From an uncultured Anaerolineaceae bacterium (GTDB taxonomy: Bacteria; Chloroflexota; Limnocylindria; Limnocylindrales; CSP1-4), in contig CAZABC010000002.1 of assembly GCA_964483405.1 (NCBI GenBank), positions 108,355-172,354 on the forward strand: a stretch of DNA of 64,000 nucleotides. Direction: 5' to 3'. The first letter of the stretch is position 1, and each line of letters begins with the position of its first letter. The notes beneath the pieces are model-generated. The model had not been told where the DNA came from. It saw only the letters and a program-made list of their open reading frames with translations, and searched no databases. This document shows positions 1 through 64,000 of the stretch, one piece after another. A program made the position numbers and the translations under genes.

Positions 1-630
1 CTCCTGGGCCTGGTACGGCCCGGAGCCGACGAGCGGCGGCTCGAACTCGACGTTGCCGATCGTCTCCCAGGTCTCCTCGCCCCAGACGTGCTTCGGCAGG
101 ATCGGGACGTAGGTCTGGAGGATCCGGCCGGAGGCGTCCTCGGTGTAGGCGATCATCGTCGTCGGGTCGGGGCACTCGACCTTGGTCAGCCCGGCGTCGG
201 CGACACTCGGGTCGATGTAGCCGAGCCCGACGCTGCCCTCGTTGGCGATCGCGTCGAGGGCAAGCTGGAACGAGAAGCAGGCGTCGGCGGAGGTCGCCGG
301 CTCACCGTCCGACCACAGCATGTCGTCGCGGAAGGTGAAGGTCCACGACTTCCCGTCGGCGGCCCGCTCCCACGTCTCGGCGAAGCCGGGGATCGGCTCG
401 AGGTCGGGGCCGAAGTCGACGAGCAGCTGGTAGGACAGCAGGAACGCCTCGTACCCGACGACGAGCGCGGTGCCATACGGGTTCAGCGAGTCGTTGTCCT
501 GGGTGCCGCCGACCTTGAGGACGAGGGGGTCCGCGGCGGCCACCGGGGCCAGGGCCGGGAGCAGGAGCGCCCCGGCAAGGCCGAGCGCGCCCGCCAGGCG
601 GGCTCCTCGGGCGCGGAGTGAGCGTGCCAT
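1..630 (-). CDS. ABC transporter peptide/oligopeptide-type substrate-binding protein (OppA/DppA family), truncated at the window edge
   Basis: Not in the ORF track; translated by hand from ATG at 630: MARSLRARGARLAGALGLAGALLLPALAPVAAADPLVLKVGGTQDNDSLNP...FAETWERAADGKSWTFTFRDDMLWSDGEPATSAD...GSGPY. Signal peptide, SBP family 5 motifs, GAGGAGG RBS upstream. Confidence 0.88.
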   Translation of the reverse strand, partial: MARSLRARGARLAGALGLAGALLLPALAPVAAADPLVLKVGGTQDNDSLNPYGTALVVGYEAFLLSYQLLVDFGPDLEPIPGFAETWERAADGKSWTFTFRDDMLWSDGEPATSADACFSFQLALDAIANEGSVGLGYIDPSVADAGLTKVECPDPTTMIAYTEDASGRILQTYVPILPKHVWGEETWETIGNVEFEPPLVGSGPYQAQE

Positions 631-802
631 CGACGTCCTCCTCGAGCCGCGGGTGCGGGGCCGTCCCGCCTCGTCGCCCGCCCGTTCCCCGTCCGATCGA
701 CCCCCGCCGGCACGGGGCACGGGCCGACTCTCGCACACCGGCACCCGCCGCCGCAAGTCGGCGGCGCAGCGGGCGGGTCGGGCGGCCAGCTTGGGGGGCC
801 GG

Positions 803-2068
803 TCAGACGAGGAAGCGTCGCTCGGCGTCGGGCTCCCGGAGCGCCGGTCGGTCGATCCCGAACGCCGCGATCTCGCCAGCCGCCGGGGTCGCCGCGTCGA
901 GGGCGAGCTCGGCGGCGATCGCGCCGAGCGCGGACGCGAACTTGAAGGCGTGGGCAGCGCCCTGCAGGACGACCACGCCCGGCGCCTCCGGCAGCCGATC
1001 GACGATGAAGTCCCGGTCGGGCGGCATCGTGTAGAGGCATGTCTTCGTGGACAGCCGCGGCCCGAGGGCGCCCGGCAGCCGGGCGGCCAGGAAGGCCTCG
1101 ACCCGGGCGAGCGCGTCCGGGTCGGGCTCGAAGGTCCTCGTCGAAGGGCTCACCTCGCGACCACCGACGTCCTGGGCGGCCTTGGGACCCGGCTCGCCGT
1201 ACGTCGGGAACCCGTAGAACGACGGGTCATCCATCCAGATCCAGACCGGGAAGCGCTCCGGCGCGAACGCGGCGGCGTCGGGCGCGGCGAAGTAGGTGAC
1301 CTGTTCCTGGGTCACCGTCAGCGGCAGGCGCCGCTCGAAGGAGGCGAGCAGCTCGTTCGTCCAGGCATCGGCCGCGATCACCACCGAGCCGGCCCGGTGG
1401 ACCGACCCGTCGACGAGGACGAGGTCGTGGCCGCCCGCGATGGGCCGGATCGCCGTGACCGGGCTGCCGGCGAAGAGCGTCGCGCCGGCGGCCCGGGCGA
1501 GCCGCCGGTGGGCGGCGTTGCCGCGGTACGGATCGGCGATGCCCGCGTCCGCCTGGTGGAGGGCGACCGTGTCGTCGGCGAGGCGCCACGCCGGCCAGCG
1601 ACGCATGACCTCGCGTGCGTCGAGGCGCTCGAACGGGACGCCGGCGGCGGTCATCGCCTCGACGTAGTCGGCTTCGCCGATCGCCGCGCCGACGGGGAAC
1701 AGGTCGAGGCCGCCGGTCAGCGTCACGATCCGCTCGGCGGGCCCGAGCCCGGCGGCCGCCTCGACCTCGGCCCAGCTCGCGTACGCCCGCGCGGCGAGCC
1801 GGACGTAGTCGGCCCGGTGGTACGAGCGGCGGATGATCCGCGAGTGGTCGGCCGAGGCGCCGTTCGCGTGGCCCAGCGCGAACCGCTCGAACCCGGCGAC
1901 CCGGTCGCCGAGCCGCGCCGCCAGCCACCAGGCCGCCGCCGAGCCGAGGGCGCCGAGGCCGACGACCGCCGCATCCCACTCGCGCCGGCCGGTCCAGCCG
2001 GCCGCCGACTCGCCCGGCGGCTCGGGCGGCTGGCCGGCGCCGGGGCCGGGGCCGGTGGATCCGCTCAC
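803..2068 (-). CDS. Monomeric sarcosine oxidase / N-methyl-L-tryptophan oxidase (SolA/MSOX-like) flavoenzyme
   Basis: VVGLGALGS FAD motif, GASADHSRIIRRSY, CLYT flavinylation-type Cys, C-terminal HAFKFA. Confidence 0.85.
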   Translation of the reverse strand: MSGSTGPGPGAGQPPEPPGESAAGWTGRREWDAAVVGLGALGSAAAWWLAARLGDRVAGFERFALGHANGASADHSRIIRRSYHRADYVRLAARAYASWAEVEAAAGLGPAERIVTLTGGLDLFPVGAAIGEADYVEAMTAAGVPFERLDAREVMRRWPAWRLADDTVALHQADAGIADPYRGNAAHRRLARAAGATLFAGSPVTAIRPIAGGHDLVLVDGSVHRAGSVVIAADAWTNELLASFERRLPLTVTQEQVTYFAAPDAAAFAPERFPVWIWMDDPSFYGFPTYGEPGPKAAQDVGGREVSPSTRTFEPDPDALARVEAFLAARLPGALGPRLSTKTCLYTMPPDRDFIVDRLPEAPGVVVLQGAAHAFKFASALGAIAAELALDAATPAAGEIAAFGIDRPALREPDAERRFLV

Positions 2069-3279
2069 CCGGCGGGTCCCGCGTCGAGCGCCGCCGGTCC
2101 GAGCCGCTCGGCGACATAGCGGCGCATGTCGAGCGAGAGGTCCTCCATCGGCGCGTAGTAGCCGACGTCGAAGCGACTCGACGACATCCCCGACTGGACG
2201 GCCTCGCAGACGACCCAGTCCTGGCGGTTCACGAGATCCCAGAAGTCGACCGCGTCGGACGGGTCGAAGTTGGGCCTCGCCATCTCGTCGGGGTGGAACA
2301 GGAAGTCGACGACGACCCGGGTCCTACCAGGGCCGTCCGGCAGGAGCATGAAGGCCGCCGCGTGGTCGGCCGAGAGGCTCAGCATCAGGTTCGGATAGAC
2401 GAGCTCGCCCTTGTGGCGGACCTGCTCCTCGGGCGAGAGGCCCGGGAAGGGCGACCGGTCGCTCGTGCCGGTCATCGTGAACGTCCACGTCCCGTCGGCC
2501 TGCGGCACGCCGTCGTCCCAGTCGAGGTCGACCCCGCCGCCCTCCCGGAAGGCCGGGACGATCCGGCACAGCTCCGGGTGGACGCCCGCGCAGTGGTAGC
2601 ACTCGTTGTAGTTCTCTTCGACGACCTTCCAGTTCGCGGCGACGTCGTAGACGATCCGACGGGCGATCCGGAGGTCGGCCAGCGGGTACCGGGCGACGCG
2701 GCCGGGGATCGGCCCGAGCTGCGCCGCGAGCCGCCCCGCCGGGTCGTCGAGGGCGGCCGGGTCGAGGCTGGCGAAGACGAAGCCGCCCCAGGTCGCGACG
2801 GCGACGGGGTGGAGCCCGAACCGTTCGCGCGGGAAGTCGGGTGCCTCGCCGAGGAAGGGCGCGCCGCGGACGGGTCCGTCGAGCTCGTACGTCCAGGAGT
2901 GGTATGGGCAGCGGATGACCCCGCGGAACGTCCCGGCCGGGCCCGGCGGCCCGGCGCAGGTGTCGATGGCGGGTGGGTCGAGGACGAGCCGGCTGCCGCG
3001 GTGGCGGCACAGATCGACGTGGGCGCGCAGCTCCCCGGTCCGGGTCCGCACGACGAGGATCCGCTCGCCGGCGAGATCGACATGGAGGTAGTCGCCGGCC
3101 GCCGCGAGGCTCTCCTCGCGTCCGACGAGGACGAGCTCGCGATGCCAGATCGCGGCCCGCTCGGCGTCGTGGAACGCCGGATCGAGGTAGGCCCGTCGCG
3201 GCAGCGACGGCTCGATGGCCGTCCGGGCCATCCGGTTCGGCGACGGCTCGTAGGTCGGCTCGACGGCGCGGTCGGTCAC
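2065..3279 (-). CDS. Rieske non-heme iron oxygenase alpha subunit (choline/betaine/carnitine monooxygenase-like)
   Basis: Rieske ligands CRHRG...CPYHSW and mononuclear Fe site ENYNECYHCAGVHPEL. Start chosen at GTG 3279 with GAGGA RBS; 4-nt overlap with the downstream gene. Confidence 0.88.
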   Translation of the reverse strand: MTDRAVEPTYEPSPNRMARTAIEPSLPRRAYLDPAFHDAERAAIWHRELVLVGREESLAAAGDYLHVDLAGERILVVRTRTGELRAHVDLCRHRGSRLVLDPPAIDTCAGPPGPAGTFRGVIRCPYHSWTYELDGPVRGAPFLGEAPDFPRERFGLHPVAVATWGGFVFASLDPAALDDPAGRLAAQLGPIPGRVARYPLADLRIARRIVYDVAANWKVVEENYNECYHCAGVHPELCRIVPAFREGGGVDLDWDDGVPQADGTWTFTMTGTSDRSPFPGLSPEEQVRHKGELVYPNLMLSLSADHAAAFMLLPDGPGRTRVVVDFLFHPDEMARPNFDPSDAVDFWDLVNRQDWVVCEAVQSGMSSSRFDVGYYAPMEDLSLDMRRYVAERLGPAALDAGPAG

Positions 3280-3379
3280 GGTGGGTCCTCGGATCGACGG
3301 GGCGGGACGCTCCGGCATGGGTAGCACACGGCCGCGGCCCGCGCCAGCGGGGTGCGAGGACCGCGACGGATCCCGAGAC

Positions 3380-3940
3380 CTACCGACCGCGGGTCGAGCG
3401 CTCGAGGGCGACCCGAAGCAGCCCGACCTGGCTCATCGCGTCGGTGATCTCGCCGCGGTCGATCATCGCCAGCGCCTCGGCCAGGGAGACCCAACGGAGC
3501 TCGATGTCCTCGGTCCCCTCGGGCGAGGCTTCCCCGGCCTCGAGCCCGGTCGCGACGTAGACGACGCCCGCCTCGTCGGTGACCGAGTCGGAGGTGTGGA
3601 GGCGGAGGAGCTCGCGCCACTCCCGGGCCCGGTAGCCGGTCTCCTCGGCGAGCTCCCGCCGCGCCCCCTCGAGCGGGTCCTCGTCGAATGGGACGCCACC
3701 CTCGGGGATCTCCCATGACGGCCGATCGAGCGTGTAGCGCCACTGGCCGACGAGGAGGATCCGGGCATCGTCGGCGATCGGGACGACCCCGACCGCGAGG
3801 CTCCGGAAGTGGACGACGCCGTAGATCCCGGCGACCCCATCGGGCCGCGTCACGTCGTCATGGAGGACCTCGATCCAGTCGTTCCGGTAGACCGTCCGCC
3901 GGGCGCGGCGGACCCAGGGGCCGATGCGCTCCTCGAGCAT
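3380..3940 (-). CDS. Nudix hydrolase (ADP-ribose pyrophosphatase-like)
   Basis: Nudix box GGVPFDEDPLEGARRELAEETGY. ATG at 3940 has a TACGAT -10 box 6 nt upstream. Confidence 0.88.
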   Translation of the reverse strand: MLEERIGPWVRRARRTVYRNDWIEVLHDDVTRPDGVAGIYGVVHFRSLAVGVVPIADDARILLVGQWRYTLDRPSWEIPEGGVPFDEDPLEGARRELAEETGYRAREWRELLRLHTSDSVTDEAGVVYVATGLEAGEASPEGTEDIELRWVSLAEALAMIDRGEITDAMSQVGLLRVALERSTRGR

Positions 3941-3980
3941 GTCCCCATCGTAGCCGGCGCCGGCCCGTAGACTCGGTCCC

Positions 3981-6077
3981 GTGCCGACACCCGAGGTCCC
4001 CGCCCCCACCCCCGGCGCTCGCCCGGCGAGCGGGCCCGAGCACGAGGTCGAGGTCCGCTTCGACGTCCGGATCCCGGCCCGCGACGGGGTCGAGCTATCG
4101 GCGAACCTGTGGCTCCCGGTGCCGCGACCGGATCGGCCGGACGAGCGGTTCCCCGCCCTGCTCGAGATGATCCCGTACGGCAAGGACAGCTGGCGCCGCA
4201 ACGCCGACCTCGCCCGGGGCGAGTGGTTCGCCCGGCGCGGCTACGCGGTCTGCCGCGTCGACGTCCGGGGGACCGGCTCCTCGGGCGGGATCGCCCTCGA
4301 CGAGTACACCGCTGCCGAGACGCTGGACGGCTGCGACGCCGTGGAGTGGCTCGCGGCCCAGCCGTGGTGCAGCGGCCGGGTCGGGATGTGGGGGATCAGC
4401 TACGGCGGCTTCACCGCGATCCAGGTCGCGGCGCTCCGGCCACCGCATCTCGCCGCGATCGTGCCCTTCTACGCGACCGACGACCGCTATCTCGACGACG
4501 TCCACTACCGGGGCGGCTGCGTCACCGTCAGCGAGCTCTCGCAGTACGCGGTCAGCCAGGTCGCGATGAACGCCATGCCGCCCGATCCGTCGTTCCGCGG
4601 ACCCGGCTGGCGCGACGAGTGGCGAGCCCGCCTCGAGGCGACCCCGACCTGGCTCTTCACCTGGCTCCGGAACCAGGCCGACGGGCCGTACTGGCGACAG
4701 GGCTCGCTCGCCCCGCGCTACGACGCGATCGAGGCGGCGATCCTGCAGGTCGGCGGCTGGAACGACAGCTACGTCGACCCGGTCCTCCGGATGCACGAGC
4801 GGTGCACCGCTCCGCGCCGGTCGATCGTCGGCAACTGGGTCCATTCGTGGCCGCACGACGCCTTCCCCGGCCCGGGGATCGACGAGCTCCACGAGATGAC
4901 CCGCTTCCTCGACCACTGGCTCATGGGGGTCCCGAACGGGACGATGGACGAGGCGCCGTTCACCTGGTTCGAGCGGGAGTGGGCGCCACCGGAGCGCTTC
5001 CCGGTGACCTGGCCCGGCCGCTGGCGGGCGGCCTCGGCCCTCCCCCACCCGGCGATGGCGCCGCGGTCGTGGCGGCTCGCGCCCGGCGACGAGCCGGACC
5101 GCGGGCGGCTGACCGGCGATGCCGTCGACGGACCCGAGACCGTGGTCCGCCTGCCGCACCGCCCGACGGTCGGCACCCGCTCCGCGCTGTCGTGGGGCGC
5201 CGGTGATGCCCCCAACGGCCTTGGCGGCGACACCCGGCCCGACGAGGCGCGGTCGCTCGTCTGGACGTCGGCGCCGCTCGAGGCCGCGGTCTCGATCCTC
5301 GGCGTGCCCGCCGCGACGCTCGCGGTGTCGGCGGACGTCCCCGTCATGTCCCTCGTCTGTCGGCTGATGGACGTCGCGCCCGACGGCGTCCCGCACCAGG
5401 TCGCGGCGGGCGTCCTCAACCTGACCCACCGCGACGGCCATGCCGCGCCGACCCCGCTCGAGCCGGGCGTCCGATACGACGTGACGGTGCCGCTCCGCTC
5501 GTCGGGCTACCGGTTCCTGGCCGGTCACCGGCTGCGGCTCGTCGTCTCGACCGCCTACTGGCCGGTCATCTGGCCGTCGCCGTACCTCGGCGAGCTCGCC
5601 GTCCATCTCGGCGGACCGGACGGCTCGCGGCTCGTCCTGCCGGTCGTCCCGGAGGCCGGCGGCGACGGCGACGTGGCGGTGCCCTCGTTCCGGACCGACC
5701 CGCCGGACGTCCCCGCGGTCGGCGACGGCGATGACGAGCCGCCCCGCTGGACGGTCACCGAGGACGTGCTCGCCGGCACGGTCACCGTCGAGACCCACGA
5801 GGGCGGGACCACGATCCTGCCGGACGGTCGATCGCTCCTCGCGAGCGAGCACCTCGTCATGACCGCGTCGGACGACGACCCGCTCGCGACGACGTTCGAT
5901 GGCGCCGTCGTCTACCGTTGGATCGAGCGCTCGGCGATCGTCGACATCCGGGCGACCGCCTCGCTTCGCTCGACCGTCGAGGCGTTCGACCTGGCGGTCG
6001 ACCTCGAGGTCGACCTCGACGGCGAGCGGTTCCACGAGCGCCGCGAGCGGGCGTCGATCCCCCGCCACCTCGTCTGA
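3981..6077 (+). CDS. CocE/NonD family serine hydrolase (peptidase S15)
   Basis: RDGVELSANLWLP, DVRGTGSSGG, nucleophile motif GISYGG, C-terminal PepX-like domain. Confidence 0.9.
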   Translation: MPTPEVPAPTPGARPASGPEHEVEVRFDVRIPARDGVELSANLWLPVPRPDRPDERFPALLEMIPYGKDSWRRNADLARGEWFARRGYAVCRVDVRGTGSSGGIALDEYTAAETLDGCDAVEWLAAQPWCSGRVGMWGISYGGFTAIQVAALRPPHLAAIVPFYATDDRYLDDVHYRGGCVTVSELSQYAVSQVAMNAMPPDPSFRGPGWRDEWRARLEATPTWLFTWLRNQADGPYWRQGSLAPRYDAIEAAILQVGGWNDSYVDPVLRMHERCTAPRRSIVGNWVHSWPHDAFPGPGIDELHEMTRFLDHWLMGVPNGTMDEAPFTWFEREWAPPERFPVTWPGRWRAASALPHPAMAPRSWRLAPGDEPDRGRLTGDAVDGPETVVRLPHRPTVGTRSALSWGAGDAPNGLGGDTRPDEARSLVWTSAPLEAAVSILGVPAATLAVSADVPVMSLVCRLMDVAPDGVPHQVAAGVLNLTHRDGHAAPTPLEPGVRYDVTVPLRSSGYRFLAGHRLRLVVSTAYWPVIWPSPYLGELAVHLGGPDGSRLVLPVVPEAGGDGDVAVPSFRTDPPDVPAVGDGDDEPPRWTVTEDVLAGTVTVETHEGGTTILPDGRSLLASEHLVMTASDDDPLATTFDGAVVYRWIERSAIVDIRATASLRSTVEAFDLAVDLEVDLDGERFHERRERASIPRHLV

Positions 6078-6086
6078 GCGCGCGGC

Positions 6087-6737
6087 TCAGCCGGCGATCA
6101 GGTCCCGGGCGATCAGCGCCGCGAAGCCGAGGATCACGAGGTTGCCGACGACGCTCGTCGCCCGGATCGCCCCGGGCGAGGCGTGCCGGTGGAGGAGTCC
6201 GCCGGCGCCGGCGAGCAGGAGCTGCCACGACGCGGAGGCGATGAACGCCGCGAGGGCGAAGACGAGCCGCGCGCCGGCCCCGCCCTGGACCGCCGGCAGC
6301 CCGAGGACGAGCGCCGCGAAGTAGGCGATCGTCATCGGGTTGAGGATCGTCAGGGCAAGGAAGCCAGCGTAGGTCCGGAGCGCCGAGCCGGCGGCCGCGT
6401 CGCGGGCGACGCCGTCGGCCCCGGCGACGACGTCGGCGGGCCGACCCCGGGCCGCGAGGAGCAGCCCGCGGCCGCCGATGCCGACGAGGACGAGGACCGA
6501 GAGCCAGCGGAGCGGCACGGACAACGGCGCGAGGGCGACCGCGATCGCAGCCCCGAACAGGCCCGCGAGCGTGGCGTAGATGCCGTCGGCGGTCGCGGCG
6601 CCGAGGCCGGCCGCCGCCCCGATCCGGACGCCGCGGCGCGCCGCCGTCTCGACGATGAGCACCGCGATCGCCCCGACGGGGATCGCGACGCCGTAGCCCG
6701 CGAGCGCGCCGGCGATCGCGGCGTCGACGAGGTCCAT
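6087..6737 (-). CDS. LysE family amino-acid exporter
   Basis: AIPVGAIAVL, GLGAATADGIY, FLALTILNPMTIAYF; about six hydrophobic segments. Confidence 0.85.
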   Translation of the reverse strand: MDLVDAAIAGALAGYGVAIPVGAIAVLIVETAARRGVRIGAAAGLGAATADGIYATLAGLFGAAIAVALAPLSVPLRWLSVLVLVGIGGRGLLLAARGRPADVVAGADGVARDAAAGSALRTYAGFLALTILNPMTIAYFAALVLGLPAVQGGAGARLVFALAAFIASASWQLLLAGAGGLLHRHASPGAIRATSVVGNLVILGFAALIARDLIAG

Positions 6738-6749
6738 CGGGCCGCCGGG

Positions 6750-8291
6750 TCAGGCCCCGGGCAGACCGAGCTGGGCGATCGCGTCACCGAGCGCAGCCCG
6801 GTGCTCGGCGGTCGAGAAGTCGAGGAGCGGGTGCGGGGGCAGCGCCACCTCCCGGATCGTGCCGCCGGCCCGGACGTAGGCGACCGGGAAGATCGAGCCC
6901 GCGCCGTCGGCCTCGACGGTCATCGCGACGGCCGCATCGGGGCCCTCGTCGACGAACGACGCGAGCGGCACGATCCCCTCGTCGCGCACCCCGAGCTCCG
7001 GCGAGACCGAGACGACCCGGGCGAGGAACGCCTTCTGGTGCCACAGCTCGGGCGCGCAGGTCGCCTCCTCGAGGAGCATCGGCAGGACCGCCTCGGGTGC
7101 CAGCGACGGGCGCACCGCCGGCCGCCCGAAGCGCGTCTCGGCCAACCGCCGGGCGAGGATCCGGGCGTTGTAGCGATGGCCATGGACGGCCCCGGAGTTC
7201 GGCGGGATGCCGTGCTTCTTGAGCCCGGCCTGGGCTTGGGTGATCGTCCCCGCGAAGAAGATGCCCGGGACCGACGCGGACTCCCACCAGGTCGTCTGGG
7301 CCGGCAGGGCGGCCTGACCGAAGGTGGCGACGCCGAGGCCGGGCAGGTCGCGGAGCGGGCAGGTGAAGCCGGTCGCACTGATGACATCGTCGGCGGCGAA
7401 GCCGAGCTCGGCGCCGGTGTCGGTCCGGCGGACCCGGATGGCGAGCGCGCCGTCGCGCGGCTCGATCCCCTCGATCGTCGCGTCGAGGATGCCGACCCCG
7501 CCGCCGAGGGCGTGGTCCTCGAACGGCTGGAGGTAGCGGGCCCGGACGCCGACGAGCGACTTCGTGACGACCGAGAGCTTCGCCGGCGAGGGCGAGGCGA
7601 GGGTGATCGAGCCCGCCCACGGGAGGAGGCCCGAGGCGAGCTCGAAGCCCGAGTTGTGCTTGCCGAGGATGAAGACCCGCCGGCCGGCGTACGACCGGGC
7701 GGGCCGGACGGCCGCGTAGTGGTGGGCATGCTCGATCCCGGGGACCGCGGGGTCCCATGGCTCGGCCACGCCGACCGCGAAGATGGCGACCCGGCAGCGG
7801 TACTCGCCGTCCTCGGTCTCGAGGACGAACCGCTCGCCATCCGGCCCGTCCTCCCGCCGCGTCGCCGTCCAGGCACAGCCGTACCGCACGGCGGTCCCGG
7901 TGCGGTCGGCGAAGGCGGTGAGGTTCGCCTCCATCTCCGGACGCGACGGGAAGGACGAGGTCCCGTCCATCAGCCCGGCCTGGAGCGAGGCCGCCTCGGG
8001 CTCGTCGGCCAGCAGGCTGTTCCAGTCGTAGCGCTCGTAGGCGCGGGTCCCGCGCTCGTGCGGCGCGTACGGCTTCGTCCACGACAGGAGCCGCTGGAAG
8101 AACGGCCAGCGACGGAACATGCCGCCGGGGCCCGGGTCGGCCGAGACGATCGCGTGGTCGATCCCGAGGCGCCGCAGCGAGTACGAGAGCTGGAGGCCGC
8201 CTGGGCCGCTGCCGACCACGACGACCGGGTAGTCGCCGGGCGGGAACGGGCGCCCGTCCGGCCCGACGGGGATCGTGGGCTCGGGAGTCAT
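6750..8291 (-). CDS. FAD/NAD(P)-dependent oxidoreductase, FOXRED2/ERFAD-like
   Basis: VVVGSGPGGLQ FAD motif, RYDWNSLL, second dinucleotide motif VFILGKHNSGFE, VHGHRYNAR. Start at MTPEPT (ATG 8291). Confidence 0.8.
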   Translation of the reverse strand: MTPEPTIPVGPDGRPFPPGDYPVVVVGSGPGGLQLSYSLRRLGIDHAIVSADPGPGGMFRRWPFFQRLLSWTKPYAPHERGTRAYERYDWNSLLADEPEAASLQAGLMDGTSSFPSRPEMEANLTAFADRTGTAVRYGCAWTATRREDGPDGERFVLETEDGEYRCRVAIFAVGVAEPWDPAVPGIEHAHHYAAVRPARSYAGRRVFILGKHNSGFELASGLLPWAGSITLASPSPAKLSVVTKSLVGVRARYLQPFEDHALGGGVGILDATIEGIEPRDGALAIRVRRTDTGAELGFAADDVISATGFTCPLRDLPGLGVATFGQAALPAQTTWWESASVPGIFFAGTITQAQAGLKKHGIPPNSGAVHGHRYNARILARRLAETRFGRPAVRPSLAPEAVLPMLLEEATCAPELWHQKAFLARVVSVSPELGVRDEGIVPLASFVDEGPDAAVAMTVEADGAGSIFPVAYVRAGGTIREVALPPHPLLDFSTAEHRAALGDAIAQLGLPGA

Positions 8292-8304
8292 CGGACCGCC
8301 ACGC

Positions 8305-8727
8305 TCAGGCGCGCCAGCGGTTGGCGTTCCGCAGGCGACGGGCCTGCGACTGGAGCATCCGGTACATGACCCGCGGATGGGCGACGAGGAAGGCCTCGAC
8401 CGCCGGCCCGCCGAGGACGAGCGCCCGGACCGGCCGGAGGGCGACCACGTCGGCGGTCGGCGGCTCGCCGAGGAGGATCGACACCTCGCCGAAGAACTCG
8501 CCCCGGCCGAGCCTGGCCCGCTCCTCCCCGTCGACGAGGACCGAGCACTCGCCGTCGAGGATGACGTAGAAGCCCGAGCCGGTGAGGCCCTGGCGGAGGA
8601 TCCGCTCGCCGTCGGGGAACCAGACTTCCTCGAACTGGCCGGCGACCGCCTGTAGCTGCGGCGTCTGGAGATCCGCGAACATCGCGAACCCGGCGATCGT
8701 GTCGACGATCTCGTCGCGACCCGCCAT
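8305..8727 (-). CDS. Stand-alone cyclic nucleotide-binding domain protein (variant phosphate-binding cassette)
   Basis: ILRQGLTGSGFYVILDG...GEFFGEVSILLGEPPTADV; 140 aa; no HTH; GGAGG RBS. Confidence 0.85.
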   Translation of the reverse strand: MAGRDEIVDTIAGFAMFADLQTPQLQAVAGQFEEVWFPDGERILRQGLTGSGFYVILDGECSVLVDGEERARLGRGEFFGEVSILLGEPPTADVVALRPVRALVLGGPAVEAFLVAHPRVMYRMLQSQARRLRNANRWRA

Positions 8728-8875
8728 CGGCCCTCCCTCTCCACCGCGGGGCTCGGGGTCCGCGATGAGCCGCGATGGTACACCCGCGCCTTCGGGCCGC
8801 GGAAGGACCCCGGTCGCCTTGACGCCCGTCGGTCCGGCGCGCACGATGCGCGGCACGCAGGGAGGGTACCGGTCC

Positions 8876-9298
8876 ATGCCAAGCGGTCCGCACGACGAGG
8901 CGCTCCGGTCGGTCCCGCTGTTCGCCGGCGCGGAGCCCGACGACCTCGGCGCCATCGCCGCCATCGCCGCCGAGGTCGAGTTCCCGGCGGGCCGCGTCAT
9001 CGTCCGCCAGGGCGACCCGGCGAACGGCCTCTTCCTGATCGTCAGCGGCGGGGTCCACGTCGTCTCCGACGGCGAGACGGTCGCCTCGCTCGGGCCGGGG
9101 GAGGTCTTCGGCGAGCTCGCGGTCCTCGATCGCGGCCCGCGGGTCGCGTCGGTCGTCGCCGACTCGCCGACGCGCTGCCTCGCGGTCGCGGCCTGGGACG
9201 CCGAGCGGCTCCTCCTCGAGCGCCCAACGCTCGCGGTCGCCGTCGCCCGGACCCTCGCCGTCCGCCTCCGGAAGCGCGCGGAGGACCATCACCACTGA
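8876..9298 (+). CDS. Stand-alone cyclic nucleotide-binding domain protein (canonical cassette)
   Basis: IVRQGDPANGLFLIVSG...GEVFGELAVLDRGPRVASV; 140 aa; GGAGG RBS. Confidence 0.88.
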   Translation: MPSGPHDEALRSVPLFAGAEPDDLGAIAAIAAEVEFPAGRVIVRQGDPANGLFLIVSGGVHVVSDGETVASLGPGEVFGELAVLDRGPRVASVVADSPTRCLAVAAWDAERLLLERPTLAVAVARTLAVRLRKRAEDHHH

Positions 9299-9354
9299 CC
9301 GAGCCCGGACCGCCCGCGAGCGACACCCCCGGCGTCCCGGGCGATCCGGGGCCG

Positions 9355-12081
9355 GTGGGCGGCCCGGCCGTGGCCGGCGGGCTGCCCACCGGCACGATCA
9401 CCTTCGTCTTCACCGACATCGAAGGCTCGACCCGCCTCGGGCAGCGGCTCGGCCCGGATCGCTACGGCGAGGTCCTCGAGCGCCAGCGAACGGCCCTCCG
9501 GGCCGTCTGGGCGGCCCACGGCGGCGTCGAGGTCGGGACCGAGGGCGACTCGTTCTTCGTCGCCTTCCCGAGCGCCGCCGAGGCCGTCGCCGCGGTCGCC
9601 GACGGGCAGCGGGCGCTGGCGGCGACGGACTGGCCGCACGACGAGCCGGTCCGCGTCCGGATGGGGGCCCACACCGGCGAGGGCCGCCTCGCCGCCGGCA
9701 CGTACGTCGGTCATGACGTCAACCGGGCCGCCCGGGTCGCCGCGGCCGGCCATGGCGGCCAGGTCCTGCTGAGCGAGACGACCCGGGCCCTCGTCGCCGA
9801 CGCGCCACCGCCGGGGACGGCCATCCGCTCGCTCGGCGAGCATCGCCTCAAGGATCTCCGGCCGGAGACGATCTTCCAGCTCGACGTCGAGGGCCTGCCG
9901 GTCGAGTTCCCGCCGCTCCGCTCGCTCGACGCGCGCCCCAACAACCTGCCGACGCTGCTCACCTCGTTCGTCGGCCGCGAGCACGAGCTCGTCGAGACGG
10001 AGCGGTATCTCGAGACGACCCGGCTGCTGACCCTGACCGGGCCGGGCGGCACGGGCAAGACCCGGCTCTCGCTCCAGGTCGCCGCGCGGGTCGGCGACCG
10101 GTTCCCCGACGGGACCTGGTTCGTGGCGCTCGAGCCGATCCGCGACCCGGCCCTCGTCGCGCCGACGATCGCCCGCGCGATGGGGCTCGCCGACAGCGGC
10201 GCCAGGCCGGCGGTCGACGTCGTCGCCGATGCCGTCGGCGAGCAGCGGGTGCTGCTCGTGCTCGACAACTTCGAGCAGGTCCTCGACGCCGCGCCGGTCG
10301 TCGCCGCGCTGCTCGGGCGGTGTCCGTCGCTCCGGGTCGTCGCGACGAGCCGGGCGGCGCTGCACGTCGCCGGCGAGCAGGAGTACCCGGTCCCCGGCCT
10401 GCCCGCGCCGCCGGACGCGAGCCACCTATCGCCGCTCGAGCGCGAGAACCTCCCGGCCGACGTCCTCCGGCCCGGACCGGCGGCGCTGTCGCAGTACGAG
10501 GCCGTCCGGCTCTTCATCGCCCGGGCGGGGGCCGTCCGGCCCGGGTTCGCCGTGACGAACGAGAATGCGCCCGCCGTCGCGGCGATCTGCGCCCGGCTCC
10601 ACGGCATGCCGCTCGCGATCGAGCTCGCGGCGGCCCGGGTCAAGCTCCTCGGTCCGGACCAGATCCTCGCCCGGCTCGAGCAGCAGCTCGGGACGCCGTC
10701 GGGGGCCGCCCGGGACGTCCCCGACCGCCAGCGCACCCTCCGTGGGGCGATCGCCTGGAGCTACGACCTGCTCGACGAGCCCGTCCGGCGCCTCCTCGAC
10801 CGGCTCTCCGTCTTCAGCGGCGGGTGGGACCTCGACGCCGCCGAGGCCGTCTGCGGCCCGGGCCCCGAGCTCGACGTCGAGGTCATCGACGGCCTCGCCG
10901 TGCTCGTCGACCAGAGCCTGGTGCGGGCCGACACCGAGGCCACCGACCCACGCTTCGACCTCTTCCCGACGATCCGCGAGTTCGCCGCCGAGATGCTCGC
11001 CGGGCGCGGCGAGGCGGCGGTCATCGCCGCGGCCCACACCGCCCACTTCCTGGCGGTCGCCGAGACCGCCGCACCGCACCTCTCGGGCGCCGACCAGCGC
11101 CGCTGGCTCGACGCGCTCGAGCGCGATCACGACAACCTGCGGGCCGCCCTGGAGCGGGCGACCGCCGCGCCGGACCCGGAGTCGGCGGTCCGGATCGCCT
11201 TCGCGCTGTGGCGGTTCTGGCAGCAGCGCGGCTACCTCAACGAGGCGCGCGCACGCCTCGCGACCCTCGCCGCGCAGGATTGGGCGCTCGCGCCCGAGCT
11301 CCGGGCGCGCCTCGCCGAGGCCGCCGGCGGGGTCGCCTACTGGCAGGCCGATCATGCCGAGACGATCCGCTGGTACGACGAGGCGCTCGCCATCCGCCGC
11401 GAGCTCGGCGACCCGCGCGAGCTCGCCAACGCCATGTACAACCGGGCCTACGCGGCGATCCTGCCGGTGACGGACGAGGCGGAGCGCCGGCGCAACTTCG
11501 AGGCCTCGCGGGCGATGGCCGAGGAGGCGCTGGCGATCTATCGCGAGCTCGGCGACGAGGCCGGCGAGGGTAACCTGCTGTGGGCCCTCGGCAGCCTCGC
11601 CTACTTCGACAACGACCCGGCCGGGGCCGAGCGGTGGTACCGCGAGGCGCTCGAGACGTTCCGGGCGGCCGGCCACCGGACGATGGAGGCCTGGGCGCTC
11701 CACATGGTCGCGACGACCGACCTCAAGCTCGGCCGGGTGGACGACGCCCTCGCTGCGGGGCGGCACGCCCTGCGCCACTTCCGCGACGCCGGTGACCTGT
11801 CCGGGCTGACGCTCGTCCTCGACGACCTGTCGGCGACGGCGGTCGCGATGGGCGACCACGATCGAGCCGGCCGGCTGCGCGGGGCCGCCCGCCGGCTCCA
11901 GGCGACGACGGGCACCGAGCTCGCCGGCTGGGTGGACGCGTACTTCGAGGAGGAGACCCGGCCGAGCGCGGCGCGGACGCTCTCGGCGGCCGATCTCGAG
12001 CGGACGATGGCCGCCGGCGCGGCGATGAGCCTCGACGACGCGGTCGCCTACGCGCTCGGCGAGCGCGACGCGCTACCATGA
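9355..12081 (+). CDS. Class III adenylate/guanylate cyclase fused to STAND (NB-ARC-like) NTPase and TPR repeats
   Basis: FTDIEGST...EGDSFF...VNRAAR cyclase motifs; LTSFVGRE; Walker A GPGGTGKT; Walker B LLVLDNFEQ; GMPLAIELAAAR; helical C-terminus without a LuxR HTH. Confidence 0.92.
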   Translation: MGGPAVAGGLPTGTITFVFTDIEGSTRLGQRLGPDRYGEVLERQRTALRAVWAAHGGVEVGTEGDSFFVAFPSAAEAVAAVADGQRALAATDWPHDEPVRVRMGAHTGEGRLAAGTYVGHDVNRAARVAAAGHGGQVLLSETTRALVADAPPPGTAIRSLGEHRLKDLRPETIFQLDVEGLPVEFPPLRSLDARPNNLPTLLTSFVGREHELVETERYLETTRLLTLTGPGGTGKTRLSLQVAARVGDRFPDGTWFVALEPIRDPALVAPTIARAMGLADSGARPAVDVVADAVGEQRVLLVLDNFEQVLDAAPVVAALLGRCPSLRVVATSRAALHVAGEQEYPVPGLPAPPDASHLSPLERENLPADVLRPGPAALSQYEAVRLFIARAGAVRPGFAVTNENAPAVAAICARLHGMPLAIELAAARVKLLGPDQILARLEQQLGTPSGAARDVPDRQRTLRGAIAWSYDLLDEPVRRLLDRLSVFSGGWDLDAAEAVCGPGPELDVEVIDGLAVLVDQSLVRADTEATDPRFDLFPTIREFAAEMLAGRGEAAVIAAAHTAHFLAVAETAAPHLSGADQRRWLDALERDHDNLRAALERATAAPDPESAVRIAFALWRFWQQRGYLNEARARLATLAAQDWALAPELRARLAEAAGGVAYWQADHAETIRWYDEALAIRRELGDPRELANAMYNRAYAAILPVTDEAERRRNFEASRAMAEEALAIYRELGDEAGEGNLLWALGSLAYFDNDPAGAERWYREALETFRAAGHRTMEAWALHMVATTDLKLGRVDDALAAGRHALRHFRDAGDLSGLTLVLDDLSATAVAMGDHDRAGRLRGAARRLQATTGTELAGWVDAYFEEETRPSAARTLSAADLERTMAAGAAMSLDDAVAYALGERDALP

Positions 12082-12150
12082 CCCGGATGCGCGGACGAGC
12101 AGAGCCTCCATCGCCCACCGCCCCCGGCCTGCCGGCGGGGTGCGATTGAC

Positions 12151-12570
12151 ATGGCCATCGCACCGATCGTCATCCGGATCGACAGCCCGGCCTCGCCGGC
12201 GACGGCCTGGCGGGCGATCACCGATCCGGCCTGGGTCACCCGCTGGTTCACCGACGCGACGCCGATCGGGCCGCCCGGCGAGACCTACCATCTCGACTTC
12301 GGCGGTGGCTCGGTCATCGAGGGCGAGATCGAGGTCGTCGACCCGGGCCGGACCTTCCGCCACCGTTGGGACTGGGTGGACGGCGCGCCCGGTGGCGGGA
12401 CCGTCGTGACCTGGACCATCGAGTCACTCGACGACGACGGCGCCCGGGTGACCCTGCGGCACGATGGCTGGGCCGAGGCCGGCCAGCCCGAGGAGGTCCG
12501 GGACGACCACGCCTCCTACTGGGAGGGCTACCTGGCCGACCTCGAGGACCTGCTCGCGAACGAGGCGTGA
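12151..12570 (+). CDS. SRPBCC/AHSA1 (START-like) domain protein
   Basis: PATAWRAITDPAWVTRWF...VTLRHDGW...WEGYLADL. Confidence 0.8.
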   Translation: MAIAPIVIRIDSPASPATAWRAITDPAWVTRWFTDATPIGPPGETYHLDFGGGSVIEGEIEVVDPGRTFRHRWDWVDGAPGGGTVVTWTIESLDDDGARVTLRHDGWAEAGQPEEVRDDHASYWEGYLADLEDLLANEA

Positions 12571-13889
12571 TCGCCCGGCTCCGGGCGTACGCCGCCGGCT
12601 TCCGCGGGTTCCAGCCGGACGCCCGGCTCTTCCTCGTCACGACGGTCGTCGCGGGTGCCGCGATCGGGCTCTACTGGGTCGACTTCTACCTGTACCTCGC
12701 GGCGCTCGACTTCGACAACGCGACGATCGGCATCGTCGCCGCCATCTCGTCGTTCGCCGCGGCGATCGCATCGATCCCGACCAGCGCCATCTCGGATCGC
12801 ATCGGACGGCGCCTCCCGCTCGCGGGCGGGATCGTCCTGATGATCGGCGCCACGATCGGCTTCATCGCCGTCACCGAGCCGATCGCCATCGCGGCGCTCG
12901 TCGCGGTCTACGCGGTCGGCCAGCAGGCGTTCTTCGTCGTCACGATCCCGTTCATGGCCGAGCACAGCCGGCCCGAGGAGCGCAACGAGCTCTTCTCGCT
13001 CCAGTTCGCGCTGAGCACCGGCTCGAACATCATCGCGGTCCTGCTCGGTGGCGGGCTCGCCGCGGCCGTCGCCACCGGGCTCGGCCTCTCGGCCGACGCC
13101 GACGTCTATCGGGTCATCCTCGGGGCCATGGTGATCGCGCTCGTGGTCGCCCTCGTCACCGTCGCCCGGCTGGGCGACGATCGCCCGCGCGCCCGGGCGA
13201 TCGCGAACCCGGCCGCGCTCGGCGAGCCCGCCGCGTGGCCGACCCGACCGCCGTCGTCCGGGTCGGCGGCCCGGATCGGCCTGACGGTCGTCGACCGGGG
13301 TCGCTTCGTCCGGCTGGTCCTGCCGGGCTTCCTCATCGCCCTGGGCGCCGGACAGGTCATCCCGTTCCTCAACCTCTTCATCCAGGGCAAGTTCGGGCTC
13401 GATCTCGCCCAGCTCAACGTCGTCTTCGCCATCACGAGCCTCGGCACGGTCGTCGCGATCATGGTCCAGCCGGCGATCGCCCGGCGGCTCGGCCAGGTCG
13501 GCTCGGTCGTCGCGGTCCAGGGGGCGAGCATCCCGTTCCTGGTCGTCCTCGGCTTCTCGCCGATCCTCGGGTCGGTCATCCTCGCGATGGCCGTCCGGAA
13601 CTCGCTGATGAACGCGGGCAATCCGATCCAGAACGCCTTCGCGATGCGGATCCTCCACCCCGCCGAGCGGGCATCGTGGTCGGCGACGACGAGCTTCCTG
13701 TGGTCGACCGGCTGGATCATCGCCGGCGCCTGGTACGCGATCCTCCAGCGCCAGCTCGGCTTCGAGGCGGGCTACGCGGTCGCGTTCATCACGATCATCG
13801 TCCTGTACTCCACGGCGACCCTGCTGTTCTGGTGGTGGTTCCACCGGTTCGACGAGCGGGTCACGGACCCGGTCGTCGCGAGCGGCTAG
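12567..13889 (+). CDS. MFS transporter
   Basis: About 12 TM segments, SDRIGRR motif A. GTG start overlaps the upstream TGA (GTGA). Confidence 0.88.
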   Translation: MIARLRAYAAGFRGFQPDARLFLVTTVVAGAAIGLYWVDFYLYLAALDFDNATIGIVAAISSFAAAIASIPTSAISDRIGRRLPLAGGIVLMIGATIGFIAVTEPIAIAALVAVYAVGQQAFFVVTIPFMAEHSRPEERNELFSLQFALSTGSNIIAVLLGGGLAAAVATGLGLSADADVYRVILGAMVIALVVALVTVARLGDDRPRARAIANPAALGEPAAWPTRPPSSGSAARIGLTVVDRGRFVRLVLPGFLIALGAGQVIPFLNLFIQGKFGLDLAQLNVVFAITSLGTVVAIMVQPAIARRLGQVGSVVAVQGASIPFLVVLGFSPILGSVILAMAVRNSLMNAGNPIQNAFAMRILHPAERASWSATTSFLWSTGWIIAGAWYAILQRQLGFEAGYAVAFITIIVLYSTATLLFWWWFHRFDERVTDPVVASG

Positions 13890-13899
13890 ACTGCCCCGC

Positions 13900-14784
13900 A
13901 TGACGCCGGAGCCGACCGCTGCCGCTCCCGGGGCGCCGGCCGGCGCGCCGCGCGAGAAGACCGGGATCCCGCGCAACCCCGGCCGCCACGAGCTGGGGAT
14001 GCGGGCGACGCTCCTCTTCCCGGACCGCGAGATCGTCGAGCGCTTCTACGTGCCGCTCGTCTACACCGCCTGCCGGACCTGCTACTCCGAGCTGCCGCCC
14101 GAGGAGATCTTCCGGCGGGCCGTCGCTGGCGAGATCGAGCCGGCGAAGATGCAGAAGCTCATCAGCGGCGTCATCGAATCGGGCCACGGCAGCACGATCG
14201 AGCACGTCGTCTTCACCTTCGGGATCACCGGCGTGAGCCGGACCCTCAGCCACCAGCTCGTCCGGCATCGGGCCGGCGTCGCCTTCGACCAGCAGAGCCA
14301 GCGCTACGTGACGTTCAAGGGCGCGACGACGATGCTGCCGGGCTCGATCGCCGAGGCCGAGCCAGCCCTTCGCGAGCGGTACGAGACGTCGATCGAGGGC
14401 TCGCTCGCGCTCTACCGCGAGCTCGTCGGCGCGGGGATCCCGGGCGAGGACGCTCGCTTCGTCTTTCCGAACGCGACCCGGACCAACCTCGTCATGACGA
14501 CGAACCTGCGCGCCCTGATCCACATGTCCGGGCTCCGGCTCTGCACGATGGCCCAGTGGGAGATCCGACGCCTCTTCCAGCTCATCCGCCACGAGGTCTT
14601 CTCGGTCAGCCCGTTCCTCGGCTCGTTCCTCGCGCCCAAGTGCGTGCCGCTCGGCTACTGCGACGAGATGGGCAACCGCGACGAGCACTGCCCGATCCGG
14701 CCCCACAAGGACAGCGTCCTCGCGGCGTGGGCCGAGAAGGCGAAGGCCGCCAAGGCCGCCGGGCGGGACGTGCCGGTCCGCTGA
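13900..14784 (+). CDS. thyX: FAD-dependent thymidylate synthase
   Basis: GHGSTIEH, SRTLSHQLVRHR...FDQQSQRYV, EDARFVFPNA, AQWEIR. Confidence 0.95.
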   Translation: MTPEPTAAAPGAPAGAPREKTGIPRNPGRHELGMRATLLFPDREIVERFYVPLVYTACRTCYSELPPEEIFRRAVAGEIEPAKMQKLISGVIESGHGSTIEHVVFTFGITGVSRTLSHQLVRHRAGVAFDQQSQRYVTFKGATTMLPGSIAEAEPALRERYETSIEGSLALYRELVGAGIPGEDARFVFPNATRTNLVMTTNLRALIHMSGLRLCTMAQWEIRRLFQLIRHEVFSVSPFLGSFLAPKCVPLGYCDEMGNRDEHCPIRPHKDSVLAAWAEKAKAAKAAGRDVPVR

Positions 14785-14807
14785 CCGCGCGGTCCGCTGA
14801 GGCGCGC

Positions 14808-15704
14808 TTACCAGCCCTCGTCGACGAGGTCGCCGACGAACCGGCGGATCACCCGGACGAAGCGCGGCCCGGCCGCGGCACCGGCAGCGAGGACCTCCTC
14901 GTGCGTCAGGGGCTCGCCGGTGTAGCCGGCGCCGGGGTTCGTCACGAGCGAGACGCCCGCCACCTCGATCCCGGCCCAGCGGCAGGCGATCGTCTCGAGA
15001 ACGGTCGACATACCGACCGCATCGCCGCCCCAGGCGCGGAGCATCCGGACCTCGGCCGGGGTCTCGTACGTGGGCCCGAGCAGCCCGATGTACACGCCCT
15101 CCTCGAGGGCGACCCCCTCGGCCACCCCGGCGGCGTGGAGCCGCTCACGAAGGCGGCGGCTGTACGCCTCGGTCAGGTCGGGGAAGCGCTCGCCGATCGC
15201 GTCGGCGTTCGGGCCGAGGAGCGGCGTCCGGCCGGTCATGTTGATGTGGTCGGCGATGACCATCAGGGTGCCCGGGCCATAGGCCGGGTCGAGTCCGCCG
15301 GCCGCGTTCGTCAGGACGACGACGCGTGCGCCGAGCCGGCCCATGAGCAGGACGGGCTGGACCACGAGCCCGGGATGGTTGCCCTCGTAGAGGTGGAGGC
15401 GACCCTGGAGCAGGACGACCGGCACCCCCTCGAGCGTGCCGAGGAGCAGCCGCCCGGCATGGCCGGGCGCCGTCGCGGCCGGCCAACCCGGCAGCTCGGC
15501 GAAGGGGATCGCCACGGGGTCAGCGACCTCGTCGGCGAGGCCGCCGAGTCCCGACCCCAGGACGATGCCGACGCGCGGGACGAGGTCCGTCCGGGCGCGG
15601 ACGGCCGCCTCGAGCGCGTCGAGACGGGCGGGCAGCTCGGCCGGGAGGATGGGCCGGGACGGATCCGGCGACGCGGGATCCCGGGGTGCCGTGTCGATGG
15701 ACAT
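14808..15704 (-). CDS. punA: Purine-nucleoside phosphorylase (trimeric PNP-I type)
   Basis: IVLGSGLGG, GHAG, QGRLHLYEG, LTNAAGG, GPTYETPAE, VGMSTV, SLVTN. GGAGG RBS. Confidence 0.93.
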   Translation of the reverse strand: MSIDTAPRDPASPDPSRPILPAELPARLDALEAAVRARTDLVPRVGIVLGSGLGGLADEVADPVAIPFAELPGWPAATAPGHAGRLLLGTLEGVPVVLLQGRLHLYEGNHPGLVVQPVLLMGRLGARVVVLTNAAGGLDPAYGPGTLMVIADHINMTGRTPLLGPNADAIGERFPDLTEAYSRRLRERLHAAGVAEGVALEEGVYIGLLGPTYETPAEVRMLRAWGGDAVGMSTVLETIACRWAGIEVAGVSLVTNPGAGYTGEPLTHEEVLAAGAAAGPRFVRVIRRFVGDLVDEGW

Positions 15705-15870
15705 GGCTGCGCCTCCGTGGCGGTCCGTCGGGGACGCCGGTCGGGCGGACCGGCTTCACCCGCCCAGCGGGTCGGCCGACACCGGGATGTCGCTCGATCC
15801 CGCCGGGCGAGGCGCCCGTCGGCCGGCCTTGCGGCCGCCGGCCGGGCAACGAAGCGCCCGAAGGAACCTC

Positions 15871-16128
15871 GGTGGACAAGGACCGTTGAGGTGATCGCCG
15901 ATCCTCGGTCCCCGGTCGACGCGCTTGATGCGATCGCTCGCGTCGTCCGGTCCCGTCGCCCCGTTGATGTGATCTCCGGCGCTCCGGTTTCCCGTGGCCC
16001 CTTCGGGCAGGACGAACACTACCGGCCGGCGCGCGAACCGGGCAACGGGCTTATCCACGAACTTCGGCCGGTCGCCGAGCCGTCTGTCCACGAAACCGGC
16101 CGCGATGTGGACGGTCCGTGGATAAGCC
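15871..16128. promoter_or_regulatory. Cluster of five DnaA-box-like 9-mers
   Basis: TTATCCACG at 16051-16059 (+) and 16117-16125 (-), forming a 12-bp inverted repeat GGCTTATCCACG/CGTGGATAAGCC. Also CTGTCCACG 16084-16092 (+), CCGTCCACA 16106-16114 (-) and TTGTCCACC 15871-15879 (-). All lie in the 503-bp moaA-punA gap. Confidence 0.6.
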
Positions 16129-16207
16129 GGCCCGTCGCGCAGCCCGCCGTGGGGGCCGGGCGACGGACGACCGACCGGGCGCCCGACCTCGGCCGGACCC
16201 CCGACCG

Positions 16208-17239
16208 TCAGCCGCCGATGGCGAACATCTCGATGCGCGGCAGCCCCTCGGTGGCCGCGCTGCGGAGCTCGCTGTAGCGGTCGGCGCGAGCTCGCCAGAC
16301 CCGGCTGATCGCCGCGCGGAGGGCGGCGTCGTCGGCCCCGCCGCGGACGACGGCCCGGAGGTCGTGGCCGGCCGCGGCGAAGAGGCAGGTGTAGAGCTGC
16401 CCGTCGGCCGACAGCCGCGCCCGCGTGCAGTCGCCGCAGAAGGGCTTGCTGACCGAGCCGATGACGCCGATCTCGCCGGACCCATCCGCGTAGCGCCAGC
16501 GCTCGGCGACCTCGCCCGGGTAGCTCGCCGCGAGGGGGACGAGCGGCCGCTCGGCCGAGATCCGCTCGACGAGCTCGGCCGCCGGCACCACGTCATCGAG
16601 CCGCCAGGCGTTCGCCGTCCCGACGTCCATGTACTCGATGAAGCGGAGGACGAGCCCCTGGTCGCGGGCCCAGCGGGCCATCGGCAGGACCGAGTCGTCG
16701 TTGATCCCGCGCCGGACGACCATGTTGACCTTGATCGGCACGAGGCCGACCGCCCGGGCGGCCTCGATGCCGTCGAGGACGCGCCCGACCGGGAAGTCGA
16801 CGCCGTTCATGGCCCGGAACGTCGCGTCGTCGAGCGCGTCGAGGCTGACCGTGATCCGCGCCAGGCCGGCGTCGCGGAGCGGGCCGGCGAGGGCGCGGAG
16901 CGCGGCCCCGTTGGTCGTCAGCGTCAGGTCGAGCCGGCCGCCCGTCGGCGTCCGGAGCGCGGCGAGCTGGGCGACGAGGTCGGGCAGGTCTCGCCGGATG
17001 AGCGGCTCGCCGCCGGTGATCCGAAGCTTCTCGACCCCGAGCGAGACGAACGCCTCGGCGATCCGGGCGATCTCCTCGAAGGTCAGGACCTCCGCCCGCG
17101 GCAGGAACGGGAAGTCGCGACCGAAGACCTCCCGGGGCATGCAGTAGACGCACCGGAAGTTGCAGCGGTCGGTGACCGAGATCCGGAGGTCGTGCAGGCG
17201 CCGGCCGAGCCGGTCGATCGGGGCGCGCGGGTCCGCCAT
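16208..17239 (-). CDS. moaA: GTP 3',8-cyclase (molybdenum cofactor biosynthesis, radical SAM)
   Basis: [49 protein letters not shown]-terminal IGG. Confidence 0.96.
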
Positions 17240-17459
17240 GGCGGCATGGTAGCCGAGGGCGGGCCGAGCGCTCGATCGCCGACCGCGACGCCGGGGTGGT
17301 CGAACGCGACGCGACGACGGTCGCCCGGGGTGGTGCGCGCCGGTACCACCGGGTGGGTGCCGTGGTACCTCCTGCCGACTGCACCGCACCGGACCCGCCA
17401 CCTAGCATCGGCAACGGCCGTCGAGGTATGTCCGACGGCGTGGTGGGAGGTCAGTCCCG

Positions 17460-18911
17460 ATGGCAAGCACCGAAACGCGGTCCGGCTTCCGGCTTCCGTG
17501 GAGCACGGACCGTCCGGCCGCCGTCGACACCGAGGGAGTCGACGACGCGGCGCCGGCCGAGACGACCCAGCCCATCGACCAGGTCGAGGCCCCAGAGTCG
17601 GAGACGAGTCCCGAGATGCTCGAGCTGCACGCCGCCCCGGATACCGGTCGCGCCCCCGAAGCGATCGCCGAGGGCGATGCCGCCCCGGCCGTCGCCCACG
17701 ACGAGCCGGCCCCGGCCTCGCCCGAGGCCCACGAGCCGAGCCCGGCCCCTTCGGACGCGGCGGAGCCGCCCGTCCGGCCGACGAAGTTCCTGGCCGACCT
17801 GACCCGCGCCATGCGCGCGACCGCCGAAGCCGAGCGCGCCGAGCTGGTCGGCGGGCTCCAGGAGCGGGCGAAGGGCTGCGTCGAGACGGTCCGCAACCGC
17901 GCCACGAGCGGCGCGACCGAGATCCGCACCGCCGCCGACGACGACATCGTCGGGATCCGCGAGTGGTCGAAGGCCGAGATCGCCCGCATCCGGGATGAGA
18001 CCGAGCGTCGGATCGCCGATCGCCGGTCCGACCTCGAGGCCGAGCTCCAGCACCACGCCGCCTCGGTCGAGCGCGAGGTCGAGCGGGTCAACGACGCGGT
18101 CGCGGCCTACGAGGCCAGCATGGCCCGGTTCTTCGAGGCGCTCATCGCCGAGGACGACCCGAGCCGCTTCGCCGCGATGGCCGCCAACCTGCCCGCCCCG
18201 CCCGACCTCGACGACGTCGTCCGCGGCATCGCGAAGGTCGAGCCCCCCGCCGCGCCGGTCGAGCCGGCGGCGACGGGCTCGGGCTGGCCGACCGACGACG
18301 ACGCCATGCCGACCGTCGCGACGCCGACCGCCGAGGCCGCGACGGATGGCGCGACGACCGAGGCGACCCTCGAGCCGGACGCCGCGTCGGCGACCGGCAC
18401 CGAGGACGCCGGCGCGACGACGATGGGCGCGTCGGTCGAGCCCGAGGCCGACCCGGAGGCCGAGGCCGCCGAGGTCGACCCGCGCGTGGCCGCGCTGGGG
18501 CTCACGCCCGACTTCGCGTCGGCCGAGGCCGAGGCGCTCGCCGCGGCCGGGTCCGACGACGGATCCGACGACGCCGACGGCCCGATGATCGACGACGACA
18601 CGATCGCCGCCCGGCTGTCCGGGCTCGGCGCCGCCCCCGTCGAGACCGCGAAGACCCAGCTCGTCGTCACCGGCCTGATGAGCGTCGCCAGCATCGCCGG
18701 GTTCAAGCGGCAGGTCGCCGGCATCTCCGGCGTCCGATCGGTCGGCGTCTCGTCGGGCCCCGACGGCGAGTTCGTCTACGCCGTCGAGCACGACGCCACG
18801 GTGTCGCTCGGCGACGCCATCCCGACCCTCCACGGCTTCGCGGCCCGCGTCACCGGCACCGGCGACGGCGTGGTGTCGGTCGCCGCGCGCGACCCCGAGT
18901 CGGACGCCTAG
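17460..18911 (+). CDS. Hypothetical acidic protein: disordered regions, central coiled coil, small C-terminal alpha/beta domain
   Basis: GGGAGG RBS; coding-like codon use; Ala/Glu/Pro-rich with heptad-like EAERAELV...EREVERVN segment. Confidence 0.75.
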   Translation: MASTETRSGFRLPWSTDRPAAVDTEGVDDAAPAETTQPIDQVEAPESETSPEMLELHAAPDTGRAPEAIAEGDAAPAVAHDEPAPASPEAHEPSPAPSDAAEPPVRPTKFLADLTRAMRATAEAERAELVGGLQERAKGCVETVRNRATSGATEIRTAADDDIVGIREWSKAEIARIRDETERRIADRRSDLEAELQHHAASVEREVERVNDAVAAYEASMARFFEALIAEDDPSRFAAMAANLPAPPDLDDVVRGIAKVEPPAAPVEPAATGSGWPTDDDAMPTVATPTAEAATDGATTEATLEPDAASATGTEDAGATTMGASVEPEADPEAEAAEVDPRVAALGLTPDFASAEAEALAAAGSDDGSDDADGPMIDDDTIAARLSGLGAAPVETAKTQLVVTGLMSVASIAGFKRQVAGISGVRSVGVSSGPDGEFVYAVEHDATVSLGDAIPTLHGFAARVTGTGDGVVSVAARDPESDA

Positions 18912-18938
18912 GCGCCCGCGCGCGGGAGGGTCGCACCG

Positions 18939-20186
18939 ATGCCCCGTCCGATCGTCGTCGTCGCCCTGGCCGCGGAGGAGTCCGGGCCGGTCGCCGCCGA
19001 GCTCTCGACCGCCGGCTTCCAGCCGGTCGCCGTCGGCCGGCCCGGCGAGCTGGCGGCCTACCTGGACGCCGGGCTGGCTCCGGCCGTCGCGATCCTCGAC
19101 GGCGAGGCCGACCTCAGCACCTCGCTCGAGTACTACGAGCTCCTCCATCAGGGCGACCGGGCCATCCCGGCTCTGATGGTCCTCGACCTCCACGCCTTCG
19201 AGCGACTCTCCTCGTCGGGCGCCCACGGCGTCCACGACGAGCTGATGACCCGGCCGTTCACGGCCGATTCGATCCGCTGGCGGATCGAGGCGATGATCAT
19301 CCGGTCGGCGACCGTCGACGACGGCACCGGTGAGGCGGTCCTGAGCGGCGATGTCGCCGGCGGGAGCGGCTGGGCCGGTCTCGCCAACGTCATCGTCGTC
19401 TTCAACCCCAAGGGTGGCGTCGGCAAGACGACGGTGGCGACGAACCTCGCCGCGGCGCTCTGCGAGCGCGGCGACCAGCGGGTCCTCCTCGTCGACGCCG
19501 ACACGGTGACCGGCCACATCCTGTCGTCGCTCGGCATCGAGGCCGTCGGGACCCTCGCCGACGCCTGGCGCGACGAGGCCGATGGCGGCGAGCCCGCTCC
19601 GTCGGTCGCCGAGCTGGCCGCGCACCACTCGAGCGGGATGCGCGTCCTCGCCCTCACGAACAGCCCGCTCTTCGTCGACGTCCTGGAGCCGACCCGGGTC
19701 GCGGCCGCGATCAACCACGCCCGCCGCGCGTTCGACGTCGTCGTCGTCGACCTCCACCCGTCGTACAGCCAGCTGAACCGGGCGATCTTCGAGATCGCCG
19801 ACCGGATCCTCGTCCCGGTCACGCCCGACGTCCCCGCCATCCGGGCGGCGATCCAGCTCCGCGAGATCGCCGTAGACCTCGGCATCCGCGAGCGCCTCGC
19901 GATGGTCGTCAACCGGGTCAACAGCGGGGTCTCGCTCGAGGACCTCGAGCGGACGATCGGGATGACGGCCTTCGCCCGCATCAACTCCGGGGGGCTCGTC
20001 TTCGTCAAGGCGGCGAACGAGGGCCGGACGGTCATCGATCGCTTCCCCAAGGAGCGCGTCAGCGACGACTTCCGGGCGCTCGCCCGGGCGCTCGTCGCCC
20101 CCGCCGGCAGCGAGGCCGAGCCGGCGCCCTCCCCTCGGGCCGGGTTCCGGCTCTTCAGCCGGGTCAAGGAGGCCGCCCGCGCCTGA
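18939..20186 (+). CDS. Receiver-like domain fused to MinD/ParA/CpaE-family P-loop ATPase
   Basis: Deviant Walker A NPKGGVGKTT, LLVDAD, FDVVVVDL, LVPVTPD, VVNR. N-terminal REC-like fold (VAILDG). GGGAGG RBS. Confidence 0.85.
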   Translation: MPRPIVVVALAAEESGPVAAELSTAGFQPVAVGRPGELAAYLDAGLAPAVAILDGEADLSTSLEYYELLHQGDRAIPALMVLDLHAFERLSSSGAHGVHDELMTRPFTADSIRWRIEAMIIRSATVDDGTGEAVLSGDVAGGSGWAGLANVIVVFNPKGGVGKTTVATNLAAALCERGDQRVLLVDADTVTGHILSSLGIEAVGTLADAWRDEADGGEPAPSVAELAAHHSSGMRVLALTNSPLFVDVLEPTRVAAAINHARRAFDVVVVDLHPSYSQLNRAIFEIADRILVPVTPDVPAIRAAIQLREIAVDLGIRERLAMVVNRVNSGVSLEDLERTIGMTAFARINSGGLVFVKAANEGRTVIDRFPKERVSDDFRALARALVAPAGSEAEPAPSPRAGFRLFSRVKEAARA

Positions 20187-20228
20187 TCCGGGCGACGACG
20201 CCGGCGCGACCCACGTCGCGCAGGACGG

Positions 20229-20873
20229 TCAGCGGCTCCGGTCCTGCCAGCTCGTGCCGCCGAGCGGCATGCCCGGCAGCGGCTGGACCGGCGACATCGT
20301 CCGCCGGTCGATCTGGGCCACCCCACGCAGGTAGAAGCGGTTCACCAGGATCGTCTCGTGGGCCTCGGCGTCGAGCTGCCGCTCGCCGAGGAAGGCCTGC
20401 GCGTCGGAGACCGCGACGAACATCTCGGTCGAGCGGTCCATCAGCCGTGACGGATCCGTCCCGGGGTACAGGTAGACCGTCCCGACGACCCGGAAGGGCG
20501 GCACCTCGAGCCCCACGTCGAAGGGCACCTTGTGGACCTTGAAGGCGACCTTCTCCGCGTCGGTGAGCACGGGCAGCGAGTCGGGCCCGGCCATGACCAG
20601 GATCAGGTCGTACGGGTCGACGCTCCGCAGGCCGGCGACCGGCTCGAGCGGGGCCGATCCGTCGGCCGGGCCCCAGGTCATCGCCGAGATCGCGATCGGC
20701 TCCCGGCGGTTGAGCGCGTCGGACAGCCGACCCTCGAGGTGCATCGTCCCGACGAGCCGCCACTCCTCGGTCAGGCCCTCGAAGGCGACCGGGCGGCCGG
20801 GTGGTGGCGGGCTGCCGGGCACGGCCGGCGACGCGGCCTCGACCGGCTTCCGACGGAACGGGTTGAACGGCAC
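20229..20873 (-). CDS. Hypothetical protein with two internally repeated beta-rich domains
   Basis: C-terminal part of the track ORF 20229..23093. GTG start 2 nt after the acs stop; codon use is coding-like only from here. Confidence 0.7.
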   Translation of the reverse strand: MPFNPFRRKPVEAASPAVPGSPPPPGRPVAFEGLTEEWRLVGTMHLEGRLSDALNRREPIAISAMTWGPADGSAPLEPVAGLRSVDPYDLILVMAGPDSLPVLTDAEKVAFKVHKVPFDVGLEVPPFRVVGTVYLYPGTDPSRLMDRSTEMFVAVSDAQAFLGERQLDAEAHETILVNRFYLRGVAQIDRRTMSPVQPLPGMPLGGTSWQDRSR

Positions 20874-20875
20874 CG

Positions 20876-22852
<1,977 letters not shown>

Positions 22853-22914
22853 CTGGGCCCTCCGGCTCGAACGGCTCGTCCTGGTCGGGCCATCGTACCG
22901 CGCCCGGAGCGCGC

Positions 22915-24240
22915 CTAGGCGGGCGCCGTCCCGCCACCGTCCGGGCCGGTCGGCGAGCCGGCCTCGGCCGGCGCGTCGGGCAGCACCGCCCGGGCGATGG
23001 CGATGAGGGCGACGCCGCCGATGATGCCGACGGCGGGCCCGAGCGCGTTCCACAGGACCCACGTGCCGCCGGCGACGAGCGCCGCGAGCGCAAGGCCGAT
23101 CCGGTTGGCGCGGAACCAGGCCACGACGGCGCCCTGGTCGCCGCTCCGCGCCGCGGAGGCGCCGGCGGTGAGCCACCGAGGCCGGCCGAGGAGATAGGCC
23201 GCGATCGCGACGACGATCCCGACGGCGGCGAGGACGGTCATCCACCAGCGGAGGTCGGTGACGAGATCGGTGACGATCCGGTCCACCACGACCAGGCCCT
23301 GGCCCGCGACGATCGTATCGACGATCGCGGCCTGGACGAGCCCGATCACGGCAAGCCCGACCGCGAACGAGACGGCGCCGCCGACCGCGAGGAGCCCGAC
23401 CATCCGCAGCCGACGCCGCGCGAGCAGGACGGTCAGGACCGCGAGGACGATCGCCACGACGACCGAGCCGATCGCGATGAGGTCGAATGCCCGGACCGCG
23501 GTCTGGGCCGTGGTCAGCGACTCGGACTCGACCACCGGGACCATCGCGAAGTCCTCGGGCAGGTCGCGGCCGAGCCGCTCCTCGAGGCTCGCGACGAACG
23601 CGTCGCGCTGGGCCGGGTCGGTCAGCTCGGGGATCGCGAGGTCGGCCGGCAGGACCCCCTGCTCCTGGAGGGCGACGAGGGCGACGGACGCGAGCGGCAG
23701 CAGGTCGATCGACAGGACGCCATCCTCGATCTCGGCGAACGACGAGTCGCCCCGCAGGATCGCGAGGATCTGCTCGTGGGTGAACCGGTTCGCGGCCAGC
23801 CAGGCGTCCTGGAAGCCGGGGCTGGCGAGGGTCGTCCGGAGTCGCTCCTCGAGGCCCTCCTGGATCCGCGCGGCGAGGGTGGCCGCGACCGGGTCGAGGA
23901 CGTCCGGCAGCAGCGCCTGCAGCCGGCCCTCGACGTCGATCGCCTCCATGACCTCATCGGCGAGCCGGACGCTCACCGCGTCGATGACCGCGGGATCGCT
24001 CGAGACCGACGAGACGAGCGCGACGTAGCGGTCGGTGACGAGGACGGTCTGGTGGGTCCAGACGATGACGCTCGAGGCGACGACGGCGAGGCAGGTCAGG
24101 AGGAAGAGGATCCCGACGAGGAACGAGCGGCCGCGGCCCCCGGCCGCGCGGGGAGCTGGTCCGGCCGCCGGCCCGGGGGGCGGAGCGGCGGGCGGCGGCG
24201 TCGCGACCGTCATCGGCGGGACGCCCTGTGGCTCAGACAT
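22915..24240 (-). CDS. Hypothetical integral membrane protein with a large extracytoplasmic loop
   Basis: N-terminal TM, long acidic helical region, about five C-terminal TMs. AAGGAG RBS before MSEPQG. Confidence 0.7.
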   Translation of the reverse strand: MSEPQGVPPMTVATPPPAAPPPGPAAGPAPRAAGGRGRSFLVGILFLLTCLAVVASSVIVWTHQTVLVTDRYVALVSSVSSDPAVIDAVSVRLADEVMEAIDVEGRLQALLPDVLDPVAATLAARIQEGLEERLRTTLASPGFQDAWLAANRFTHEQILAILRGDSSFAEIEDGVLSIDLLPLASVALVALQEQGVLPADLAIPELTDPAQRDAFVASLEERLGRDLPEDFAMVPVVESESLTTAQTAVRAFDLIAIGSVVVAIVLAVLTVLLARRRLRMVGLLAVGGAVSFAVGLAVIGLVQAAIVDTIVAGQGLVVVDRIVTDLVTDLRWWMTVLAAVGIVVAIAAYLLGRPRWLTAGASAARSGDQGAVVAWFRANRIGLALAALVAGGTWVLWNALGPAVGIIGGVALIAIARAVLPDAPAEAGSPTGPDGGGTAPA

Positions 24241-25138
24241 CTCCGGCAGCTCCTTCATCCGGCGCCACGGCGGGCGCCATCGATCCGATCACCACCCGCC
24301 CACGCTGCGGGAGCTCGATCCCGGCCTCCTGGAACCCGAGTGCGAGCCGACGCCGGTACTCGCCCGGGACGGCCCAGCGGTCGCCGGCCCGGACCCGGCC
24401 GATGGCCCGCAGGATGATGCCATTGTCGGTCAGCGCGGCGACGTTGCGGAACGACGGCGCCTCGAGGATCCGGTCGGCCCAGGCCGGGTCGGTCGCGAGA
24501 TCGGCGCCGATCCGGTCCATGACCGCGGCGGCGCGCTCGACGTCGGTGCCGGGCACGACCGGGACGTCGACGACGAGGGCGGCGTAGACACGGGTGAGGT
24601 TGGAGGCGATCCGGATCTCGCCGTTCGACACCGAGTGGACCGTCCCGGTCGTGTCGCGGACGATCGTCCGTCGCAGCCCGACCTCCTCGACCGTGCCCTC
24701 CGCGGTCCCGACGGAGATGTAGTCGCCGACGAAGTAGGGGCCCTCGATGAGGATGAGCATCCCCATCAGGTAGTCGAGGACGATCGACTGGCCGGCCAGG
24801 GTGATCGCGGCGACGACGATCCCGAGCGCGCCGATGACCGGCAGCAGCCCGAGGACGGCCATGACCGAGAGGACGACGGCGAAGACGACGCCGCCCTTGA
24901 TCAGCTTGGCCAGCAGCGACTCGATCGTCTCGGCCCGCTTGGCCGCCTCGGCCTCGAGCAGCGACCGGTCGACGCCCTCGACGACCGGGACCGTGACGGC
25001 CCGCCGGACGGCCCGGTGGACGAGCGGCCGGGCGAGGGTCCACAGCAGGAACGCGCCGCCGGCGACGACGACGACCGGCAGCCAGTTGGCCTGGAGCCAG
25101 GAGGCGAGGTCGCTGAACCCGTCCGACACCGATGGCAC
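24233..25138 (-). CDS. Small-conductance mechanosensitive channel (MscS family)
   Basis: ITLAGQSIVLDYLMG, YFVGDYISVG, GTVEEVGLRRT, VSNGEI. Confidence 0.88.
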   Translation of the reverse strand: MPSVSDGFSDLASWLQANWLPVVVVAGGAFLLWTLARPLVHRAVRRAVTVPVVEGVDRSLLEAEAAKRAETIESLLAKLIKGGVVFAVVLSVMAVLGLLPVIGALGIVVAAITLAGQSIVLDYLMGMLILIEGPYFVGDYISVGTAEGTVEEVGLRRTIVRDTTGTVHSVSNGEIRIASNLTRVYAALVVDVPVVPGTDVERAAAVMDRIGADLATDPAWADRILEAPSFRNVAALTDNGIILRAIGRVRAGDRWAVPGEYRRRLALGFQEAGIELPQRGRVVIGSMAPAVAPDEGAAGDV

Positions 25139-25143
25139 GCCGG

Positions 25144-25914
25144 TCAGCCGACGGTCGCGCCGAGCCGGACCGAGATCGCCGCGGCCGCCTCGCGGACCTG
25201 GGCGGCGAGCTCCGGGACGCGGCGGGGGGTGAGCCGGAAGGTCGGGCCCCAGATGTCGACGGCCGCGATGACCTGGCCGCGGGCGTCGTGGACCGGCGCT
25301 GCGACCGCGTTGAGCCCGAGCTCGAACTCGCCGATCGCCGTCGCGTAGCCGCGGCGCCGGATCCGGGCGAGCTCCTCGAGGAGCGGCTCGAGCTCGACGA
25401 TCGTCCGCTCGGTGTAGCGGGGCAGGCCGCGCTTCACGATCCGGACGACCTCGCGCTCGGCGAGGGCGGCCATGACGACCTTGCCCGAGGCGACGCAGTG
25501 GAGCGGGGTCGCCCGCCCGGTCCAGTCGCCGACGGCGACGAGGTTCGGGCCGTCGGCCTGGGCGACGCACAGGAGCTGGTCGCCGTCGAGGACGCCGAGG
25601 CTGGTCGTCTCGTGGGTGAGCCGGGCGAGCCGCTCGAGCTCGGGCGTGGCGATCCCGCGCAGGTCGAGGGTCCGCTCGGCGCGCTCGGCGAGCCGGATGA
25701 CGACGAGCCCGAGGCGGTACTTGCCGGTCTCGTCGTCCTGCTCCACCAGCCCCCGTCGCTCGAGGGTCGCGAGGAGCCGCGAGGCGGTCGACTTGTGCAG
25801 GCCGAGGCGGCGGGCGAGCTCGGTCACGCCGGCCGCACCGGGGCTCTCGCCGAGGGCGAGGAGCAGCGCGGCCGCCCGATCGACCGAGCGGACCGCGTTA
25901 CCGTCGATCGCCAT
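25144..25914 (-). CDS. IclR family transcriptional regulator
   Basis: VRSVDRAAALL, HTH GVTELARRLGLHKSTASRLLATL, ETTSL, LHCVASGK, IRRRGYA, AVAAPV. Confidence 0.93.
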   Translation of the reverse strand: MAIDGNAVRSVDRAAALLLALGESPGAAGVTELARRLGLHKSTASRLLATLERRGLVEQDDETGKYRLGLVVIRLAERAERTLDLRGIATPELERLARLTHETTSLGVLDGDQLLCVAQADGPNLVAVGDWTGRATPLHCVASGKVVMAALAEREVVRIVKRGLPRYTERTIVELEPLLEELARIRRRGYATAIGEFELGLNAVAAPVHDARGQVIAAVDIWGPTFRLTPRRVPELAAQVREAAAAISVRLGATVG

Positions 25915-25925
25915 CGCGCCCCCCG

Positions 25926-27344
25926 TCAGGCATCGACGAGCCGATCGGGATCGGCCGGCGCCGCGCCGCTGTAGGCGGCTTCGGTGGCATGCGGCAGGGC
26001 CACGCCGTGGGCCCGGGCCTCGAGCGCCGCATGGAGCGAGTCGGCGAAGATCGAGACGACCCGGTCGACGGTGTCGCCGCCGGCGTGCGCCTCGCAGACG
26101 AACCACGGCTCGCGCGAGTCGGGCTCCGGCATCGCGCCGCGGGCGTGCATGCCGACCGCGATCGCGTCGTAGAGCTCGTGATCGGTCGTCGCCCAGTCGC
26201 GGTACTCGGTCGCGACCTCCTCGCGGAACATGATCCCGAACATCGACGGGTGGCCGGTGAAGTGATAGGCGAGACCGGTCGGGTCGAGGACCGCCTTGAG
26301 CCCGGCCTGGATCGACTCGCCGGTGCGCCGGATCGTGTCGAGGGCCGACGTGTCGCGGATGATCTCGAGGGTCCGCACGGCGGCCGCCGCCGCGATCCGG
26401 TTGCCGGCGTAGGTCCCGCCGTGGGAGACCTTGTCGGGCAGGACGCTCATCACCTCGGCCGTCCCGCCGAACGCGGCGGCCGGGTAGCCGTTGCCCATCG
26501 CCTTGGCGTAGGTCGCGAGGTCGGGCGTGATGCCGAAGAACTCGGCCGCGCCGCCGCGGGCGAACCGGAAGCCCGTCTTGACCTCGTCGAAGATGAGGAG
26601 GATCCCGAACTCGCGCGTCAGGGCCCGCATCGCCTGGTGGAAGCCCGGCTGCGGCATGATCCCCTGAGCATTGCCGAGGACCGGCTCGACGATGATCGCG
26701 GCGATCTCGTGGCCCCGCTCCTCGAAGAGCCGCCGGAGGCGCTCGATGTTGTTGTAGCGGGCCGGGATGATGGTGTCGGCCACCGGCCCCGGGATGCCGC
26801 GGCCCCAGGTGAGCCGGACGGGGTTCTCCGCATCGCCGAGCTCGCCCATGTCGTTCGGCGCGACCGAGATGAGGGCGTAGTCGTGGACGCCGTGGTACTG
26901 GCCCTCGAACTTCACGATCTTGTCGCGGCCGGTGTATGCCCGGGCGACGCGCATCGCGTGCATCGTCGCCTCGGTGCCCGACACCGTCATCCGGGCGCGC
27001 TCGACCCAGCCGGTCAGCTCGCAGACGAGCTCCATCGCCCGGACCTCGTCCTCCGACGTCAGCGAGAAGCTGACGCCGCGTCGCATCCGCTCGTTGACGT
27101 GGTCGTCGACGCGATCGTCAGCGTGGCCGAGGATGACCGGGCCATAGCCCATCCGGAGGTCGATGTACTCGTTGCCGTCGAGGTCCCAGACCATCCCGCC
27201 CTTGCCGCGGTCGATGTAGACCGTGTCCTCGCCCCAGGCGCGGAAGTTCGAGTCGGTGCCGCCCGGCAACGTGCCGAGCGCCCGGCGGTACATCGCCAGC
27301 TGCACGTCTCGCCGGAGTCGGGGGGTGGCAGGCTCGGTGGCCAT
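25926..27344 (-). CDS. Class III PLP aminotransferase, glutamate-1-semialdehyde aminomutase-like (substrate uncertain)
   Basis: DLDGNEYIDLRMGYGPVILGH, VSGTEATM, FEGQYHG, FDEVKTGFR, PLP lysine in TYAKAMGNGYP, HGGTYAGN. Confidence 0.85.
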   Translation of the reverse strand: MATEPATPRLRRDVQLAMYRRALGTLPGGTDSNFRAWGEDTVYIDRGKGGMVWDLDGNEYIDLRMGYGPVILGHADDRVDDHVNERMRRGVSFSLTSEDEVRAMELVCELTGWVERARMTVSGTEATMHAMRVARAYTGRDKIVKFEGQYHGVHDYALISVAPNDMGELGDAENPVRLTWGRGIPGPVADTIIPARYNNIERLRRLFEERGHEIAAIIVEPVLGNAQGIMPQPGFHQAMRALTREFGILLIFDEVKTGFRFARGGAAEFFGITPDLATYAKAMGNGYPAAAFGGTAEVMSVLPDKVSHGGTYAGNRIAAAAAVRTLEIIRDTSALDTIRRTGESIQAGLKAVLDPTGLAYHFTGHPSMFGIMFREEVATEYRDWATTDHELYDAIAVGMHARGAMPEPDSREPWFVCEAHAGGDTVDRVVSIFADSLHAALEARAHGVALPHATEAAYSGAAPADPDRLVDA

Positions 27345-27420
27345 GGGGCTCCTCTCGGCCGTCGGTCGACGGGCGCGCGCGACGGGACTTCGTCGTCGCT
27401 GTCGCGCCTGTGCGAACGGC

Positions 27421-27481
27421 CGTTGCGCATGGTGGAACGACCGATGCGCCGATGCTGCCACAGCGCCGGAGCGGGCGTCAA
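27421..27481 (-). promoter_or_regulatory. Putative promoter and IclR-type operator of the aminotransferase-IclR operon
   Basis: TTGACG (27481-27476), 18 nt, TG-n-CAGCAT (27457-27452). Imperfect palindrome CGTTGCGCATGGTGGAACG at 27421-27439 just downstream of the predicted start site. Confidence 0.4.
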
Positions 27482-27567
27482 CACGCCCCCGGCGGCTCGA
27501 CGCGGGCGGGCGCCCGGCAGCCGCCCGCTGCAGCCGACGGCGCGAGGCCCGACACTTGTCGGCGCCC

Positions 27568-27906
27568 ATGCTCCCGCCGTACGCCTACCTCCTGGCGATC
27601 CTCGTCTCGTTCGCCGGCATGGTCGTCATCGACCGTCGCTGGCGGCTCGGTGTCGTCGGCCGCCGCCTGGTCGTCTCGATCGTCGCCGTCGAGGTCGCCT
27701 TCCTCCTCGTCTTCGACGCCCTCGGGTCGGCCCGCGGCTGGTTCGCGACGAACCCCGACCTCGTGGTCGGCCTCGGGCCGCTCGGCATCCCGCCCGAGGA
27801 GCCGCTCCTCCTCGCCTTCCTGGCGACGTTCGCGGTCGTCGTCGACCGGATCGCCGGCCGGCTGACCGGCGAGGATCCTGCGCCCGACGGGGGCTCGGAC
27901 GGCTGA
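27568..27906 (+). CDS. Heterodimeric lycopene/C50 carotenoid cyclase subunit (CrtYc/Ye-like)
   Basis: YAYLLAILVSFAGMVVIDRRW...FDALG...GIPPEE; 112 aa, hydrophobic. Confidence 0.8.
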   Translation: MLPPYAYLLAILVSFAGMVVIDRRWRLGVVGRRLVVSIVAVEVAFLLVFDALGSARGWFATNPDLVVGLGPLGIPPEEPLLLAFLATFAVVVDRIAGRLTGEDPAPDGGSDG

Positions 27907-28202
27907 TGCCCGAGTACACGCTCGCCTCGATCGTCGCCCTCGGCCTGGCCGCCGTCGGCGCGCTGGTGGCGGGCCTGCACCGCCGGCGGGCGACCTGGCT
28001 GACATTGGCGGTCTTCGGCGCCTTCACCGTCGTCTTCGACATCGTCCTGACCGGCCTGCCGATCGTGACGTACGGCGACGGGACGACGACCGGCATCGCG
28101 ATCGGGCCGATGCCGGTCGAGGACCTCCTCTACGGCTGGGCCCTCTGCCTCACCGCGCTCGTCGCCTGGGCCGTCGCCGGACGGCGCCGCGCGACCCGCT
28201 GA
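27906..28202 (+). CDS. Heterodimeric lycopene/C50 carotenoid cyclase subunit (CrtYd/Yf-like)
   Basis: YTLAS...TVVFDIVLT...GPMPVEDLLY; TGATG overlap with the upstream gene. Confidence 0.8.
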   Translation: MPEYTLASIVALGLAAVGALVAGLHRRRATWLTLAVFGAFTVVFDIVLTGLPIVTYGDGTTTGIAIGPMPVEDLLYGWALCLTALVAWAVAGRRRATR

Positions 28203-28206
28203 CCCG

Positions 28207-30240
28207 GTGACCCGCCTGCGCGAGCTCCTCTTGGCGAGCCGGCCGCTGTCGTGGATCAACACCGGCCTGCCGTTCCTCGCGGCCGCGTACGAGGTCGACC
28301 GGGCGCTCACCCCGCTCGGGCTGCTCGGGTTCGCCTACTTCCTCGTGCCGTTCAACCTGCTGATGTACGGCGTCAACGACATCTTCGACTACGCCTCGGA
28401 CCTGGCGAACCCCCGCAAGCGCTCGCTCGAGGGCGGGATCGTCCCGCCGGATCGCCGCCGGGCCACGTGGGCTGCGATCGCCGCGACGAACCTGCCGTTC
28501 CTCGCCCTCCTCGGCTGGCTCGCGCCACCGGCCGGCTTTGCCGCCGTCCTCCTCGCCGCCTTCGCGGCGCTCGCCTACTCCGCGCCGCCGCTGCGGACGA
28601 AGGTCCGGCCATTCCTCGACTCGCTGACGAGCGCGTCGCACTTCGTCCTGCCGGCCGTCGCGGGGTTCCTCGTCGCCGGCCTCGACCCGGCGGCGCTGCC
28701 GTGGGCGCTGATCGTCGGCTTCACCGCGTGGGGCGTCGCGAGCCACGCCCTCGGGGCGATCCAGGACATCGCCTACGACCGGGCCGCGGGCATCGGCTCG
28801 ATCGCCACGGCGATCGGGGCGCGGCCGACGGCCCTGCTCGCCCTCGCCGGCTACGGCATCGCGATCGGAGCCGCCCTCTCGTACGGGGGCCTCGCTGCGG
28901 TCGCCGGTCTCGCCCTCGCGACGTACCTCCTCCTGCCGTTCGCCGTCCTCTGCCGGCCCGACGAGCCACAGGCGCGCCGCGCCTGGCGCTCGTTCCTCGG
29001 GCTCAACCTGCTCGTCGGCTTCGTGCTGACCCAGCTCCTGCTGCGGCACTGGGGGCTGGTGACGCTGCCGCTCGGGGCCGCACTCGGAGCCGCCGCGGTC
29101 GCAGCCGCCGGGACGAGCCTCGTCCAGCTCCTCGCGACGGTCGTCCTCCTCCGCCGATCACGCGCGTCGGCGCTGGCCGGCGCGGGGACCGCTGCCCTGC
29201 CCCGCCTCAGCGTCGTCGTCCCATGCCGGGACGAGGCCGTCCGGCTGCCGGCCGTCATCGCCGCGCTCGCCGCGCAGGACCACCCCGACCTAGAGATCGT
29301 CGTCATCGACGACGGCTCGACCGACGGGACGGCCGATATCGCCCGACGCGAGCTCGCGGCCCGGCGGCCCACGGGTGGCGATCGCGACCGGGTCGTCGTC
29401 GCGCCGCCGATGCCCGCCGGCTGGACCGGCAAGAGCTGGGCGTGCGACGTGGGCGCTCGCACGGCGATCGGCGGGCATGTCCTCTTCCTCGACGCCGACA
29501 CGCTCCCTGCGCCGAGTGCGCTCCGGACGCTCCACGCGATCGCCCGCGGCTCGCGGGCGGCCCTCGTCTCGGGCGTGAGCGCGTACGCGATGCCGACGAC
29601 GACCGAGCGGGCGCTCGTGCCGGGCTTCCCGCTCGTCATGTACGGGCTCGTGCCGGTCTGGGCGGCCATCCTCGGGCGGGGTCGGAGCGGCTACCGATTC
29701 GCCTACGGCCCGCTCCTGCTCGTCGAGGCCGCCGCGTACCGCGCGGCCGGTGGGCACGCCGCGGCGCCCGCCTCGGCGCGCGAGGACCTCGACCTCGCCG
29801 CGACGATCGGCCGGGCCGGCGGCGAGGTCCGGCTCGTCGCCGCGGCCGACCTAGCGGCGACCCGCCACTACCCCGATGGGACCGGGGCGCTCGCCGCCTG
29901 GCGACGGGTCGCGGTGGCGTACGGCGGCGACTCGTTCGCCACGATCCTCGCCCTGCTCGCTGTCGAGGCGCTCGCCTGGCTGCTGCCGCTCGTCGCCCCG
30001 CTCGCCGGCGCGGCCCTCGGGGACCCGGACCTGCTCGGCGCCGGCCTCGTCGCGCTCGGGGCGCTCGTCGCCTTCCGGGTCGGCCTGGCCGTCGCGGAGC
30101 GGCAGCCGCTCGCCGCGATCGTCTGGCACCCGATCACCGTCGGTGCGACGATGGCGGCCCAGGCCGCCAGCCTCGTCGACGCCGTCCTCGGTCGTCCGGC
30201 GATCTGGCATGGGCGCTCGCTCGAACGGAAGGCACCATGA
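28207..30240 (+). CDS. Fusion: lycopene elongase-like prenyltransferase (CrtEb/LyeJ, UbiA family) plus family 2 carotenoid glycosyltransferase (CrtQ/CruC-like)
   Basis: N-terminal half: SRPLSWINT, NLLMYGVNDIFDYASD, YSAPPLRTK, AIQDI. C-terminal half: SVVVPCRDE, DDGSTDGT, GWTGKSWAC, FLDADT, EDLDL. One continuous 677-aa ORF. Confidence 0.85.
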   Translation: MTRLRELLLASRPLSWINTGLPFLAAAYEVDRALTPLGLLGFAYFLVPFNLLMYGVNDIFDYASDLANPRKRSLEGGIVPPDRRRATWAAIAATNLPFLALLGWLAPPAGFAAVLLAAFAALAYSAPPLRTKVRPFLDSLTSASHFVLPAVAGFLVAGLDPAALPWALIVGFTAWGVASHALGAIQDIAYDRAAGIGSIATAIGARPTALLALAGYGIAIGAALSYGGLAAVAGLALATYLLLPFAVLCRPDEPQARRAWRSFLGLNLLVGFVLTQLLLRHWGLVTLPLGAALGAAAVAAAGTSLVQLLATVVLLRRSRASALAGAGTAALPRLSVVVPCRDEAVRLPAVIAALAAQDHPDLEIVVIDDGSTDGTADIARRELAARRPTGGDRDRVVVAPPMPAGWTGKSWACDVGARTAIGGHVLFLDADTLPAPSALRTLHAIARGSRAALVSGVSAYAMPTTTERALVPGFPLVMYGLVPVWAAILGRGRSGYRFAYGPLLLVEAAAYRAAGGHAAAPASAREDLDLAATIGRAGGEVRLVAAADLAATRHYPDGTGALAAWRRVAVAYGGDSFATILALLAVEALAWLLPLVAPLAGAALGDPDLLGAGLVALGALVAFRVGLAVAERQPLAAIVWHPITVGATMAAQAASLVDAVLGRPAIWHGRSLERKAP

Positions 30241-31799
30241 GCACGACCGCCGCACCCACCACCACCACTACCACCGACCCGGCCGGCCGCCGGCCGTCGG
30301 CGAGCGCGTCGCGCCCGCGGGCCGTCGTCGTCGGCTCGGGGATCGGCGGCCTCGCCGTCGCCATCCGCCTCCTCGCCGACGGTCACGACGTGACCGTCCT
30401 CGAGGCCCGCGCCACGGTCGGCGGCCGGGCGTCGCGGATCCGCGACGCCGGCTTCACCTGGGACACCGGCCCCTCGCTCATCACGATGCCGTGGCTCTTC
30501 GACGAGCTCTTCGCCCTCGGCGGCAGCCGCTTCCGCGACGAGGTGGTCCTGCACGAGCTCATGCCCGGCTACCGGATCCACTGGACCGACGTGGACGGTC
30601 GCGTCCAGCCCCGACACGTCGACTTCTCGAGCGACGTCGACATCCTCCGGTCGGAGGTGGCGAAGTTCTCGACGGTCGACGCGGGCCGGCTCGACGACTT
30701 CCTCGCGGCGAGCAAGCGGATCCACGAGGAGGGTGTCCTCGTCGCCGGCCGGAAGCCGTTCCTCCGGCTGACCGACTTCGTCGGCCTCGTCCCCCGGATG
30801 GTCGGGATGAACGCGATCCGGAGTCTCGACGCGTTCGTCGGGAGCTACTTCAAGGACCCCCGGGTCCGCCAGGTCTTCGACTTCCACTCGCTCTTCATCG
30901 GCGGCGACCCGCGGCGGGTCCCGGGGATCTACGCGGCGCTCGTCTACCTCCAGGTCGCCGACGGCATCTGGTACTCCGAGGGCGGTGTCTACAGCGTCAT
31001 CGAGGCGATGGCCCGGATCATCGAGCGGGGCGGCGGCCGGATCGTGACCGGGGCGCCGGTCGAGCGGATCGTCCATCGCGGCGGGCGGGCCGTCGCCGTC
31101 CGGACCGCGTCCGGCGACGAGATCCCGGCCGACGTCGTCGTGAGCAACACCGATGTGACGGCCCGGCCGCACCTCCTGCCCGACGCGCCCGAGCCGCTGC
31201 CGTGGCGGGCCCGCCGCTTCCGGACGACGATGAGCGCCTTCCTGCTCTACCTCGGGACGAGCCGGCGGTTCCCGCAGCTCCTCCACCACACGCTCATCGT
31301 CGGGTCCGACTACCACGGCTTCATCCGCCAGGTCACCCGCGAGCGGCGGCTCCCCGAGTCCCTCAGCTTCTACATCCACGCCCCCGCCAGGACCGAGCCC
31401 GGGATGGCGATCCCCGGCGGCGACGCGCTGACCGTCCTCCTGCCGGTCCCGAACCTCGACGCGGACGTCGACTGGGACGAGGCGGGCCCGGCCCTCCGCG
31501 ACCGCGTCGTCGACGCGCTCGAGACCTTCGGGATGGCGGGTCTCCGCGACTCGATCGTCGCCGAGCACGCCTGGACGCCGCGCACGTTCCGCGACGAGCT
31601 CGGTGCGCCCGACGGCAACGCCTTCGCGATCGAGCCGGCGCTCCACCAGTCGGCGTACTTCCGCCAGCCGAACCGGGACCGCGCGGTCGCGGGGCTGTAC
31701 TGGGTCGGTGGTGGGACGCACCCGGGCGCGGGGATGCCGGGGACGCTGATGACGGCCGAGGTGACGGCCGGCCTCGTCCGCGCGGCCGCCGGTCGCTGA
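30237..31799 (+). CDS. crtI: Phytoene desaturase
   Basis: VVGSGIGGLA, GFTWDTGPS, MSAFLLYLG, YWVGGGTHPGAGMPG. The real start is the ATG at 30237, not the track's 28251. Confidence 0.93.
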   Translation: MSTTAAPTTTTTTDPAGRRPSASASRPRAVVVGSGIGGLAVAIRLLADGHDVTVLEARATVGGRASRIRDAGFTWDTGPSLITMPWLFDELFALGGSRFRDEVVLHELMPGYRIHWTDVDGRVQPRHVDFSSDVDILRSEVAKFSTVDAGRLDDFLAASKRIHEEGVLVAGRKPFLRLTDFVGLVPRMVGMNAIRSLDAFVGSYFKDPRVRQVFDFHSLFIGGDPRRVPGIYAALVYLQVADGIWYSEGGVYSVIEAMARIIERGGGRIVTGAPVERIVHRGGRAVAVRTASGDEIPADVVVSNTDVTARPHLLPDAPEPLPWRARRFRTTMSAFLLYLGTSRRFPQLLHHTLIVGSDYHGFIRQVTRERRLPESLSFYIHAPARTEPGMAIPGGDALTVLLPVPNLDADVDWDEAGPALRDRVVDALETFGMAGLRDSIVAEHAWTPRTFRDELGAPDGNAFAIEPALHQSAYFRQPNRDRAVAGLYWVGGGTHPGAGMPGTLMTAEVTAGLVRAAAGR

Positions 31800-31806
31800 G
31801 GCGCGG

Positions 31807-32703
31807 ATGGCGGCGGACCCGGCGCGCCCGTCGTCGAGGGACCCCGCGGTCGAGGCGCTGCTGCCGGAGGCCCGGCGGACGATCGAGCGGGTCGCCCGGA
31901 CGTTCGCCATCGCCGCCCGGCTCCTGCCACGATCGGTCCGCGAGGACGTCGACCTCCTGTACCTCGTCCTCCGCGGCCTCGACGACCTCGTCGATCTCGA
32001 GGCCGAGCGGCCCAACGACCCGGCCGCCGCGGCGCGGCTCGCCGCGGTCGAGGCGTGGGCGGCCGGAGCGCCGCTCCCCGACGGCCCGACGCGCGAGACG
32101 AGGGTCCTCGCCGAGCTCGCCCGGCGACACCCCGCGCTGCCGCGCGACGCGGTGGCCGACTTCACGGCCGGGATGCGCCAGGACCTCGCCGGGACGGTCA
32201 TCGAGACCGAGGCGGACCTCGACACGTACGCCTACCGGGTCGCCGGGACGGTCGGCCGGCTGATGGCGGCGATCCTCGGGGCCGAAGGGCCCGAGGCCGA
32301 CGCCGCCGCCCGCGCGCTCGGGATCGCGATGCAGCGGACGAACATCCTCCGTGACGTCGACGAGGACCTTGCCCGGGGTCGCTGCTACCTGCCGACCGAG
32401 ACGCTGCGGGCCCACGGGATCACCTCGCCAGACGAGCTCCGGACCGCCGACCGGCGGACCCTCCTGCGCGACGGGATCGCCAGGGCCGACGCCGCGTACG
32501 ACGCGGGGCTGCGGGGCATCGTCCATCTCCGCCACGGCCGTCGCTCGATCGCCGCGGCCGGTCGGATGTACCGCGAGATCCTCCGCCAGATCGAGCGGGA
32601 CGGGCTCGGTGCCCGGCGCCCGCACCGCGCCGCCGTCGCCCGCTGGCGCAAGGTCGCGCTCATCCTCGGGGCGATGGTCGCCCCCACCGCGGGCGACCGA
32701 TGA
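31807..32703 (+). CDS. crtB: Phytoene synthase
   Basis: TFAIAARLLP, LDDLVD, YAYRVAGTVG, LGIAMQRTNILRDVDED, GRCYLP. Confidence 0.93.
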   Translation: MAADPARPSSRDPAVEALLPEARRTIERVARTFAIAARLLPRSVREDVDLLYLVLRGLDDLVDLEAERPNDPAAAARLAAVEAWAAGAPLPDGPTRETRVLAELARRHPALPRDAVADFTAGMRQDLAGTVIETEADLDTYAYRVAGTVGRLMAAILGAEGPEADAAARALGIAMQRTNILRDVDEDLARGRCYLPTETLRAHGITSPDELRTADRRTLLRDGIARADAAYDAGLRGIVHLRHGRRSIAAAGRMYREILRQIERDGLGARRPHRAAVARWRKVALILGAMVAPTAGDR

Positions 32704-33338
32704 TCCCCGACCCGGCGAGCGCCGGGGTCCCCGACATCGGTCTCCCGGCGACCATCGCCCTGCTCGCCATCGGCTGGCTCGTCGGATCGTTCCCGAGCGC
32801 GATCGTCGTCGGGCGGGCCCGCGGGTTCGACGTCACCAGGGACGGCGACGGCAACCCCGGCTCGGCGAACGTCTGGAAGCTCGCCGGGCCAGCCGCCGGG
32901 ACGACGGTCTTCCTGCTCGACATCGCCAAGGTGGTCCTGCCTGGGCTGGCCGGCTGGGTCGTCGCCGGATGGTGGGGCGCCTGGGCCGGCGCGATCGGGG
33001 CGGTCCTCGGGGCGATGCGACCGGCGTGGCCGGCCTGGCCGGGCGGGCGGGGCGTCAACGCCGGCGCGGGCGCCGCGATCGTCCTCGCTCCGACGGCCGC
33101 GGCGCTCGGCGTCGTCGCGTTCGCGGCGACGTACCTGGTCGCCCGGAGCCGAGTGGCGGCCGTCAGCGCCGGCTTCGTCGCCTACCCGATCGCGCTCGTC
33201 GCGCTGACCGTCCGCGAGCCCGACGACATGTGGCCGATCGCCGGGATCGGCGTGCTCTACCTGCTCCTCGTCGCCCGCTACGTCGCGACCGACCGCGCCC
33301 GCCGCGGCCGACCCGGGGGTGCGCCGCCCGGGCCCTGA
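32700..33338 (+). CDS. PlsY (DUF205)-like membrane acyltransferase, atypical active site, encoded in the carotenoid operon
   Basis: GSFPSA, GDGNPGSAN, DIAK, GGRGV; ATGA overlap with crtB. Confidence 0.75.
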   Translation: MIPDPASAGVPDIGLPATIALLAIGWLVGSFPSAIVVGRARGFDVTRDGDGNPGSANVWKLAGPAAGTTVFLLDIAKVVLPGLAGWVVAGWWGAWAGAIGAVLGAMRPAWPAWPGGRGVNAGAGAAIVLAPTAAALGVVAFAATYLVARSRVAAVSAGFVAYPIALVALTVREPDDMWPIAGIGVLYLLLVARYVATDRARRGRPGGAPPGP

Positions 33339-33341
33339 CGC

Positions 33342-35018
33342 TCAGGCCGGGGTCCGGACCCAGCGCGGCAGCTCGCGGGCGAGCGTCGCGAGCGGCAGCG
33401 AACCGTGCCCGAGCACCTCGTCGTGGAAGCTCCGCAGGTCGAAGGCGGCTCCATCGCGCTCGGCGATCTCGCGCCGGAGCCGCTCGATCTCGAGCTGCCC
33501 GAGGCGGTAGCTGAGCGCCTGGCCCGGCCAGGTCAGGTAGCGGTCGGTCTCGATGAGCGCGTCCGTCTCGGTCAGCCCGACCGAGAGGAGGAAGTCGATC
33601 GACTGCTGGCGCGTCCAGCGCAGGGCGTGCATCCCCGTGTCGACGACGAGTCGCGCCGCCCGCCAGGCCTGGGCGGTCAGCATCCCGAACCGCTCCTGGT
33701 CGTTGCGGAACAGCCCGAGCTCGTCGGCGAGCCGCTCGGAGTAGAGGCCCCAGCCCTCGACGTAGGCGCCGCCCGCCGCTCGCGAGCCGAGCCGGCGGAA
33801 CGTCGAGAGCTCGTCGTTCTCGGTCTCGAGCGCGATCTGGAAGTGGTGGCCGGGGACCGCCTCGTGATAGGTCGTGGTCGCGAGCGTCGAGAACATCCGC
33901 GAGGGCAGGTCGTAGGTGTTCGCGTAGTAGATCCCCGCCCGACTGCCGTCGGGGGCCGGCGGGAAGTAGTAGGCGAAGGGGCTGTCCTTCTCCTTGAAAG
34001 CCTCGACGGCCCGGACCTCGCAGCCTGACCGGGGCAGCCGGCCGAAGATCCTGGGCGCGACCTCCATCGCTCGCTGAATGTCCTCGCGGGCGCGCTGGAG
34101 GAGTGCCTCCGCCGTCGCCGCGTGGTTCGCCGGATCGGCGACCAGCGTCTCGCGGTAGGCCATGATGTCGTCGCCGAAGCCGGCCGCGCGGCTGATCGCG
34201 CGCTGCTCCTCCTGGATCGAGGCCACGCCGTCGAGACCGATCCGGTGGACCTCCGCCGGGTCGATGTCGAGCGTCGTCCAGACGAGGGCCTGGGTCCGGT
34301 AGAGCGCATCGCCGTCCGGGGCGGACCACAGGCCCGGCTCCTCGCGGCTCGCCGGGAGATAGGCCCGGACCGCCTCGAGGAAGGCGGCGTCGGCCGGGTA
34401 GACGACGTCCCGGACCGCGTCGCGGATCCGCCCGCGATCCGCCTCGGATGCGCCGGTGACCGCGGCCGGGATGACCGCCGCCTCGATCGGGATCGCGAGG
34501 AGTCGCTCGAGCTGGGCGACCGTCCGCTCGGCGGTGATCCGGGGCACGGTCAGCCCGCGCGCGGCGCCCTCGCGGACCAGCTCGGCGTTCGCCGCCATGT
34601 AGGGCCCGTACGCGTGGATCCGGGCGAGCAGCCGCTCGACGCGCTCGGGGGTGTCGGCCTTCTGGAAGACGGCGATCTGGGCGAGGACCGTCTGGGGCCC
34701 GGCCATGTGGTCGACGACGCGAAGCAGGTCCACCCGCTGGTCGTCCTGCTCGATCGCGAGCTCGCAGATGACCCGGAGGATGTCGCGCGTGATCCGGTCC
34801 TCGAGGTCGAGCCCCTCCTCGGGGATCGCCATCGCCTCGGCGAGGGTCGACACGGCGAGGGCCCGGGCGGCGGCCCGGCCGACCTCCGAAGGGTCCTCCA
34901 GCCGGTCGTCGTAGCGCTCGTCGCCGTACACCGTCGCGGTCGTCGGGTTGAGCGCGAGCGTCGCCTCCCAGAACCGGTCGGCGAGCTGGTTGACGGGCGT
35001 GGTCGGGTCGAACGGCAC
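33342..35018 (-). CDS. DUF885 family protein (metallopeptidase-like)
   Basis: YHEAVPGHHFQ, YVEGWGLYSE, RAARLVVDTGMH, EIDRY-like ETDRY, PGQALSY. Confidence 0.9.
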   Translation of the reverse strand: MPFDPTTPVNQLADRFWEATLALNPTTATVYGDERYDDRLEDPSEVGRAAARALAVSTLAEAMAIPEEGLDLEDRITRDILRVICELAIEQDDQRVDLLRVVDHMAGPQTVLAQIAVFQKADTPERVERLLARIHAYGPYMAANAELVREGAARGLTVPRITAERTVAQLERLLAIPIEAAVIPAAVTGASEADRGRIRDAVRDVVYPADAAFLEAVRAYLPASREEPGLWSAPDGDALYRTQALVWTTLDIDPAEVHRIGLDGVASIQEEQRAISRAAGFGDDIMAYRETLVADPANHAATAEALLQRAREDIQRAMEVAPRIFGRLPRSGCEVRAVEAFKEKDSPFAYYFPPAPDGSRAGIYYANTYDLPSRMFSTLATTTYHEAVPGHHFQIALETENDELSTFRRLGSRAAGGAYVEGWGLYSERLADELGLFRNDQERFGMLTAQAWRAARLVVDTGMHALRWTRQQSIDFLLSVGLTETDALIETDRYLTWPGQALSYRLGQLEIERLRREIAERDGAAFDLRSFHDEVLGHGSLPLATLARELPRWVRTPA

Positions 35019-35118
35019 GGTCGGATCTCCGGATCGGGGGTCGGCGCGGGTCGGCGGCGGTCGCAGGGACGGGACGACGTCGAGGTCAGGATAGCCTCTC
35101 GGGCCGACCGGACGGTCG

Positions 35119-38043
35119 TCAGCCGCCGAACATCGGCAGCTGTTCGCCGCCCCGCTCGACGATCGGGTCGAGCCCGAGGAAGGGCTCGAGGCCGTCGAGC
35201 ATCGGCGCTTCCGCGCCGGCGAAGGTCCGGAGGTGGCTCCACTTGAGGAGATGCCAGTTGTCATCGACGAGCGCCGCGCGCAGGAGCGGCGACCGCTCGA
35301 GCTTGTGCCGGATCAGCTCGGTCCGCTCGGGCGCGACGACGAGGAAGCGGACGGTGCCGTCGTCGCCGGGGATCCGGGCGTGGCGGCGGAGGATCGGCTC
35401 GGCGAGCATCGCCGTCCAGAGGACCTCGAGGTAGATCGTCGCTCGGCCCCGGACGTACCAGATCGCGTCGACGTCGGCCAGCGCGTCGGCCGGCGCGCGG
35501 GCGACGAGCGGCAGGTGGACGCTCCGCTCGCGGGCCTCGAGGTGGTCGGCGAGGCGGTGACCGGCGACCGGCCGGTCGAGCTCGCGCTCGGCGATCGCGA
35601 CCCGGAAGCCCATCCGGTGCCCGAGGTCGGCGAGCAGCGCGAGGATCGCGGTCCGCTCGGCCGTCCGGCGCAGGAGGTCGTCGCCGGTGACGAGCCCGTC
35701 GGGCGTCGAGGCGAGGCCACGGTAGCTCTCGAGGCAGGCCCGGACGAGACCCTCGTCGGGGAGATCGTGGCCCGGGAACAGCCCGGCGATCCGCTCGGCG
35801 AAGGCCGCCTCGGAGAGCGGCCCAGCGGTCGACAGGAGCGAGAAGACCGCCCACTCCACGCGATCGGACAGCGGGACGGCGGCCGCCTCCCGGTCCGTCG
35901 GGTCGGCCAGCCACCAGCGGCCCGGCTCGATCTCGACGATCCGGCGCTGCGTCGGCCGGGCAAGCTCGGCGCCGATGAGGTCGATGAGGCGCTCGACGTT
36001 GCCGGCCGCGACGACCTCCTCGCGCGGCCGGCGGTCCCACAGCCCGGGCATCGTCGCGATCGACGCGCCCGGCTCTGCCGATCCCGGCGCGTCAGGAGTC
36101 TCCGGTCCCGGCGCGTCCGTCGAAGCGGGCACATCCGGCGACGCCGCGGCGCGGGGCGACCGGGCGCGGGGATCGCCCGACCGGGGCGATGGCCTCGGCT
36201 CGGGGCCGGAGGGCGACCCGGCAGCGGCGCGACCCGCGTCGTCGGGTGCGGCTCCGGGCGTGGGGGCCACGGGCGTGGGGGCATCGGCCGTCGCCCCGTC
36301 GTCGGACGCGCCGTCGGACGCGCCGCCCGCGACGAGCCGGCGAAGATGGCCAGCGCGGTCCAGCCCGACGAGGATCTCGCCGAGGAGCCGCTCGGTCCGG
36401 GCCGGCTCGCCGCGGGCCTTGAGCACTTCGACCGCCGACTCGGTGATCGTCCGGGCGGCCTCGGCTGCCGCGAACGGCCGCGCCTCGAACCGCTCAGCCG
36501 GTGCGAACAGCGAGCCGCTCGGGATCGACTCCGGATCCCCGCGGCCGCCCGGGACCGGCGGGAGCGACACGTTCGCCCGGGTCCGGGGACCGGGCGGCAG
36601 GGCAGCACCCGGCGGGACGAGCTCGACGGTCGCGACCGTCTCGCCGGACTCCGCGAGCCGCGCCCCGGTGACCCGGAAGCCCGCGCCGACCGCCCCGAGG
36701 ACCGCGGCGATGATCGGCTCGGGACCGCTCGGGTCGCACAGGAAGACGACGCGGCCGTCACGGGTCAGCATCGGCTCGACCGACCCGAGCGCGCGGCCGA
36801 TGGCGGCGGACTGCCAGCCCCACGGGACGCGGAACGGCCCGGCGGTCAGCGCGTCGAGCGGCAGGAGCGCGGCGGCCTCCCGGCCGAGGACCCAGGCGGT
36901 CCCGAGGTAGGCGAAGGCGAGCCGTTCCGCCGTCGGCCGGACCGGTGGCTGGGCGAGGACCAGCCGGACCCCGGCGCCAGGGCGGGCTCGGGCGGCGTCG
37001 CGGGCCTCGGCGGCGAGCGAGCGCTGCGCCGACGCGGTCCCGATCCGCATGGAGACCGTCGCCGTGCCGTCGACGAGCGATCGGAGGTCCATCCCGACCC
37101 GGGCCTGCAGCTGGCTGCCCGGACCACCCTCGAGCCGCTGGAGGAAGGCTCGGACGGCCCGGTAGCCGTCCTCGAACGCGAGCCACGGGTTCCGCTCCCG
37201 CCAGGCGCCCGACGGCAGGCGGACCCGGCCGCCGACGATGCGGAGCTGGGCGGTCCGGCCGGGGGCGACGAGCAGCCGACCCGAGGGCAGGATCGCGTGG
37301 AGGAGGGCGAGCCGCAGGGCGGCCTGCACGTTCGCCGCACGGAGGTCCCCTTCGAGTCGCTCGAGGATCGCTGCCAGCCCGAGCAGCTGCCGCGGCGTGT
37401 GGAGGTCGAGCAGCTCGTCGACGAGACCGGGTGCGGCGTCGGGCACCGGGAAGCGATCGGCGACGGCCCGGCGCATCGACTCGAAGTCCTCGCCCGTGTC
37501 GTCGGCCGCCCGCGCGAGGTCGGCGTCGTCGAGCGGGGCGTGACGGTCCTCGCTGCCGCCGCGCTGGGCGCGGCACGCCGAGCAGCGGTAATGCCGGGTC
37601 GTCGGCCGGACGACACCGTCCGGTCCGGGGCTCCAGCCGATCTCGTCGATCACGAGCGGGCGCTCGCAGGTCGCGCAGCGCGTCGCGAACCGGTCGCAGA
37701 TCCAGAGCTTGAGGCTCGTCTCGCGGCGCGGGGCGCCGGCCAGCGACTGGAACGCCGCGTCGAGGTGGCGGAGGTCGGGCGGCCGCAGGACGACCTCGGC
37801 GAGCAGCCGGTCGAGCGGGCTCGATTCGAGGGTGATCGCCCGCCGTTGCCGATCGACGGCGGCCCGGGCGATCCAGCCGCCGCGGCCATGGAGGTCGAGG
37901 ACGACGTCGCCGGGGGCCGAGAGCGCCTCGAGCCGGGCGACGACGACCGCCGGCGGGGGCGGCGGACTGAGCCGCTCGAACGCGGGCAGGGCGAGGCCCG
38001 GCTCGTCCCGGGCGAGGAGGGCGCGGCCGACCATCGCCCCCAT
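35119..38043 (-). CDS. Large DNA-methyltransferase-fold protein with Zn ribbon, winged-helix region and C-terminal restriction-endonuclease-like domain; catalytic motifs degenerate
   Basis: VVLDLHGRGG (motif I-like), CATC...CSAC, LVLAQPP (DPPY-like position), C-terminal DVDAIWY...LEVLW. Start is 38043 or 38034. Confidence 0.6.
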   Translation of the reverse strand: MGAMVGRALLARDEPGLALPAFERLSPPPPPAVVVARLEALSAPGDVVLDLHGRGGWIARAAVDRQRRAITLESSPLDRLLAEVVLRPPDLRHLDAAFQSLAGAPRRETSLKLWICDRFATRCATCERPLVIDEIGWSPGPDGVVRPTTRHYRCSACRAQRGGSEDRHAPLDDADLARAADDTGEDFESMRRAVADRFPVPDAAPGLVDELLDLHTPRQLLGLAAILERLEGDLRAANVQAALRLALLHAILPSGRLLVAPGRTAQLRIVGGRVRLPSGAWRERNPWLAFEDGYRAVRAFLQRLEGGPGSQLQARVGMDLRSLVDGTATVSMRIGTASAQRSLAAEARDAARARPGAGVRLVLAQPPVRPTAERLAFAYLGTAWVLGREAAALLPLDALTAGPFRVPWGWQSAAIGRALGSVEPMLTRDGRVVFLCDPSGPEPIIAAVLGAVGAGFRVTGARLAESGETVATVELVPPGAALPPGPRTRANVSLPPVPGGRGDPESIPSGSLFAPAERFEARPFAAAEAARTITESAVEVLKARGEPARTERLLGEILVGLDRAGHLRRLVAGGASDGASDDGATADAPTPVAPTPGAAPDDAGRAAAGSPSGPEPRPSPRSGDPRARSPRAAASPDVPASTDAPGPETPDAPGSAEPGASIATMPGLWDRRPREEVVAAGNVERLIDLIGAELARPTQRRIVEIEPGRWWLADPTDREAAAVPLSDRVEWAVFSLLSTAGPLSEAAFAERIAGLFPGHDLPDEGLVRACLESYRGLASTPDGLVTGDDLLRRTAERTAILALLADLGHRMGFRVAIAERELDRPVAGHRLADHLEARERSVHLPLVARAPADALADVDAIWYVRGRATIYLEVLWTAMLAEPILRRHARIPGDDGTVRFLVVAPERTELIRHKLERSPLLRAALVDDNWHLLKWSHLRTFAGAEAPMLDGLEPFLGLDPIVERGGEQLPMFGG

Positions 38044-38146
38044 CGTGCCACAGGGCGGCCGGCCCGACACCGGGGCGGCGAGTACCATCGCCACGGTCGG
38101 CGCTCCCGGGCCGGACGCGCCGCGCAGGTACGACGGAGGTACGAAG

Positions 38147-39199
38147 GTGACCGACGACCGGCGGCCGCGCGATGGTCGAGCCACCTGGGCGGCCGTCCGG
38201 GAGGCCGTCGCCCGGGCGGTCGTCGGCGGCGACTCGGCGCTCCGGCTCGTCCTCGTCGCGGTCCTCGCCGACGGCCACGCGCTCATCGAGGACGTGCCCG
38301 GCATCGGCAAGACGCTCCTCGCCCGGGCCGTCGCCCGGGCGCTCGGGATCCGGACCGCCCGGATCCAGGGCACGCCGGACCTCCTCCCGGTCGACGTCAC
38401 CGGTGGCTCGATCCTCGAGGGAGGCTCCCTCCGGTTCGTCGAGGGCCCGGTCTTCACGAACCTCCTCCTCGTCGACGAGATCAACCGGGCCACCCCGCGG
38501 ACGCAGTCCGCGCTGCTCGAGGCGATGCAGGAGCGTCAGGTGTCCGTCGAGGGTGTCACCCGGCTCCTGCCCGACCCGTTCCTCGTCCTGGCGACCCAGA
38601 ACCCGGTCGAGTACGAGGGGACCTTCGCCCTGCCCGAGGCCCAGCTGGACCGGTTCCTGCTCCGCATCCGGCTGGGCTACCCCGACGCCGCGGGCGAGCG
38701 GGCGATCGCCCGGCGCTACCGCGAGGTCGCGGAGCCGCTCGAGCTCGTCCCGGCGGTCCTCGACGGCCCGACGATCGTCGGGCTCCGCGAGCAGGTCCGG
38801 GGGATCCACGTCGCCGATGAGGTCGAGGGCTACGTGGTGGCCCTGACGGCGGCGACGCGCGAGCACCCGCAGCTCTCGCTCGGCGCGAGCCCGCGGGCGA
38901 CCGTCGCGCTCTACCGCGCGGCCCAGGCGTGGGCGTTCCTCGACGGGCGCGACTTCGTCCGACCCGACGACGTGAAGGCGATGACCCCCGCGGTCCTCCC
39001 CCACCGGCTCGTCGTCGATCTCGACCAGGGGCTCCGTGGCGCGACGGCGGACGGGATCGTGGCCGGGCTCCTCGCCTCGGTCCCCGCGCCGCCGGGACCC
39101 GACGCGGCCGGCAACGGTGCGGACCAGGCCGCGGTGACGGCCCCGTCGGCGGTCGCCCCGCCCGGCACGGAGCGATACCGGCGCCCGGACCCCGCGTGA
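38147..39199 (+). CDS. MoxR family AAA+ ATPase
   Basis: GHALIEDVPGIGKT, DLLPVDVTG, LLVDEINRATPRTQSALLEAMQE, ATQNPVE, GASPRA. GGAGGT RBS. Confidence 0.93.
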   Translation: MTDDRRPRDGRATWAAVREAVARAVVGGDSALRLVLVAVLADGHALIEDVPGIGKTLLARAVARALGIRTARIQGTPDLLPVDVTGGSILEGGSLRFVEGPVFTNLLLVDEINRATPRTQSALLEAMQERQVSVEGVTRLLPDPFLVLATQNPVEYEGTFALPEAQLDRFLLRIRLGYPDAAGERAIARRYREVAEPLELVPAVLDGPTIVGLREQVRGIHVADEVEGYVVALTAATREHPQLSLGASPRATVALYRAAQAWAFLDGRDFVRPDDVKAMTPAVLPHRLVVDLDQGLRGATADGIVAGLLASVPAPPGPDAAGNGADQAAVTAPSAVAPPGTERYRRPDPA

Positions 39200-39203
39200 C
39201 GCG

Positions 39204-40430
39204 GTGACCGGTCGGATCGCCCTCGGCCTCGCCGTCGCGGTCGCCGGCAGCCTGCTCGCTGCCCCGCTCGTCGTCGCCCTCGGTCTTGCCATCGCCCTGG
39301 TCGACGCGATCCGGCTGCCCTGGCGCCGGCGCGGCCTCGACGACGTCGAGTACAGCCGGCGGCTGTCGACCGATCGGGCGGTCGTCGGCGACGAGATCGC
39401 CCTCGACGTCAGCGTCTGGAACCGCAAGCGCCTGCCGCTCGCCTGGCTGCGAGCCGAGGACGCGGCGAGCGTCGGGCTCGAGGTGCGAGAGCGCGAGCTC
39501 ACCTCGGTCGAGGGCGTCGGGCGGGCACTGGTCAACGCCTGGACGCTCGCGCCGTACGAGCGCGTGGTCCGCCACTTCCACCTCGTCGCGGCCCGACGGG
39601 GCGTCCACCAGCTGGGACCCGTCCGGCTCGCCGTCGGCGACCTGCTCGCCGGACAGGCCGGCGAGGCCGCGCGACCGAGCGTCGACCGGATCGTCGTCCG
39701 GCCGCGGATCGTGCCGGTCGCCGGGCTGGAGCCGGCCGCCCGGTGGGGCGGCCTCGACCGGGCCAGGCGTGGCCTGCTCGAGCAGCCGCTCGCCTACGCG
39801 GGGGTCCGCGACTACCAGCCGGGCGACCCGCTCCGGCGGATCCACCAGCGGGCGTCGGCGCGGCTCGGCCGGCCCGTGGTCAAGCGGTTCGACCCGGCCC
39901 GGGAACGCGAGGTCCTCGTGGCCCTCGACATCCAGACGGTCGAGGGTCCGGCCTGGATGCCGGTCGCCGACGACGACCGGGTCGAGGAGCTGTGCGTCGT
40001 CGTCGCGTCCGTCGCCCGGCGCCTCCGGGCGGACGGCGCAGCCGTCGGGCTCGCGGTCGCGGGCTATGCGGGAACGGTCCGGCCGGTCGCGATCCTGCCG
40101 CCCGCGGCATCGGCCGGCCAGGTCCCCCGGATCCTCGACCTCCTGGCCCGGCTCGCCCCGTACCCGTCGGCGAGCTTCGACCGGCTCCTCGGGACGTTAC
40201 CGCGGGTGCTCGCGCCGGGCGCCGAGATCCTGCTCGTGTCGGCTCGCGACCCGGCCCCGTTCCTCGCTGCCGCCCGACGCCTCGGCGCGATGGGCTATGG
40301 CGTGACGCTGCTCGCGATCGGGCCGGGCGCCGACGGAGCCGCCGATCGGGCTCGGGCGGCCCGGATCGCGGCCCGGGTGGGCCGGCTGGACGGCACGTGG
40401 GCCGACGCCCGCGGCCTGGCGGTCGCGTGA
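39204..40430 (+). CDS. DUF58 (VWA-like) MoxR partner protein
   Basis: GVRDYQPGDPLRRIHQRASAR, VKRFDP; follows moxR. Confidence 0.88.
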   Translation: MTGRIALGLAVAVAGSLLAAPLVVALGLAIALVDAIRLPWRRRGLDDVEYSRRLSTDRAVVGDEIALDVSVWNRKRLPLAWLRAEDAASVGLEVRERELTSVEGVGRALVNAWTLAPYERVVRHFHLVAARRGVHQLGPVRLAVGDLLAGQAGEAARPSVDRIVVRPRIVPVAGLEPAARWGGLDRARRGLLEQPLAYAGVRDYQPGDPLRRIHQRASARLGRPVVKRFDPAREREVLVALDIQTVEGPAWMPVADDDRVEELCVVVASVARRLRADGAAVGLAVAGYAGTVRPVAILPPAASAGQVPRILDLLARLAPYPSASFDRLLGTLPRVLAPGAEILLVSARDPAPFLAAARRLGAMGYGVTLLAIGPGADGAADRARAARIAARVGRLDGTWADARGLAVA

Positions 40431-41800
40431 GCGCGGCGACGTCTCCGCCCGCGGTCGCCCGACCGGCCCGGACGGGGGCTGCCCTCGACTTCGCGCCATC
40501 GCTCCTCGTCGCGCTCGCGGAGGGTGCCTGGGTCGCCGCGATCTACGCGGTCGTGCAGGCGGCGGCGGGCGGGCCGGCACCGCTCGGGCCGGTCGCGATG
40601 GGCCTCGCGGCGCTCACCGGCATGCTCGTCGCCCGGCGCTGGGGCCCGGGGCTCGGCGACCGCTGGCCGACCGTCGCCCTCGCCGGCGTCATCGCCGCCG
40701 GGGCGATCGGCTGGCTCGTCGTCCCGGCGGTCCTCGGCGAGCTCCTCGCCCTCGACCCGGACGGGGCCGCCCGGGCGCACCCCGGTGGCTGGCTGGCCGG
40801 GCTCGCCTTCTTCCGCGGGACCGCCCACGCGCGGGCGGTCCGGTCCGACGAGGTCACCGCCACGCTCATCGAGGTCGGCCTGCCCGGCCTGATCCTGCCG
40901 GTCCTCGCCGCCGGGATGCTCCCGGAGCCGGAGCGCTCGGCCGCGCTCGGCGGCGTGACCGTGGCGGTCGTCGTCTTCCTCGTGGCGGGCACGCTCGCCC
41001 TCGCCGTCACCCGGATCGCCGCGGTCGGTCGCTCGGCCGGCTTCGACTGGCGGCGCAACCGGGCCTGGCTCGGCCTCGTCGCCCTCCTCGCCGTCGGGGT
41101 CGTCGTCGCGGCGCTGCCGGCGGCGGTCGTGGTCGGCCCGGCCGTCCGCGTCCTGATCGCGCTCTTCGCCCTGCCGGTCCTCGCCGTCGGGACGCTCGCG
41201 GGGCTCGGCCAGGTCCGGACCAGGACGCTCATCGGGCTGCTCGTGCTCGCCGTCGTCCTCGTCATCCTCGCGGCGCTCGCCGGTGGGCCTGGCCAGCTCG
41301 CCCCCGAGCCGGCCGAGCCCGGCGGCGTCGGCGGCGACGACGGCGAGTCGACGCTGGTCACGATCTCCGGCGGCGGGCTGCTCGTCGTCCTCGTCGTCGT
41401 CGGGATCCTCGTCCTGGCCCGGCTCTGGATGCGCGAGGCGCTCGGGCCGGTCGAGGGCGACGTCGGCGAGGAGCGGACGATCGACACGACCGCGCCGGTC
41501 CGCGTCGTCGCGGCGCCGGGGCGCCGTGGTCGACGCCGGACGGCCGAGCCGGTCGACGCCGCCGGGGCCTACCTCGCCCTCCTCGACGACCTCGAGCCCG
41601 ACGCCGACCGGCGCCGCCGAGACGGGGAGACCCCGGCCGAGCATGCCGGTCGGCTCCGTCGCGCCGGGCTCGGGGCATTGGGCATCGACCTGCTCGCCGC
41701 GGACTACGAGCTCGTGCGGTTCGCCGGCCGGCCGCTGCGACCGAGCGAGACGCGGCGGGCGCTCGACCGCTGGCGGCGGCTCCGGCGCGGCCGACGCTGA
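40427..41800 (+). CDS. Membrane protein with C-terminal DUF4129-like domain
   Basis: Many TMs, then RRDGETPAEH...YELVRFA; GTGA overlap with the DUF58 gene. Confidence 0.75.
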   Translation: MSAATSPPAVARPARTGAALDFAPSLLVALAEGAWVAAIYAVVQAAAGGPAPLGPVAMGLAALTGMLVARRWGPGLGDRWPTVALAGVIAAGAIGWLVVPAVLGELLALDPDGAARAHPGGWLAGLAFFRGTAHARAVRSDEVTATLIEVGLPGLILPVLAAGMLPEPERSAALGGVTVAVVVFLVAGTLALAVTRIAAVGRSAGFDWRRNRAWLGLVALLAVGVVVAALPAAVVVGPAVRVLIALFALPVLAVGTLAGLGQVRTRTLIGLLVLAVVLVILAALAGGPGQLAPEPAEPGGVGGDDGESTLVTISGGGLLVVLVVVGILVLARLWMREALGPVEGDVGEERTIDTTAPVRVVAAPGRRGRRRTAEPVDAAGAYLALLDDLEPDADRRRRDGETPAEHAGRLRRAGLGALGIDLLAADYELVRFAGRPLRPSETRRALDRWRRLRRGRR

Positions 41801-41803
41801 CCG

Positions 41804-43078
41804 ATGGACCGGCCACCCGCGGACCGCGGCTCGCGGCTGCGAGGGATGGTCGTCGACGTCGCGCCGCTCCGACACGACCGCGACTTCCGGCTGCTCTGGG
41901 TCGGCCAGCTCGTGAGCGGCGTCGGCCGCCAGGTGACGGTCGTCGCGCTGCCCTTCCAGCTGTACGTCCTGACCGGCTCGCCGCTCGCCGTCGGGCTGCT
42001 CGCGGTCGTCCAGCTCGTGCCGATCCTGCTCTTCGCGCTCGGCGGCGGCGCGCTCGCCGACGCGATCGACCGCCGCCGGCTGCTGCTGGCGACGCAGGGC
42101 GGCCTCGCCCTCGCCAGCCTCGCCCTCGTGGGCCTGGCGATCACCCCGGACGCTCCCATCGCCGGCTACTACGTCGTCGCGTTCCTCGCCGCCGGCATCG
42201 GCGCCGTCGACCAGCCCGCCCGGACGGCGTCGATCCCGCGGCTGGTCCCGCGCGAGCGGCTGCCCGCGGCCATCTCGCTCGGCCAGCTCGGCTTCAACGC
42301 GATGTCCGTCGCCGGGCCGGCGCTCGGCGGCGTCCTCATCGCCACCATCGGGGTGGCGGGGGCGTTCGCCTTCGACGCGGTGACCTTCCTCGCCGCCATC
42401 GTCGCGCTCCTCGGGATGGCGCCGTTGCCACCTCACCCGGGGGCCGCCCGGCCGAGCCTCACGACGATCCGCGAGGGGCTCCGGTTCGCCCGGCGGCGCC
42501 GGGTCGTCCTCTCCACGTTCGTCGTCGACCTCGTGGCGATGGTCTTCGGGATGCCGACGTCGCTCTTCCCCGCCCTCGCCCTCGACGTCTTCAAGGTCGG
42601 CCCGGTCGGGGTCGGGTTGCTGACCGCGGCGCCGGCAGCCGGCGCGCTCGTCGCGGTGCTCGCCAGCGGCTGGACCGGCCGGGTCCGGCGGCCGGGCCGG
42701 GCCGTCATCATCGCCGTCGCCGGCTGGGGTGCGGCGATCGTCGCCTTCGGCCTCGTGACCGAGGCGTTCGCCCTCGCCCTCGTGTTCCTCGCGATCGCCG
42801 GCGCCGCCGACGTGATCAGCGCCATCTTCCGGAGCGTGATCGTCCAGTTCGAGACGCCCGACGACCTCCGGGGGCGGGTCATGTCGATCCACGGGCTGGT
42901 CGTGACGAGCGGTCCACGGCTCGGCGACGCCGAGGCCGCGGTCGTCGCGGCGCTCGTCGGTCCGCAGCTGTCGGTGATCTCGGGGGGCGTGCTCTGCCTC
43001 ATCGGCCTGGCATGGGTCGTCCGCGCCTTCCCGGAGCTCGGCCGGTACGAGAGCCCGATCGCCCCGGGCACCGGCTGA
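41804..43078 (+). CDS. MFS transporter (EntS/MFS_3-like)
   Basis: RDFRLLWVGQLVS, ADAIDRRRLL, TPDDLRGRV. Confidence 0.88.
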   Translation: MDRPPADRGSRLRGMVVDVAPLRHDRDFRLLWVGQLVSGVGRQVTVVALPFQLYVLTGSPLAVGLLAVVQLVPILLFALGGGALADAIDRRRLLLATQGGLALASLALVGLAITPDAPIAGYYVVAFLAAGIGAVDQPARTASIPRLVPRERLPAAISLGQLGFNAMSVAGPALGGVLIATIGVAGAFAFDAVTFLAAIVALLGMAPLPPHPGAARPSLTTIREGLRFARRRRVVLSTFVVDLVAMVFGMPTSLFPALALDVFKVGPVGVGLLTAAPAAGALVAVLASGWTGRVRRPGRAVIIAVAGWGAAIVAFGLVTEAFALALVFLAIAGAADVISAIFRSVIVQFETPDDLRGRVMSIHGLVVTSGPRLGDAEAAVVAALVGPQLSVISGGVLCLIGLAWVVRAFPELGRYESPIAPGTG

Positions 43079-43118
43079 GGGCGTCGCGGAGCGACCGGCG
43101 CTCGGCTACCCTGCGGCG

Positions 43119-43271
43119 ATGGATCCGATCCTCGAGGCGGCCGTCTTCGGCCTGCCGCCGACCGTCATGGACGCCCGTGACGATCGGGGTCGGAGCGTCG
43201 CCGACGCGTTCGCCGCGCTCGACGCGCTGCCGGGCTCGGCGGCCTCGCTGCGGCGAGCCGCCGAGGCCTGA
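43119..43271 (+). CDS. Small hypothetical protein, 50 aa, probably leaderless
   Basis: MDPILEAAVFGLPPTVMDARDDRGRSVADAFAALDALPGSAASLRRAAEA. TACCCT -10 box 6 nt upstream of the ATG; GC3-rich codons; fills the gap between two genes. Confidence 0.55.
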   Translation: MDPILEAAVFGLPPTVMDARDDRGRSVADAFAALDALPGSAASLRRAAEA

Positions 43272-43298
43272 TCCGGGGGTTCGGGCCGGGCCGGGGGT

Positions 43299-44156
43299 CT
43301 ACGCCTCCTCGAGCTCGTCGGGCTCCTCGACGAACGCCTCGTCGCTCGTCTCCTCGGGCGGCAGGACGCGCTCGAGATCCTCGATCTCCTCGTCCTCCTC
43401 GTCGTCCTCGAGGTCGTCCTCGAGGTCCATCTCCTCGCGGACGAGGGTGCCCTTGGTGTACGGCCGCAGGTCGGTCGACTTGGCCGCGGTCGGGAAGCTG
43501 ACCTTGCCGTAGTTGCGCGGGTCCTGGAAGACCTCGCGGATGATGATCCGGACGTCCTCGCTGCCGAGCGAGGTCACCCCGGCGGCGTACTTGTTGCCGT
43601 CGGCGATGAGCTTGAGCAGCCGGGCGGCGACCCGCGGCTCGACGGCGCCGATCCGGACGCCGTTGCTGAACGCGATGAGGCGGTTGCGCTCGGGGGTCAG
43701 CTCGACATAGTCACCCGGGTTGACCTGGGCGAGCAGGGCCGGCGTGGCGAGGTCGACGAGGTGGGCGAAGCCGGTCTTGCCGGTCTCCTCGACGAAGATG
43801 CTGACCGGCGCCTTGCTGCCGGGGTTGGCCGGCACCGTCTTCTCGCCGGCCTCGACGAGGAGCATCCGGAGCCGGTCGATGTTCCGCTCGGCGATCCGGT
43901 TCGTCGGGTCGAGGGCGAGCGCGGTCTGGTAGTGCTCGCGGGCCGCCCCGAGCTCGCCGAGCTCCCAGAGGGCCTTGGCGAGTCGGTTCTCGGCCTCGGC
44001 GTCGGGTCCGAGCTCGAGGAGGCGGCGGTTGGTCTCGGCGGCGCCCGACCAGTCGGCGGCGCTCGCGGCCGCGATCGCCTGCTCGGCGAGCTGGCGCTTG
44101 AGGCGCACGGTGTTGGCGGGACCGGACGACTGGGGCTCGAGATCGGAGAAGGTCAA
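43299..44156 (-). CDS. TPR-containing protein with a possible HIRAN-like beta domain and a very acidic tail
   Basis: AENRLAKALWELG...ALALDPTNRIAERN (TPR); GDYVEL...IGAV...AARLLKLIADGNKYAAGV; D/E-rich C-terminus. TTG start after AAAGGA. Confidence 0.75.
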   Translation of the reverse strand: MTFSDLEPQSSGPANTVRLKRQLAEQAIAAASAADWSGAAETNRRLLELGPDAEAENRLAKALWELGELGAAREHYQTALALDPTNRIAERNIDRLRMLLVEAGEKTVPANPGSKAPVSIFVEETGKTGFAHLVDLATPALLAQVNPGDYVELTPERNRLIAFSNGVRIGAVEPRVAARLLKLIADGNKYAAGVTSLGSEDVRIIIREVFQDPRNYGKVSFPTAAKSTDLRPYTKGTLVREEMDLEDDLEDDEEDEEIEDLERVLPPEETSDEAFVEEPDELEEA

Positions 44157-44237
44157 GGGAGGGTGTCCTTTCGGCGCGACGATCGACCCGCCTGGCGGCG
44201 GCACGGCGGAGCCGGCGGCCGGGATGGGGGCCGAGTG

Positions 44238-44266
44238 GTTCTACCACCGACCCGCCGGCCTGTCAA
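44238..44266 (-). promoter_or_regulatory. Near-consensus sigma70-type promoter of the TPR gene
   Basis: TTGACA (44266-44261), 17-nt spacer ending in TGG, TAGAAC (44243-44238). Confidence 0.6.
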
Positions 44267-44282
44267 CGCGAGGGGTCGGCCG

Positions 44283-45548
44283 TCAGTGGACCTCGGGCTC
44301 CTGGAGCGGGAGGACCATCGCCGCGAGCGTGACCAGCAGGGCACCACCCGCGAGGATCCCGACGACGATGAGCCACTCGATGATCGTCGGCACGTACCAG
44401 TACGACGTCGCGAACGAGCCGACGGCTCCGCCGGTGTCGCCGACCGACACCCCCGGTGGGATCCCGACCGGCAGGTACGACAGGCCGTTGAGCAGCAGGT
44501 TCAGGCGGTGGACCCAGATCCCGACGATCACGATCCCGGCCGCCAGGGCGACCCAGCGCGGATCGGTCCGGAGACGGCGGACGACCAGGATCGCGAACGG
44601 GATGGCCAGCCCCACGAGCGCCTCGAACCAGAAGATCGGGGCGTACGGACCGACGAGGAGCCGATGGATGGCGTCCGCCTCTTCCGGCGCACCCGGGTAG
44701 GCCGCGGTGAGCATCTCGGCGAAGACGAAGAAGGCCTCGACCACGATGAACACCCCGAGCAGCCCACCGAGGAAGGCGACGAGGTCGTTCCCGAACCGGA
44801 CGACGCCGAACCTCCGGAAGGCGAGAGCCATGAGGATCACGAGCCCAAGACCCGAGACGAGCGCCGAGCTGATGAACATCGGGGCCATGATCGCCGAGTA
44901 CCAGAAGCCGCGGCTGATCTGCAGCCCGAAGATCCAGGCGGTGATCGAGTGGAGCAGGATCGCCGCCGGCAGGGCGACCCAGGCGAGCGCCCCGATGAGC
45001 CGCTGGTCACGGGCCGCCGCGCCGTCCGACGCCGACGTCCCGAAGGCGAGCCAGCTGCCGCGTCGGGCGAGGTCGGCCCGGGTGTAGAGCCAGACGTACG
45101 TCGCCGACATCCCCATGTAGATGAAGACGATCGCGATGTCCCAGATCATCGGCGAGGTCGGGTTCGGGTGCAGCAGGATGTTGAGGATGCGGTCCGGCCG
45201 TCCGAGGTCCGGGAGGATGAACGTCGCCGCGAGGATGATCGCGACGGTCGCCTCGAGGACCGCGACGCGGACGATCGGCTTGAAGATCGTCGCCCCGAAC
45301 AGCCGACCGGCCGACGCGACGATCAGGCCGCCGGCCGACAGGCCGACGAAGAACATGAAGAACAGGATGTACTGGCCCCACATGACGATGTTCGTCAGGC
45401 CGGTCACGACGAGGCCCTGCGAGAACTGGTAGAGCCAGGCCGCGACCCCGACGCCGATGGCGACGAGGAGGAGGAGCAGCCAGATCGCCAGGCCGCGGCG
45501 GATCGCGGGGCGTCGTGGGGTGGCTGCCGGGATGGCGCCAGCGCTCAT
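44283..45548 (-). CDS. NrfD/PsrC-type membrane anchor (quinol-interacting subunit)
   Basis: WGQYI..F.FFVGLSAGG, DLGRPDR, SPMIWD, ILLHSITAWIFG, WYSAIMAPMFISSAL; about 10 TMs. Confidence 0.9.
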   Translation of the reverse strand: MSAGAIPAATPRRPAIRRGLAIWLLLLLVAIGVGVAAWLYQFSQGLVVTGLTNIVMWGQYILFFMFFVGLSAGGLIVASAGRLFGATIFKPIVRVAVLEATVAIILAATFILPDLGRPDRILNILLHPNPTSPMIWDIAIVFIYMGMSATYVWLYTRADLARRGSWLAFGTSASDGAAARDQRLIGALAWVALPAAILLHSITAWIFGLQISRGFWYSAIMAPMFISSALVSGLGLVILMALAFRRFGVVRFGNDLVAFLGGLLGVFIVVEAFFVFAEMLTAAYPGAPEEADAIHRLLVGPYAPIFWFEALVGLAIPFAILVVRRLRTDPRWVALAAGIVIVGIWVHRLNLLLNGLSYLPVGIPPGVSVGDTGGAVGSFATSYWYVPTIIEWLIVVGILAGGALLVTLAAMVLPLQEPEVH

Positions 45549-46252
45549 AGCTCGTCCTTCCGCCGTGGGGGAAGGTAGGTCACCGATGGCCGGGTGCCGA
45601 GGGCCTCGAGGAGGACCTCGCCCTCTCGCTCGCGGATGAGGCGATTGACCCGGCTGTCCGGGTCGTTGAGATCGCCGAAGATCCGGGCCTGGGCCGGGCA
45701 GGACCAGACGCACGACGGGACCTGGCCCTCGGCGAGGCGGTGGACGCACATCGTGCACTTCTCGACCGTGCCGACCGGCCGGGCGGCGACCATCCCGAAC
45801 TCGATCGGGATCGGCTGGTCCTGCTGGCCCCAGTTGAAGGTCCTGACGCCGTAGGGGCAGGCGATCATGCAGTAGCGGCAGCCGATGCAGCGCTCGCTGT
45901 CCTGCATGACGATGCCGTCGTCGCGGTGATAGGTGGCCTGGACGGGGCAGACCTTGACGCACGGGGCGTTGCCGCAGTGCTGACAGGCCAGCGGCACCCA
46001 GTGCATCTCGGGCTCGCCGTGCTCGAGTCGTGGCGTGTCGAGCGCCTCGCCGTCGGTCAGGATCCGGTTCCACCAGTTCCCGATCGGGATCTGGTTCTCC
46101 GACTTGCAGATGACGGCGCACGACCAGCAGCCGATGCAGCGCTCGGTGTCGACGACCATGCCCCAGTGGGGTGCGTCAGTGTGGGGCTCGATCTCGCCCC
46201 AGGCCCGCGAGGCGGGCGGCAGGGCCTCGATCGGGGAGACCTTGTCAGGCAT
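45545..46252 (-). CDS. 4x[4Fe-4S] electron-transfer subunit (NrfC/PsrB/DmsB-type)
   Basis: CIGCWSCAVIC, CQHCGNAPCVKVCP, CIGCRYCMIACP, KCTMC...PSCVWSCP. Confidence 0.93.
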   Translation of the reverse strand: MPDKVSPIEALPPASRAWGEIEPHTDAPHWGMVVDTERCIGCWSCAVICKSENQIPIGNWWNRILTDGEALDTPRLEHGEPEMHWVPLACQHCGNAPCVKVCPVQATYHRDDGIVMQDSERCIGCRYCMIACPYGVRTFNWGQQDQPIPIEFGMVAARPVGTVEKCTMCVHRLAEGQVPSCVWSCPAQARIFGDLNDPDSRVNRLIREREGEVLLEALGTRPSVTYLPPRRKDEL

Positions 46253-48809
46253 CGGTCCCCTCCCCGGTCCGGCGGACCTCGACCCGGCAGTCCTTCCAGC
46301 CGGTCGACGGGCACCACATGTTCGGGACGTTGTGGATCTCGTGGATCGGGTTGACCGCCGACGAGGTCAGCTCGTTGACCCCCTTGCCCTTCCGGAACTG
46401 GCGCGGCCACCACCCTTCGTACAGGGTCGCGGCGCCCCGCCGGGCTCCCTCGGTGACGTGAGCCCAGCACTCGACCGTGCCCCGGGTGTTGAGGATCTCG
46501 ACGGTGTCGCCATCGGCGATCGACCGGGCGGCGGCGTCGTCGGGGTGGAGCTGGACGATCGGGCGCCCGCCGTGGATCTCCGCCAGCCAGGGGTTGTTCG
46601 CGTACGAGGAGTGGATCCGCCACTTCGAGTGCGGCGTCAGCAGGGTCAGCGGCCAGGTCGCGGGATCGTGGACCTCATCGTCCTTGGGCGGCAGGTAGGT
46701 CGGGACCGTCTCGCCGAGCTCGATGAAGCGGTCCTCCTCCTTGTAGAACTCGATGCGGCGGGTCGGGATGAACGCCGCCGTCGCCTCGAGTGGCGCCGGC
46801 AGCGAGCGTGGCGGGAACGGCTCGAGGCGCTCGATCTGGCCGAGGAACGGGATGTCCGGGTCGGGCACGTTGAGCCGGACCGGACCGGCCTTGAGCTGCT
46901 CGAGGGTGATCCCCTCGGTCGGTCCGCCGGGGCCGCCACCTGCCGCGAGGATCGCCTCGATCGCGGCCTCCTCGTCGAGGTCGAACCAGGCCGCGGCGGC
47001 CTCGGGGTCGATCCGGCGGACGAGCTCCTGCCACACCCAGAGCTCGGAGCGGGACTCGCCGACCGGGTCGATCGCTGGCTGCTGGAGCTGGAGGAACGGG
47101 TGGAGCGGCGTCGCCGTGAGGTCCCACTTCTCGTACCAGGTCGTCGCCGGCAGGACGATGTCGGCCCACTCGACGGTGTGGGTCCGCTGGTGATCGATGA
47201 CGACGATCAGGTCGAGCGCCGCCAGTGTCTCGTGGAAGTGGTTGACGTCCATCCCCTGGACGAACATGTTGGCGAAGGCGCAGACGAGGGCGTGCCAGCC
47301 GTTCTCCGGGTACGGAACGTCGGGATGCATCGTCGGCGTCCGACCGTGGGCGAAGTAGATGCTCGGGACGATCTTCGCCTTGATCTCGTGCTCGTTCCCG
47401 ACGTTGTACCAGGGCGCCGTGTTGACCCGGACCTTGTACTGGCCGACGTAGACCGAGAACCCTCCGCCGGACCGGCCGATGTTGCCGGTCAGGGCCGCCA
47501 GCAGGGCCAGCGCCCGGCCGGTCTGGTCACCGTGGAACCAGTGGTTCGAGCCACCGCCCATCAGGATTGCCGCGGGCTTGGTCGTCGCGTAGGCGCGGGC
47601 GATGGTCGTGATCCGGTCGGCGGGGATCTCGCAGACCTCGGCCGCCCGCTCCGGAGTCCAGCGCTCCACCTCGGCCCGGACCAGCGCGAAGCCTGGCGTG
47701 GCCGAGACCGTCGAGCCGTCCGTGAGCCGGAGGTCGTAGACGCCCGCGAGTGCCGATCGGACGCCCGGGCCGCCGAGCCGATCGGTCCCGACCTCGACGG
47801 GTCGACCGCGGACCTCGTCCCAGGCGACGAACGCCTCTGCGCCCGGGGTGGCCTGCGGCCCGACTCCCGCCAGCTCCGACCAGCGCAGTCGCCTGCCGGT
47901 GTCGAGGCTCACGAGCAGCGGGCCATCGGTGTAGGTCCGCATGAACGCCAGGTCGGCCAGGCCCTCGCCGAGGATGACGTTCGCCATCCCAAGCGCGAAC
48001 GCCGTATCGGTGCCGGGCCGGATCGCCAGCCAGGCGTCGGCCTTCGAGGCGGTCGGAGAGTAGTTCGGGTCGACGACGACGAGCTTCGCCCCCGCTTCGA
48101 TGGCGTCGAAGAGGAAGTGGACGTCGGGGATCCGGGTCTCGACCGGGTTGCTCCCGATCAGCAGGAGAAAGCGACTGTTCGCCCAGTCCTTCGCCTCGTG
48201 CTCTGCGTTCTGGACGCCGAAGGTGATCGGCATCCCCATCGGCAGGTCGCCGTTGAAGTCGAAGCTCGTGCCGTGGATCATCCCGAGGGTCGCGCAGGCC
48301 CGGTAGTTGGCGCCCTTCTGGATGTAGCCGGAGCCCGGGACCTGGTCGAAGACGTGGATCGAATCCCAGCCGTACGTTTCGCCGATCCGCTTCAACTCGG
48401 CCGCGATCGTGTCGAGGACCTCGTCCCAGCTGGCCTCCCGGAACTCGCCCGAACCACGAACCCCGGTCCGCACGAGCGGGGTCGTGATCCGATCCTCGCC
48501 GTAGATGTGGAGCTGGTAGCTGATCCCCTTCATGCACCCGCGGGGGTTGTATGCGCCGTCGGGATAGTCGGCGGCCTGCTGGACCTTGACGACCTTGCCG
48601 TCCCGGACGAAGGCGAGCTGGCCACAGCTGCCGGTGCAATTCGGCGAGCAGGTGGTCCGGACGACCTTGTCGACCGGCAGCGACGGCTCGATGTCGTAGT
48701 CTCGCCCGGCATGGACGGGCGGCGGGTCGAGGACCGGCAGCGATGCGCCGACCGCCGCGCCGGCGACGCCAGCCGCACCCTTGAGGAACGTCCGGCGATC
48801 AAGCGGCAT
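46245..48809 (-). CDS. Tat-exported Mo/W-bisPGD oxidoreductase catalytic subunit, DMSO reductase family, type II (Asp-ligand) like
   Basis: Tat signal MPLDRRTFLK; FS0 motif TCSPNCTGSC...NPRGCMKG; FNGDLP ligand region; GSNPVETRIPD; TPHSKWRIHS molybdopterin-dinucleotide domain. Confidence 0.9.
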   Translation of the reverse strand: MPLDRRTFLKGAAGVAGAAVGASLPVLDPPPVHAGRDYDIEPSLPVDKVVRTTCSPNCTGSCGQLAFVRDGKVVKVQQAADYPDGAYNPRGCMKGISYQLHIYGEDRITTPLVRTGVRGSGEFREASWDEVLDTIAAELKRIGETYGWDSIHVFDQVPGSGYIQKGANYRACATLGMIHGTSFDFNGDLPMGMPITFGVQNAEHEAKDWANSRFLLLIGSNPVETRIPDVHFLFDAIEAGAKLVVVDPNYSPTASKADAWLAIRPGTDTAFALGMANVILGEGLADLAFMRTYTDGPLLVSLDTGRRLRWSELAGVGPQATPGAEAFVAWDEVRGRPVEVGTDRLGGPGVRSALAGVYDLRLTDGSTVSATPGFALVRAEVERWTPERAAEVCEIPADRITTIARAYATTKPAAILMGGGSNHWFHGDQTGRALALLAALTGNIGRSGGGFSVYVGQYKVRVNTAPWYNVGNEHEIKAKIVPSIYFAHGRTPTMHPDVPYPENGWHALVCAFANMFVQGMDVNHFHETLAALDLIVVIDHQRTHTVEWADIVLPATTWYEKWDLTATPLHPFLQLQQPAIDPVGESRSELWVWQELVRRIDPEAAAAWFDLDEEAAIEAILAAGGGPGGPTEGITLEQLKAGPVRLNVPDPDIPFLGQIERLEPFPPRSLPAPLEATAAFIPTRRIEFYKEEDRFIELGETVPTYLPPKDDEVHDPATWPLTLLTPHSKWRIHSSYANNPWLAEIHGGRPIVQLHPDDAAARSIADGDTVEILNTRGTVECWAHVTEGARRGAATLYEGWWPRQFRKGKGVNELTSSAVNPIHEIHNVPNMWCPSTGWKDCRVEVRRTGEGTDA

Positions 48810-49032
48810 CGCGGACCACCCTGCGCTCCATCGGGCAGCGCGCGTCGAGCATCGTGTGCGACAGGTCGCCGCAGCGAGCGCAGCGCGTCGCGCTCGAACC
48901 CGAGGCCGACGGTCGGGCGGCGTCGACGGCCGACCGGACCAGACGAGCGGCCGAGACCGCCACGGCCCCGGCGACAGCGCCGATCGGAGCCAGAACGGCG
49001 ATGCCGAGGAGGTCGCGGCGCGTGAGGGGCAT
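48799..49032 (-). CDS. Small twin-arginine protein with a C-x2-C-x4-H-x6-C motif
   Basis: MPLTRRDLLG, hydrophobic stretch, CARCGDLSHTMLDARC. GAGGTG RBS; the stop overlaps the start of the molybdoenzyme gene. Confidence 0.75.
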   Translation of the reverse strand: MPLTRRDLLGIAVLAPIGAVAGAVAVSAARLVRSAVDAARPSASGSSATRCARCGDLSHTMLDARCPMERRVVRDAA

Positions 49033-49092
49033 GGGATCACCTCGCCATCTAGTAGTCAGGTGGTATGTATTTCATCCCTCCCGCGCCGGTCG

Positions 49093-49114
49093 GGCATGTG
49101 CCGAATGTCATGCC
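49093..49114. promoter_or_regulatory. 22-bp imperfect palindrome between divergent promoters (possible CRP/FNR-family site)
   Basis: GGCATG-N10-CATGCC, containing TGTGC-N6-TCATG versus the CRP core TGTGA-N6-TCACA. Confidence 0.3.
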
Positions 49115-49165
49115 GTGGCCGGATGGCTGGACTACGATCGGGTCGCACCCGCACGGAGGATCACC

Positions 49166-49432
49166 ATGTCGCCACTCGATCCTGCCCTCGAGGCAGACCT
49201 CGCCGCCTGGCTCGTCCGGTACGACGCCGTCCTCCCCGAGCCAGGATCGGACAGCCTCGGTGGCGACGAGCGCGAGCTCATCCTGGACGTCGCCCGGATC
49301 GCCGCCCACCGCGGGGTCCGCGCCGCGGCGCCGGTGGCGACGTACCTCGCTGGGATGGCGGCCGCCGGACTGCCCGCCGACGAGCGGGTCGCGCGCCTGC
49401 GGGCACTGGTCGCGGCCCTCGACACCGACTGA
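49166..49432 (+). CDS. DUF6457-like small protein (often associated with MobA/molybdenum cofactor genes)
   Basis: ELILDVARIAAHRGVRAAAPVATYLAG; GGAGGA RBS; TACGAT -10 at 49133. Confidence 0.7.
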   Translation: MSPLDPALEADLAAWLVRYDAVLPEPGSDSLGGDERELILDVARIAAHRGVRAAAPVATYLAGMAAAGLPADERVARLRALVAALDTD

Positions 49433-49453
49433 CGTCGCGCGCCGGACCGGCCG

Positions 49454-50257
49454 TCAGCCATCCAGACGCAGGTTCAGCCCGATCACGAGGACGCCGAGCA
49501 GCGCGAGCAGGACGACCTCCCACAGCCAGCGCGGGTCCCGGCGTCGCGCCGGGGCGGTCCCGTGGAGCGTGTCCCAGAGGAAGAAGACGAGGGTCAGGAG
49601 CGCCGGTCCGACGAGGAGCGGCAGCGCGAGGGCCCGCGCCGCGCCGGCCGCGATGGCGACGACGACGGCATAGGTCACCGCCGACAGGGCCGCGTCCCGG
49701 ACGCTCGTGACGCGCAGCGCGACGACCCGATAGCCGAGCAGGAACGCCACCAGGGCGTCGACGGCGGCGAGGACCGCGACCCCCCCGCCGGTCAGGGGCT
49801 CGGGGCTCTCGGCGCCGGGGAGGACGAGGGCGCCGGGCACGGTCGCCGCGACCCCGGTGAAGGCGACGAAGGCGAGGATGAGCGCGAGCGACCGGACCCG
49901 GGCCCGGTCCTCCGGTCCAGGCAGGCCGACGGCCGAGACAAGACGGGTCTCGAGCGCCACGCTGCGCTCGACGAGGAGCCAGGTCAGCGCGAGCGCCGGC
50001 ACGAGGAAGAGGCCGACGGGAACGAGGCGGATCGCGCCGGCCGCGCCGACCGCGGCGACCGCCGGCAGGAGGAGCGACTCGATCGGGACGCCGCGGGGCT
50101 CGCCCTCGCCGATGACCTGGAGCGTCGCGAGCGCGACCCCGACGAGGAGGAGCGCGACCGAGGCCCACAGGAGCGGGCCATCGGCGACGCGGGTCAGCCC
50201 GACGATGCACGTGGCGAGCAGGGCGAGGTCGCGGCGTCCGACGCGGCGGGGATCCAT
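49454..50257 (-). CDS. Hypothetical polytopic membrane protein
   Basis: About eight hydrophobic segments; TACCAT 8 nt upstream of the ATG. Confidence 0.7.
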   Translation of the reverse strand: MDPRRVGRRDLALLATCIVGLTRVADGPLLWASVALLLVGVALATLQVIGEGEPRGVPIESLLLPAVAAVGAAGAIRLVPVGLFLVPALALTWLLVERSVALETRLVSAVGLPGPEDRARVRSLALILAFVAFTGVAATVPGALVLPGAESPEPLTGGGVAVLAAVDALVAFLLGYRVVALRVTSVRDAALSAVTYAVVVAIAAGAARALALPLLVGPALLTLVFFLWDTLHGTAPARRRDPRWLWEVVLLALLGVLVIGLNLRLDG

Positions 50258-50289
50258 CGCGCCGCATGGTACGCGAGCGCGTCGGGCGG

Positions 50290-52218
50290 CTACCGGGCGA
50301 GCCGCTCTGGCTTGGCGCCGACCCAGGCGAGGAGCTCGGCCCGCGAGCGCGTGTTGAGCACCGCGGACGGCTCGACCCACGCCCGTCGCGCCTGGCCCAC
50401 GCCGAACCACACGTCGCGGAGCTCCTCGGTCCGATGGGCGTCGGAGTCGATCGAGACGAGACAGCCCGCGGCGACGGCCCGCCGCGCCCGCTCGGCCGAG
50501 AGGTCGAGGCGGTGCGGCGAGCCGTTGATCTCGAGGACGGTGCCGGTCCGCGCGGCGGCGTCGACGACCGCGTCCCAGTCGAGGTCGAGGTCGTCGCGGC
50601 CCTGGATCATCCGCCCCGCCGGGTGGGCGATGACGTCGACGTGCGGGCTGCCGATCGCGCCGAGGACGCGGACGGTCAGCTGGGCCCGCGGCTGGCGTCG
50701 GCCGACGTGGAGCGAGGCGACGACGACGTCGAAGCGGGCGAGGACCTCGTCGGGGAGGTCGAGGGCGCCATCGGCCCGGATCTCGAGCTCGCAGCCGTGG
50801 AGCAGCCGGAAGCCCTCCGGGGGCGTCCCGGGCGGCGCCGTCCCCGCGTCCTCCTCGGCGGCGAACCGGGCATTGAGCGCGTCGACGATCGTCCGCTGCT
50901 CGGCGAAGCGAGCCGGGTCGAGCCCGCGGGCGATGCCGAGGCTCATCGTGTGGTCGGTCAGGACCTGGTAGGCGTAGCCCCGACGGCGCGCGGTCTCCGC
51001 CATCGCCTCGATCGGGTGGACCCCGTCGGTCCAGTCGGAGTGGCTGTGGAGATCGCCCCGGAGGTCCTCGACCCGGACGAGCGTCGGAAGGCGACCGGCC
51101 AGCGCCGCCTCGATCTCGCCGGCGTCCTCGCGGAGCTCGGGCTCGATGAACGGCAGGTCGAGGAACGCGTACGCCTCGGCCTCGGTCGCGAACGTCCGGA
51201 GCTCCGCGCCCGCGCCAGGGTCGGCGTCGTCCGGCCCGAGCCGGAGATAGCCGTGCTCGGACAGGCTCCAGCCGCGGTCGCGGGCCATCGCCCGGAGCCG
51301 GACGTTGTGCTCCTTGCTGCCGGTGAAGTGGATCCGATAGGTCCCGCCTGCGCCCGGCGGCATGATCATCAGGTCGACCTGGGGGCCGTCGCGCAGCGTG
51401 ACGGCGGCCTTGTGGCTGCCCGCCCCCAGGATGCCCTCGACGGCCGGCAGCGCCGTGAACGCGGCGACGAGGGCCGCCGGGTCGTCGGTCTCAGCGAGGA
51501 TGTCGAGGTCGCCGACGGTCTCCCGTCGACGCCGGTAGGACCCCGCGGCCTCGACCGACCGGACGCCGGGCACGGTCCGCAGCGTCGCGAGCAGGCCCCC
51601 CACGATCGCCTCGGCCCGGTCGAGGAGGAGCCGCCCGCCGCGGGCCTCGAGCGCGGCGATGCCGGCGAGGATCGACGCCTCCGACTTCGCCGAGAACCCC
51701 CGCACGCTCCGGATCCGGCCGGCCTCCGCCGCTCGACGCAGATCCTCGATCGACTCGACGCCGAGGACCTCGTGGACGAGCCGGACGGTCTTGGGACCGA
51801 CCCCCGGCACGCGCAGCAGGTCGATGAGCGTCGGCGGGATCTCCGCGCGGAGCCGCTCGTGGTAGGCGAGGCGGCCGGTCATCGCCAGCTCGGCGAGCTT
51901 GTCGTGGATCGCCCGGCCGACGCCGGGGATCTCGGGCGGACGGCCCTCGCGGTACAGCCGGGCCACGTCGTACGGGCTCCGTTCGATCGCGTCGGCGGCG
52001 CGGTGGTAGGCGACGGTCTTGAAGACGAGCTCGCCCTTGACCTCGAGGATGTCTCCGATCTCGTGGAAGATCCGCCCGAGGTCGGCGTTCGAGAGCGGCG
52101 GCGGCTCGGCGGTGCGGTCGGCGGCACGGTCGGCGGGCGGCTCGGCGGGCGGCTCGGCGGGTAGCTCGGCGGGCGGCTCGGCGGCGGTCGGCGGCGGGGC
52201 GGGCTTATCGTCGGCCAT
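50290..52218 (-). CDS. polX: DNA polymerase X family with PHP domain (polymerase/3'-5' exonuclease)
   Basis: HhH repeats, GSYRRRRETVGDLDIL, QVDL, FTGSKEHN, PHP GDLHSHSDWTDG...LTDH...IAHP...DSDAH. Confidence 0.95.
   Translation of the reverse strand: MADDKPAPPPTAAEPPAELPAEPPAEPPADRAADRTAEPPPLSNADLGRIFHEIGDILEVKGELVFKTVAYHRAADAIERSPYDVARLYREGRPPEIPGVGRAIHDKLAELAMTGRLAYHERLRAEIPPTLIDLLRVPGVGPKTVRLVHEVLGVESIEDLRRAAEAGRIRSVRGFSAKSEASILAGIAALEARGGRLLLDRAEAIVGGLLATLRTVPGVRSVEAAGSYRRRRETVGDLDILAETDDPAALVAAFTALPAVEGILGAGSHKAAVTLRDGPQVDLMIMPPGAGGTYRIHFTGSKEHNVRLRAMARDRGWSLSEHGYLRLGPDDADPGAGAELRTFATEAEAYAFLDLPFIEPELREDAGEIEAALAGRLPTLVRVEDLRGDLHSHSDWTDGVHPIEAMAETARRRGYAYQVLTDHTMSLGIARGLDPARFAEQRTIVDALNARFAAEEDAGTAPPGTPPEGFRLLHGCELEIRADGALDLPDEVLARFDVVVASLHVGRRQPRAQLTVRVLGAIGSPHVDVIAHPAGRMIQGRDDLDLDWDAVVDAAARTGTVLEINGSPHRLDLSAERARRAVAAGCLVSIDSDAHRTEELRDVWFGVGQARRAWVEPSAVLNTRSRAELLAWVGAKPERLAR
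52100..52183. repeat. 12-bp tandem repeat, 7 units, in the 5' end of polX
   Basis: GGCGGCTCGGCG and variants; encodes AEPP/AELP/ADRA units. Confidence 0.8.
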
Positions 52219-52243
52219 GGGGACCGATGGTACGCTCGGCGCG

Positions 52244-53149
52244 ATGTCGCACGTCCCGACGATCCACGTCGGCCGCTTCGAGATCGCGACGATCTGCGAG
52301 GGGTTCGCGCCGCTCGCCCTCGCCGACGAGCTGCCGGGGCAGGCGGTCGACTGGACGGCCGAGCGCCGCCGCCAGCCATGGGCGTTCCACGACGACGCCA
52401 CCTGGCCATGGCATGTCCATGCCTTCATCGTGCGGTCGGGCTCGACCGCCGTCCTCGTCGACACCGGCACGGGCGCATCGGGCCCGTACGTCCCGTGGGC
52501 GACTGCCGACCCGGAGGCCTGGGCCGGCGTCGACCCGGCGGACATCGCGCACGTCGTGCTGACCCACCTCCACGCGGACCATGCCGGCGGGGCGACCGTC
52601 CGCACCGCCGGCGGGGCGGCGGTCCGCACCGCCGGCGGGGGGACCGTCCGCATCGCCGCCGGGAGGATCGCCCGCAGCGCCGCCGATGCCGCCGCGACGG
52701 CCCCGCGCTTCCCGAACGCGACGGTCCACGTCCATCCGGCCGACTGGGCGTTCTTCGCCGACGCGGACGACGAGCAGGACTACGTCAGCCGGCAGGCGCT
52801 CCGCTCGGTCGAGACGGCCGGAGCGCTCGATCTCGACCCGCGCGACCGCGAGCTCGTCCCCGGGATCGCCGTGCGACACACGCCGGGTCACACGCCCGGC
52901 CACCGCAGCGTGGTCGTTCGCGACGGTGACGCCATCCTGCTGCTGGCAGGCGACCTCCTCCACCTGCCGACGCAGGCCGCCCGACCGTCCTGGCCGTCCA
53001 GCCATGACGAGGACCCGGCCGTCGGGGTGGTCTCCCGCGTCGCCCTCCTGCGTGAGGCGCGACACGGCAGGTGGCGGGTCGGCGTCCCGCACTTCGCTGC
53101 GCCGTTCGGGCGGGTCGGCGACAGGGGCTGGCGGAGCGACCCCGGCTGA
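52244..53149 (+). CDS. Metallo-beta-lactamase fold hydrolase (AHL-lactonase/MPH-like)
   Basis: VLVDTG, THLHADHAGG, TPGHTPGH, LAGDLLH. TACGCT 7 nt upstream of the ATG. Confidence 0.88.
   Translation: MSHVPTIHVGRFEIATICEGFAPLALADELPGQAVDWTAERRRQPWAFHDDATWPWHVHAFIVRSGSTAVLVDTGTGASGPYVPWATADPEAWAGVDPADIAHVVLTHLHADHAGGATVRTAGGAAVRTAGGGTVRIAAGRIARSAADAAATAPRFPNATVHVHPADWAFFADADDEQDYVSRQALRSVETAGALDLDPRDRELVPGIAVRHTPGHTPGHRSVVVRDGDAILLLAGDLLHLPTQAARPSWPSSHDEDPAVGVVSRVALLREARHGRWRVGVPHFAAPFGRVGDRGWRSDPG
52583..52678 (+). repeat. In-frame 24-bp tandem repeat (3 good units plus 1 degenerate) inside the MBL gene
   Basis: GCCGGCGGGGCGACCGTCCGCACC / GCCGGCGGGGCGGCGGTCCGCACC / GCCGGCGGGGGGACCGTCCGCATC, encoding AGGATVRT AGGAAVRT AGGGTVRI. 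Confidence 0.85.
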
Positions 53150-53542
53150 AGGTCGGGCCCGGTCCCGCGGGACGGTGGAGACGACACGGATGCGCCCACC
53201 GGAGCCCGGACGGGATCGATGCTCAACGCACTGACGACTGCATGGACAGCGCGTGCGGAAGGCGAGCACGACGCGCGCTCCCGCACGGCTTCGACCGAGT
53301 GATGCCGAATGCCGCGAGCGTGGGACGTCCGTGCAGGCGACGCCCGCAGCGACAAGGCTCGCCGGCGTCGCCACGTGGCAGCGACTGTCGTCGGCCATGA
53401 CCGTCCGGCGTCCATGCAGGCGACACGCGCGACCTCTGGCGCCGCGCGCGACCATCGGCCCCTCGCCGGACCCGGCGGGGCGGGGCGGAAGGCGGCCGTG
53501 CGGGGCGTCGGGTCCGATGGCGGCGCAACGGGGCGAGTCGGC

Positions 53543-53600
53543 GGGGCGCCGATCGGCACGCGCCGCCCGACGGGGCGCCGATCGGCACGCGCCGCCCGAC
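53543..53600. repeat. Perfect 29-bp tandem duplication in a convergent intergenic region
   Basis: GGGGCGCCGATCGGCACGCGCCGCCCGAC at 53543-53571 and 53572-53600. Confidence 0.9.
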
Positions 53601-53622
53601 GGCGCGGCCCGGGCCCCGGGGG

Positions 53623-55083
53623 TCAGCCGGCGATGACCCGGTCCCGACCGGCCTTCTTCGCCCGGTACAGCGCCTGGTCGGCCCGCTCCACCAGCCGGTC
53701 GATCGGTTCGTCGGGCACCTTCTGGACGGCGACGCCGACCGACACGGTCACGCGCGACACGCCGAAGGGCGCGAGGTCGAGCCGACCGACCGCGCCGCGG
53801 GCGCGCTCGCCGATCTCCGTCGCCACCTCGGCGGTCGGGTTGCGGAGCAGGACGACGAACTCCTCGCCCCCGTAGCGAGCCGGCACGTCGTCGTCGCGGA
53901 CGGCGGTCGCGATCGCCTGGGCGACGGCCCGCAGGACCTCGTCACCGGTCGCGTGGCCGTAGCGGTCGTTCAGCCGCTTGAAGTGGTCGATGTCGACCAT
54001 CATCACGCCGACCGCGTCTCGCGACCGACGCCGCCGGGCAAGGAGGCCGCAGAACTCGTCGAAGTAGCGACGGTTCGGCAGTCCGGTCAGCGCGTCGGTG
54101 CTCGCGCGGAGCTCGGCGGCCCGGTAGCCCTCCGCGCGGCCGAGGGCGATCGAGGCCTCTCCGGCCGCCTCGTCGAGGAAGCGGCGGGTCGCCGCCGGCC
54201 ACGGGCCGACCGTGCGCCTGGACAGGACGAGCGCGCCGACCACCGTCGCGTCGACGACGATCGGCGCCGAGAGCGTGTCGCGCAGCCCGTAGATCGACGC
54301 GACGCGGTCCGCCAGCCGGTCGGCGAGGCGGGCCGCTGCGACGGGGTCTCGCCCGCTGCCGGCCGGTCGCGCATGCCCGGGCCCACCGCGCCCTGCGCCG
54401 GCCCCGAGCGGTGGCCGTCCACCCGGCGCCCTCGCGGTGTCCGGCGATGCGGCGGCCTGAGCCGAGCGGTCCGTCGCCGGCGCGGCGCCCGCCGCCGTCC
54501 CGTCCGAGGTCGCGCCGGTCGCCGCCGCCGGCCAGGTCACCGCCGGTGCCGGCATGTCGACCTCGACATCGACCGGCACGGGCGCCCGCCGGCGGCCGGC
54601 GAGCTCGGCCGGGGTGAGTGGCGCCTCGATGTCCGTCAGCGGCAGGTTCGTCGTCGAGCTGGCCACGCCGGGGCGGGCGCTGACGAGCATCGCCTCGAGC
54701 CGGGCCGGGTCCGTCCGGCGCCGGACGACGACGACGTGATCGGCCTCGACCGTCGCCGCGAGCTCGCGGGCGATGGCTCCGACGATCGCGTCGGCCGACA
54801 GCGAGCGCGAGAGCCCGCGGACGAGCCGGGCGGTGCGCTCGGCCTCGCCCCGTCGGCGCGCCTCGAGCGCCCCGACCGCCCGGCGGTTCGCGACGGCGGC
54901 CGACCCGGCGACACCGATGAGCGCCAGGGCGAGCAGGTCTAGCGCGCTGGCGCCGCCCGAGAGACGGGCGAGGGTCAGGAGCCCCAGGACGGCGAGCGAG
55001 CCGACGAAGACCCACCAGCTCCGGCGGATCAGCAGGTCCTCCGGGCCGGTCGGGTCGTCGGGTTCGAGCGGGGGCGCCTCCAC
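53623..55083 (-). CDS. Membrane-anchored GAF-like plus GGDEF diguanylate cyclase
   Basis: Two N-terminal TMs, TDALTGLPNRRYF, DIDHFKRLNDRYGH, RDDD I-site, ARYGGEEF. Confidence 0.92.
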   Translation of the reverse strand: MEAPPLEPDDPTGPEDLLIRRSWWVFVGSLAVLGLLTLARLSGGASALDLLALALIGVAGSAAVANRRAVGALEARRRGEAERTARLVRGLSRSLSADAIVGAIARELAATVEADHVVVVRRRTDPARLEAMLVSARPGVASSTTNLPLTDIEAPLTPAELAGRRRAPVPVDVEVDMPAPAVTWPAAATGATSDGTAAGAAPATDRSAQAAASPDTARAPGGRPPLGAGAGRGGPGHARPAGSGRDPVAAARLADRLADRVASIYGLRDTLSAPIVVDATVVGALVLSRRTVGPWPAATRRFLDEAAGEASIALGRAEGYRAAELRASTDALTGLPNRRYFDEFCGLLARRRRSRDAVGVMMVDIDHFKRLNDRYGHATGDEVLRAVAQAIATAVRDDDVPARYGGEEFVVLLRNPTAEVATEIGERARGAVGRLDLAPFGVSRVTVSVGVAVQKVPDEPIDRLVERADQALYRAKKAGRDRVIAG

Positions 55084-55180
55084 GTCGGGGTCAAGGATGC
55101 GCCCGGCGCGGGGTGGCGTCCACTCGGGCCGACCGGTACCTCCGGCGACGGGCGACCGGTACTTCGGTACCGGGCGTGGC

Positions 55181-57103
55181 TCAGGCAGGCCCGGTCGCCG
55201 GTGCGACCACCCGGTCCCGGTCCCTCGTCGCCCGCCCGCGACGCGCCGTCGCCGCCGGTCGCTCGATCCCGTGGCCGCCCGTCCGCTTCACCCCGTACAG
55301 ACCGGCGTCGGCCGTGGCGATGAGCGCGGTCGCGGTGAGGCCGTCGTCGGGGCAGGTCGCGACGCCGATCGAGACGCCGATCGGCACGGCGCCGCGGCCC
55401 TCGGGCTGGAATGCCCGGTCGGCGAAGGCTCCGACGATGCGCTCGCCGACCCGGGCGGCGGCTGCAGCGTCGGTGTCGGGCAGGATGACCGCGAACTCGT
55501 CGCCGCCGTAGCGCGCCGGGACGTCGGACGCCCGGAGCGTCGAGCGGACGACATCGGCGACCCAGGTGAGGACGCGGTCGCCGACGATGTGGCCCAACGT
55601 GTCGTTGACGGCCTTGAACTCGTCCAGATCGAGCATCAGGACGCTGACCGGCGCGCGCGTCCGGCCGGCGCGGAGCAGCTCCTCGCCGAGGCGCTCGTGG
55701 AAGTAGCGGTGGTTGAAGAAGCCGGTCAGCGGATCGCGGTCGGCGAGATCGCGCGCCCGCTCGTACAGGATCGCGTTCTCGAGCGCGATCGCCGCCTCGT
55801 TCGCCATCGTCCGGACGAGACCGAGCTTGGGGCCCTCGAGGTCCAGCCGCTCGGTCCCGTAGAGCTCGACGAGCCCGATCGACTCGTCCTTGGCGACGAG
55901 GGGCAGCATGATCATCGTCCGCTGGCTGTGCCGGGCGAGATACGCCCGCTCGTGCGGGTCGGCCGCCGGGTCGTCGACCTGGACGACGACCTCCGCCTTG
56001 GTCTCGAGGACGCGGCGGGTCTCCGGATACTCGCCCAGGCCGAAGGCGTCCTGGATGTTCTCGGGCGACTCGACCGGGTAGTAGCCAACGGTCAGGACCC
56101 GGTCGCCCGCCCGGTCCCAGGTCGAGATCCCGCACTCGTCGGCGCCGACCGCCTCGGCGAGGTGGCGGGCCATCAACTCCCCGACCTGGCGCGGGTCGAG
56201 GCTCTTCGAGAGCGACGAGCTCATGTCGAGCAGGCTGCGGAGCTCGGCGGCGAGGCCCGACGTGCGGGTGACCAGCCGCGCCGTCTCGAGCGCCGTCGCC
56301 GCCTGGTCGGCGAGGATCGTCAGGAGCCGCAGGTCGTCCGGCTGGAACTGGTGGAGGCCGAGCTTGGAGAGCGTGATGACCCCGACGACCCGGTCGTCGT
56401 AGCGCATCGGCACGACGAGCATCGACTCGTCGACGTCCTCGGTACCCGGGATCGTCTGGCCGCGTGGATCGGTGTTCGCGTCGTCGATGAGCAGCGGGAC
56501 GCCGTGGAGGGCGACCCAGCCGGTGAAGCCCTGGCCGACCGTCGTCCTGAGCAGCTCGAGGTCGACGTCGTCGTACGCCCCGACCCGACCCTCGAAGGCG
56601 ATCGGGACGAGCTGGTCGGGCGGCTCGAGGGTGTAGACACGGGCGTTGTGGTAGTCGAGGATCCGGCCGGTCTCCTCGACGATCGCCCGGCCGACCGCCT
56701 CGACCGAGGGCGCCCGGCTCATCCGGGCGGACGCGGCCTGGAGGACCGCGAGGTGGCCGGTCTTGGCGTGGACCCGCCGGGCACCGAGTCGCCAGGCGAT
56801 GAACATCGCGCCGGCGATCGCCAGCGGCATGTCGAGGGTCAGGTCGAACTGCGGGTACTGGATGTGGTCGATGATCCAGGCGGCGGCCCCGATCCCCATC
56901 AGCACGATGCCACCGACGAGCCAGGCGTCCTTGATCAGCTCGAGGGCCCGCAGCAGGCCGGAGCGCCAGACGATCGCCCGCCCACGGGCACGGGCACGCT
57001 CCGCGCCCGAGGCGTGACCGGGCGGTGTCGCCGGCACGACCGCGGGCGCGACGGTCGCTCCTCCCGGGCTCGGCGCCGCGGGGCGGTCGATCTGCGCGCT
57101 CAT
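55181..57103 (-). CDS. Membrane-anchored GAF-GAF-GGDEF diguanylate cyclase
   Basis: Two TMs, GAF domains (ESMLVVPMRY...VGVITL; IMLPLVAK...IGLVEL), DPLTGFFNHRYF, RASD I-site, ARYGGDEF. Confidence 0.92.
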   Translation of the reverse strand: MSAQIDRPAAPSPGGATVAPAVVPATPPGHASGAERARARGRAIVWRSGLLRALELIKDAWLVGGIVLMGIGAAAWIIDHIQYPQFDLTLDMPLAIAGAMFIAWRLGARRVHAKTGHLAVLQAASARMSRAPSVEAVGRAIVEETGRILDYHNARVYTLEPPDQLVPIAFEGRVGAYDDVDLELLRTTVGQGFTGWVALHGVPLLIDDANTDPRGQTIPGTEDVDESMLVVPMRYDDRVVGVITLSKLGLHQFQPDDLRLLTILADQAATALETARLVTRTSGLAAELRSLLDMSSSLSKSLDPRQVGELMARHLAEAVGADECGISTWDRAGDRVLTVGYYPVESPENIQDAFGLGEYPETRRVLETKAEVVVQVDDPAADPHERAYLARHSQRTMIMLPLVAKDESIGLVELYGTERLDLEGPKLGLVRTMANEAAIALENAILYERARDLADRDPLTGFFNHRYFHERLGEELLRAGRTRAPVSVLMLDLDEFKAVNDTLGHIVGDRVLTWVADVVRSTLRASDVPARYGGDEFAVILPDTDAAAAARVGERIVGAFADRAFQPEGRGAVPIGVSIGVATCPDDGLTATALIATADAGLYGVKRTGGHGIERPAATARRGRATRDRDRVVAPATGPA

Positions 57104-57242
57104 GGCAGCCCGATCGTGGCAGCCGACGGCCCGATCGGACGCCCATCCGTGGTACCAGCCGTGGCGGGACCGTGGTACCCGCCGCGGCGCGCCGGAGGCG
57201 GGCGCCGCCGACCGGCGCCATGGGCCCCGGCCCGCAGGAGGG

Positions 57243-58319
57243 CTACGGCGCGATGCGCCCGTGCCGGACGATCTCGTCGCCGGAGTCGAAGCGGCACTTG
57301 CCGTACAGGACGTCGCCGGCCGCGAGGTCGATGTCGGCCGTCACGTCCCAGGTCCGGACGCCCGACGCGTTGGTCGTCCCGGAGCGATACGCGCTGTCCG
57401 AGTAGTCCGCCTTGCGGACCGAGATGTACGCCCCCTGGCCGGTCATCCCCGGGCAGGTCAGCGTCACGACGTCGGAGCCGGGGTCGGCGGTGACCGTGAT
57501 CGCCGGGACCGTCAGCGTCGCGTCGCTGGCGAAGTCGCCGACCACCTTGTCGCCGGCCCGCGGGTAGACGGCGGTCCCGGCGCCGGTCCGGAACATCCCC
57601 GTGGCGTAGGTCTCGGATCCGCCCGGCGCGAGGTAGGCACGCCCGCGGACGGCGCCGGCCGACGTCCGCAGCTCGAGCTCGGTGACGCCCGGGTTGAGGT
57701 GACCCTCGGCCGTCGGCGACCCGCGGACGACCCGCATGTACTCGACCTGGCCGGAGTGCCGGAACTCGTCACCGGTCGTCGTGTTCGTGTACACGACGTA
57801 CACGTAGTCGCCACCGCGGAAGCCGCCATCGGCCGTCACGTCGACCGAGAAGGTGCCGCTCGCGGTCGCCGTGACGGTCTTGGCGATGGTGGGCCCGGGG
57901 CCGTAGGTCCCGGTCGCGTATCGATTGACCGTCACCGAGATCGACTTCCCGGCCGGCGCGAGCCCCGAGACGACGTCGCCGTTGCGGTCGGTCCGGACGC
58001 TGAACGCGGGGACGGTGATCGTCCGAGTGTAGCCGGACGTCTGGATGCGGACCTTCATCCCCGCGACGACCGGGAACGGTGCGCAGATGTAGCCGTTGCC
58101 CGAGCCGTCGGTCGTCGCCGCGGCGACGTCGAGCACGTCGGTCCCGTCGAGGATCGTGATGGTGTACACGACACCCGCACCGCCGGTCCAGTAGACGCAG
58201 CCCGAGCCGGGATACAGGAGCAGCTTCGGCGCGACGACCGCGCCGGCGGGTGCGCCGATGGCGCCGGCCAGCAGCCCGCCGGCGACGAAGGCCGCCATGA
58301 GGCGGCGACGGATGGACAT
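57243..58319 (-). CDS. Secreted beta-strand-rich (Ig-like) protein, paralogue 1
   Basis: Signal peptide MSIRRRLMAAFVAGGLLAGAIGAPAGA; Thr/Val/Gly-rich; four Cys. Confidence 0.8.
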   Translation of the reverse strand: MSIRRRLMAAFVAGGLLAGAIGAPAGAVVAPKLLLYPGSGCVYWTGGAGVVYTITILDGTDVLDVAAATTDGSGNGYICAPFPVVAGMKVRIQTSGYTRTITVPAFSVRTDRNGDVVSGLAPAGKSISVTVNRYATGTYGPGPTIAKTVTATASGTFSVDVTADGGFRGGDYVYVVYTNTTTGDEFRHSGQVEYMRVVRGSPTAEGHLNPGVTELELRTSAGAVRGRAYLAPGGSETYATGMFRTGAGTAVYPRAGDKVVGDFASDATLTVPAITVTADPGSDVVTLTCPGMTGQGAYISVRKADYSDSAYRSGTTNASGVRTWDVTADIDLAAGDVLYGKCRFDSGDEIVRHGRIAP

Positions 58320-58456
58320 CCCCGGGACCTCCGCGTACGCCCCGGGCACCCCGACGCCCGGGCAGGCGCCGATGGTGGCACCCGCCGAGGGCCGGGGCAA
58401 TGACCCGGACCGACCCGGACCGACCCGAGACGCTCGAAGCGCGCCTCGGTCCCGCG

Positions 58457-59545
58457 CTACGGGGCGACGACGGCGCGCACGTGGATCTCGTCGCCGGAGT
58501 CGAGCCGGCAGGTCCCCTCGAGCGCGTCGCCGACCTCGAGGTCGACCGACGCGGTCACGTCGTACGTCCGCACGCCGGATGCGCTGGTGACGCCGACCCT
58601 GGTGACCGACGCGGAGAAGTCCGCCCGCCTGGCCTCGACGATCGCGCCCTGACCGGGCATCCCGGGACAGGTGAGGGTGACGACATCGGTGGTCGGGTCC
58701 GCCACGATCGTGATGTCGGGGATGGTGAACGTCGCGTCCGGCGCGAGATCGCCGACGACCTTGTCGCCGGCGCGCGCCACGACGGTCGCGCCGTTGGCGG
58801 TCATGAAGCGCCCCCAGCTCGGGTTGTCCGGCAGGCCGACGAGCCTCGCCCGGCCGCGGATGCCCCCGGTCGCGTTCTGGAGGACGAGCTCGACCGGATC
58901 GCCGGGGCTGAGCCACCCGTCGACCCGGCTCGACCCCCGCTGGATCCTGGCGTGCTCGGCCGGGGCGCCGGTGAGCAACGAGTCGCCGGCCGCCGTCGTC
59001 ACCCAGACGCTCAGCGCGTCACCGCCCCGGAACCCGCCGTCCGCCGTCACGTCCACGGAGTAGGTGCCGGAGGCCGTCGCCGTGACGGTCCGCTCGTACG
59101 GCGCCGCGCCGTCGCTGTACGTCCCCGTCGCGTACCGATCGACCCCGACGTTCACGGTCCGGCCGGCCGGCGCCGCACCCGACACGACGTCGGTCGCCCG
59201 GTCATTCCGCATCGAGAATGCCGGGACGGTCATCGTCCGCGCGTACCCGGCGGTCACGGCCCTGAGCTTCTGGCCTGCCGTCGGCGCGTCGGCGAAGCAC
59301 GCCTGCCCCATGCCACCCCCATCGGTCGCGACGACGTCGCGGTCGAGGACGAGCGTCCCGTCCAGGCGCGAGACCGTGTAGGTCGTCGAGGCGGCCCCGT
59401 AGAAGTAGAGGCAGCTGTAGCGCAGGTCGACGCGGAACGTGACCGGCGTCGCTCCGCCGGCCGGCGCGGCCGGCACGACCGCCACGAAGCCGAGGAGCGC
59501 AGCCGCGAGGCCCGCCACCACGCCGCGAGATCCGGGAGCGCGCAT
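58457..59545 (-). CDS. Secreted beta-strand-rich (Ig-like) protein, paralogue 2
   Basis: Signal peptide; collinear with paralogue 1 (VDVTADGGFRGGD, DVVTLTCPGM.GQGA, DSGDEI). GAAGGAGG RBS. Confidence 0.8.
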   Translation of the reverse strand: MRAPGSRGVVAGLAAALLGFVAVVPAAPAGGATPVTFRVDLRYSCLYFYGAASTTYTVSRLDGTLVLDRDVVATDGGGMGQACFADAPTAGQKLRAVTAGYARTMTVPAFSMRNDRATDVVSGAAPAGRTVNVGVDRYATGTYSDGAAPYERTVTATASGTYSVDVTADGGFRGGDALSVWVTTAAGDSLLTGAPAEHARIQRGSSRVDGWLSPGDPVELVLQNATGGIRGRARLVGLPDNPSWGRFMTANGATVVARAGDKVVGDLAPDATFTIPDITIVADPTTDVVTLTCPGMPGQGAIVEARRADFSASVTRVGVTSASGVRTYDVTASVDLEVGDALEGTCRLDSGDEIHVRAVVAP

Positions 59546-59673
59546 GACCCGTCCTCCTTCGTCCCGGGACGCGTCATCGCGCCGATGCTCGGGCACCACG
59601 GGGTCGCGACGATAGGACCGGATGGCCCGAAGCGCGGCTTCGTCCCTGCTTCCGGGGGAAGGCCCGGCGGTGG

Positions 59674-59682
59674 TGCTAGACT
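59674..59682 (+). promoter_or_regulatory. Extended -10 promoter element for the sqdB operon
   Basis: TGC-TAGACT about 80 nt upstream of the start, which has an AAGGAGG RBS. Confidence 0.45.
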
Positions 59683-59760
59683 CCGCACGCCCGGGGGGAT
59701 GTCTCATGTCATCCCTGCGCGCCGCACGCGGCGCTTCATGTGACGTTCAAGGAGGCGGTG

Positions 59761-60948
59761 GTGGGTCAGCGGATCCTGGTGCTCGGCGGCGACGGCTATC
59801 TCGGATGGCCGACGGCGATGGCGTTCTCTCGCCAGGGCCATCGCGTCGCGGTCGTCGATAACTTCGCGAAGCGCCAGTGGGAGCTCGAGCTCGGCGTCCA
59901 GCCGCTCTTCCCGATCCCGACGCTCCACGAGCGGGCCCGCGCCTGGCGCGAGGTGAGCGAGAACGAGATCGAGGTCCACGTCGGCGACCTCGTCGACTAC
60001 GACTTCGTCGACGCGCTGCTCGCCGACTTCCAGCCGGACGCGATCGTCCACTACGGCCAGCAGCCGTCGGCGCCGTACTCGATGATCGACGTCAAGCACG
60101 CGACGTACACCCAGCGCAACAACGTCGTCGGCAACCTCAACCTGATCTTCGCGATCCGCGACCGGGCCATCGACACGCACCTCGTCAAGCTCGGCACGAT
60201 GGGCGAGTACGGGCAGCCGAACATCGACATCGAGGAGGGCTACCTCGAGGTCGAGCACAACGGCCGCAAGGAGACCTTTCTCTATCCCAAGCGCCCCGGC
60301 TCCTGGTACCACCTGAGCAAGGTCCACGACAGCCACAACATCGAGTTCGCCTGTCGCATCTGGGGGCTCCGGGCGACCGACCTCCACCAGGGCGTCGTCT
60401 ACGGCGTCGAGACCGACGAGTCGGCCCTCGACCCGCGGCTCGCGACCTCGTTCCACTACGACGAGGTCTTCGGGACCGCACTCAACCGCTTCTGCGTCCA
60501 GGCGGCGATCGGCCACCCGCTGACCGTCTACGGCAAGGGCGGCCAGACCCGTGGCTACCTCAACATCCGCGACACGATCGCCTGCGTCGGCCTCGCGGTG
60601 GCCAACCCGGCCGACCGTGGCGAGCTCCGCGTCTACAACCAGTTCACCGAGCAGTTCAGCGTGCTCGAGCTGGCCGAGAAGGTGAGGGTCGCGAGCGAGC
60701 ACCTCGGCTGGAGCGTCGAGGTCGCCCACACGACGAACCCGCGCAAGGAGCTCGAGGAGCACTACTACAACGCCAAGCACTCGAAGCTCGTCGAGCTCGG
60801 CCTCCAGCCCCGGCTGCTCAACGAGGAGCTCATCGACACGATGCTCCTCAAGATCAAGGCCAACGAGGCCCGGATCGACCGGGCGACGCTCGTCCAGAAC
60901 GTCCGCTGGGTGCCCGAGCATCTCGCCCAGCCCGTCGGCGCCCGCTGA
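59761..60948 (+). CDS. sqdB: UDP-sulfoquinovose synthase
   Basis: GGDGYLGWPTA, QQPSAPYSMID, HLVKLGTMGEYG, YHLSKVHDS, RATDLHQGVVYG, FGTALNRFC, GHPLTVYGKGGQTRG. Start placed after AAGGAGG. Confidence 0.9.
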   Translation: MGQRILVLGGDGYLGWPTAMAFSRQGHRVAVVDNFAKRQWELELGVQPLFPIPTLHERARAWREVSENEIEVHVGDLVDYDFVDALLADFQPDAIVHYGQQPSAPYSMIDVKHATYTQRNNVVGNLNLIFAIRDRAIDTHLVKLGTMGEYGQPNIDIEEGYLEVEHNGRKETFLYPKRPGSWYHLSKVHDSHNIEFACRIWGLRATDLHQGVVYGVETDESALDPRLATSFHYDEVFGTALNRFCVQAAIGHPLTVYGKGGQTRGYLNIRDTIACVGLAVANPADRGELRVYNQFTEQFSVLELAEKVRVASEHLGWSVEVAHTTNPRKELEEHYYNAKHSKLVELGLQPRLLNEELIDTMLLKIKANEARIDRATLVQNVRWVPEHLAQPVGAR

Positions 60949-60975
60949 CCGCCGGCTCCGTCCGGTAGCGGGCCG

Positions 60976-61953
60976 ATGCCCCGCACCGTCCTCGTCACCG
61001 GCGGCGCCGGGTTCATCGGCTCGAACCTGGCCCGCCTCCTCGTGGACCGGGGCGACCGCGTCCGGGTCTTCGACGACCTGTCGATCGGCTCGCTGCGCTA
61101 CCTCGACGGGATCCCCCACGAGCACGTCCACGCCACGCTCGCCGACCGAGCGGCCGTCGAGGCCGCCGTGCGGGGCGTCGACGCCGTCGTCCATCTCGCG
61201 GCGCGAGCGGGCATCCCCGACTCGGTCACCGACCCGCTCGGCACGTTCGAGGCGAACGTGACCCAGACGCTCGGCCTCCTCGACGCCGCGCGTCGCTCGG
61301 GGGCGACGCGCTTCGTCTTCGCCTCCTCGAATGCCGCCGCGGGCGACCACGAGCCGCCGGCCGACGAGACCGACCTCCCCCACCCCGTCTCGCCGTACGG
61401 CGCCTCGAAGCTCGCCGGCGAGGCCTACCTCCAGGCCTACGCCGCGACGTACGGGATGGCCGCCTGCTCGCTCCGCTTCTCGAACGCCTACGGGCCGAAC
61501 TCGCTCCACAAGAAGAGCGTGGTCGCCGCCTGGCTCCGGGCCGCGCTCGCCGGCCGCCCGGTCGTCATCCACGGCGACGGCGAGCAGACGCGCGACTTCG
61601 TCTTCGCCGGTGACCTCGCGGCCGCCGTCTGCGCGGTCATCGACGCGCCCGAGGAGGACGTGAGCGGCGAGCTGTTCCAGGCGGGCACGGGTCGCGAGAC
61701 GACGATCAACGGCCTCGTCGAGGCGATCCGGGTCGCGCTCGGGCGGCCGATCGAGGTCGTCCACGAACCGGGCCGGGCGGGCGACGTCCGACGAAACGTC
61801 AGCCGGGTCGACAAGGCGGCCCGGATCCTCGGCTACCGGGCGGCGGTGGCGCTGGAGGACGGACTGGCGACGACGGCTCGCTGGTACGAGGCCGCCCTGG
61901 CCGACCCCGAGCTGGCGGCCATCCGACCGCACGCGGCGTCCGGCTCCGAGTAG
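60976..61953 (+). CDS. NAD-dependent nucleotide-sugar epimerase/dehydratase (GalE-like)
   Basis: VTGGAGFIGS, YGASK, NAYGP, GDGEQTRDFV. Confidence 0.9.
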   Translation: MPRTVLVTGGAGFIGSNLARLLVDRGDRVRVFDDLSIGSLRYLDGIPHEHVHATLADRAAVEAAVRGVDAVVHLAARAGIPDSVTDPLGTFEANVTQTLGLLDAARRSGATRFVFASSNAAAGDHEPPADETDLPHPVSPYGASKLAGEAYLQAYAATYGMAACSLRFSNAYGPNSLHKKSVVAAWLRAALAGRPVVIHGDGEQTRDFVFAGDLAAAVCAVIDAPEEDVSGELFQAGTGRETTINGLVEAIRVALGRPIEVVHEPGRAGDVRRNVSRVDKAARILGYRAAVALEDGLATTARWYEAALADPELAAIRPHAASGSE

Positions 61954-61964
61954 GCCGCGGACCG

Positions 61965-63488
61965 GTGGCGACCGAGCCCGCCCCGGGGTCGGCGGTCCCC
62001 GCGTCTCCCGCCGGGGCCGCCGGACCCACCGCACCGGCGGAGCCGCCGCGCACCTCGCCGCTCGTCCGCGACGCGTTCGTCACGATCGGGACGCGCTTCG
62101 CCCTCGCGATCCTCATCTTCGGGACCGACATCGTCCTCGCCCGCCTGCTCGGGCCGGCGGCCAAGGGCCGGTTCACCCTCGTCCTGCTCTACTCGCAGCT
62201 CGCGGCTCTCATCCTCGGCTGGGGGATGGACCAGGCTCTCGCCGTCGTCGCCGGTCGCGACGTCGGGTCGGCCAGGCGGGGGCTCGCCAACGCGCTCTGG
62301 TGGACCGCCGTCGTCGGCGGCTTCGGGGTGGTCCTGTCGGCCTGGGCGTACGGGCTCGGCCACCCGGGCCCGCCGGACGGCCCGCTCGTCGCCTGGCTCC
62401 CCAACCTGTCCGCCCGCCAGTTCGTCTACGCCGCCCTCGCGATCCCGGGCGAGATGTTCTTCTCGATCGGGCTCTTCGCGCTGCTCGGGCGGCGGCTCGT
62501 CGTGGCCTACTCGGCCATCCGGATCCTCCGGCGGCTGGTCCTGCTCGTCCTCGTCGTCGCCATCGCGGCGGTGGCCCGGCTCAGCCTCGACATCGCCCTG
62601 GTGATGAACCTCGTCGCGCTCGGGCTCACGGCGTTCGCGATCGCCATCGTGGCCGCCCGGCATGGGCTGCTCACGGTCCGCCCGTCGCTCCCGCTCCTCG
62701 GCGAGGAACTCGCGTTCGGGACGCGGGCCGTCCCGGGCGCGCTCGCCGAGCGCCTCCAGTTCCGCGCCGATGCCTTCCTCGTCAACGCCTTCCTCGGCGT
62801 CCGGGCGACCGGCATCTACTCGGTCACGAGCGGGCTCGCGGAGATGCTGTGGTACATCCCGAACGCCCTCGGGGTCGTGATGTTCAGCCGGGCGGTCGAC
62901 CCGGGGGCCGACGCCGGCCGGATCGCGGCGGTCCTCACCAGGACGACGATCGCGGTCACGGCGCTCCTCGCGATCCCGATGTTCTTCATCGGCCCGTATC
63001 TCGTCCGCTTCTTCTACGGCCCGGCGTTCGCCGACGCAGGGGTGGCGCTCCGCTGGATCCTCCCGGGCGTCGTCGCCTACTCCGCCGTCGCCGTCCTGAC
63101 GCGGTACGTCACCGGGCGGGGGCGGCCCGGGACGACGACCTGGATCATGGTCGCAGGGCTGGGCGTGAACATCGCTGCCAACGTCGCCCTCATCCCGAGG
63201 CTCGGCATCAACGGCGCGGCGCTCTCGTCGTCGATCTCGTACGGTCTGACGGCGGCCCTGACCGTGGCCGTGTTCCTCCGGCTGTCGGGCCGCGGCGTGC
63301 TCGAGACGCTCATCGTGCGGCCCTCCGACGTCCGGGCCGCCGGACGGGCCTTCGCCGCCCTCGGGCGGCGGCTGCGCGGCCGACCGGTGCCGGCGGGCGA
63401 GGAGGCCGGCCCGGCGCTCGGCGTGACCGGCGGCGACACCGGGGCGGGCCTGGTCATCGAGGAGCGGGAGCTCGGCGACGAGCGCTAG
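61965..63488 (+). CDS. Oligosaccharide/polysaccharide flippase (Wzx-like, MOP superfamily)
   Basis: LARLLGPAAKG, RADAFLV, GIYSV, LIPRLGINGAA; 12 or more TMs. Confidence 0.88.
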   Translation: MATEPAPGSAVPASPAGAAGPTAPAEPPRTSPLVRDAFVTIGTRFALAILIFGTDIVLARLLGPAAKGRFTLVLLYSQLAALILGWGMDQALAVVAGRDVGSARRGLANALWWTAVVGGFGVVLSAWAYGLGHPGPPDGPLVAWLPNLSARQFVYAALAIPGEMFFSIGLFALLGRRLVVAYSAIRILRRLVLLVLVVAIAAVARLSLDIALVMNLVALGLTAFAIAIVAARHGLLTVRPSLPLLGEELAFGTRAVPGALAERLQFRADAFLVNAFLGVRATGIYSVTSGLAEMLWYIPNALGVVMFSRAVDPGADAGRIAAVLTRTTIAVTALLAIPMFFIGPYLVRFFYGPAFADAGVALRWILPGVVAYSAVAVLTRYVTGRGRPGTTTWIMVAGLGVNIAANVALIPRLGINGAALSSSISYGLTAALTVAVFLRLSGRGVLETLIVRPSDVRAAGRAFAALGRRLRGRPVPAGEEAGPALGVTGGDTGAGLVIEERELGDER

Positions 63489-63604
63489 CGGCCCGGCACG
63501 TCGCCGGCGGCGACGACGGCGCCGTCACCCCGGGGACCCCCGGCGACTCGCGACAGGACCGACGGGCCATGGCGCTGCGGCCGTGGCCGGCCGACGATCG
63601 GGCC

Positions 63605-64000
63605 ATGCACCGGTCCGTGCGCCGTCTCGCCGCGCTTGCCGCGCTCGCCGCCGTCGTCGGGGGCTCCGTCTCGCTCGCCCCGGCTCGCCCGGCATCGGCC
63701 GTCGTCGCGCCGCCGGATCCGGCGACGATCCCGTTCGCGACGTGGGAGGTACCGGTCGGCGACGTCGGGGCGATCGGGTCCCCGCGGACGGAGCTCCTCG
63801 TCAAGGCGTTCAGCCCGACGATGGACCCGGTGAAGTACCTCGACGCCGCGCAGGCGGCCGGCCAGAAGGTCGTCCTCTACTTCACCGACACGGTCGACTA
63901 CACGACCGGGGTCGTCTATCCGTCGCGGATCGCGAAGTGGGTCGCCCGGGTGCGGGGGCACCCCGCGCTCCACGGCTACCTCTCGGTCAAGGAGCCGTCG
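63605..64000 (+). CDS. Secreted glycoside-hydrolase-like (TIM-barrel) protein, truncated at the window edge
   Basis: Translated by hand from ATG 63605: MHRSVRRLAALAALAAVVGGSVSLAPARPASA...YLDAAQAAGQKVVLY...RVRGHPALHGYLSVKEPS; open to the window end. Confidence 0.65.
   Translation, partial: MHRSVRRLAALAALAAVVGGSVSLAPARPASAVVAPPDPATIPFATWEVPVGDVGAIGSPRTELLVKAFSPTMDPVKYLDAAQAAGQKVVLYFTDTVDYTTGVVYPSRIAKWVARVRGHPALHGYLSVKEPS

Follow-up and report, generated by a model that had tools for sequence, protein, structure and literature searches.

Within the window, by which we mean the whole 64,000-nucleotide stretch of DNA that was analysed, four genes on the minus strand (44283-49032) lie in the order small gene, catalytic subunit A, electron-transfer subunit B and membrane subunit C (Table 1). 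The overlaps at the small/A, A/B and B/C junctions are 11, 8 and 4 nt, and the genes therefore form one translationally coupled operon. Translation of A starts at MPLDRRTFLKG; a longer open reading frame that was listed does not begin at the true start. The Tat signal, the CSPNCTGSC and GDLP motifs, the B subunit and the NrfD protein that a first-pass annotation had picked out are all present.

Table 1. Features of the operon and of its surroundings, in window coordinates.
Feature	Position	Strand	Description or basis
Small gene, 77 aa	48799-49032	-	ATG start; GAGGTGA Shine-Dalgarno-like sequence just 5'
CCHC motif of small subunit (C51-x2-C54-x4-H59-x6-C66)	48835-48882	-	sequence; weak Pfam zf-CCHC_6 match
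Catalytic subunit A, 854 aa	46245-48809	-	putatively Tat-exported Mo-bisPGD enzyme, Nar/Pcr (type II) fold
Tat signal peptide region of A (MPLDRRTFLKGAAGVAGAAVGASLPVLDPPPVHA)	48708-48809	-	Pfam; sequence
FS0 [4Fe-4S] motif of A, CSPNCTGSC (C54, C58, C62), residues 54-62	48624-48650	-	aligns with PcrA HLVNCTGAC
GDLP of A, residues 187-190, D188 = predicted molybdenum ligand	48240-48251	-	alignment
Electron-transfer subunit B, 235 aa	45545-46252	-	four [4Fe-4S] motifs, no signal peptide
Membrane subunit C, 421 aa	44283-45548	-	NrfD family, ~10 predicted transmembrane segments
moaA	16208-17401		
DUF6457 gene	49166-49432		

The same four genes stand together in ~64 of 82 related genome loci, which is far above chance, with the small gene directly upstream of A in ~64/82, and the cassette is kept in 80 loci of Chloroflexota and Actinomycetota. 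Around these 80 loci no accessory gene (cld, regulators, mobA, DUF6457, chaperone) is conserved beyond the four genes. It had been pointed out from the sequence that a small gene precedes A and that no TorD/NarJ chaperone is linked, and both observations held: the 64-kb window gave no homolog with tblastn or with an HMM made from the sequences of 11 NarJ/TorD chaperones, and a NarJ/TorD-like gene occurs in the flanks of only 2 of 81 related loci. Genes for EB_dh, cytochrome or PF02613 proteins were not found in the operon. The presence of moaA and a DUF6457-like gene had also been read as support for cofactor supply. Both genes are there, but the support they lend is weak, as moaA lies ~27 kb from the operon and the DUF6457 gene is not a conserved neighbour across related loci.

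Subunit A carries the Pfam domains Molybdopterin, Molydop_binding and Molybdop_Fe4S4. Its TAT_signal match scores 22.5 bits against a Pfam cutoff of 22.7; R5 and R6 do not vary among 51 homologs, and residues 1-39 have low pLDDT in the AlphaFold2 model, as expected of a signal peptide. The fourth FS0 ligand is C92, within NPRGCMKG. This all-Cys FS0 is not distinctive, since the same C-x3-C-x3-C arrangement is found in the DmsA of E. coli and of haloarchaea and in several type II clades nearby. D188 of the GDLP motif is aligned to Asp170, the residue that binds molybdenum in PcrA (YGDHP; HMMER alignment to 4ydd), and to CDLP/SDLP of Thermus and Haloferax NarG. It is invariant in the 51 homologs, down to 42% identity, as are N186, G187, L189, P190 and M191. 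Hence the alignment places an Asp, not a Ser or Cys, at the ligand position, and D188 is the predicted molybdenum ligand.

By sequence, the closest solved relatives of A are PcrA (E 9e-111) and then NarG, EbdA and NxrA (HMMER against the PDB), while PsrA reached E 1e-51 in the same search. An AlphaFold2 model of A (pLDDT 81.7, pTM 0.85) gave query-normalised Foldseek TM-scores of 0.83 for PcrA, 0.80 for NxrA and 0.78 for both EbdA and NarG, and no higher than 0.65 for other MopB families (Psr, Arr, Dor, Nap, Fdh). In a neighbour-joining tree of catalytic subunits (MAFFT alignment, 141 sequences, 100 bootstraps) the window family clusters with the related proteins P0121, P0122 and P0123 and with Moorella A in 100/100 bootstraps. 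The best NCBIfam model for A is TIGR03479 (DMSO_red_II_alp, type II alpha subunit), where it scores 517 bits against a curated cutoff of 984.75 and where the N-terminal half alone (residues 47-462) matches well; the score below cutoff puts A outside the curated type II core and was counted against the reading that we prefer below. Taken together, sequence, tree and predicted fold show that A is a Nar/Pcr/Ebd/Nxr (type II) enzyme whose ligand position is Asp and whose FS0 is all Cys, in agreement with the first-pass annotation. Within type II it belongs to a clade of short (~850 aa), all-Cys-FS0 enzymes that have a small Psr-type B subunit and an NrfD anchor.

Azospira PcrAB (PDB 4ydd), which includes the closest solved relative of A, shares the Asp ligand, the FS0 spacing and periplasmic Tat export, but the first FS0 ligand of PcrA is His and that of A is Cys. 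PcrAB is also soluble, takes electrons from cytochromes and needs the chaperone PcrD, whereas the window complex has an NrfD anchor. NarG of NarGHI and of haloarchaeal pNarGH is like A in its (C/S)DLP Asp ligand motif, its fold and its lineage; it is, however, longer (980-1250 aa vs 854 aa) and has a His-type FS0. The Nar partners are NarI, or cytochrome b, Rieske and EB_dh proteins, together with NarJ, where the window has NrfD.

In place of a large beta subunit and a cytochrome, the usual type II partners, the first-pass annotation had named Psr/Nrf-type B and C subunits at this locus, and the family models agree. B contains four complete Cys groups (C39xxCxxCxxxC, C90xxCx4CxxxC, C122xxCxxCxxxC and C166xxCx11CxxxC), so that four [4Fe-4S] clusters fit rather than the 3Fe-4S of type II beta; NarH, in contrast, is large and has a 3Fe-4S cluster. 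B exceeds the cutoff of NCBIfam DsrO (216 bits, cutoff 200) and scores lower on ArrB and TtrB, and on the type II beta model it reaches 98 bits against a cutoff of 481. Against the PDB the order was ArrB (154 bits), PsrB (143), EbdB (90), PcrB, a 333-aa type II beta subunit (74), and NarH (64). As B lacks a signal peptide it is presumably co-exported with A. C matches Pfam NrfD with E 4e-55, and its best NCBIfam model is DsrP (140 bits, below the cutoff of that model). A hydropathy scan gave the ~10 transmembrane segments, and no haem motifs were found in C. Of the solved structures, those of ActC from alternative complex III (6f0k_C, 6btm_C) are nearest to C, and no match to PsrC was obtained at E 0.001 or better. 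B is therefore of the Psr/Arr/DsrO type and C of the ActC/DsrP type, C presumably providing the quinol site, and the description of the complex as a hybrid is correct.

Thermus PsrABC (2vpw) and ArrAB are like the window in the type of B, in the A-B-NrfD architecture and in their outward orientation. The PsrA/ArrA lineage nevertheless differs from A, with a TM-score of 0.64 vs 0.83 for PcrA, and A has Asp at the ligand position. The molybdenum ligand of Psr/Arr enzymes is Cys. The Arr-like character of B bears on the possibility that the substrate is another oxyanion, such as selenate, tellurate, arsenate, iodate or bromate. This would be in keeping with ArrB as the closest solved relative of B, with the type II selenate reductase SerA, with soda-lake and soil sources rich in such oxyanions, and with the 62-86% identity across phyla, which suggests one specific substrate. 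We nevertheless consider it unlikely, as ArrA (112 bits for A on the ArrA model) is further from A than PcrA, NarG and the Moorella-type enzymes are, no ars, selenium or other accessory genes were found linked, and all that speaks for it is indirect.

The first-pass annotation had also likened the gene order to that of the haloarchaeal dmsEABCD DMSO/TMAO reductase. In Haloferax volcanii (pHV3) and Halobiforma the order is indeed small gene, A, B, C. Haloferax DmsB (annotated DsrO) is 55% identical to B (E 1e-79), DmsC (NrfD) is 38% identical to C (E 3e-74), and the FS0 of haloarchaeal DmsA (CAPNCRGKC) is all Cys, as in A. An S- or N-oxide reductase for DMSO/TMAO, perhaps methionine sulfoxide, that works like haloarchaeal DmsABC would explain these likenesses, and would also fit the full-length alignment of A with Haloferax DmsA (32% identity), dmsA_ynfE as the second-best NCBIfam model for A, the annotation of homologs as DMSO reductase subunit A in some sources, and the common occurrence of DMSO in soil and fresh water. 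The parallel holds for B and C but breaks down at the catalytic subunit and the small gene. A clusters with the Nar, Clr and Pcr-like enzymes; the last common ancestor that it shares with NarG, ClrA or PcrA-like proteins excludes haloarchaeal DmsA, which thus falls outside the Asp-ligand clade, in 93/100 bootstraps. DmsA has NVGL where A has GDLP, with no Asp aligned to D188, and the structural neighbours of A are the four type II enzymes rather than DorA, TorA or MtsZ. DmsE was rejected as a homolog of the small protein (no BLASTP alignment), being acidic and without Tat motif or Cys. The haloarchaea have the chaperone DmsD, whereas no DmsD/TorD-family gene is linked in the window. On this evidence we give sulfoxide or N-oxide reduction a low probability.

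The novelty that had been claimed for the subunit composition did not survive the phylogeny. The sister of A is formed by the enzymes of Moorella, Carboxydothermus, Desulfitobacterium and Desulfosporosinus (43-45% identity to A, 100/100 neighbour-joining bootstraps), and orthologs of Moorella A were found in M. thermoacetica, C. hydrogenoformans, Desulfosporosinus and Desulfitobacterium. These enzymes (Moth_1908, CHY_2082, Desde_0947) are like that of the window in having a Tat-exported A of ~850 aa with the CSPNC FS0 and the GDLP ligand motif, combined with a small four-cluster B and an NrfD anchor. In the loci of P0121, P0122, P0123 and Moorella A, A is followed by a B of 217-260 aa and an NrfD protein of 406-443 aa, and the B subunit of the P0121 locus is 60% identical to the window B. 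The A-B-NrfD architecture is accordingly not new, and novelty is partly lost. The loci also differ, as a small Tat/CCHC gene was not detected upstream in the sister clade, and those of P0121 and P0123 (related, outside the Moorella genomes) carry a NarJ-type chaperone.

The hosts of the sister clade and of the AF0176 enzyme of Archaeoglobus are anaerobic Bacillota and Archaea, whereas those of the window subfamily are Chloroflexota and Actinomycetota; AF0174, of the AF0173-0176 group, is presumably an NrfD protein. For Af_0176 of A. fulgidus, a DMSO II enzyme of the periplasmic Nar type, perchlorate reduction has been proposed, and Moorella, Carboxydothermus, Desulfosporosinus and Desulfitobacterium are listed as having related enzymes (PMC6299022). 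The AF0173-0176 proteins are induced on (per)chlorate (PMC3949148). The link from A to AF0176 is that drawn in the review (PMC6299022), whose taxa are the same as in our ortholog list; the function of the Moorella-type enzymes comes indirectly from A. fulgidus proteomics and from growth tests in relatives. The 43-45% identity of A to these enzymes was counted against carrying their function over.

Our results suggest that the four gene products assemble into a complex iron-sulfur molybdoenzyme at the outer face of the cytoplasmic membrane, which would act as a quinol-driven periplasmic Nar-type oxyanion reductase with nitrate and/or chlorate/perchlorate as the most likely substrate, and we put the probability of this at about 60%. 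From what is known of the family, A and B would fold and take up their cofactors in the cytoplasm, be exported together by the Tat pathway on the signal peptide of A and dock on the NrfD-type subunit C. Menaquinol would be oxidised by C, and electrons would be relayed by B, through its four [4Fe-4S] clusters, to the FS0 of A (C54, C58, C62, C92) and on to the Mo-bisPGD (ligand Asp188), where the oxo-substrate would be reduced. Several observations were counted against nitrate or (per)chlorate. The cassette has no linked gene for a chlorite dismutase, a nitrite reductase or a regulator, the nearest likeness of B and C is to DMSO/TMAO reductase subunits, the gate positions of PcrA are changed in A (F164 to S, Y165 to F, W461 to Y), and the host lineages are mostly regarded as aerobes. 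A link to chlorite dismutase was also considered and rejected, as that gene is linked to another group of short type II enzymes (P0124 and the Alisedimentitalea plasmid), in which B is 30% identical to the window B and NarJ and a cytochrome c are found instead of NrfD. If the nitrate or (per)chlorate reading is right, metagenomic estimates of nitrate- or chlorate-reducing potential in the host groups would change.

The direction of the reaction could also be the reverse, with a dehydrogenase that feeds the quinone pool by oxidation of, for example, nitrite, dimethyl sulfide, arsenite or an organic substrate. The type II lineage includes Nxr, Ddh, Ebd and the steroid C25 dehydrogenases, Kuenenia NxrA ranks high among the structural matches (TM-score 0.80), in periplasmic NxrA, as the first-pass annotation noted, the FS0 likewise starts with a Cys ligand, and a mostly aerobic host would suit such an enzyme. 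The partners speak for a reductase, however, since an NrfD protein with a Psr-type B is normally the quinol dehydrogenase of reductases, and no haem b gamma subunit (EB_dh), cytochrome c, Rieske protein or cytochrome b is linked, while the classical type II neighbours P0133 and P0215 have them. Moreover, the menaquinone of Actinomycetota and Chloroflexota is of low potential, so that, on established bioenergetics, electron transfer from high-potential couples to the quinone pool would be uphill. Taking these points together, we regard a dehydrogenase as very unlikely.

What is new at the locus is a conserved small Tat/CCHC zinc-knuckle partner without a Pfam family, and the absence of a linked NarJ/TorD chaperone. 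The 77-aa protein carries TRRDLL as its twin-arginine motif, is predicted to form one long helix (residues 5-39; AlphaFold2 pLDDT 77.5) and has a C-terminal CCHC zinc-knuckle-like motif, and in members from Acidimicrobiia the spacing is C-x2-C-x4-H-x4-C, which is the canonical one for zinc knuckles. A 42-sequence alignment shows no variation at R40, P41, G45, S47, C51, C54, G55, H59, M61, L62, C66 and P67, and at least 90% of the sequences keep R5 and R6. The family comprises 103 clusters, all named hypothetical, and no Pfam domain was found in any of them. phmmer and Foldseek searches for PDB relatives gave insignificant matches to zinc knuckles and zinc fingers only. The protein was rejected as a haem c carrier and as a known PDB fold, as the motif is CxxCGxxxH and not CxxCH and neither search gave a significant match. 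The idea that the small gene replaces the NarJ chaperone was weakened by the P0121 locus, which has NarJ plus an upstream open reading frame with RRR..LL and CGSCGGYH..CP.

The small protein is probably a Tat-inserted single-helix subunit with its zinc knuckle on the outer side, and our guess would be a structural or anchoring role. Possibly, it is a true fourth subunit of a kind unknown in any molybdoenzyme, and its chaperone-less subfamily, restricted to uncultured Chloroflexota (Limnocylindria) and Actinomycetota and 62-86% identical across these phyla, may have a substrate or role other than the nitrate or (per)chlorate reduction proposed for its anaerobic relatives, for example in dedicated oxyanion or sulfoxide respiration or detoxification in otherwise aerobic soil and freshwater bacteria; we offer this extended proposal tentatively and hold it to be rather unlikely. 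A Tat-exported zinc-knuckle subunit together with a missing chaperone raises a concrete question on how such complexes are assembled and anchored.

The subfamily itself, widespread and unnamed in uncultured Chloroflexota and Actinomycetota, is likewise new. Its members all come from uncultured organisms, are 62-86% identical to each other and are common in soil, freshwater and soda-lake lineages (Limnocylindria, Thermoleophilia, Acidimicrobiia, Nitriliruptoria). Little was found in the literature on the clade in Chloroflexota or Limnocylindria, or on NarM and Moth_1908. Although the enzyme is common and highly conserved in these abundant uncultured lineages its annotation by automatic pipelines is inconsistent, and homologs are named DMSO reductase, nitrate/nitrite oxidoreductase or "selenocysteine-containing dehydrogenase".

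The window (G+C ~75%) carries four minus-strand genes at 44283-49032, and consecutive genes share 11, 8 and 4 nt where the stop codon of one meets the start of the next. They encode a small protein, the MopB catalytic subunit A, the iron-sulfur protein B and the membrane subunit C. Both these genes and the motifs that the first-pass annotation had reported were confirmed, as CSPNCTGSC and GDLP were found in A and four complete Cys groups in B.

Genes of the operon (window positions) and motifs of A (residue positions)
Feature	Position	Strand	Size or context
Small gene	48799-49032	-	77 aa
A gene	46245-48809	-	2565 nt, 854 aa
B gene	45545-46252	-	708 nt, 235 aa
C gene	44283-45548	-	1266 nt, 421 aa
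CSPNCTGSC	A residues 54-62		
Fourth FS0-region Cys	C92 of A		in NPRGC(92)MKG
GDLP	A residues 187-190		

Pfam identified three MopB domains in A (Molybdopterin, Molydop_binding and Molybdop_Fe4S4) and a TAT_signal match just below the cutoff. Against all PDB sequences the top matches were PcrA (perchlorate reductase, E 9e-111), NarG, EbdA (ethylbenzene dehydrogenase) and NxrA, with PsrA far behind (1e-51), and in this alignment D188 of NGDLP in A pairs with the molybdenum ligand Asp170 of PcrA (YGDHP). The top NCBIfam model was TIGR03479, the type II alpha subunit, which scored 517 bits without reaching its cutoff of 985 and fitted well to the N-terminal half of A only; dmsA_ynfE (315 bits) and narG (283 bits) came next. 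An AlphaFold2 model of A, built from 51 homologs (pLDDT 81.7, pTM 0.85), superposed on PcrA, NxrA, EbdA and NarG with query-normalised TM-scores of 0.83, 0.80, 0.78 and 0.78, as compared to at most 0.65 for MopB families other than type II. N186, G187, D188, L189, P190 and M191 are invariant in the 51 homologs (down to 42% identity), as are C62, C92 and the twin arginines, and C54 and C58 are kept in at least 90%. Taken together, A is, as judged from its sequence and predicted fold, a Nar/Pcr-type (type II) enzyme.

The partners of A gave a different picture. B contains 4Fe-4S dicluster domains (Pfam) and exceeded the NCBIfam DsrO cutoff (216 bits, cutoff 200), while the type II beta model scored just 98 bits; among solved structures, ArrB (154 bits) and PsrB (143 bits) were best, as compared to EbdB (90), PcrB (74) and NarH (64). 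C matched NrfD in Pfam (E 4e-55) and has ~ten hydrophobic segments, with DsrP as its top NCBIfam model and the ActC subunits of alternative complex III as its nearest solved relatives. By these comparisons neither B nor C is a partner of the type II kind. The earlier description of the enzyme as a hybrid, in which B and C of Psr/Nrf type accompany a type II catalytic subunit, thus holds.

Relatives of A were gathered from 1.8 billion representative proteins, and 130 full-length matches and family members were aligned with the window's A. Ten references were included, namely NarG of Thermus and of Haloferax, ClrA of Alicycliphilus, the PcrA-like protein that is linked to cld on an Alisedimentitalea plasmid, DmsA of Haloferax, Halobiforma and E. 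coli, one MopB protein of Novosphingobium and two of Moorella. An NJ tree of 728 columns gave 100/100 support to the window family, to this family with its relative P0121 (55% identical), and to both with the relatives P0122 and P0123 and the Moorella catalytic subunit. The order A, small B, NrfD is common to the loci of P0121, P0122, P0123 and Moorella, although those of P0121 and P0123 have an additional NarJ-type chaperone and that of P0123 also a multihaem cytochrome. Neighbouring clades, in contrast, have classical partners: P0133 and P0215 occur with a large B, NarJ and EB_dh (and P0133 additionally with cytochrome b, Rieske and cytochrome c genes), and the P0124 locus and the Alisedimentitalea plasmid carry cld, A, a B of 276-289 aa and NarJ, the plasmid also cytochrome c. 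Thus, the first-pass annotation had the anatomy of the enzyme right and overstated its novelty, as the locus falls in a known clade that combines a short type II A with a Psr-type B and NrfD.

The gene order had also been likened to haloarchaeal dmsEABCD, and we recovered such operons by tblastn against plasmids (Haloferax volcanii pHV3 and Halobiforma); the genes run in the order regulator, small gene, MopB (843 aa), DsrO-annotated FeS protein, NrfD and TorD. The parallel holds for the partners, as B shares 55% identity with DmsB and C 38% with DmsC, but not for the other two genes. DmsA is only 32% identical to A, has NVGL in place of GDLP, and fell outside the smallest clade uniting A with NarG, ClrA or PcrA-like proteins in 93/100 replicates. 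For haloarchaeal DmsA, too, a ligand role of an Asp has been proposed (PMC6650914); in our alignments the Asp of DmsA falls at the equivalent of PcrA D166 and not at D188. DmsE is acidic, has neither Tat motif nor Cys, and does not align with the window's small protein.

More than 100 database clusters of A were found at 71-86% identity, with source names that are generic only and inconsistent. A locus scan with one genome per species returned 80 loci, nearly all from MAGs of Chloroflexota (Limnocylindria, "Chloroflexia") and Actinomycetota (Thermoleophilia, Gaiellales, Acidimicrobiia, Nitriliruptoria), where A is 62-83% identical to that of the window; three were from Bacillota (43-45%), including Moorella mulderi DSM 14980. 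By tblastn, A is accompanied by B in 77 loci and by C in 73, and is immediately preceded by the small gene in 64. Clustering of all flanking ORFs gave no conserved neighbour beyond these genes, and a NarJ/TorD-like ORF was present in the flanks of just 2 of 81 loci and nowhere in the window, in agreement with the earlier remark that a linked chaperone is missing. The locus is therefore a self-contained four-gene cassette. In one Chloroflexia MAG (L002/L013, 12561-18538) it adjoins a classical type II operon (A of 1156 aa, B of 425 aa, NarJ and an EB_dh haem subunit), so both enzyme types coexist in one genome.

For the small protein there was no Pfam match above cutoff. Its alignment showed a twin-arginine motif and a hydrophobic stretch, followed by RP...G.S...C..CG...H.ML...CP, with R40, P41, G45, S47, C51, C54, G55, H59, M61, L62, C66 and P67 invariant. 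The Cys/His spacing, C-x2-C-x4-H-x6-C (C-x2-C-x4-H-x4-C in Acidimicrobiia members), is a zinc-knuckle pattern, and the sole matches, all weak, to Pfam zf-CCHC_6 and the LIN-28 and NCp7 knuckles are consistent with this. A profile search gave 103 clusters; every one is named hypothetical, and Pfam domains are absent throughout. AlphaFold2 predicted a single long helix (residues 5-39) and a non-regular C-terminal part (pLDDT ~80), and Foldseek found no significant match to the protein. We read the protein as a Tat-inserted single-helix subunit whose metal knuckle would face outward. A possible divergent homolog is encoded by an ORF with RRRGLL and CGSCGGYH...CP that lies upstream of P0121, in a NarJ-bearing locus (L094, 5601-6008, plus strand). 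A hypothetical protein of 70 aa, which has a hydrophobic helix, also precedes Haloferax narG (L083, 6561-6773; L084, 6492-6704) and shows no sequence relationship to the window's small protein. The locus is a new, widespread, uncharacterised subfamily of the known clade, and its distinguishing marks are this conserved, undescribed small Tat/CCHC subunit and the lack of a linked chaperone.

Orthologs of the Moorella catalytic subunit, with 66-86% identity to it, were found in M. thermoacetica, Carboxydothermus hydrogenoformans, Desulfosporosinus and Desulfitobacterium; for that of M. thermoacetica, a submitter had chosen the name "Perchlorate reductase subunit alpha". In the Archaeoglobus fulgidus locus to which this branch has been tied, AF0174 is presumably an NrfD protein. 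The same taxa appear in a list of enzymes "related to Af_0176 of A. fulgidus" (Moth_1908, Cyh_2082, Desde_0947 and Dsmer_2075; PMC6299022), where Af_0176 is classed as DMSO II and as a periplasmic Nar-type enzyme, whose proposed activity is the reduction of perchlorate to chlorite. The AF0173-AF0176 proteins are induced on (per)chlorate (PMC3949148). Following the established behaviour of complex iron-sulfur molybdoenzymes, menaquinol would be oxidised at C, and electrons would pass through the four clusters of B to FS0 and then, on the outer face, to the Mo-bisPGD of A with its Asp188 ligand. There an oxo-substrate would be reduced, a direction that we infer, as we do the substrate. Our best guess is nitrate and/or (per)chlorate, given what the nearest relatives are known or proposed to do; an S- or N-oxide, another oxyanion or an oxidative role are less likely alternatives. 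Three PcrA gate positions are changed in A (F164 to S, Y165 to F, W461 to Y), and its specificity could therefore differ.

The Alisedimentitalea scapharcae MopB (848 aa) is the top-scoring plasmid match to A (430 bits). On this conjugative plasmid (L086, NZ_CP123588, 5960-11489) the cluster runs from chlorite dismutase through the short type II MopB and a 289-aa FeS protein to TorD and cytochrome c, and it resembles a mobile island for (per)chlorate reduction whose enzyme is short and PcrA-like.

Two further genes had been taken to support cofactor supply. The DUF6457 gene (Pfam E 1e-10; 49166-49432, plus strand), divergent from the operon, has a counterpart beside the cassette in L002 but is not a conserved neighbour across loci. 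moaA (Radical_SAM and Mob_synth_C; 16208-17401, minus strand), ~27 kb from the operon, shows only that the organism makes molybdenum cofactor.

Elsewhere in the window, tandem repeats at 52096-52195 and 52583-52682 (periods 12/36 nt and 24 nt) sit in the 5' part of a PolX-PHP gene (50290-52653, minus strand), at its overlap with the annotated start region of a plus-strand metallo-beta-lactamase-fold gene. Genes for a MoxR-type AAA ATPase, a DUF58 protein and a DUF4129 membrane protein are clustered at 37592-41800 (plus strand), two GAF-GGDEF diguanylate cyclase genes are adjacent at 53623-57340 (minus strand), and at 28069-30240 (plus strand) UbiA prenyltransferase and family 2 glycosyltransferase domains are fused in one 723-aa ORF.

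Follow-up and report, generated by a model that had tools for sequence, protein, structure and literature searches.

At positions 48799..49032 (minus strand) of the window, by which we mean the whole 64,000-nt stretch of Chloroflexota DNA analysed here, a 77-codon reading frame stands at the head of a molybdoenzyme operon. Is this frame a gene and, if so, what would so small a protein, with a twin-arginine motif and a set of Cys and His residues, do for the enzyme encoded next to it?

Coding status of gene X

The frame, called here gene X (translation MPLTRRDLLGIAVLAPIGAVAGAVAVSAARLVRSAVDAARPSASGSSATRCARCGDLSHTMLDARCPMERRVVRDAA), starts with ATG and specifies a 77-aa precursor that combines a Tat-type signal with a CCHC knuckle. 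As a sequence-only reading of this DNA had pointed out, X has its own ribosome-binding site, the Shine-Dalgarno-like GAGGTG (49038..49043, minus strand) located 5 nt upstream of the ATG, and its end overlaps the start of the downstream catalytic gene, gene A. The overlap (48799..48809, minus strand; ATGCCGCTTGA) is 11 nt long and runs from the A start codon ATG (48809..48807) to the X stop codon TGA (48799..48801), which falls 8 nt inside gene A. Junctions between X and A in many other loci are either overlaps of 1–4 nt or gaps of at most 5 nt. The co-translation that the same reading had drawn from the overlap is plausible in view of the overlap and of the recurrence of tight junctions; we hold translational coupling of X to A to be plausible and no firmer.

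The existence of an ORF of this size is by itself uninformative, since the local G+C content is 74% and 87 ORFs of at least 40 aa overlap the same 14-kb stretch. What raises X above a chance ORF is its codon-position composition, the gene calls made elsewhere and the confinement of its motif to one genomic position. The three codon positions have G+C fractions of 0.74/0.65/0.86 in the X frame and of 0.65/0.87/0.75 in the 5′ extension of the MopB ORF that competes with it; the GC3 of X is of the coding type. On three metagenome contigs, the X ORF was predicted by independent gene callers. We found the strict motif C..CG...H.xL.{0,4}CP exactly once each in 67 of the 84 sequences examined, always directly upstream of the MopB gene and on the same strand, and a six-frame reading of 775 kb showed no further occurrence. 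The dN/dS ratio of X, computed for close pairs only, is 0.18–0.35; distant pairs were left out because synonymous sites saturate at the extreme GC3 and their ratios are uninformative. Thus, X is a real gene under purifying selection. A search for expression evidence found the locus in DNA metagenomes only and in no RNA run. We also observed that one X homologue is mislabelled in its annotation as ribosomal protein S14.

A short ORF that lies upstream of A and overlaps its start codon might also be a regulatory leader, tuning the expression of A by its own translation, or a conserved non-functional remnant. We regard this as highly improbable: the constrained residues, namely RR, RP-G-S, C, C, G, H, M, L, C and P, are distributed along the full length of the peptide in two phyla, close-pair dN/dS is well below 1, GC3 is of the coding type, and a leader peptide needs no Tat signal plus metal site.

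The partner enzyme and its linkage to X

Gene A (46245..48809, minus strand) encodes an 854-aa MopB catalytic subunit of the Nar/Pcr type (type II DMSO reductase family), as assigned from NCBIfam, Pfam and PDB matches. Pfam domains were found in A; against NCBIfam TIGR03479 it scores 517 bits, a value below the cut-off, and against formate dehydrogenase-N alpha 123 bits. The nearest solved structure is perchlorate reductase PcrA (4ydd, E = 9e-111), whose Asp170 aligns with Asp188 of A. The protein carries a Tat signal of its own, MPLDRRTFLKG, and an FS0 motif C-x3-C-x3-C. Gene B (45545..46252, minus strand) encodes a 235-aa four-cluster FeS subunit without signal peptide, similar to DsrO, TtrB and ArrB by NCBIfam and Pfam, and as a conserved gene follows A in 78 of 85 loci. 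Gene C (44283..45548, minus strand) encodes a 421-aa NrfD-type membrane anchor (Pfam NrfD, E = 4e-55; gene call on L001) conserved in 73 of the 85. Judged by its sequences, the partner enzyme is an uncharacterised hybrid in which a Nar/Pcr-type A and a DsrO-like B are combined with an NrfD anchor. Lineages with this enzyme include Limnocylindria, Acidimicrobiia, Thermoleophilia and Nitriliruptoria.

Wherever a homologue of A from Chloroflexota or Actinomycetota has upstream DNA, this DNA carries a related small ORF directly in front of the gene, and three Bacillota homologues of A have no X-like ORF in this position. X orthologues were found in about 70 loci. In the reverse search, starting from X, gene A was directly downstream in 18 of 18 loci (2 of 2 contigs and 16 of 16 metagenome loci); the metagenome scan used a subfamily alignment. 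A word-indexed homology search with X alone returned its own cluster only, and the relatives came from an exhaustive search. X-A-B-C is the sole conserved gene set around the loci. X is linked exclusively to one clade of MopB enzymes, which settles a question that the sequence-only reading had itself put forward, namely whether the homologues are tied to molybdoenzyme operons.

Conservation of the twin arginines and of the Cys and His residues had likewise been named beforehand as a test, and these residues turned out to be conserved across the family. Among 51 sequences, R40, G45, C51, C54, G55, L62, C66 and P67 are invariant, and R5, R6, P41, S47, H59 and M61 are at least 90% conserved; the positions R40, P41, G45 and S47 make an RP-x3-G-x-S motif (48892..48915, minus strand).

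Which subunit might X touch? X is kept where subunit C has fallen to 35–44% identity while A and B stand at 63–70%, a weak argument for A/B rather than C as the partner of X. Comparison of X-bearing lineages with three X-less sequences revealed no indels of five or more residues in A; subunit B, compared with the same number of X-less sequences, does show differences, namely an N-terminal extension of 21 aa and the lack of a ∼19-aa loop. We treat the differences in B as a lead only.

Predicted export signal and metal site of X

Residues 1–38 of X (48919..49032, minus strand) are predicted to make a Tat signal peptide with a TRRDLL n-region, an uncharged h-region and a basic c-region ending with V36-D37-A38. 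The sequence-only reading had described a 77-aa twin-arginine protein with a hydrophobic helix, and the ORF does contain the motif T4-R5-R6-D7-L8-L9 followed by 22 uncharged residues. Across the X family this uncharged stretch has a median length of 15 residues, and an Arg-rich linker comes after it. The 22-residue stretch of the window X is long enough for a membrane anchor.

Profile comparison by hhalign matched residues 1–19 of X with the Tat signal of MopB subunits (pairwise E = 1e-4), and a search with the X profile against PDB matched, non-significantly, the Tat signal peptides of NapA and MelC1. Matches to the Tat models, which are very short, are sparse: X itself had none at E ≤ 0.1 to PF10518 or TIGR01409, and weak matches were observed in 3 of 51 family members for PF10518 and in 1 of 51 for TIGR01409. 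The residues preceding RP fit the −3/−1 rule across the family, (A/V/I)-x-(A/G/S)|x-R-P. Counted from RP, position −4 is A/G/S/T/V in 83% of sequences and position −2 in 74%, charged residues make 2% at both, and position −3 is free.

From these features we infer Tat export of X and its cleavage to a ∼39-residue peptide. The predicted mature peptide, residues 39–77 (48802..48918, minus strand; ∼4 kDa), would consist of A-RP-x4-G-S-S, the knuckle and a C-terminal R-V-V tail, with the cleavage site placed from the family pattern. The AF2 model of X draws residues 5–39 as one continuous helix, so X may possibly be an uncleaved membrane anchor. A lipoprotein reading was rejected, as the signal does not end with a Cys.

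The export signal bears on one of the three functions that the sequence-only reading had offered, a maturation or targeting factor that replaces a NarJ/TorD-type chaperone and is not a permanent subunit. Acting on A or A-B ahead of Tat transport or in its course, such a factor might, for example, hold the apo-enzyme, proofread export, or engage the translocase jointly by means of a second signal peptide. Nar/Pcr-type enzymes normally have a dedicated chaperone (NarJ, PcrD, SerD, DdhD, EbdD), and a survey of 80 loci found no conserved gene of the NarJ/TorD family at a distance of up to ∼4 kb from the cassette. Moreover, X comes first in the operon, is plausibly coupled in translation to A, and has a precedent, by analogy, in MelC1 and tyrosinase, where the gene of a small Tat-signal helper lies upstream of that of a metalloenzyme. 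However, chaperones of the NarJ/TorD/DmsD class are cytoplasmic, all-helical, about 200 aa long and without signal, and X matches none of their Pfam or NCBIfam models. The replacement fits less well because X has an export signal and a conserved signal-peptidase-type site, the latter suggesting that functional X resides beyond the cell membrane. The genome could also encode a chaperone elsewhere, and the X-less Bacillota relatives, too, have no nearby chaperone gene in their conserved set. We consider a chaperone-type role unlikely.

Downstream of the signal, X has the Ser-rich segment R40-P41-SASGSSATR and then a CCHC zinc-knuckle-like motif, C51-A-R-C54-G55-x3-H59-x-M61-L62-x3-C66-P67 (48832..48882, minus strand), supported by conservation and by sub-threshold profile matches. 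Both the linker and the pattern C51-x2-C54-x4-H59-x6-C66 had been described correctly before, as had the absence of a haem site; a haem c site was rejected, the motif being CxxCG with no CxxCH. In comparison with the canonical knuckle the window X has a two-residue insertion between His and the last Cys. This spacing varies in the family: it is x4, the canonical length, in ten actinobacterial loci (e.g. CAVCGSTDHAMLRCP), x5 in one locus and x6 in most.

The best PDB profile matches of X, all sub-threshold, are CCHC knuckles (RBBP6, TUT4/7, retroviral NC and ZCCHC8), and in the alignments the four ligands, the Gly and the Pro are all in register, Gly55 and Pro67 of X aligning with CG and CP of the RBBP6, TUT7 and Gag knuckles. 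PF15288 (zf-CCHC_6) gives the window X 16.2 bits, below its cut-off of 22, and matches 19 of 51 family members at E ≤ 0.1 (best E = 6e-4, sub-threshold); PF00098 matches 2 of 51 with E ≥ 0.04. The AF2 model, which contains no metal, has a mean pLDDT of 88 and values of ∼74–89 over the knuckle. A Foldseek search of this model against PDB gave nothing significant (best E = 4.7); its small matches were zinc knuckles and zinc-binding ribosomal proteins. Metal binding by X, and likewise the identity of the metal, is read from the ligand pattern and is to be taken as probable. We rejected the idea that X arose as a partial copy of the 5′ part of gene A, with its Tat signal and FS0 Cys motif, since hhalign aligns signal residues 1–19 only and finds no relation between the X knuckle and the FS0 motif of A.

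Could the Cys3His site be a redox centre, with Fe in rubredoxin-like fashion or with a small Fe-S cluster, that extends or branches the electron chain? CxxCG is also the knuckle style of rubredoxin and of MopB FS0, and Cys3His ligation of a cluster exists, NarG FS0 being an example. Tat export, moreover, is typical of Fe-S proteins (PMC10924467). Still, four ligands within 16 residues, with canonical knuckle spacing in part of the family, would fit a mononuclear structural site better; the X profile has no similarity to the ferredoxin, HiPIP or rubredoxin families; hhalign links the knuckle to no FS0 motif of A; and the chain from A (FS0) through B (four clusters) to C is already complete. We think an additional redox centre quite unlikely.

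The same residues might instead serve an extracytoplasmic carrier or thiol-redox helper that binds what the enzyme consumes or produces, some soft metalloid or chalcogen compound, and delivers it to the active site, or that exchanges disulfides, in analogy to Sud with polysulfide reductase or MerP with mercury. A CxxC together with another Cys and a His would suit soft ligands well, reductases of chalcogens and metalloids are members of the enzyme family, and the sources name this enzyme clade generically only, with no substrate given. On the other side, Gly55, Leu62 and Pro67 are invariant and Met61 is at least 90% conserved, which looks like the fold determinants of a permanently metal-loaded knuckle, and the ligand spacing is fixed in the family apart from the x4–x6 variation between His and Cys. 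Chloroflexota and Actinomycetota are generally regarded as single-membrane, and such cells would lose a 4-kDa carrier that is free to diffuse. No similarity to known carriers was detected in Pfam or NCBIfam. We assign a small probability to a carrier role.

Proposed role and comparison with known systems

Among the three functions offered by the sequence-only reading, an extra metal-binding subunit appears to fit best, and a regulator of Tat traffic has no specific support. We give about even chances to the proposal that X, a real gene, encodes a Tat-exported knuckle peptide acting as a fourth subunit or assembly partner of A-B-C. X and A would be translated from one mRNA, coupled by the overlapping stop and start codons. 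The knuckle would fold around a metal ion, most likely Zn2+, while in the cytoplasm, and this folding, as proposed, would create the need for the folded-protein Tat pathway. X would then cross to the outer face of the membrane by this pathway and be cut after (A/V/I)-x-(A/G/S). The resulting ∼4-kDa peptide would remain bound to the exported A-B module, which the NrfD subunit C would anchor, since with a single membrane a free peptide of this size would be lost unless bound. The bound peptide might be a structural fourth subunit or an assembly clamp. Because A has its own Tat signal and the Bacillota enzymes do without X, X is not universally required by the enzyme architecture.

A bolder version of this proposal, which we put forward tentatively and think rather doubtful as a whole, is that X represents a new class of proteins: a ∼39-residue holo-metallopeptide, among the smallest natural Tat passengers, with an extracellular CCHC knuckle of the eukaryote/retrovirus style, that is the obligatory fourth subunit of an unrecognised X-A-B-C family of Nar-type, quinone-linked molybdoenzymes found widely among Chloroflexota and Actinomycetota of soil and freshwater, and that assumes a NarJ-type assembly role.

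Small proteins are routinely missed or filed as ‘hypothetical’, and X is an example: a strictly conserved companion of a respiratory-type molybdoenzyme that is uncharacterised and is common in abundant, mostly uncultured soil and freshwater lineages. Attempts to express or purify this enzyme, or to assign its substrate, without co-expressed X would probably fail or give an incomplete complex. If the proposal is true, the zinc-knuckle fold would extend to the bacterial cell exterior, and X would be a very small, tractable natural substrate for studies of Tat recognition of a folded, metal-loaded passenger.

X belongs to no described protein family, as the sequence-only reading, knowing no characterised family with this pattern, had suspected. 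No Pfam or NCBIfam model covers X beyond sub-threshold matches, the PDB sequence set has no chain resembling it, and a literature search for such a protein found nothing. The model TIGR02811 (‘Formate dehydrogenase region TAT target’) describes proteins that, like X, are ∼70 aa long, carry a twin-arginine signal and are encoded beside MopB-family enzymes; their function is unassigned, with a subunit or accessory factor suspected. This model matches 2 of 51 X family members weakly (best E = 2.6e-4) and does not match the window X at E ≤ 0.1. X differs in having the Cys/His knuckle, the conserved region of TIGR02811 being presumably Tyr/His-rich, and in having a partner of the Nar/Pcr type rather than a formate dehydrogenase.

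The MelC1 ‘caddie’ of Streptomyces tyrosinase is likewise a small Tat-signal protein whose gene lies immediately upstream of that of its metalloenzyme partner; it handles metal and passes Tat together with tyrosinase. The X family matches MelC1 weakly through the signal peptide and has no sequence relation to it outside the signal. MelC1, however, is a copper chaperone of ∼130 aa and carries the only signal of the pair, whereas A has a signal of its own and X is far smaller. NarJ/TorD/DmsD and NapD are operon-encoded dedicated helpers of Tat-dependent molybdoenzymes, and the X operon has no such helper; they differ from X in being cytoplasmic, in lacking a signal peptide, and in fold and size. 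The A-B-C module itself mixes elements of the MopB-FeS-NrfD enzymes PsrABC, TtrABC and ArrABC with elements of the type II enzymes Nar, Pcr and Ebd. We know of no characterised complex of either kind with a Tat-exported knuckle peptide.

The closest likeness of the mature peptide is to the CCHC zinc knuckle (PF00098, PF15288; retroviral nucleocapsid, Lin28, TUT4/7, RBBP6, ZCCHC8). X shares with it the order Cys-Cys-His-Cys, the Gly after the second Cys and the Pro after the last one, and part of the family has the pattern C-x2-C-x4-H-x4-C. The window X differs in having H-x6-C in place of H-x4-C, with scores below the gathering thresholds, and the aromatic residues that contact nucleic acid in known knuckles correspond to Ala52 and Met61/Leu62. 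Known CCHC knuckles are intracellular binders of nucleic acids or proteins in eukaryotes and retroelements, whereas X is bacterial, stands behind an export signal and is predicted to be extracytoplasmic.

A conserved small gene upstream of a MopB subunit

The 77-aa protein X is encoded directly upstream of A, the MopB catalytic subunit gene, which is followed by genes for an FeS subunit (B) and an NrfD-type membrane subunit (C). The X ORF (48799..49032, − strand) begins with ATG and has 77 codons (product MPLTRRDLLGIAVLAPIGAVAGAVAVSAARLVRSAVDAARPSASGSSATRCARCGDLSHTMLDARCPMERRVVRDAA). The sequence-only reading had described an RR motif, a hydrophobic stretch, a Ser-rich segment, a metal motif, a ribosome-binding site and a stop/start overlap, and had excluded a haem site. 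We found all of these elements in the ORF: T-R-R-D-L-L followed by the hydrophobic and then the Ser-rich segment; C51-x2-C54-x4-H59-x6-C66, in which CxxCG rules out a haem c site; a Shine-Dalgarno-like GAGGTG, read from the sequence 5 nt upstream of the ATG; and a TGA 8 nt within A, giving an overlap of 11 nt (ATGCCGCTTGA).

A 931-aa GTG-initiated ORF (46245..49040, −) joins A to a 77-codon 5′ extension running across X in another frame. It is an artefact of high G+C: codon-position G+C favours the X frame (0.74/0.65/0.86 vs 0.65/0.87/0.75 for the extension) and independent gene callers called X and A as separate genes on three metagenome contigs. Annotation that favours the longest reading frame could lose X to this extension. 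At 74% G+C the mere presence of a 77-codon ORF means nothing; therefore, the case for X rests on conservation.

With A as bait, 80 loci were fetched from a species-representative genome collection, mostly from Chloroflexota (Limnocylindria and relatives) and Actinomycetota MAGs with 62–83% identity to A, plus three from Bacillota (43–45%). Wherever a Chloroflexota or Actinomycetota locus includes DNA upstream of A, a small RR-containing ORF ends at or near the start of A; the three Bacillota loci have none there. Of the 84 sequences examined, 67 contain the strict motif C..CG...H.xL.{0,4}CP, each in exactly one copy and always shortly before A on the same strand. A six-frame reading of the 775 kb gave no further occurrence; X-bearing loci outside the 67 carry near variants. 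An exhaustive phmmer search with X yielded 51 clusters (50% identity, E < 1e-3), 50 of them proteins of 58–141 aa. The sole non-family match, P0025, a 1012-aa eukaryotic repeat protein with zf-CCHC_6-type knuckles (KCRDCGAFGHTARSKRCP), was rejected as a cross-hit. Two small proteins picked among the weaker matches are both encoded directly upstream of a MopB gene. When an X subfamily profile was run on metagenomes, A directly followed X in 16/16 retrieved loci; in one of these (L101, 1026..1715) the similarity to A ends after 48 residues (from the Tat signal to VVRTTC), the sequence diverging thereafter; either this metagenome contig is chimeric or the gene is what a deletion has left.

R40, G45, C51, C54, G55, L62, C66 and P67 are invariant in the 51-sequence X alignment, and R5, R6, P41, S47, H59 and M61 are at least 90% conserved. 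The sequence-only reading had staked itself on conservation of the Cys/His residues and the RR motif and on linkage to molybdoenzymes. Both checks were run and neither refuted it: all of these residues are invariant or at least 90% conserved in the 51 sequences, and X homologues lie upstream of A whether sampled via A or via X. Overall, X diverges faster than A (40–69% identity), with dN/dS of 0.18–0.35 in close pairs (distant pairs, saturated owing to extreme GC3, were left out). Set beside these values, the reading of X as a mere leader ORF has, in our judgement, only the slightest probability.

The partner enzyme and its surroundings

A (854 aa; 46245..48809, −) carries its own Tat signal, MPLDRRTFLKG. 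The solved structures nearest to it are perchlorate reductase PcrA (4ydd, E = 9e-111), NarG, ethylbenzene dehydrogenase and NxrA, and among NCBIfam models it scores highest on the type II DMSO reductase alpha subunit (517 bits, far under the cut-off). Asp188 of A aligns to PcrA Asp170, which we take to be the Mo ligand, and FS0, the Cys motif in the N-terminal part of A, is C-x3-C-x3-C. In contrast to characterised type II enzymes, the electron-transfer partners of A are a DsrO/TtrB-like four-cluster FeS subunit (B; 45545..46252, −) and an NrfD-type subunit (C; 44283..45548, −). Database names for the three are generic only. Judged by these sequence comparisons, A-B-C (44283..48809, −) is an uncharacterised hybrid: its catalytic subunit is of the Nar/Pcr type (type II DMSO reductase family), its FeS subunit resembles DsrO/TtrB and its anchor is an NrfD protein. 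We also observed that B exceeds the NCBIfam DsrO equivalog cut-off (216 vs 200 bits) despite sitting in a MopB operon.

No gene beyond X-A-B-C is conserved around the cassette in related loci, including any for a haem-b gamma subunit or a NarJ-type delta protein. X might serve as a maturation or targeting factor in place of the NarJ-type chaperone that is missing here, a reading that we consider unlikely.

In X-bearing lineages, B has a 21-aa N-terminal extension (VSPIEALPPASRAWGEIEPHT) and is without a ∼19-aa loop of the X-less Bacillota homologues (L079, L082 and L083); between the same groups, A shows no group-specific indel of at least 5 residues. The extension and missing loop offer a lead to a possible docking site for X, drawn from three X-less sequences only. 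X is kept in Actinomycetota loci (L035-L041, L044, L048-L054, L057-L061, L066, L068, L072, L074, L075 and L084) in which A and B share 63–70% identity with those of the window and C only 35–44%; there, C either has been replaced or evolves much faster. This persistence is a weak hint that X partners with A/B.

Two ORFs flank the cassette: the one downstream of C (43299..44204, −) encodes a 301-aa protein that ends in an acidic tail and has weak precomputed TPR matches only, and the upstream one (49454..50257, −) a 267-aa Ala/Leu-rich, probably membrane protein. Neither has a Pfam family at E ≤ 1e-6, and in other genomes neither is conserved beside the cassette. A pair of neighbouring GAF-GGDEF (diguanylate cyclase-type) genes (486 and 640 aa; 53623..57103, −), some 5 kb away from the operon, likewise shows no conservation with it. 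Divergent from X is a DUF6457 gene (88 aa; 49166..49432, +). About 8 of the 80 related loci have a homologue of it no more than some 4 kb from the cassette, at varying positions. In L005, the homologue adjoins a MobA-like ORF (8532..9155), which hints at a link of DUF6457 to molybdenum cofactor handling.

Predicted export and the knuckle-like module

Members of the X family have an n-region (S/T)-R-R-x-(L/F)-L, an uncharged h-region (median 15 residues, 22 in the window, usually with a Pro), an Arg-rich amphipathic linker of 13–18 residues and a tail of 32–39 residues, x-R-P-x3-G-(S/T)-S-x3-C-A-x-C-G-x3-H-x-M-L-x(0-3)-C-P-x3-4-V-x. The hhalign match of the X profile to A subunits is confined to residues 1–19 and their Tat signal, with nothing else in the A N-terminus; thus X is not a duplicated FS0 motif. 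The residues before R-P (A/V/I/T at −4, A/G/S/T at −2, charged in 2% at both, −3 free) read as obeying the signal-peptidase −3/−1 rule. The predicted cleavage of the window's X is V36-D37-A38|A39-R40-P41, which would yield a mature peptide of 39 residues; the signal, at 38 residues, would have a length typical of Tat. Alternatively, X may keep the signal uncleaved as a membrane anchor; its 22-residue h-region and the single continuous helix (residues 5–39) of the AF2 model are in line with this.

That model, built from the family alignment (mean pLDDT 88), has a coil-type C-terminal module (pLDDT about 74–89). Foldseek gave no significant match, the small matches being a Lin28 knuckle chain and zinc-binding ribosomal proteins. 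CCHC zinc knuckles are the only recurrent sequence-level resemblance. PF15288 matches 19/51 family members, all under the gathering score (16.2 bits for the window's X; cut-off 22). The family profile against all PDB sequences gave as top matches the RBBP6, TUT7/TUT4, retroviral Gag/NC, ZCCHC8 and Lin28 knuckles (E 0.01 or weaker), with the four ligands, Gly and Pro in register, and its N-terminal part picked up the NapA and MelC1 Tat signals. The canonical C-x2-C-x4-H-x4-C spacing is exact in ten actinobacterial loci; the window's X has two extra residues ahead of the last Cys. The impression that X belongs to no characterised family was borne out: we found no covering Pfam or NCBIfam family, no X-like solved structure in the PDB profile search and no description in the literature. 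Homologues are named ‘hypothetical’ and once ‘ribosomal protein S14’ (P0056, 85 aa, JGI), which is a wrong name acquired through the zinc motif.

Proposed role and known likenesses

We see about an even chance that X is an exported structural metal-knuckle subunit or assembly clamp. Its 16-residue CCHC module would be unable to fold without metal, and the Tat signal makes sense if metal is inserted in the cytoplasm before the folded holo-peptide is exported. Chloroflexota and Actinomycetota are generally regarded as single-membrane, and a free 4-kDa peptide would diffuse away from such a cell. This expected loss and the strict, translationally coupled association with A argue that mature X would stay bound to the exported A-B module. 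The same four ligands could instead form a redox-active Fe or Fe-S site, or X could carry a substrate, metalloid or thiol; both seem improbable to us, and equally so.

From its sequence we rate X as a small accessory protein that bears a Tat signal and serves a MopB enzyme, and as a new, unnamed family with an unusual predicted extracytoplasmic CCHC knuckle. X will probably be required in any work on this enzyme, which is widespread and uncharacterised. Membership tests failed, on model scores or on the partner enzyme, for each of the known systems that X resembles: in anatomy it is similar to the zinc knuckle and to the uncharacterised TIGR02811 ‘formate dehydrogenase region TAT target’, and in operon logic it is like MelC1 with tyrosinase.
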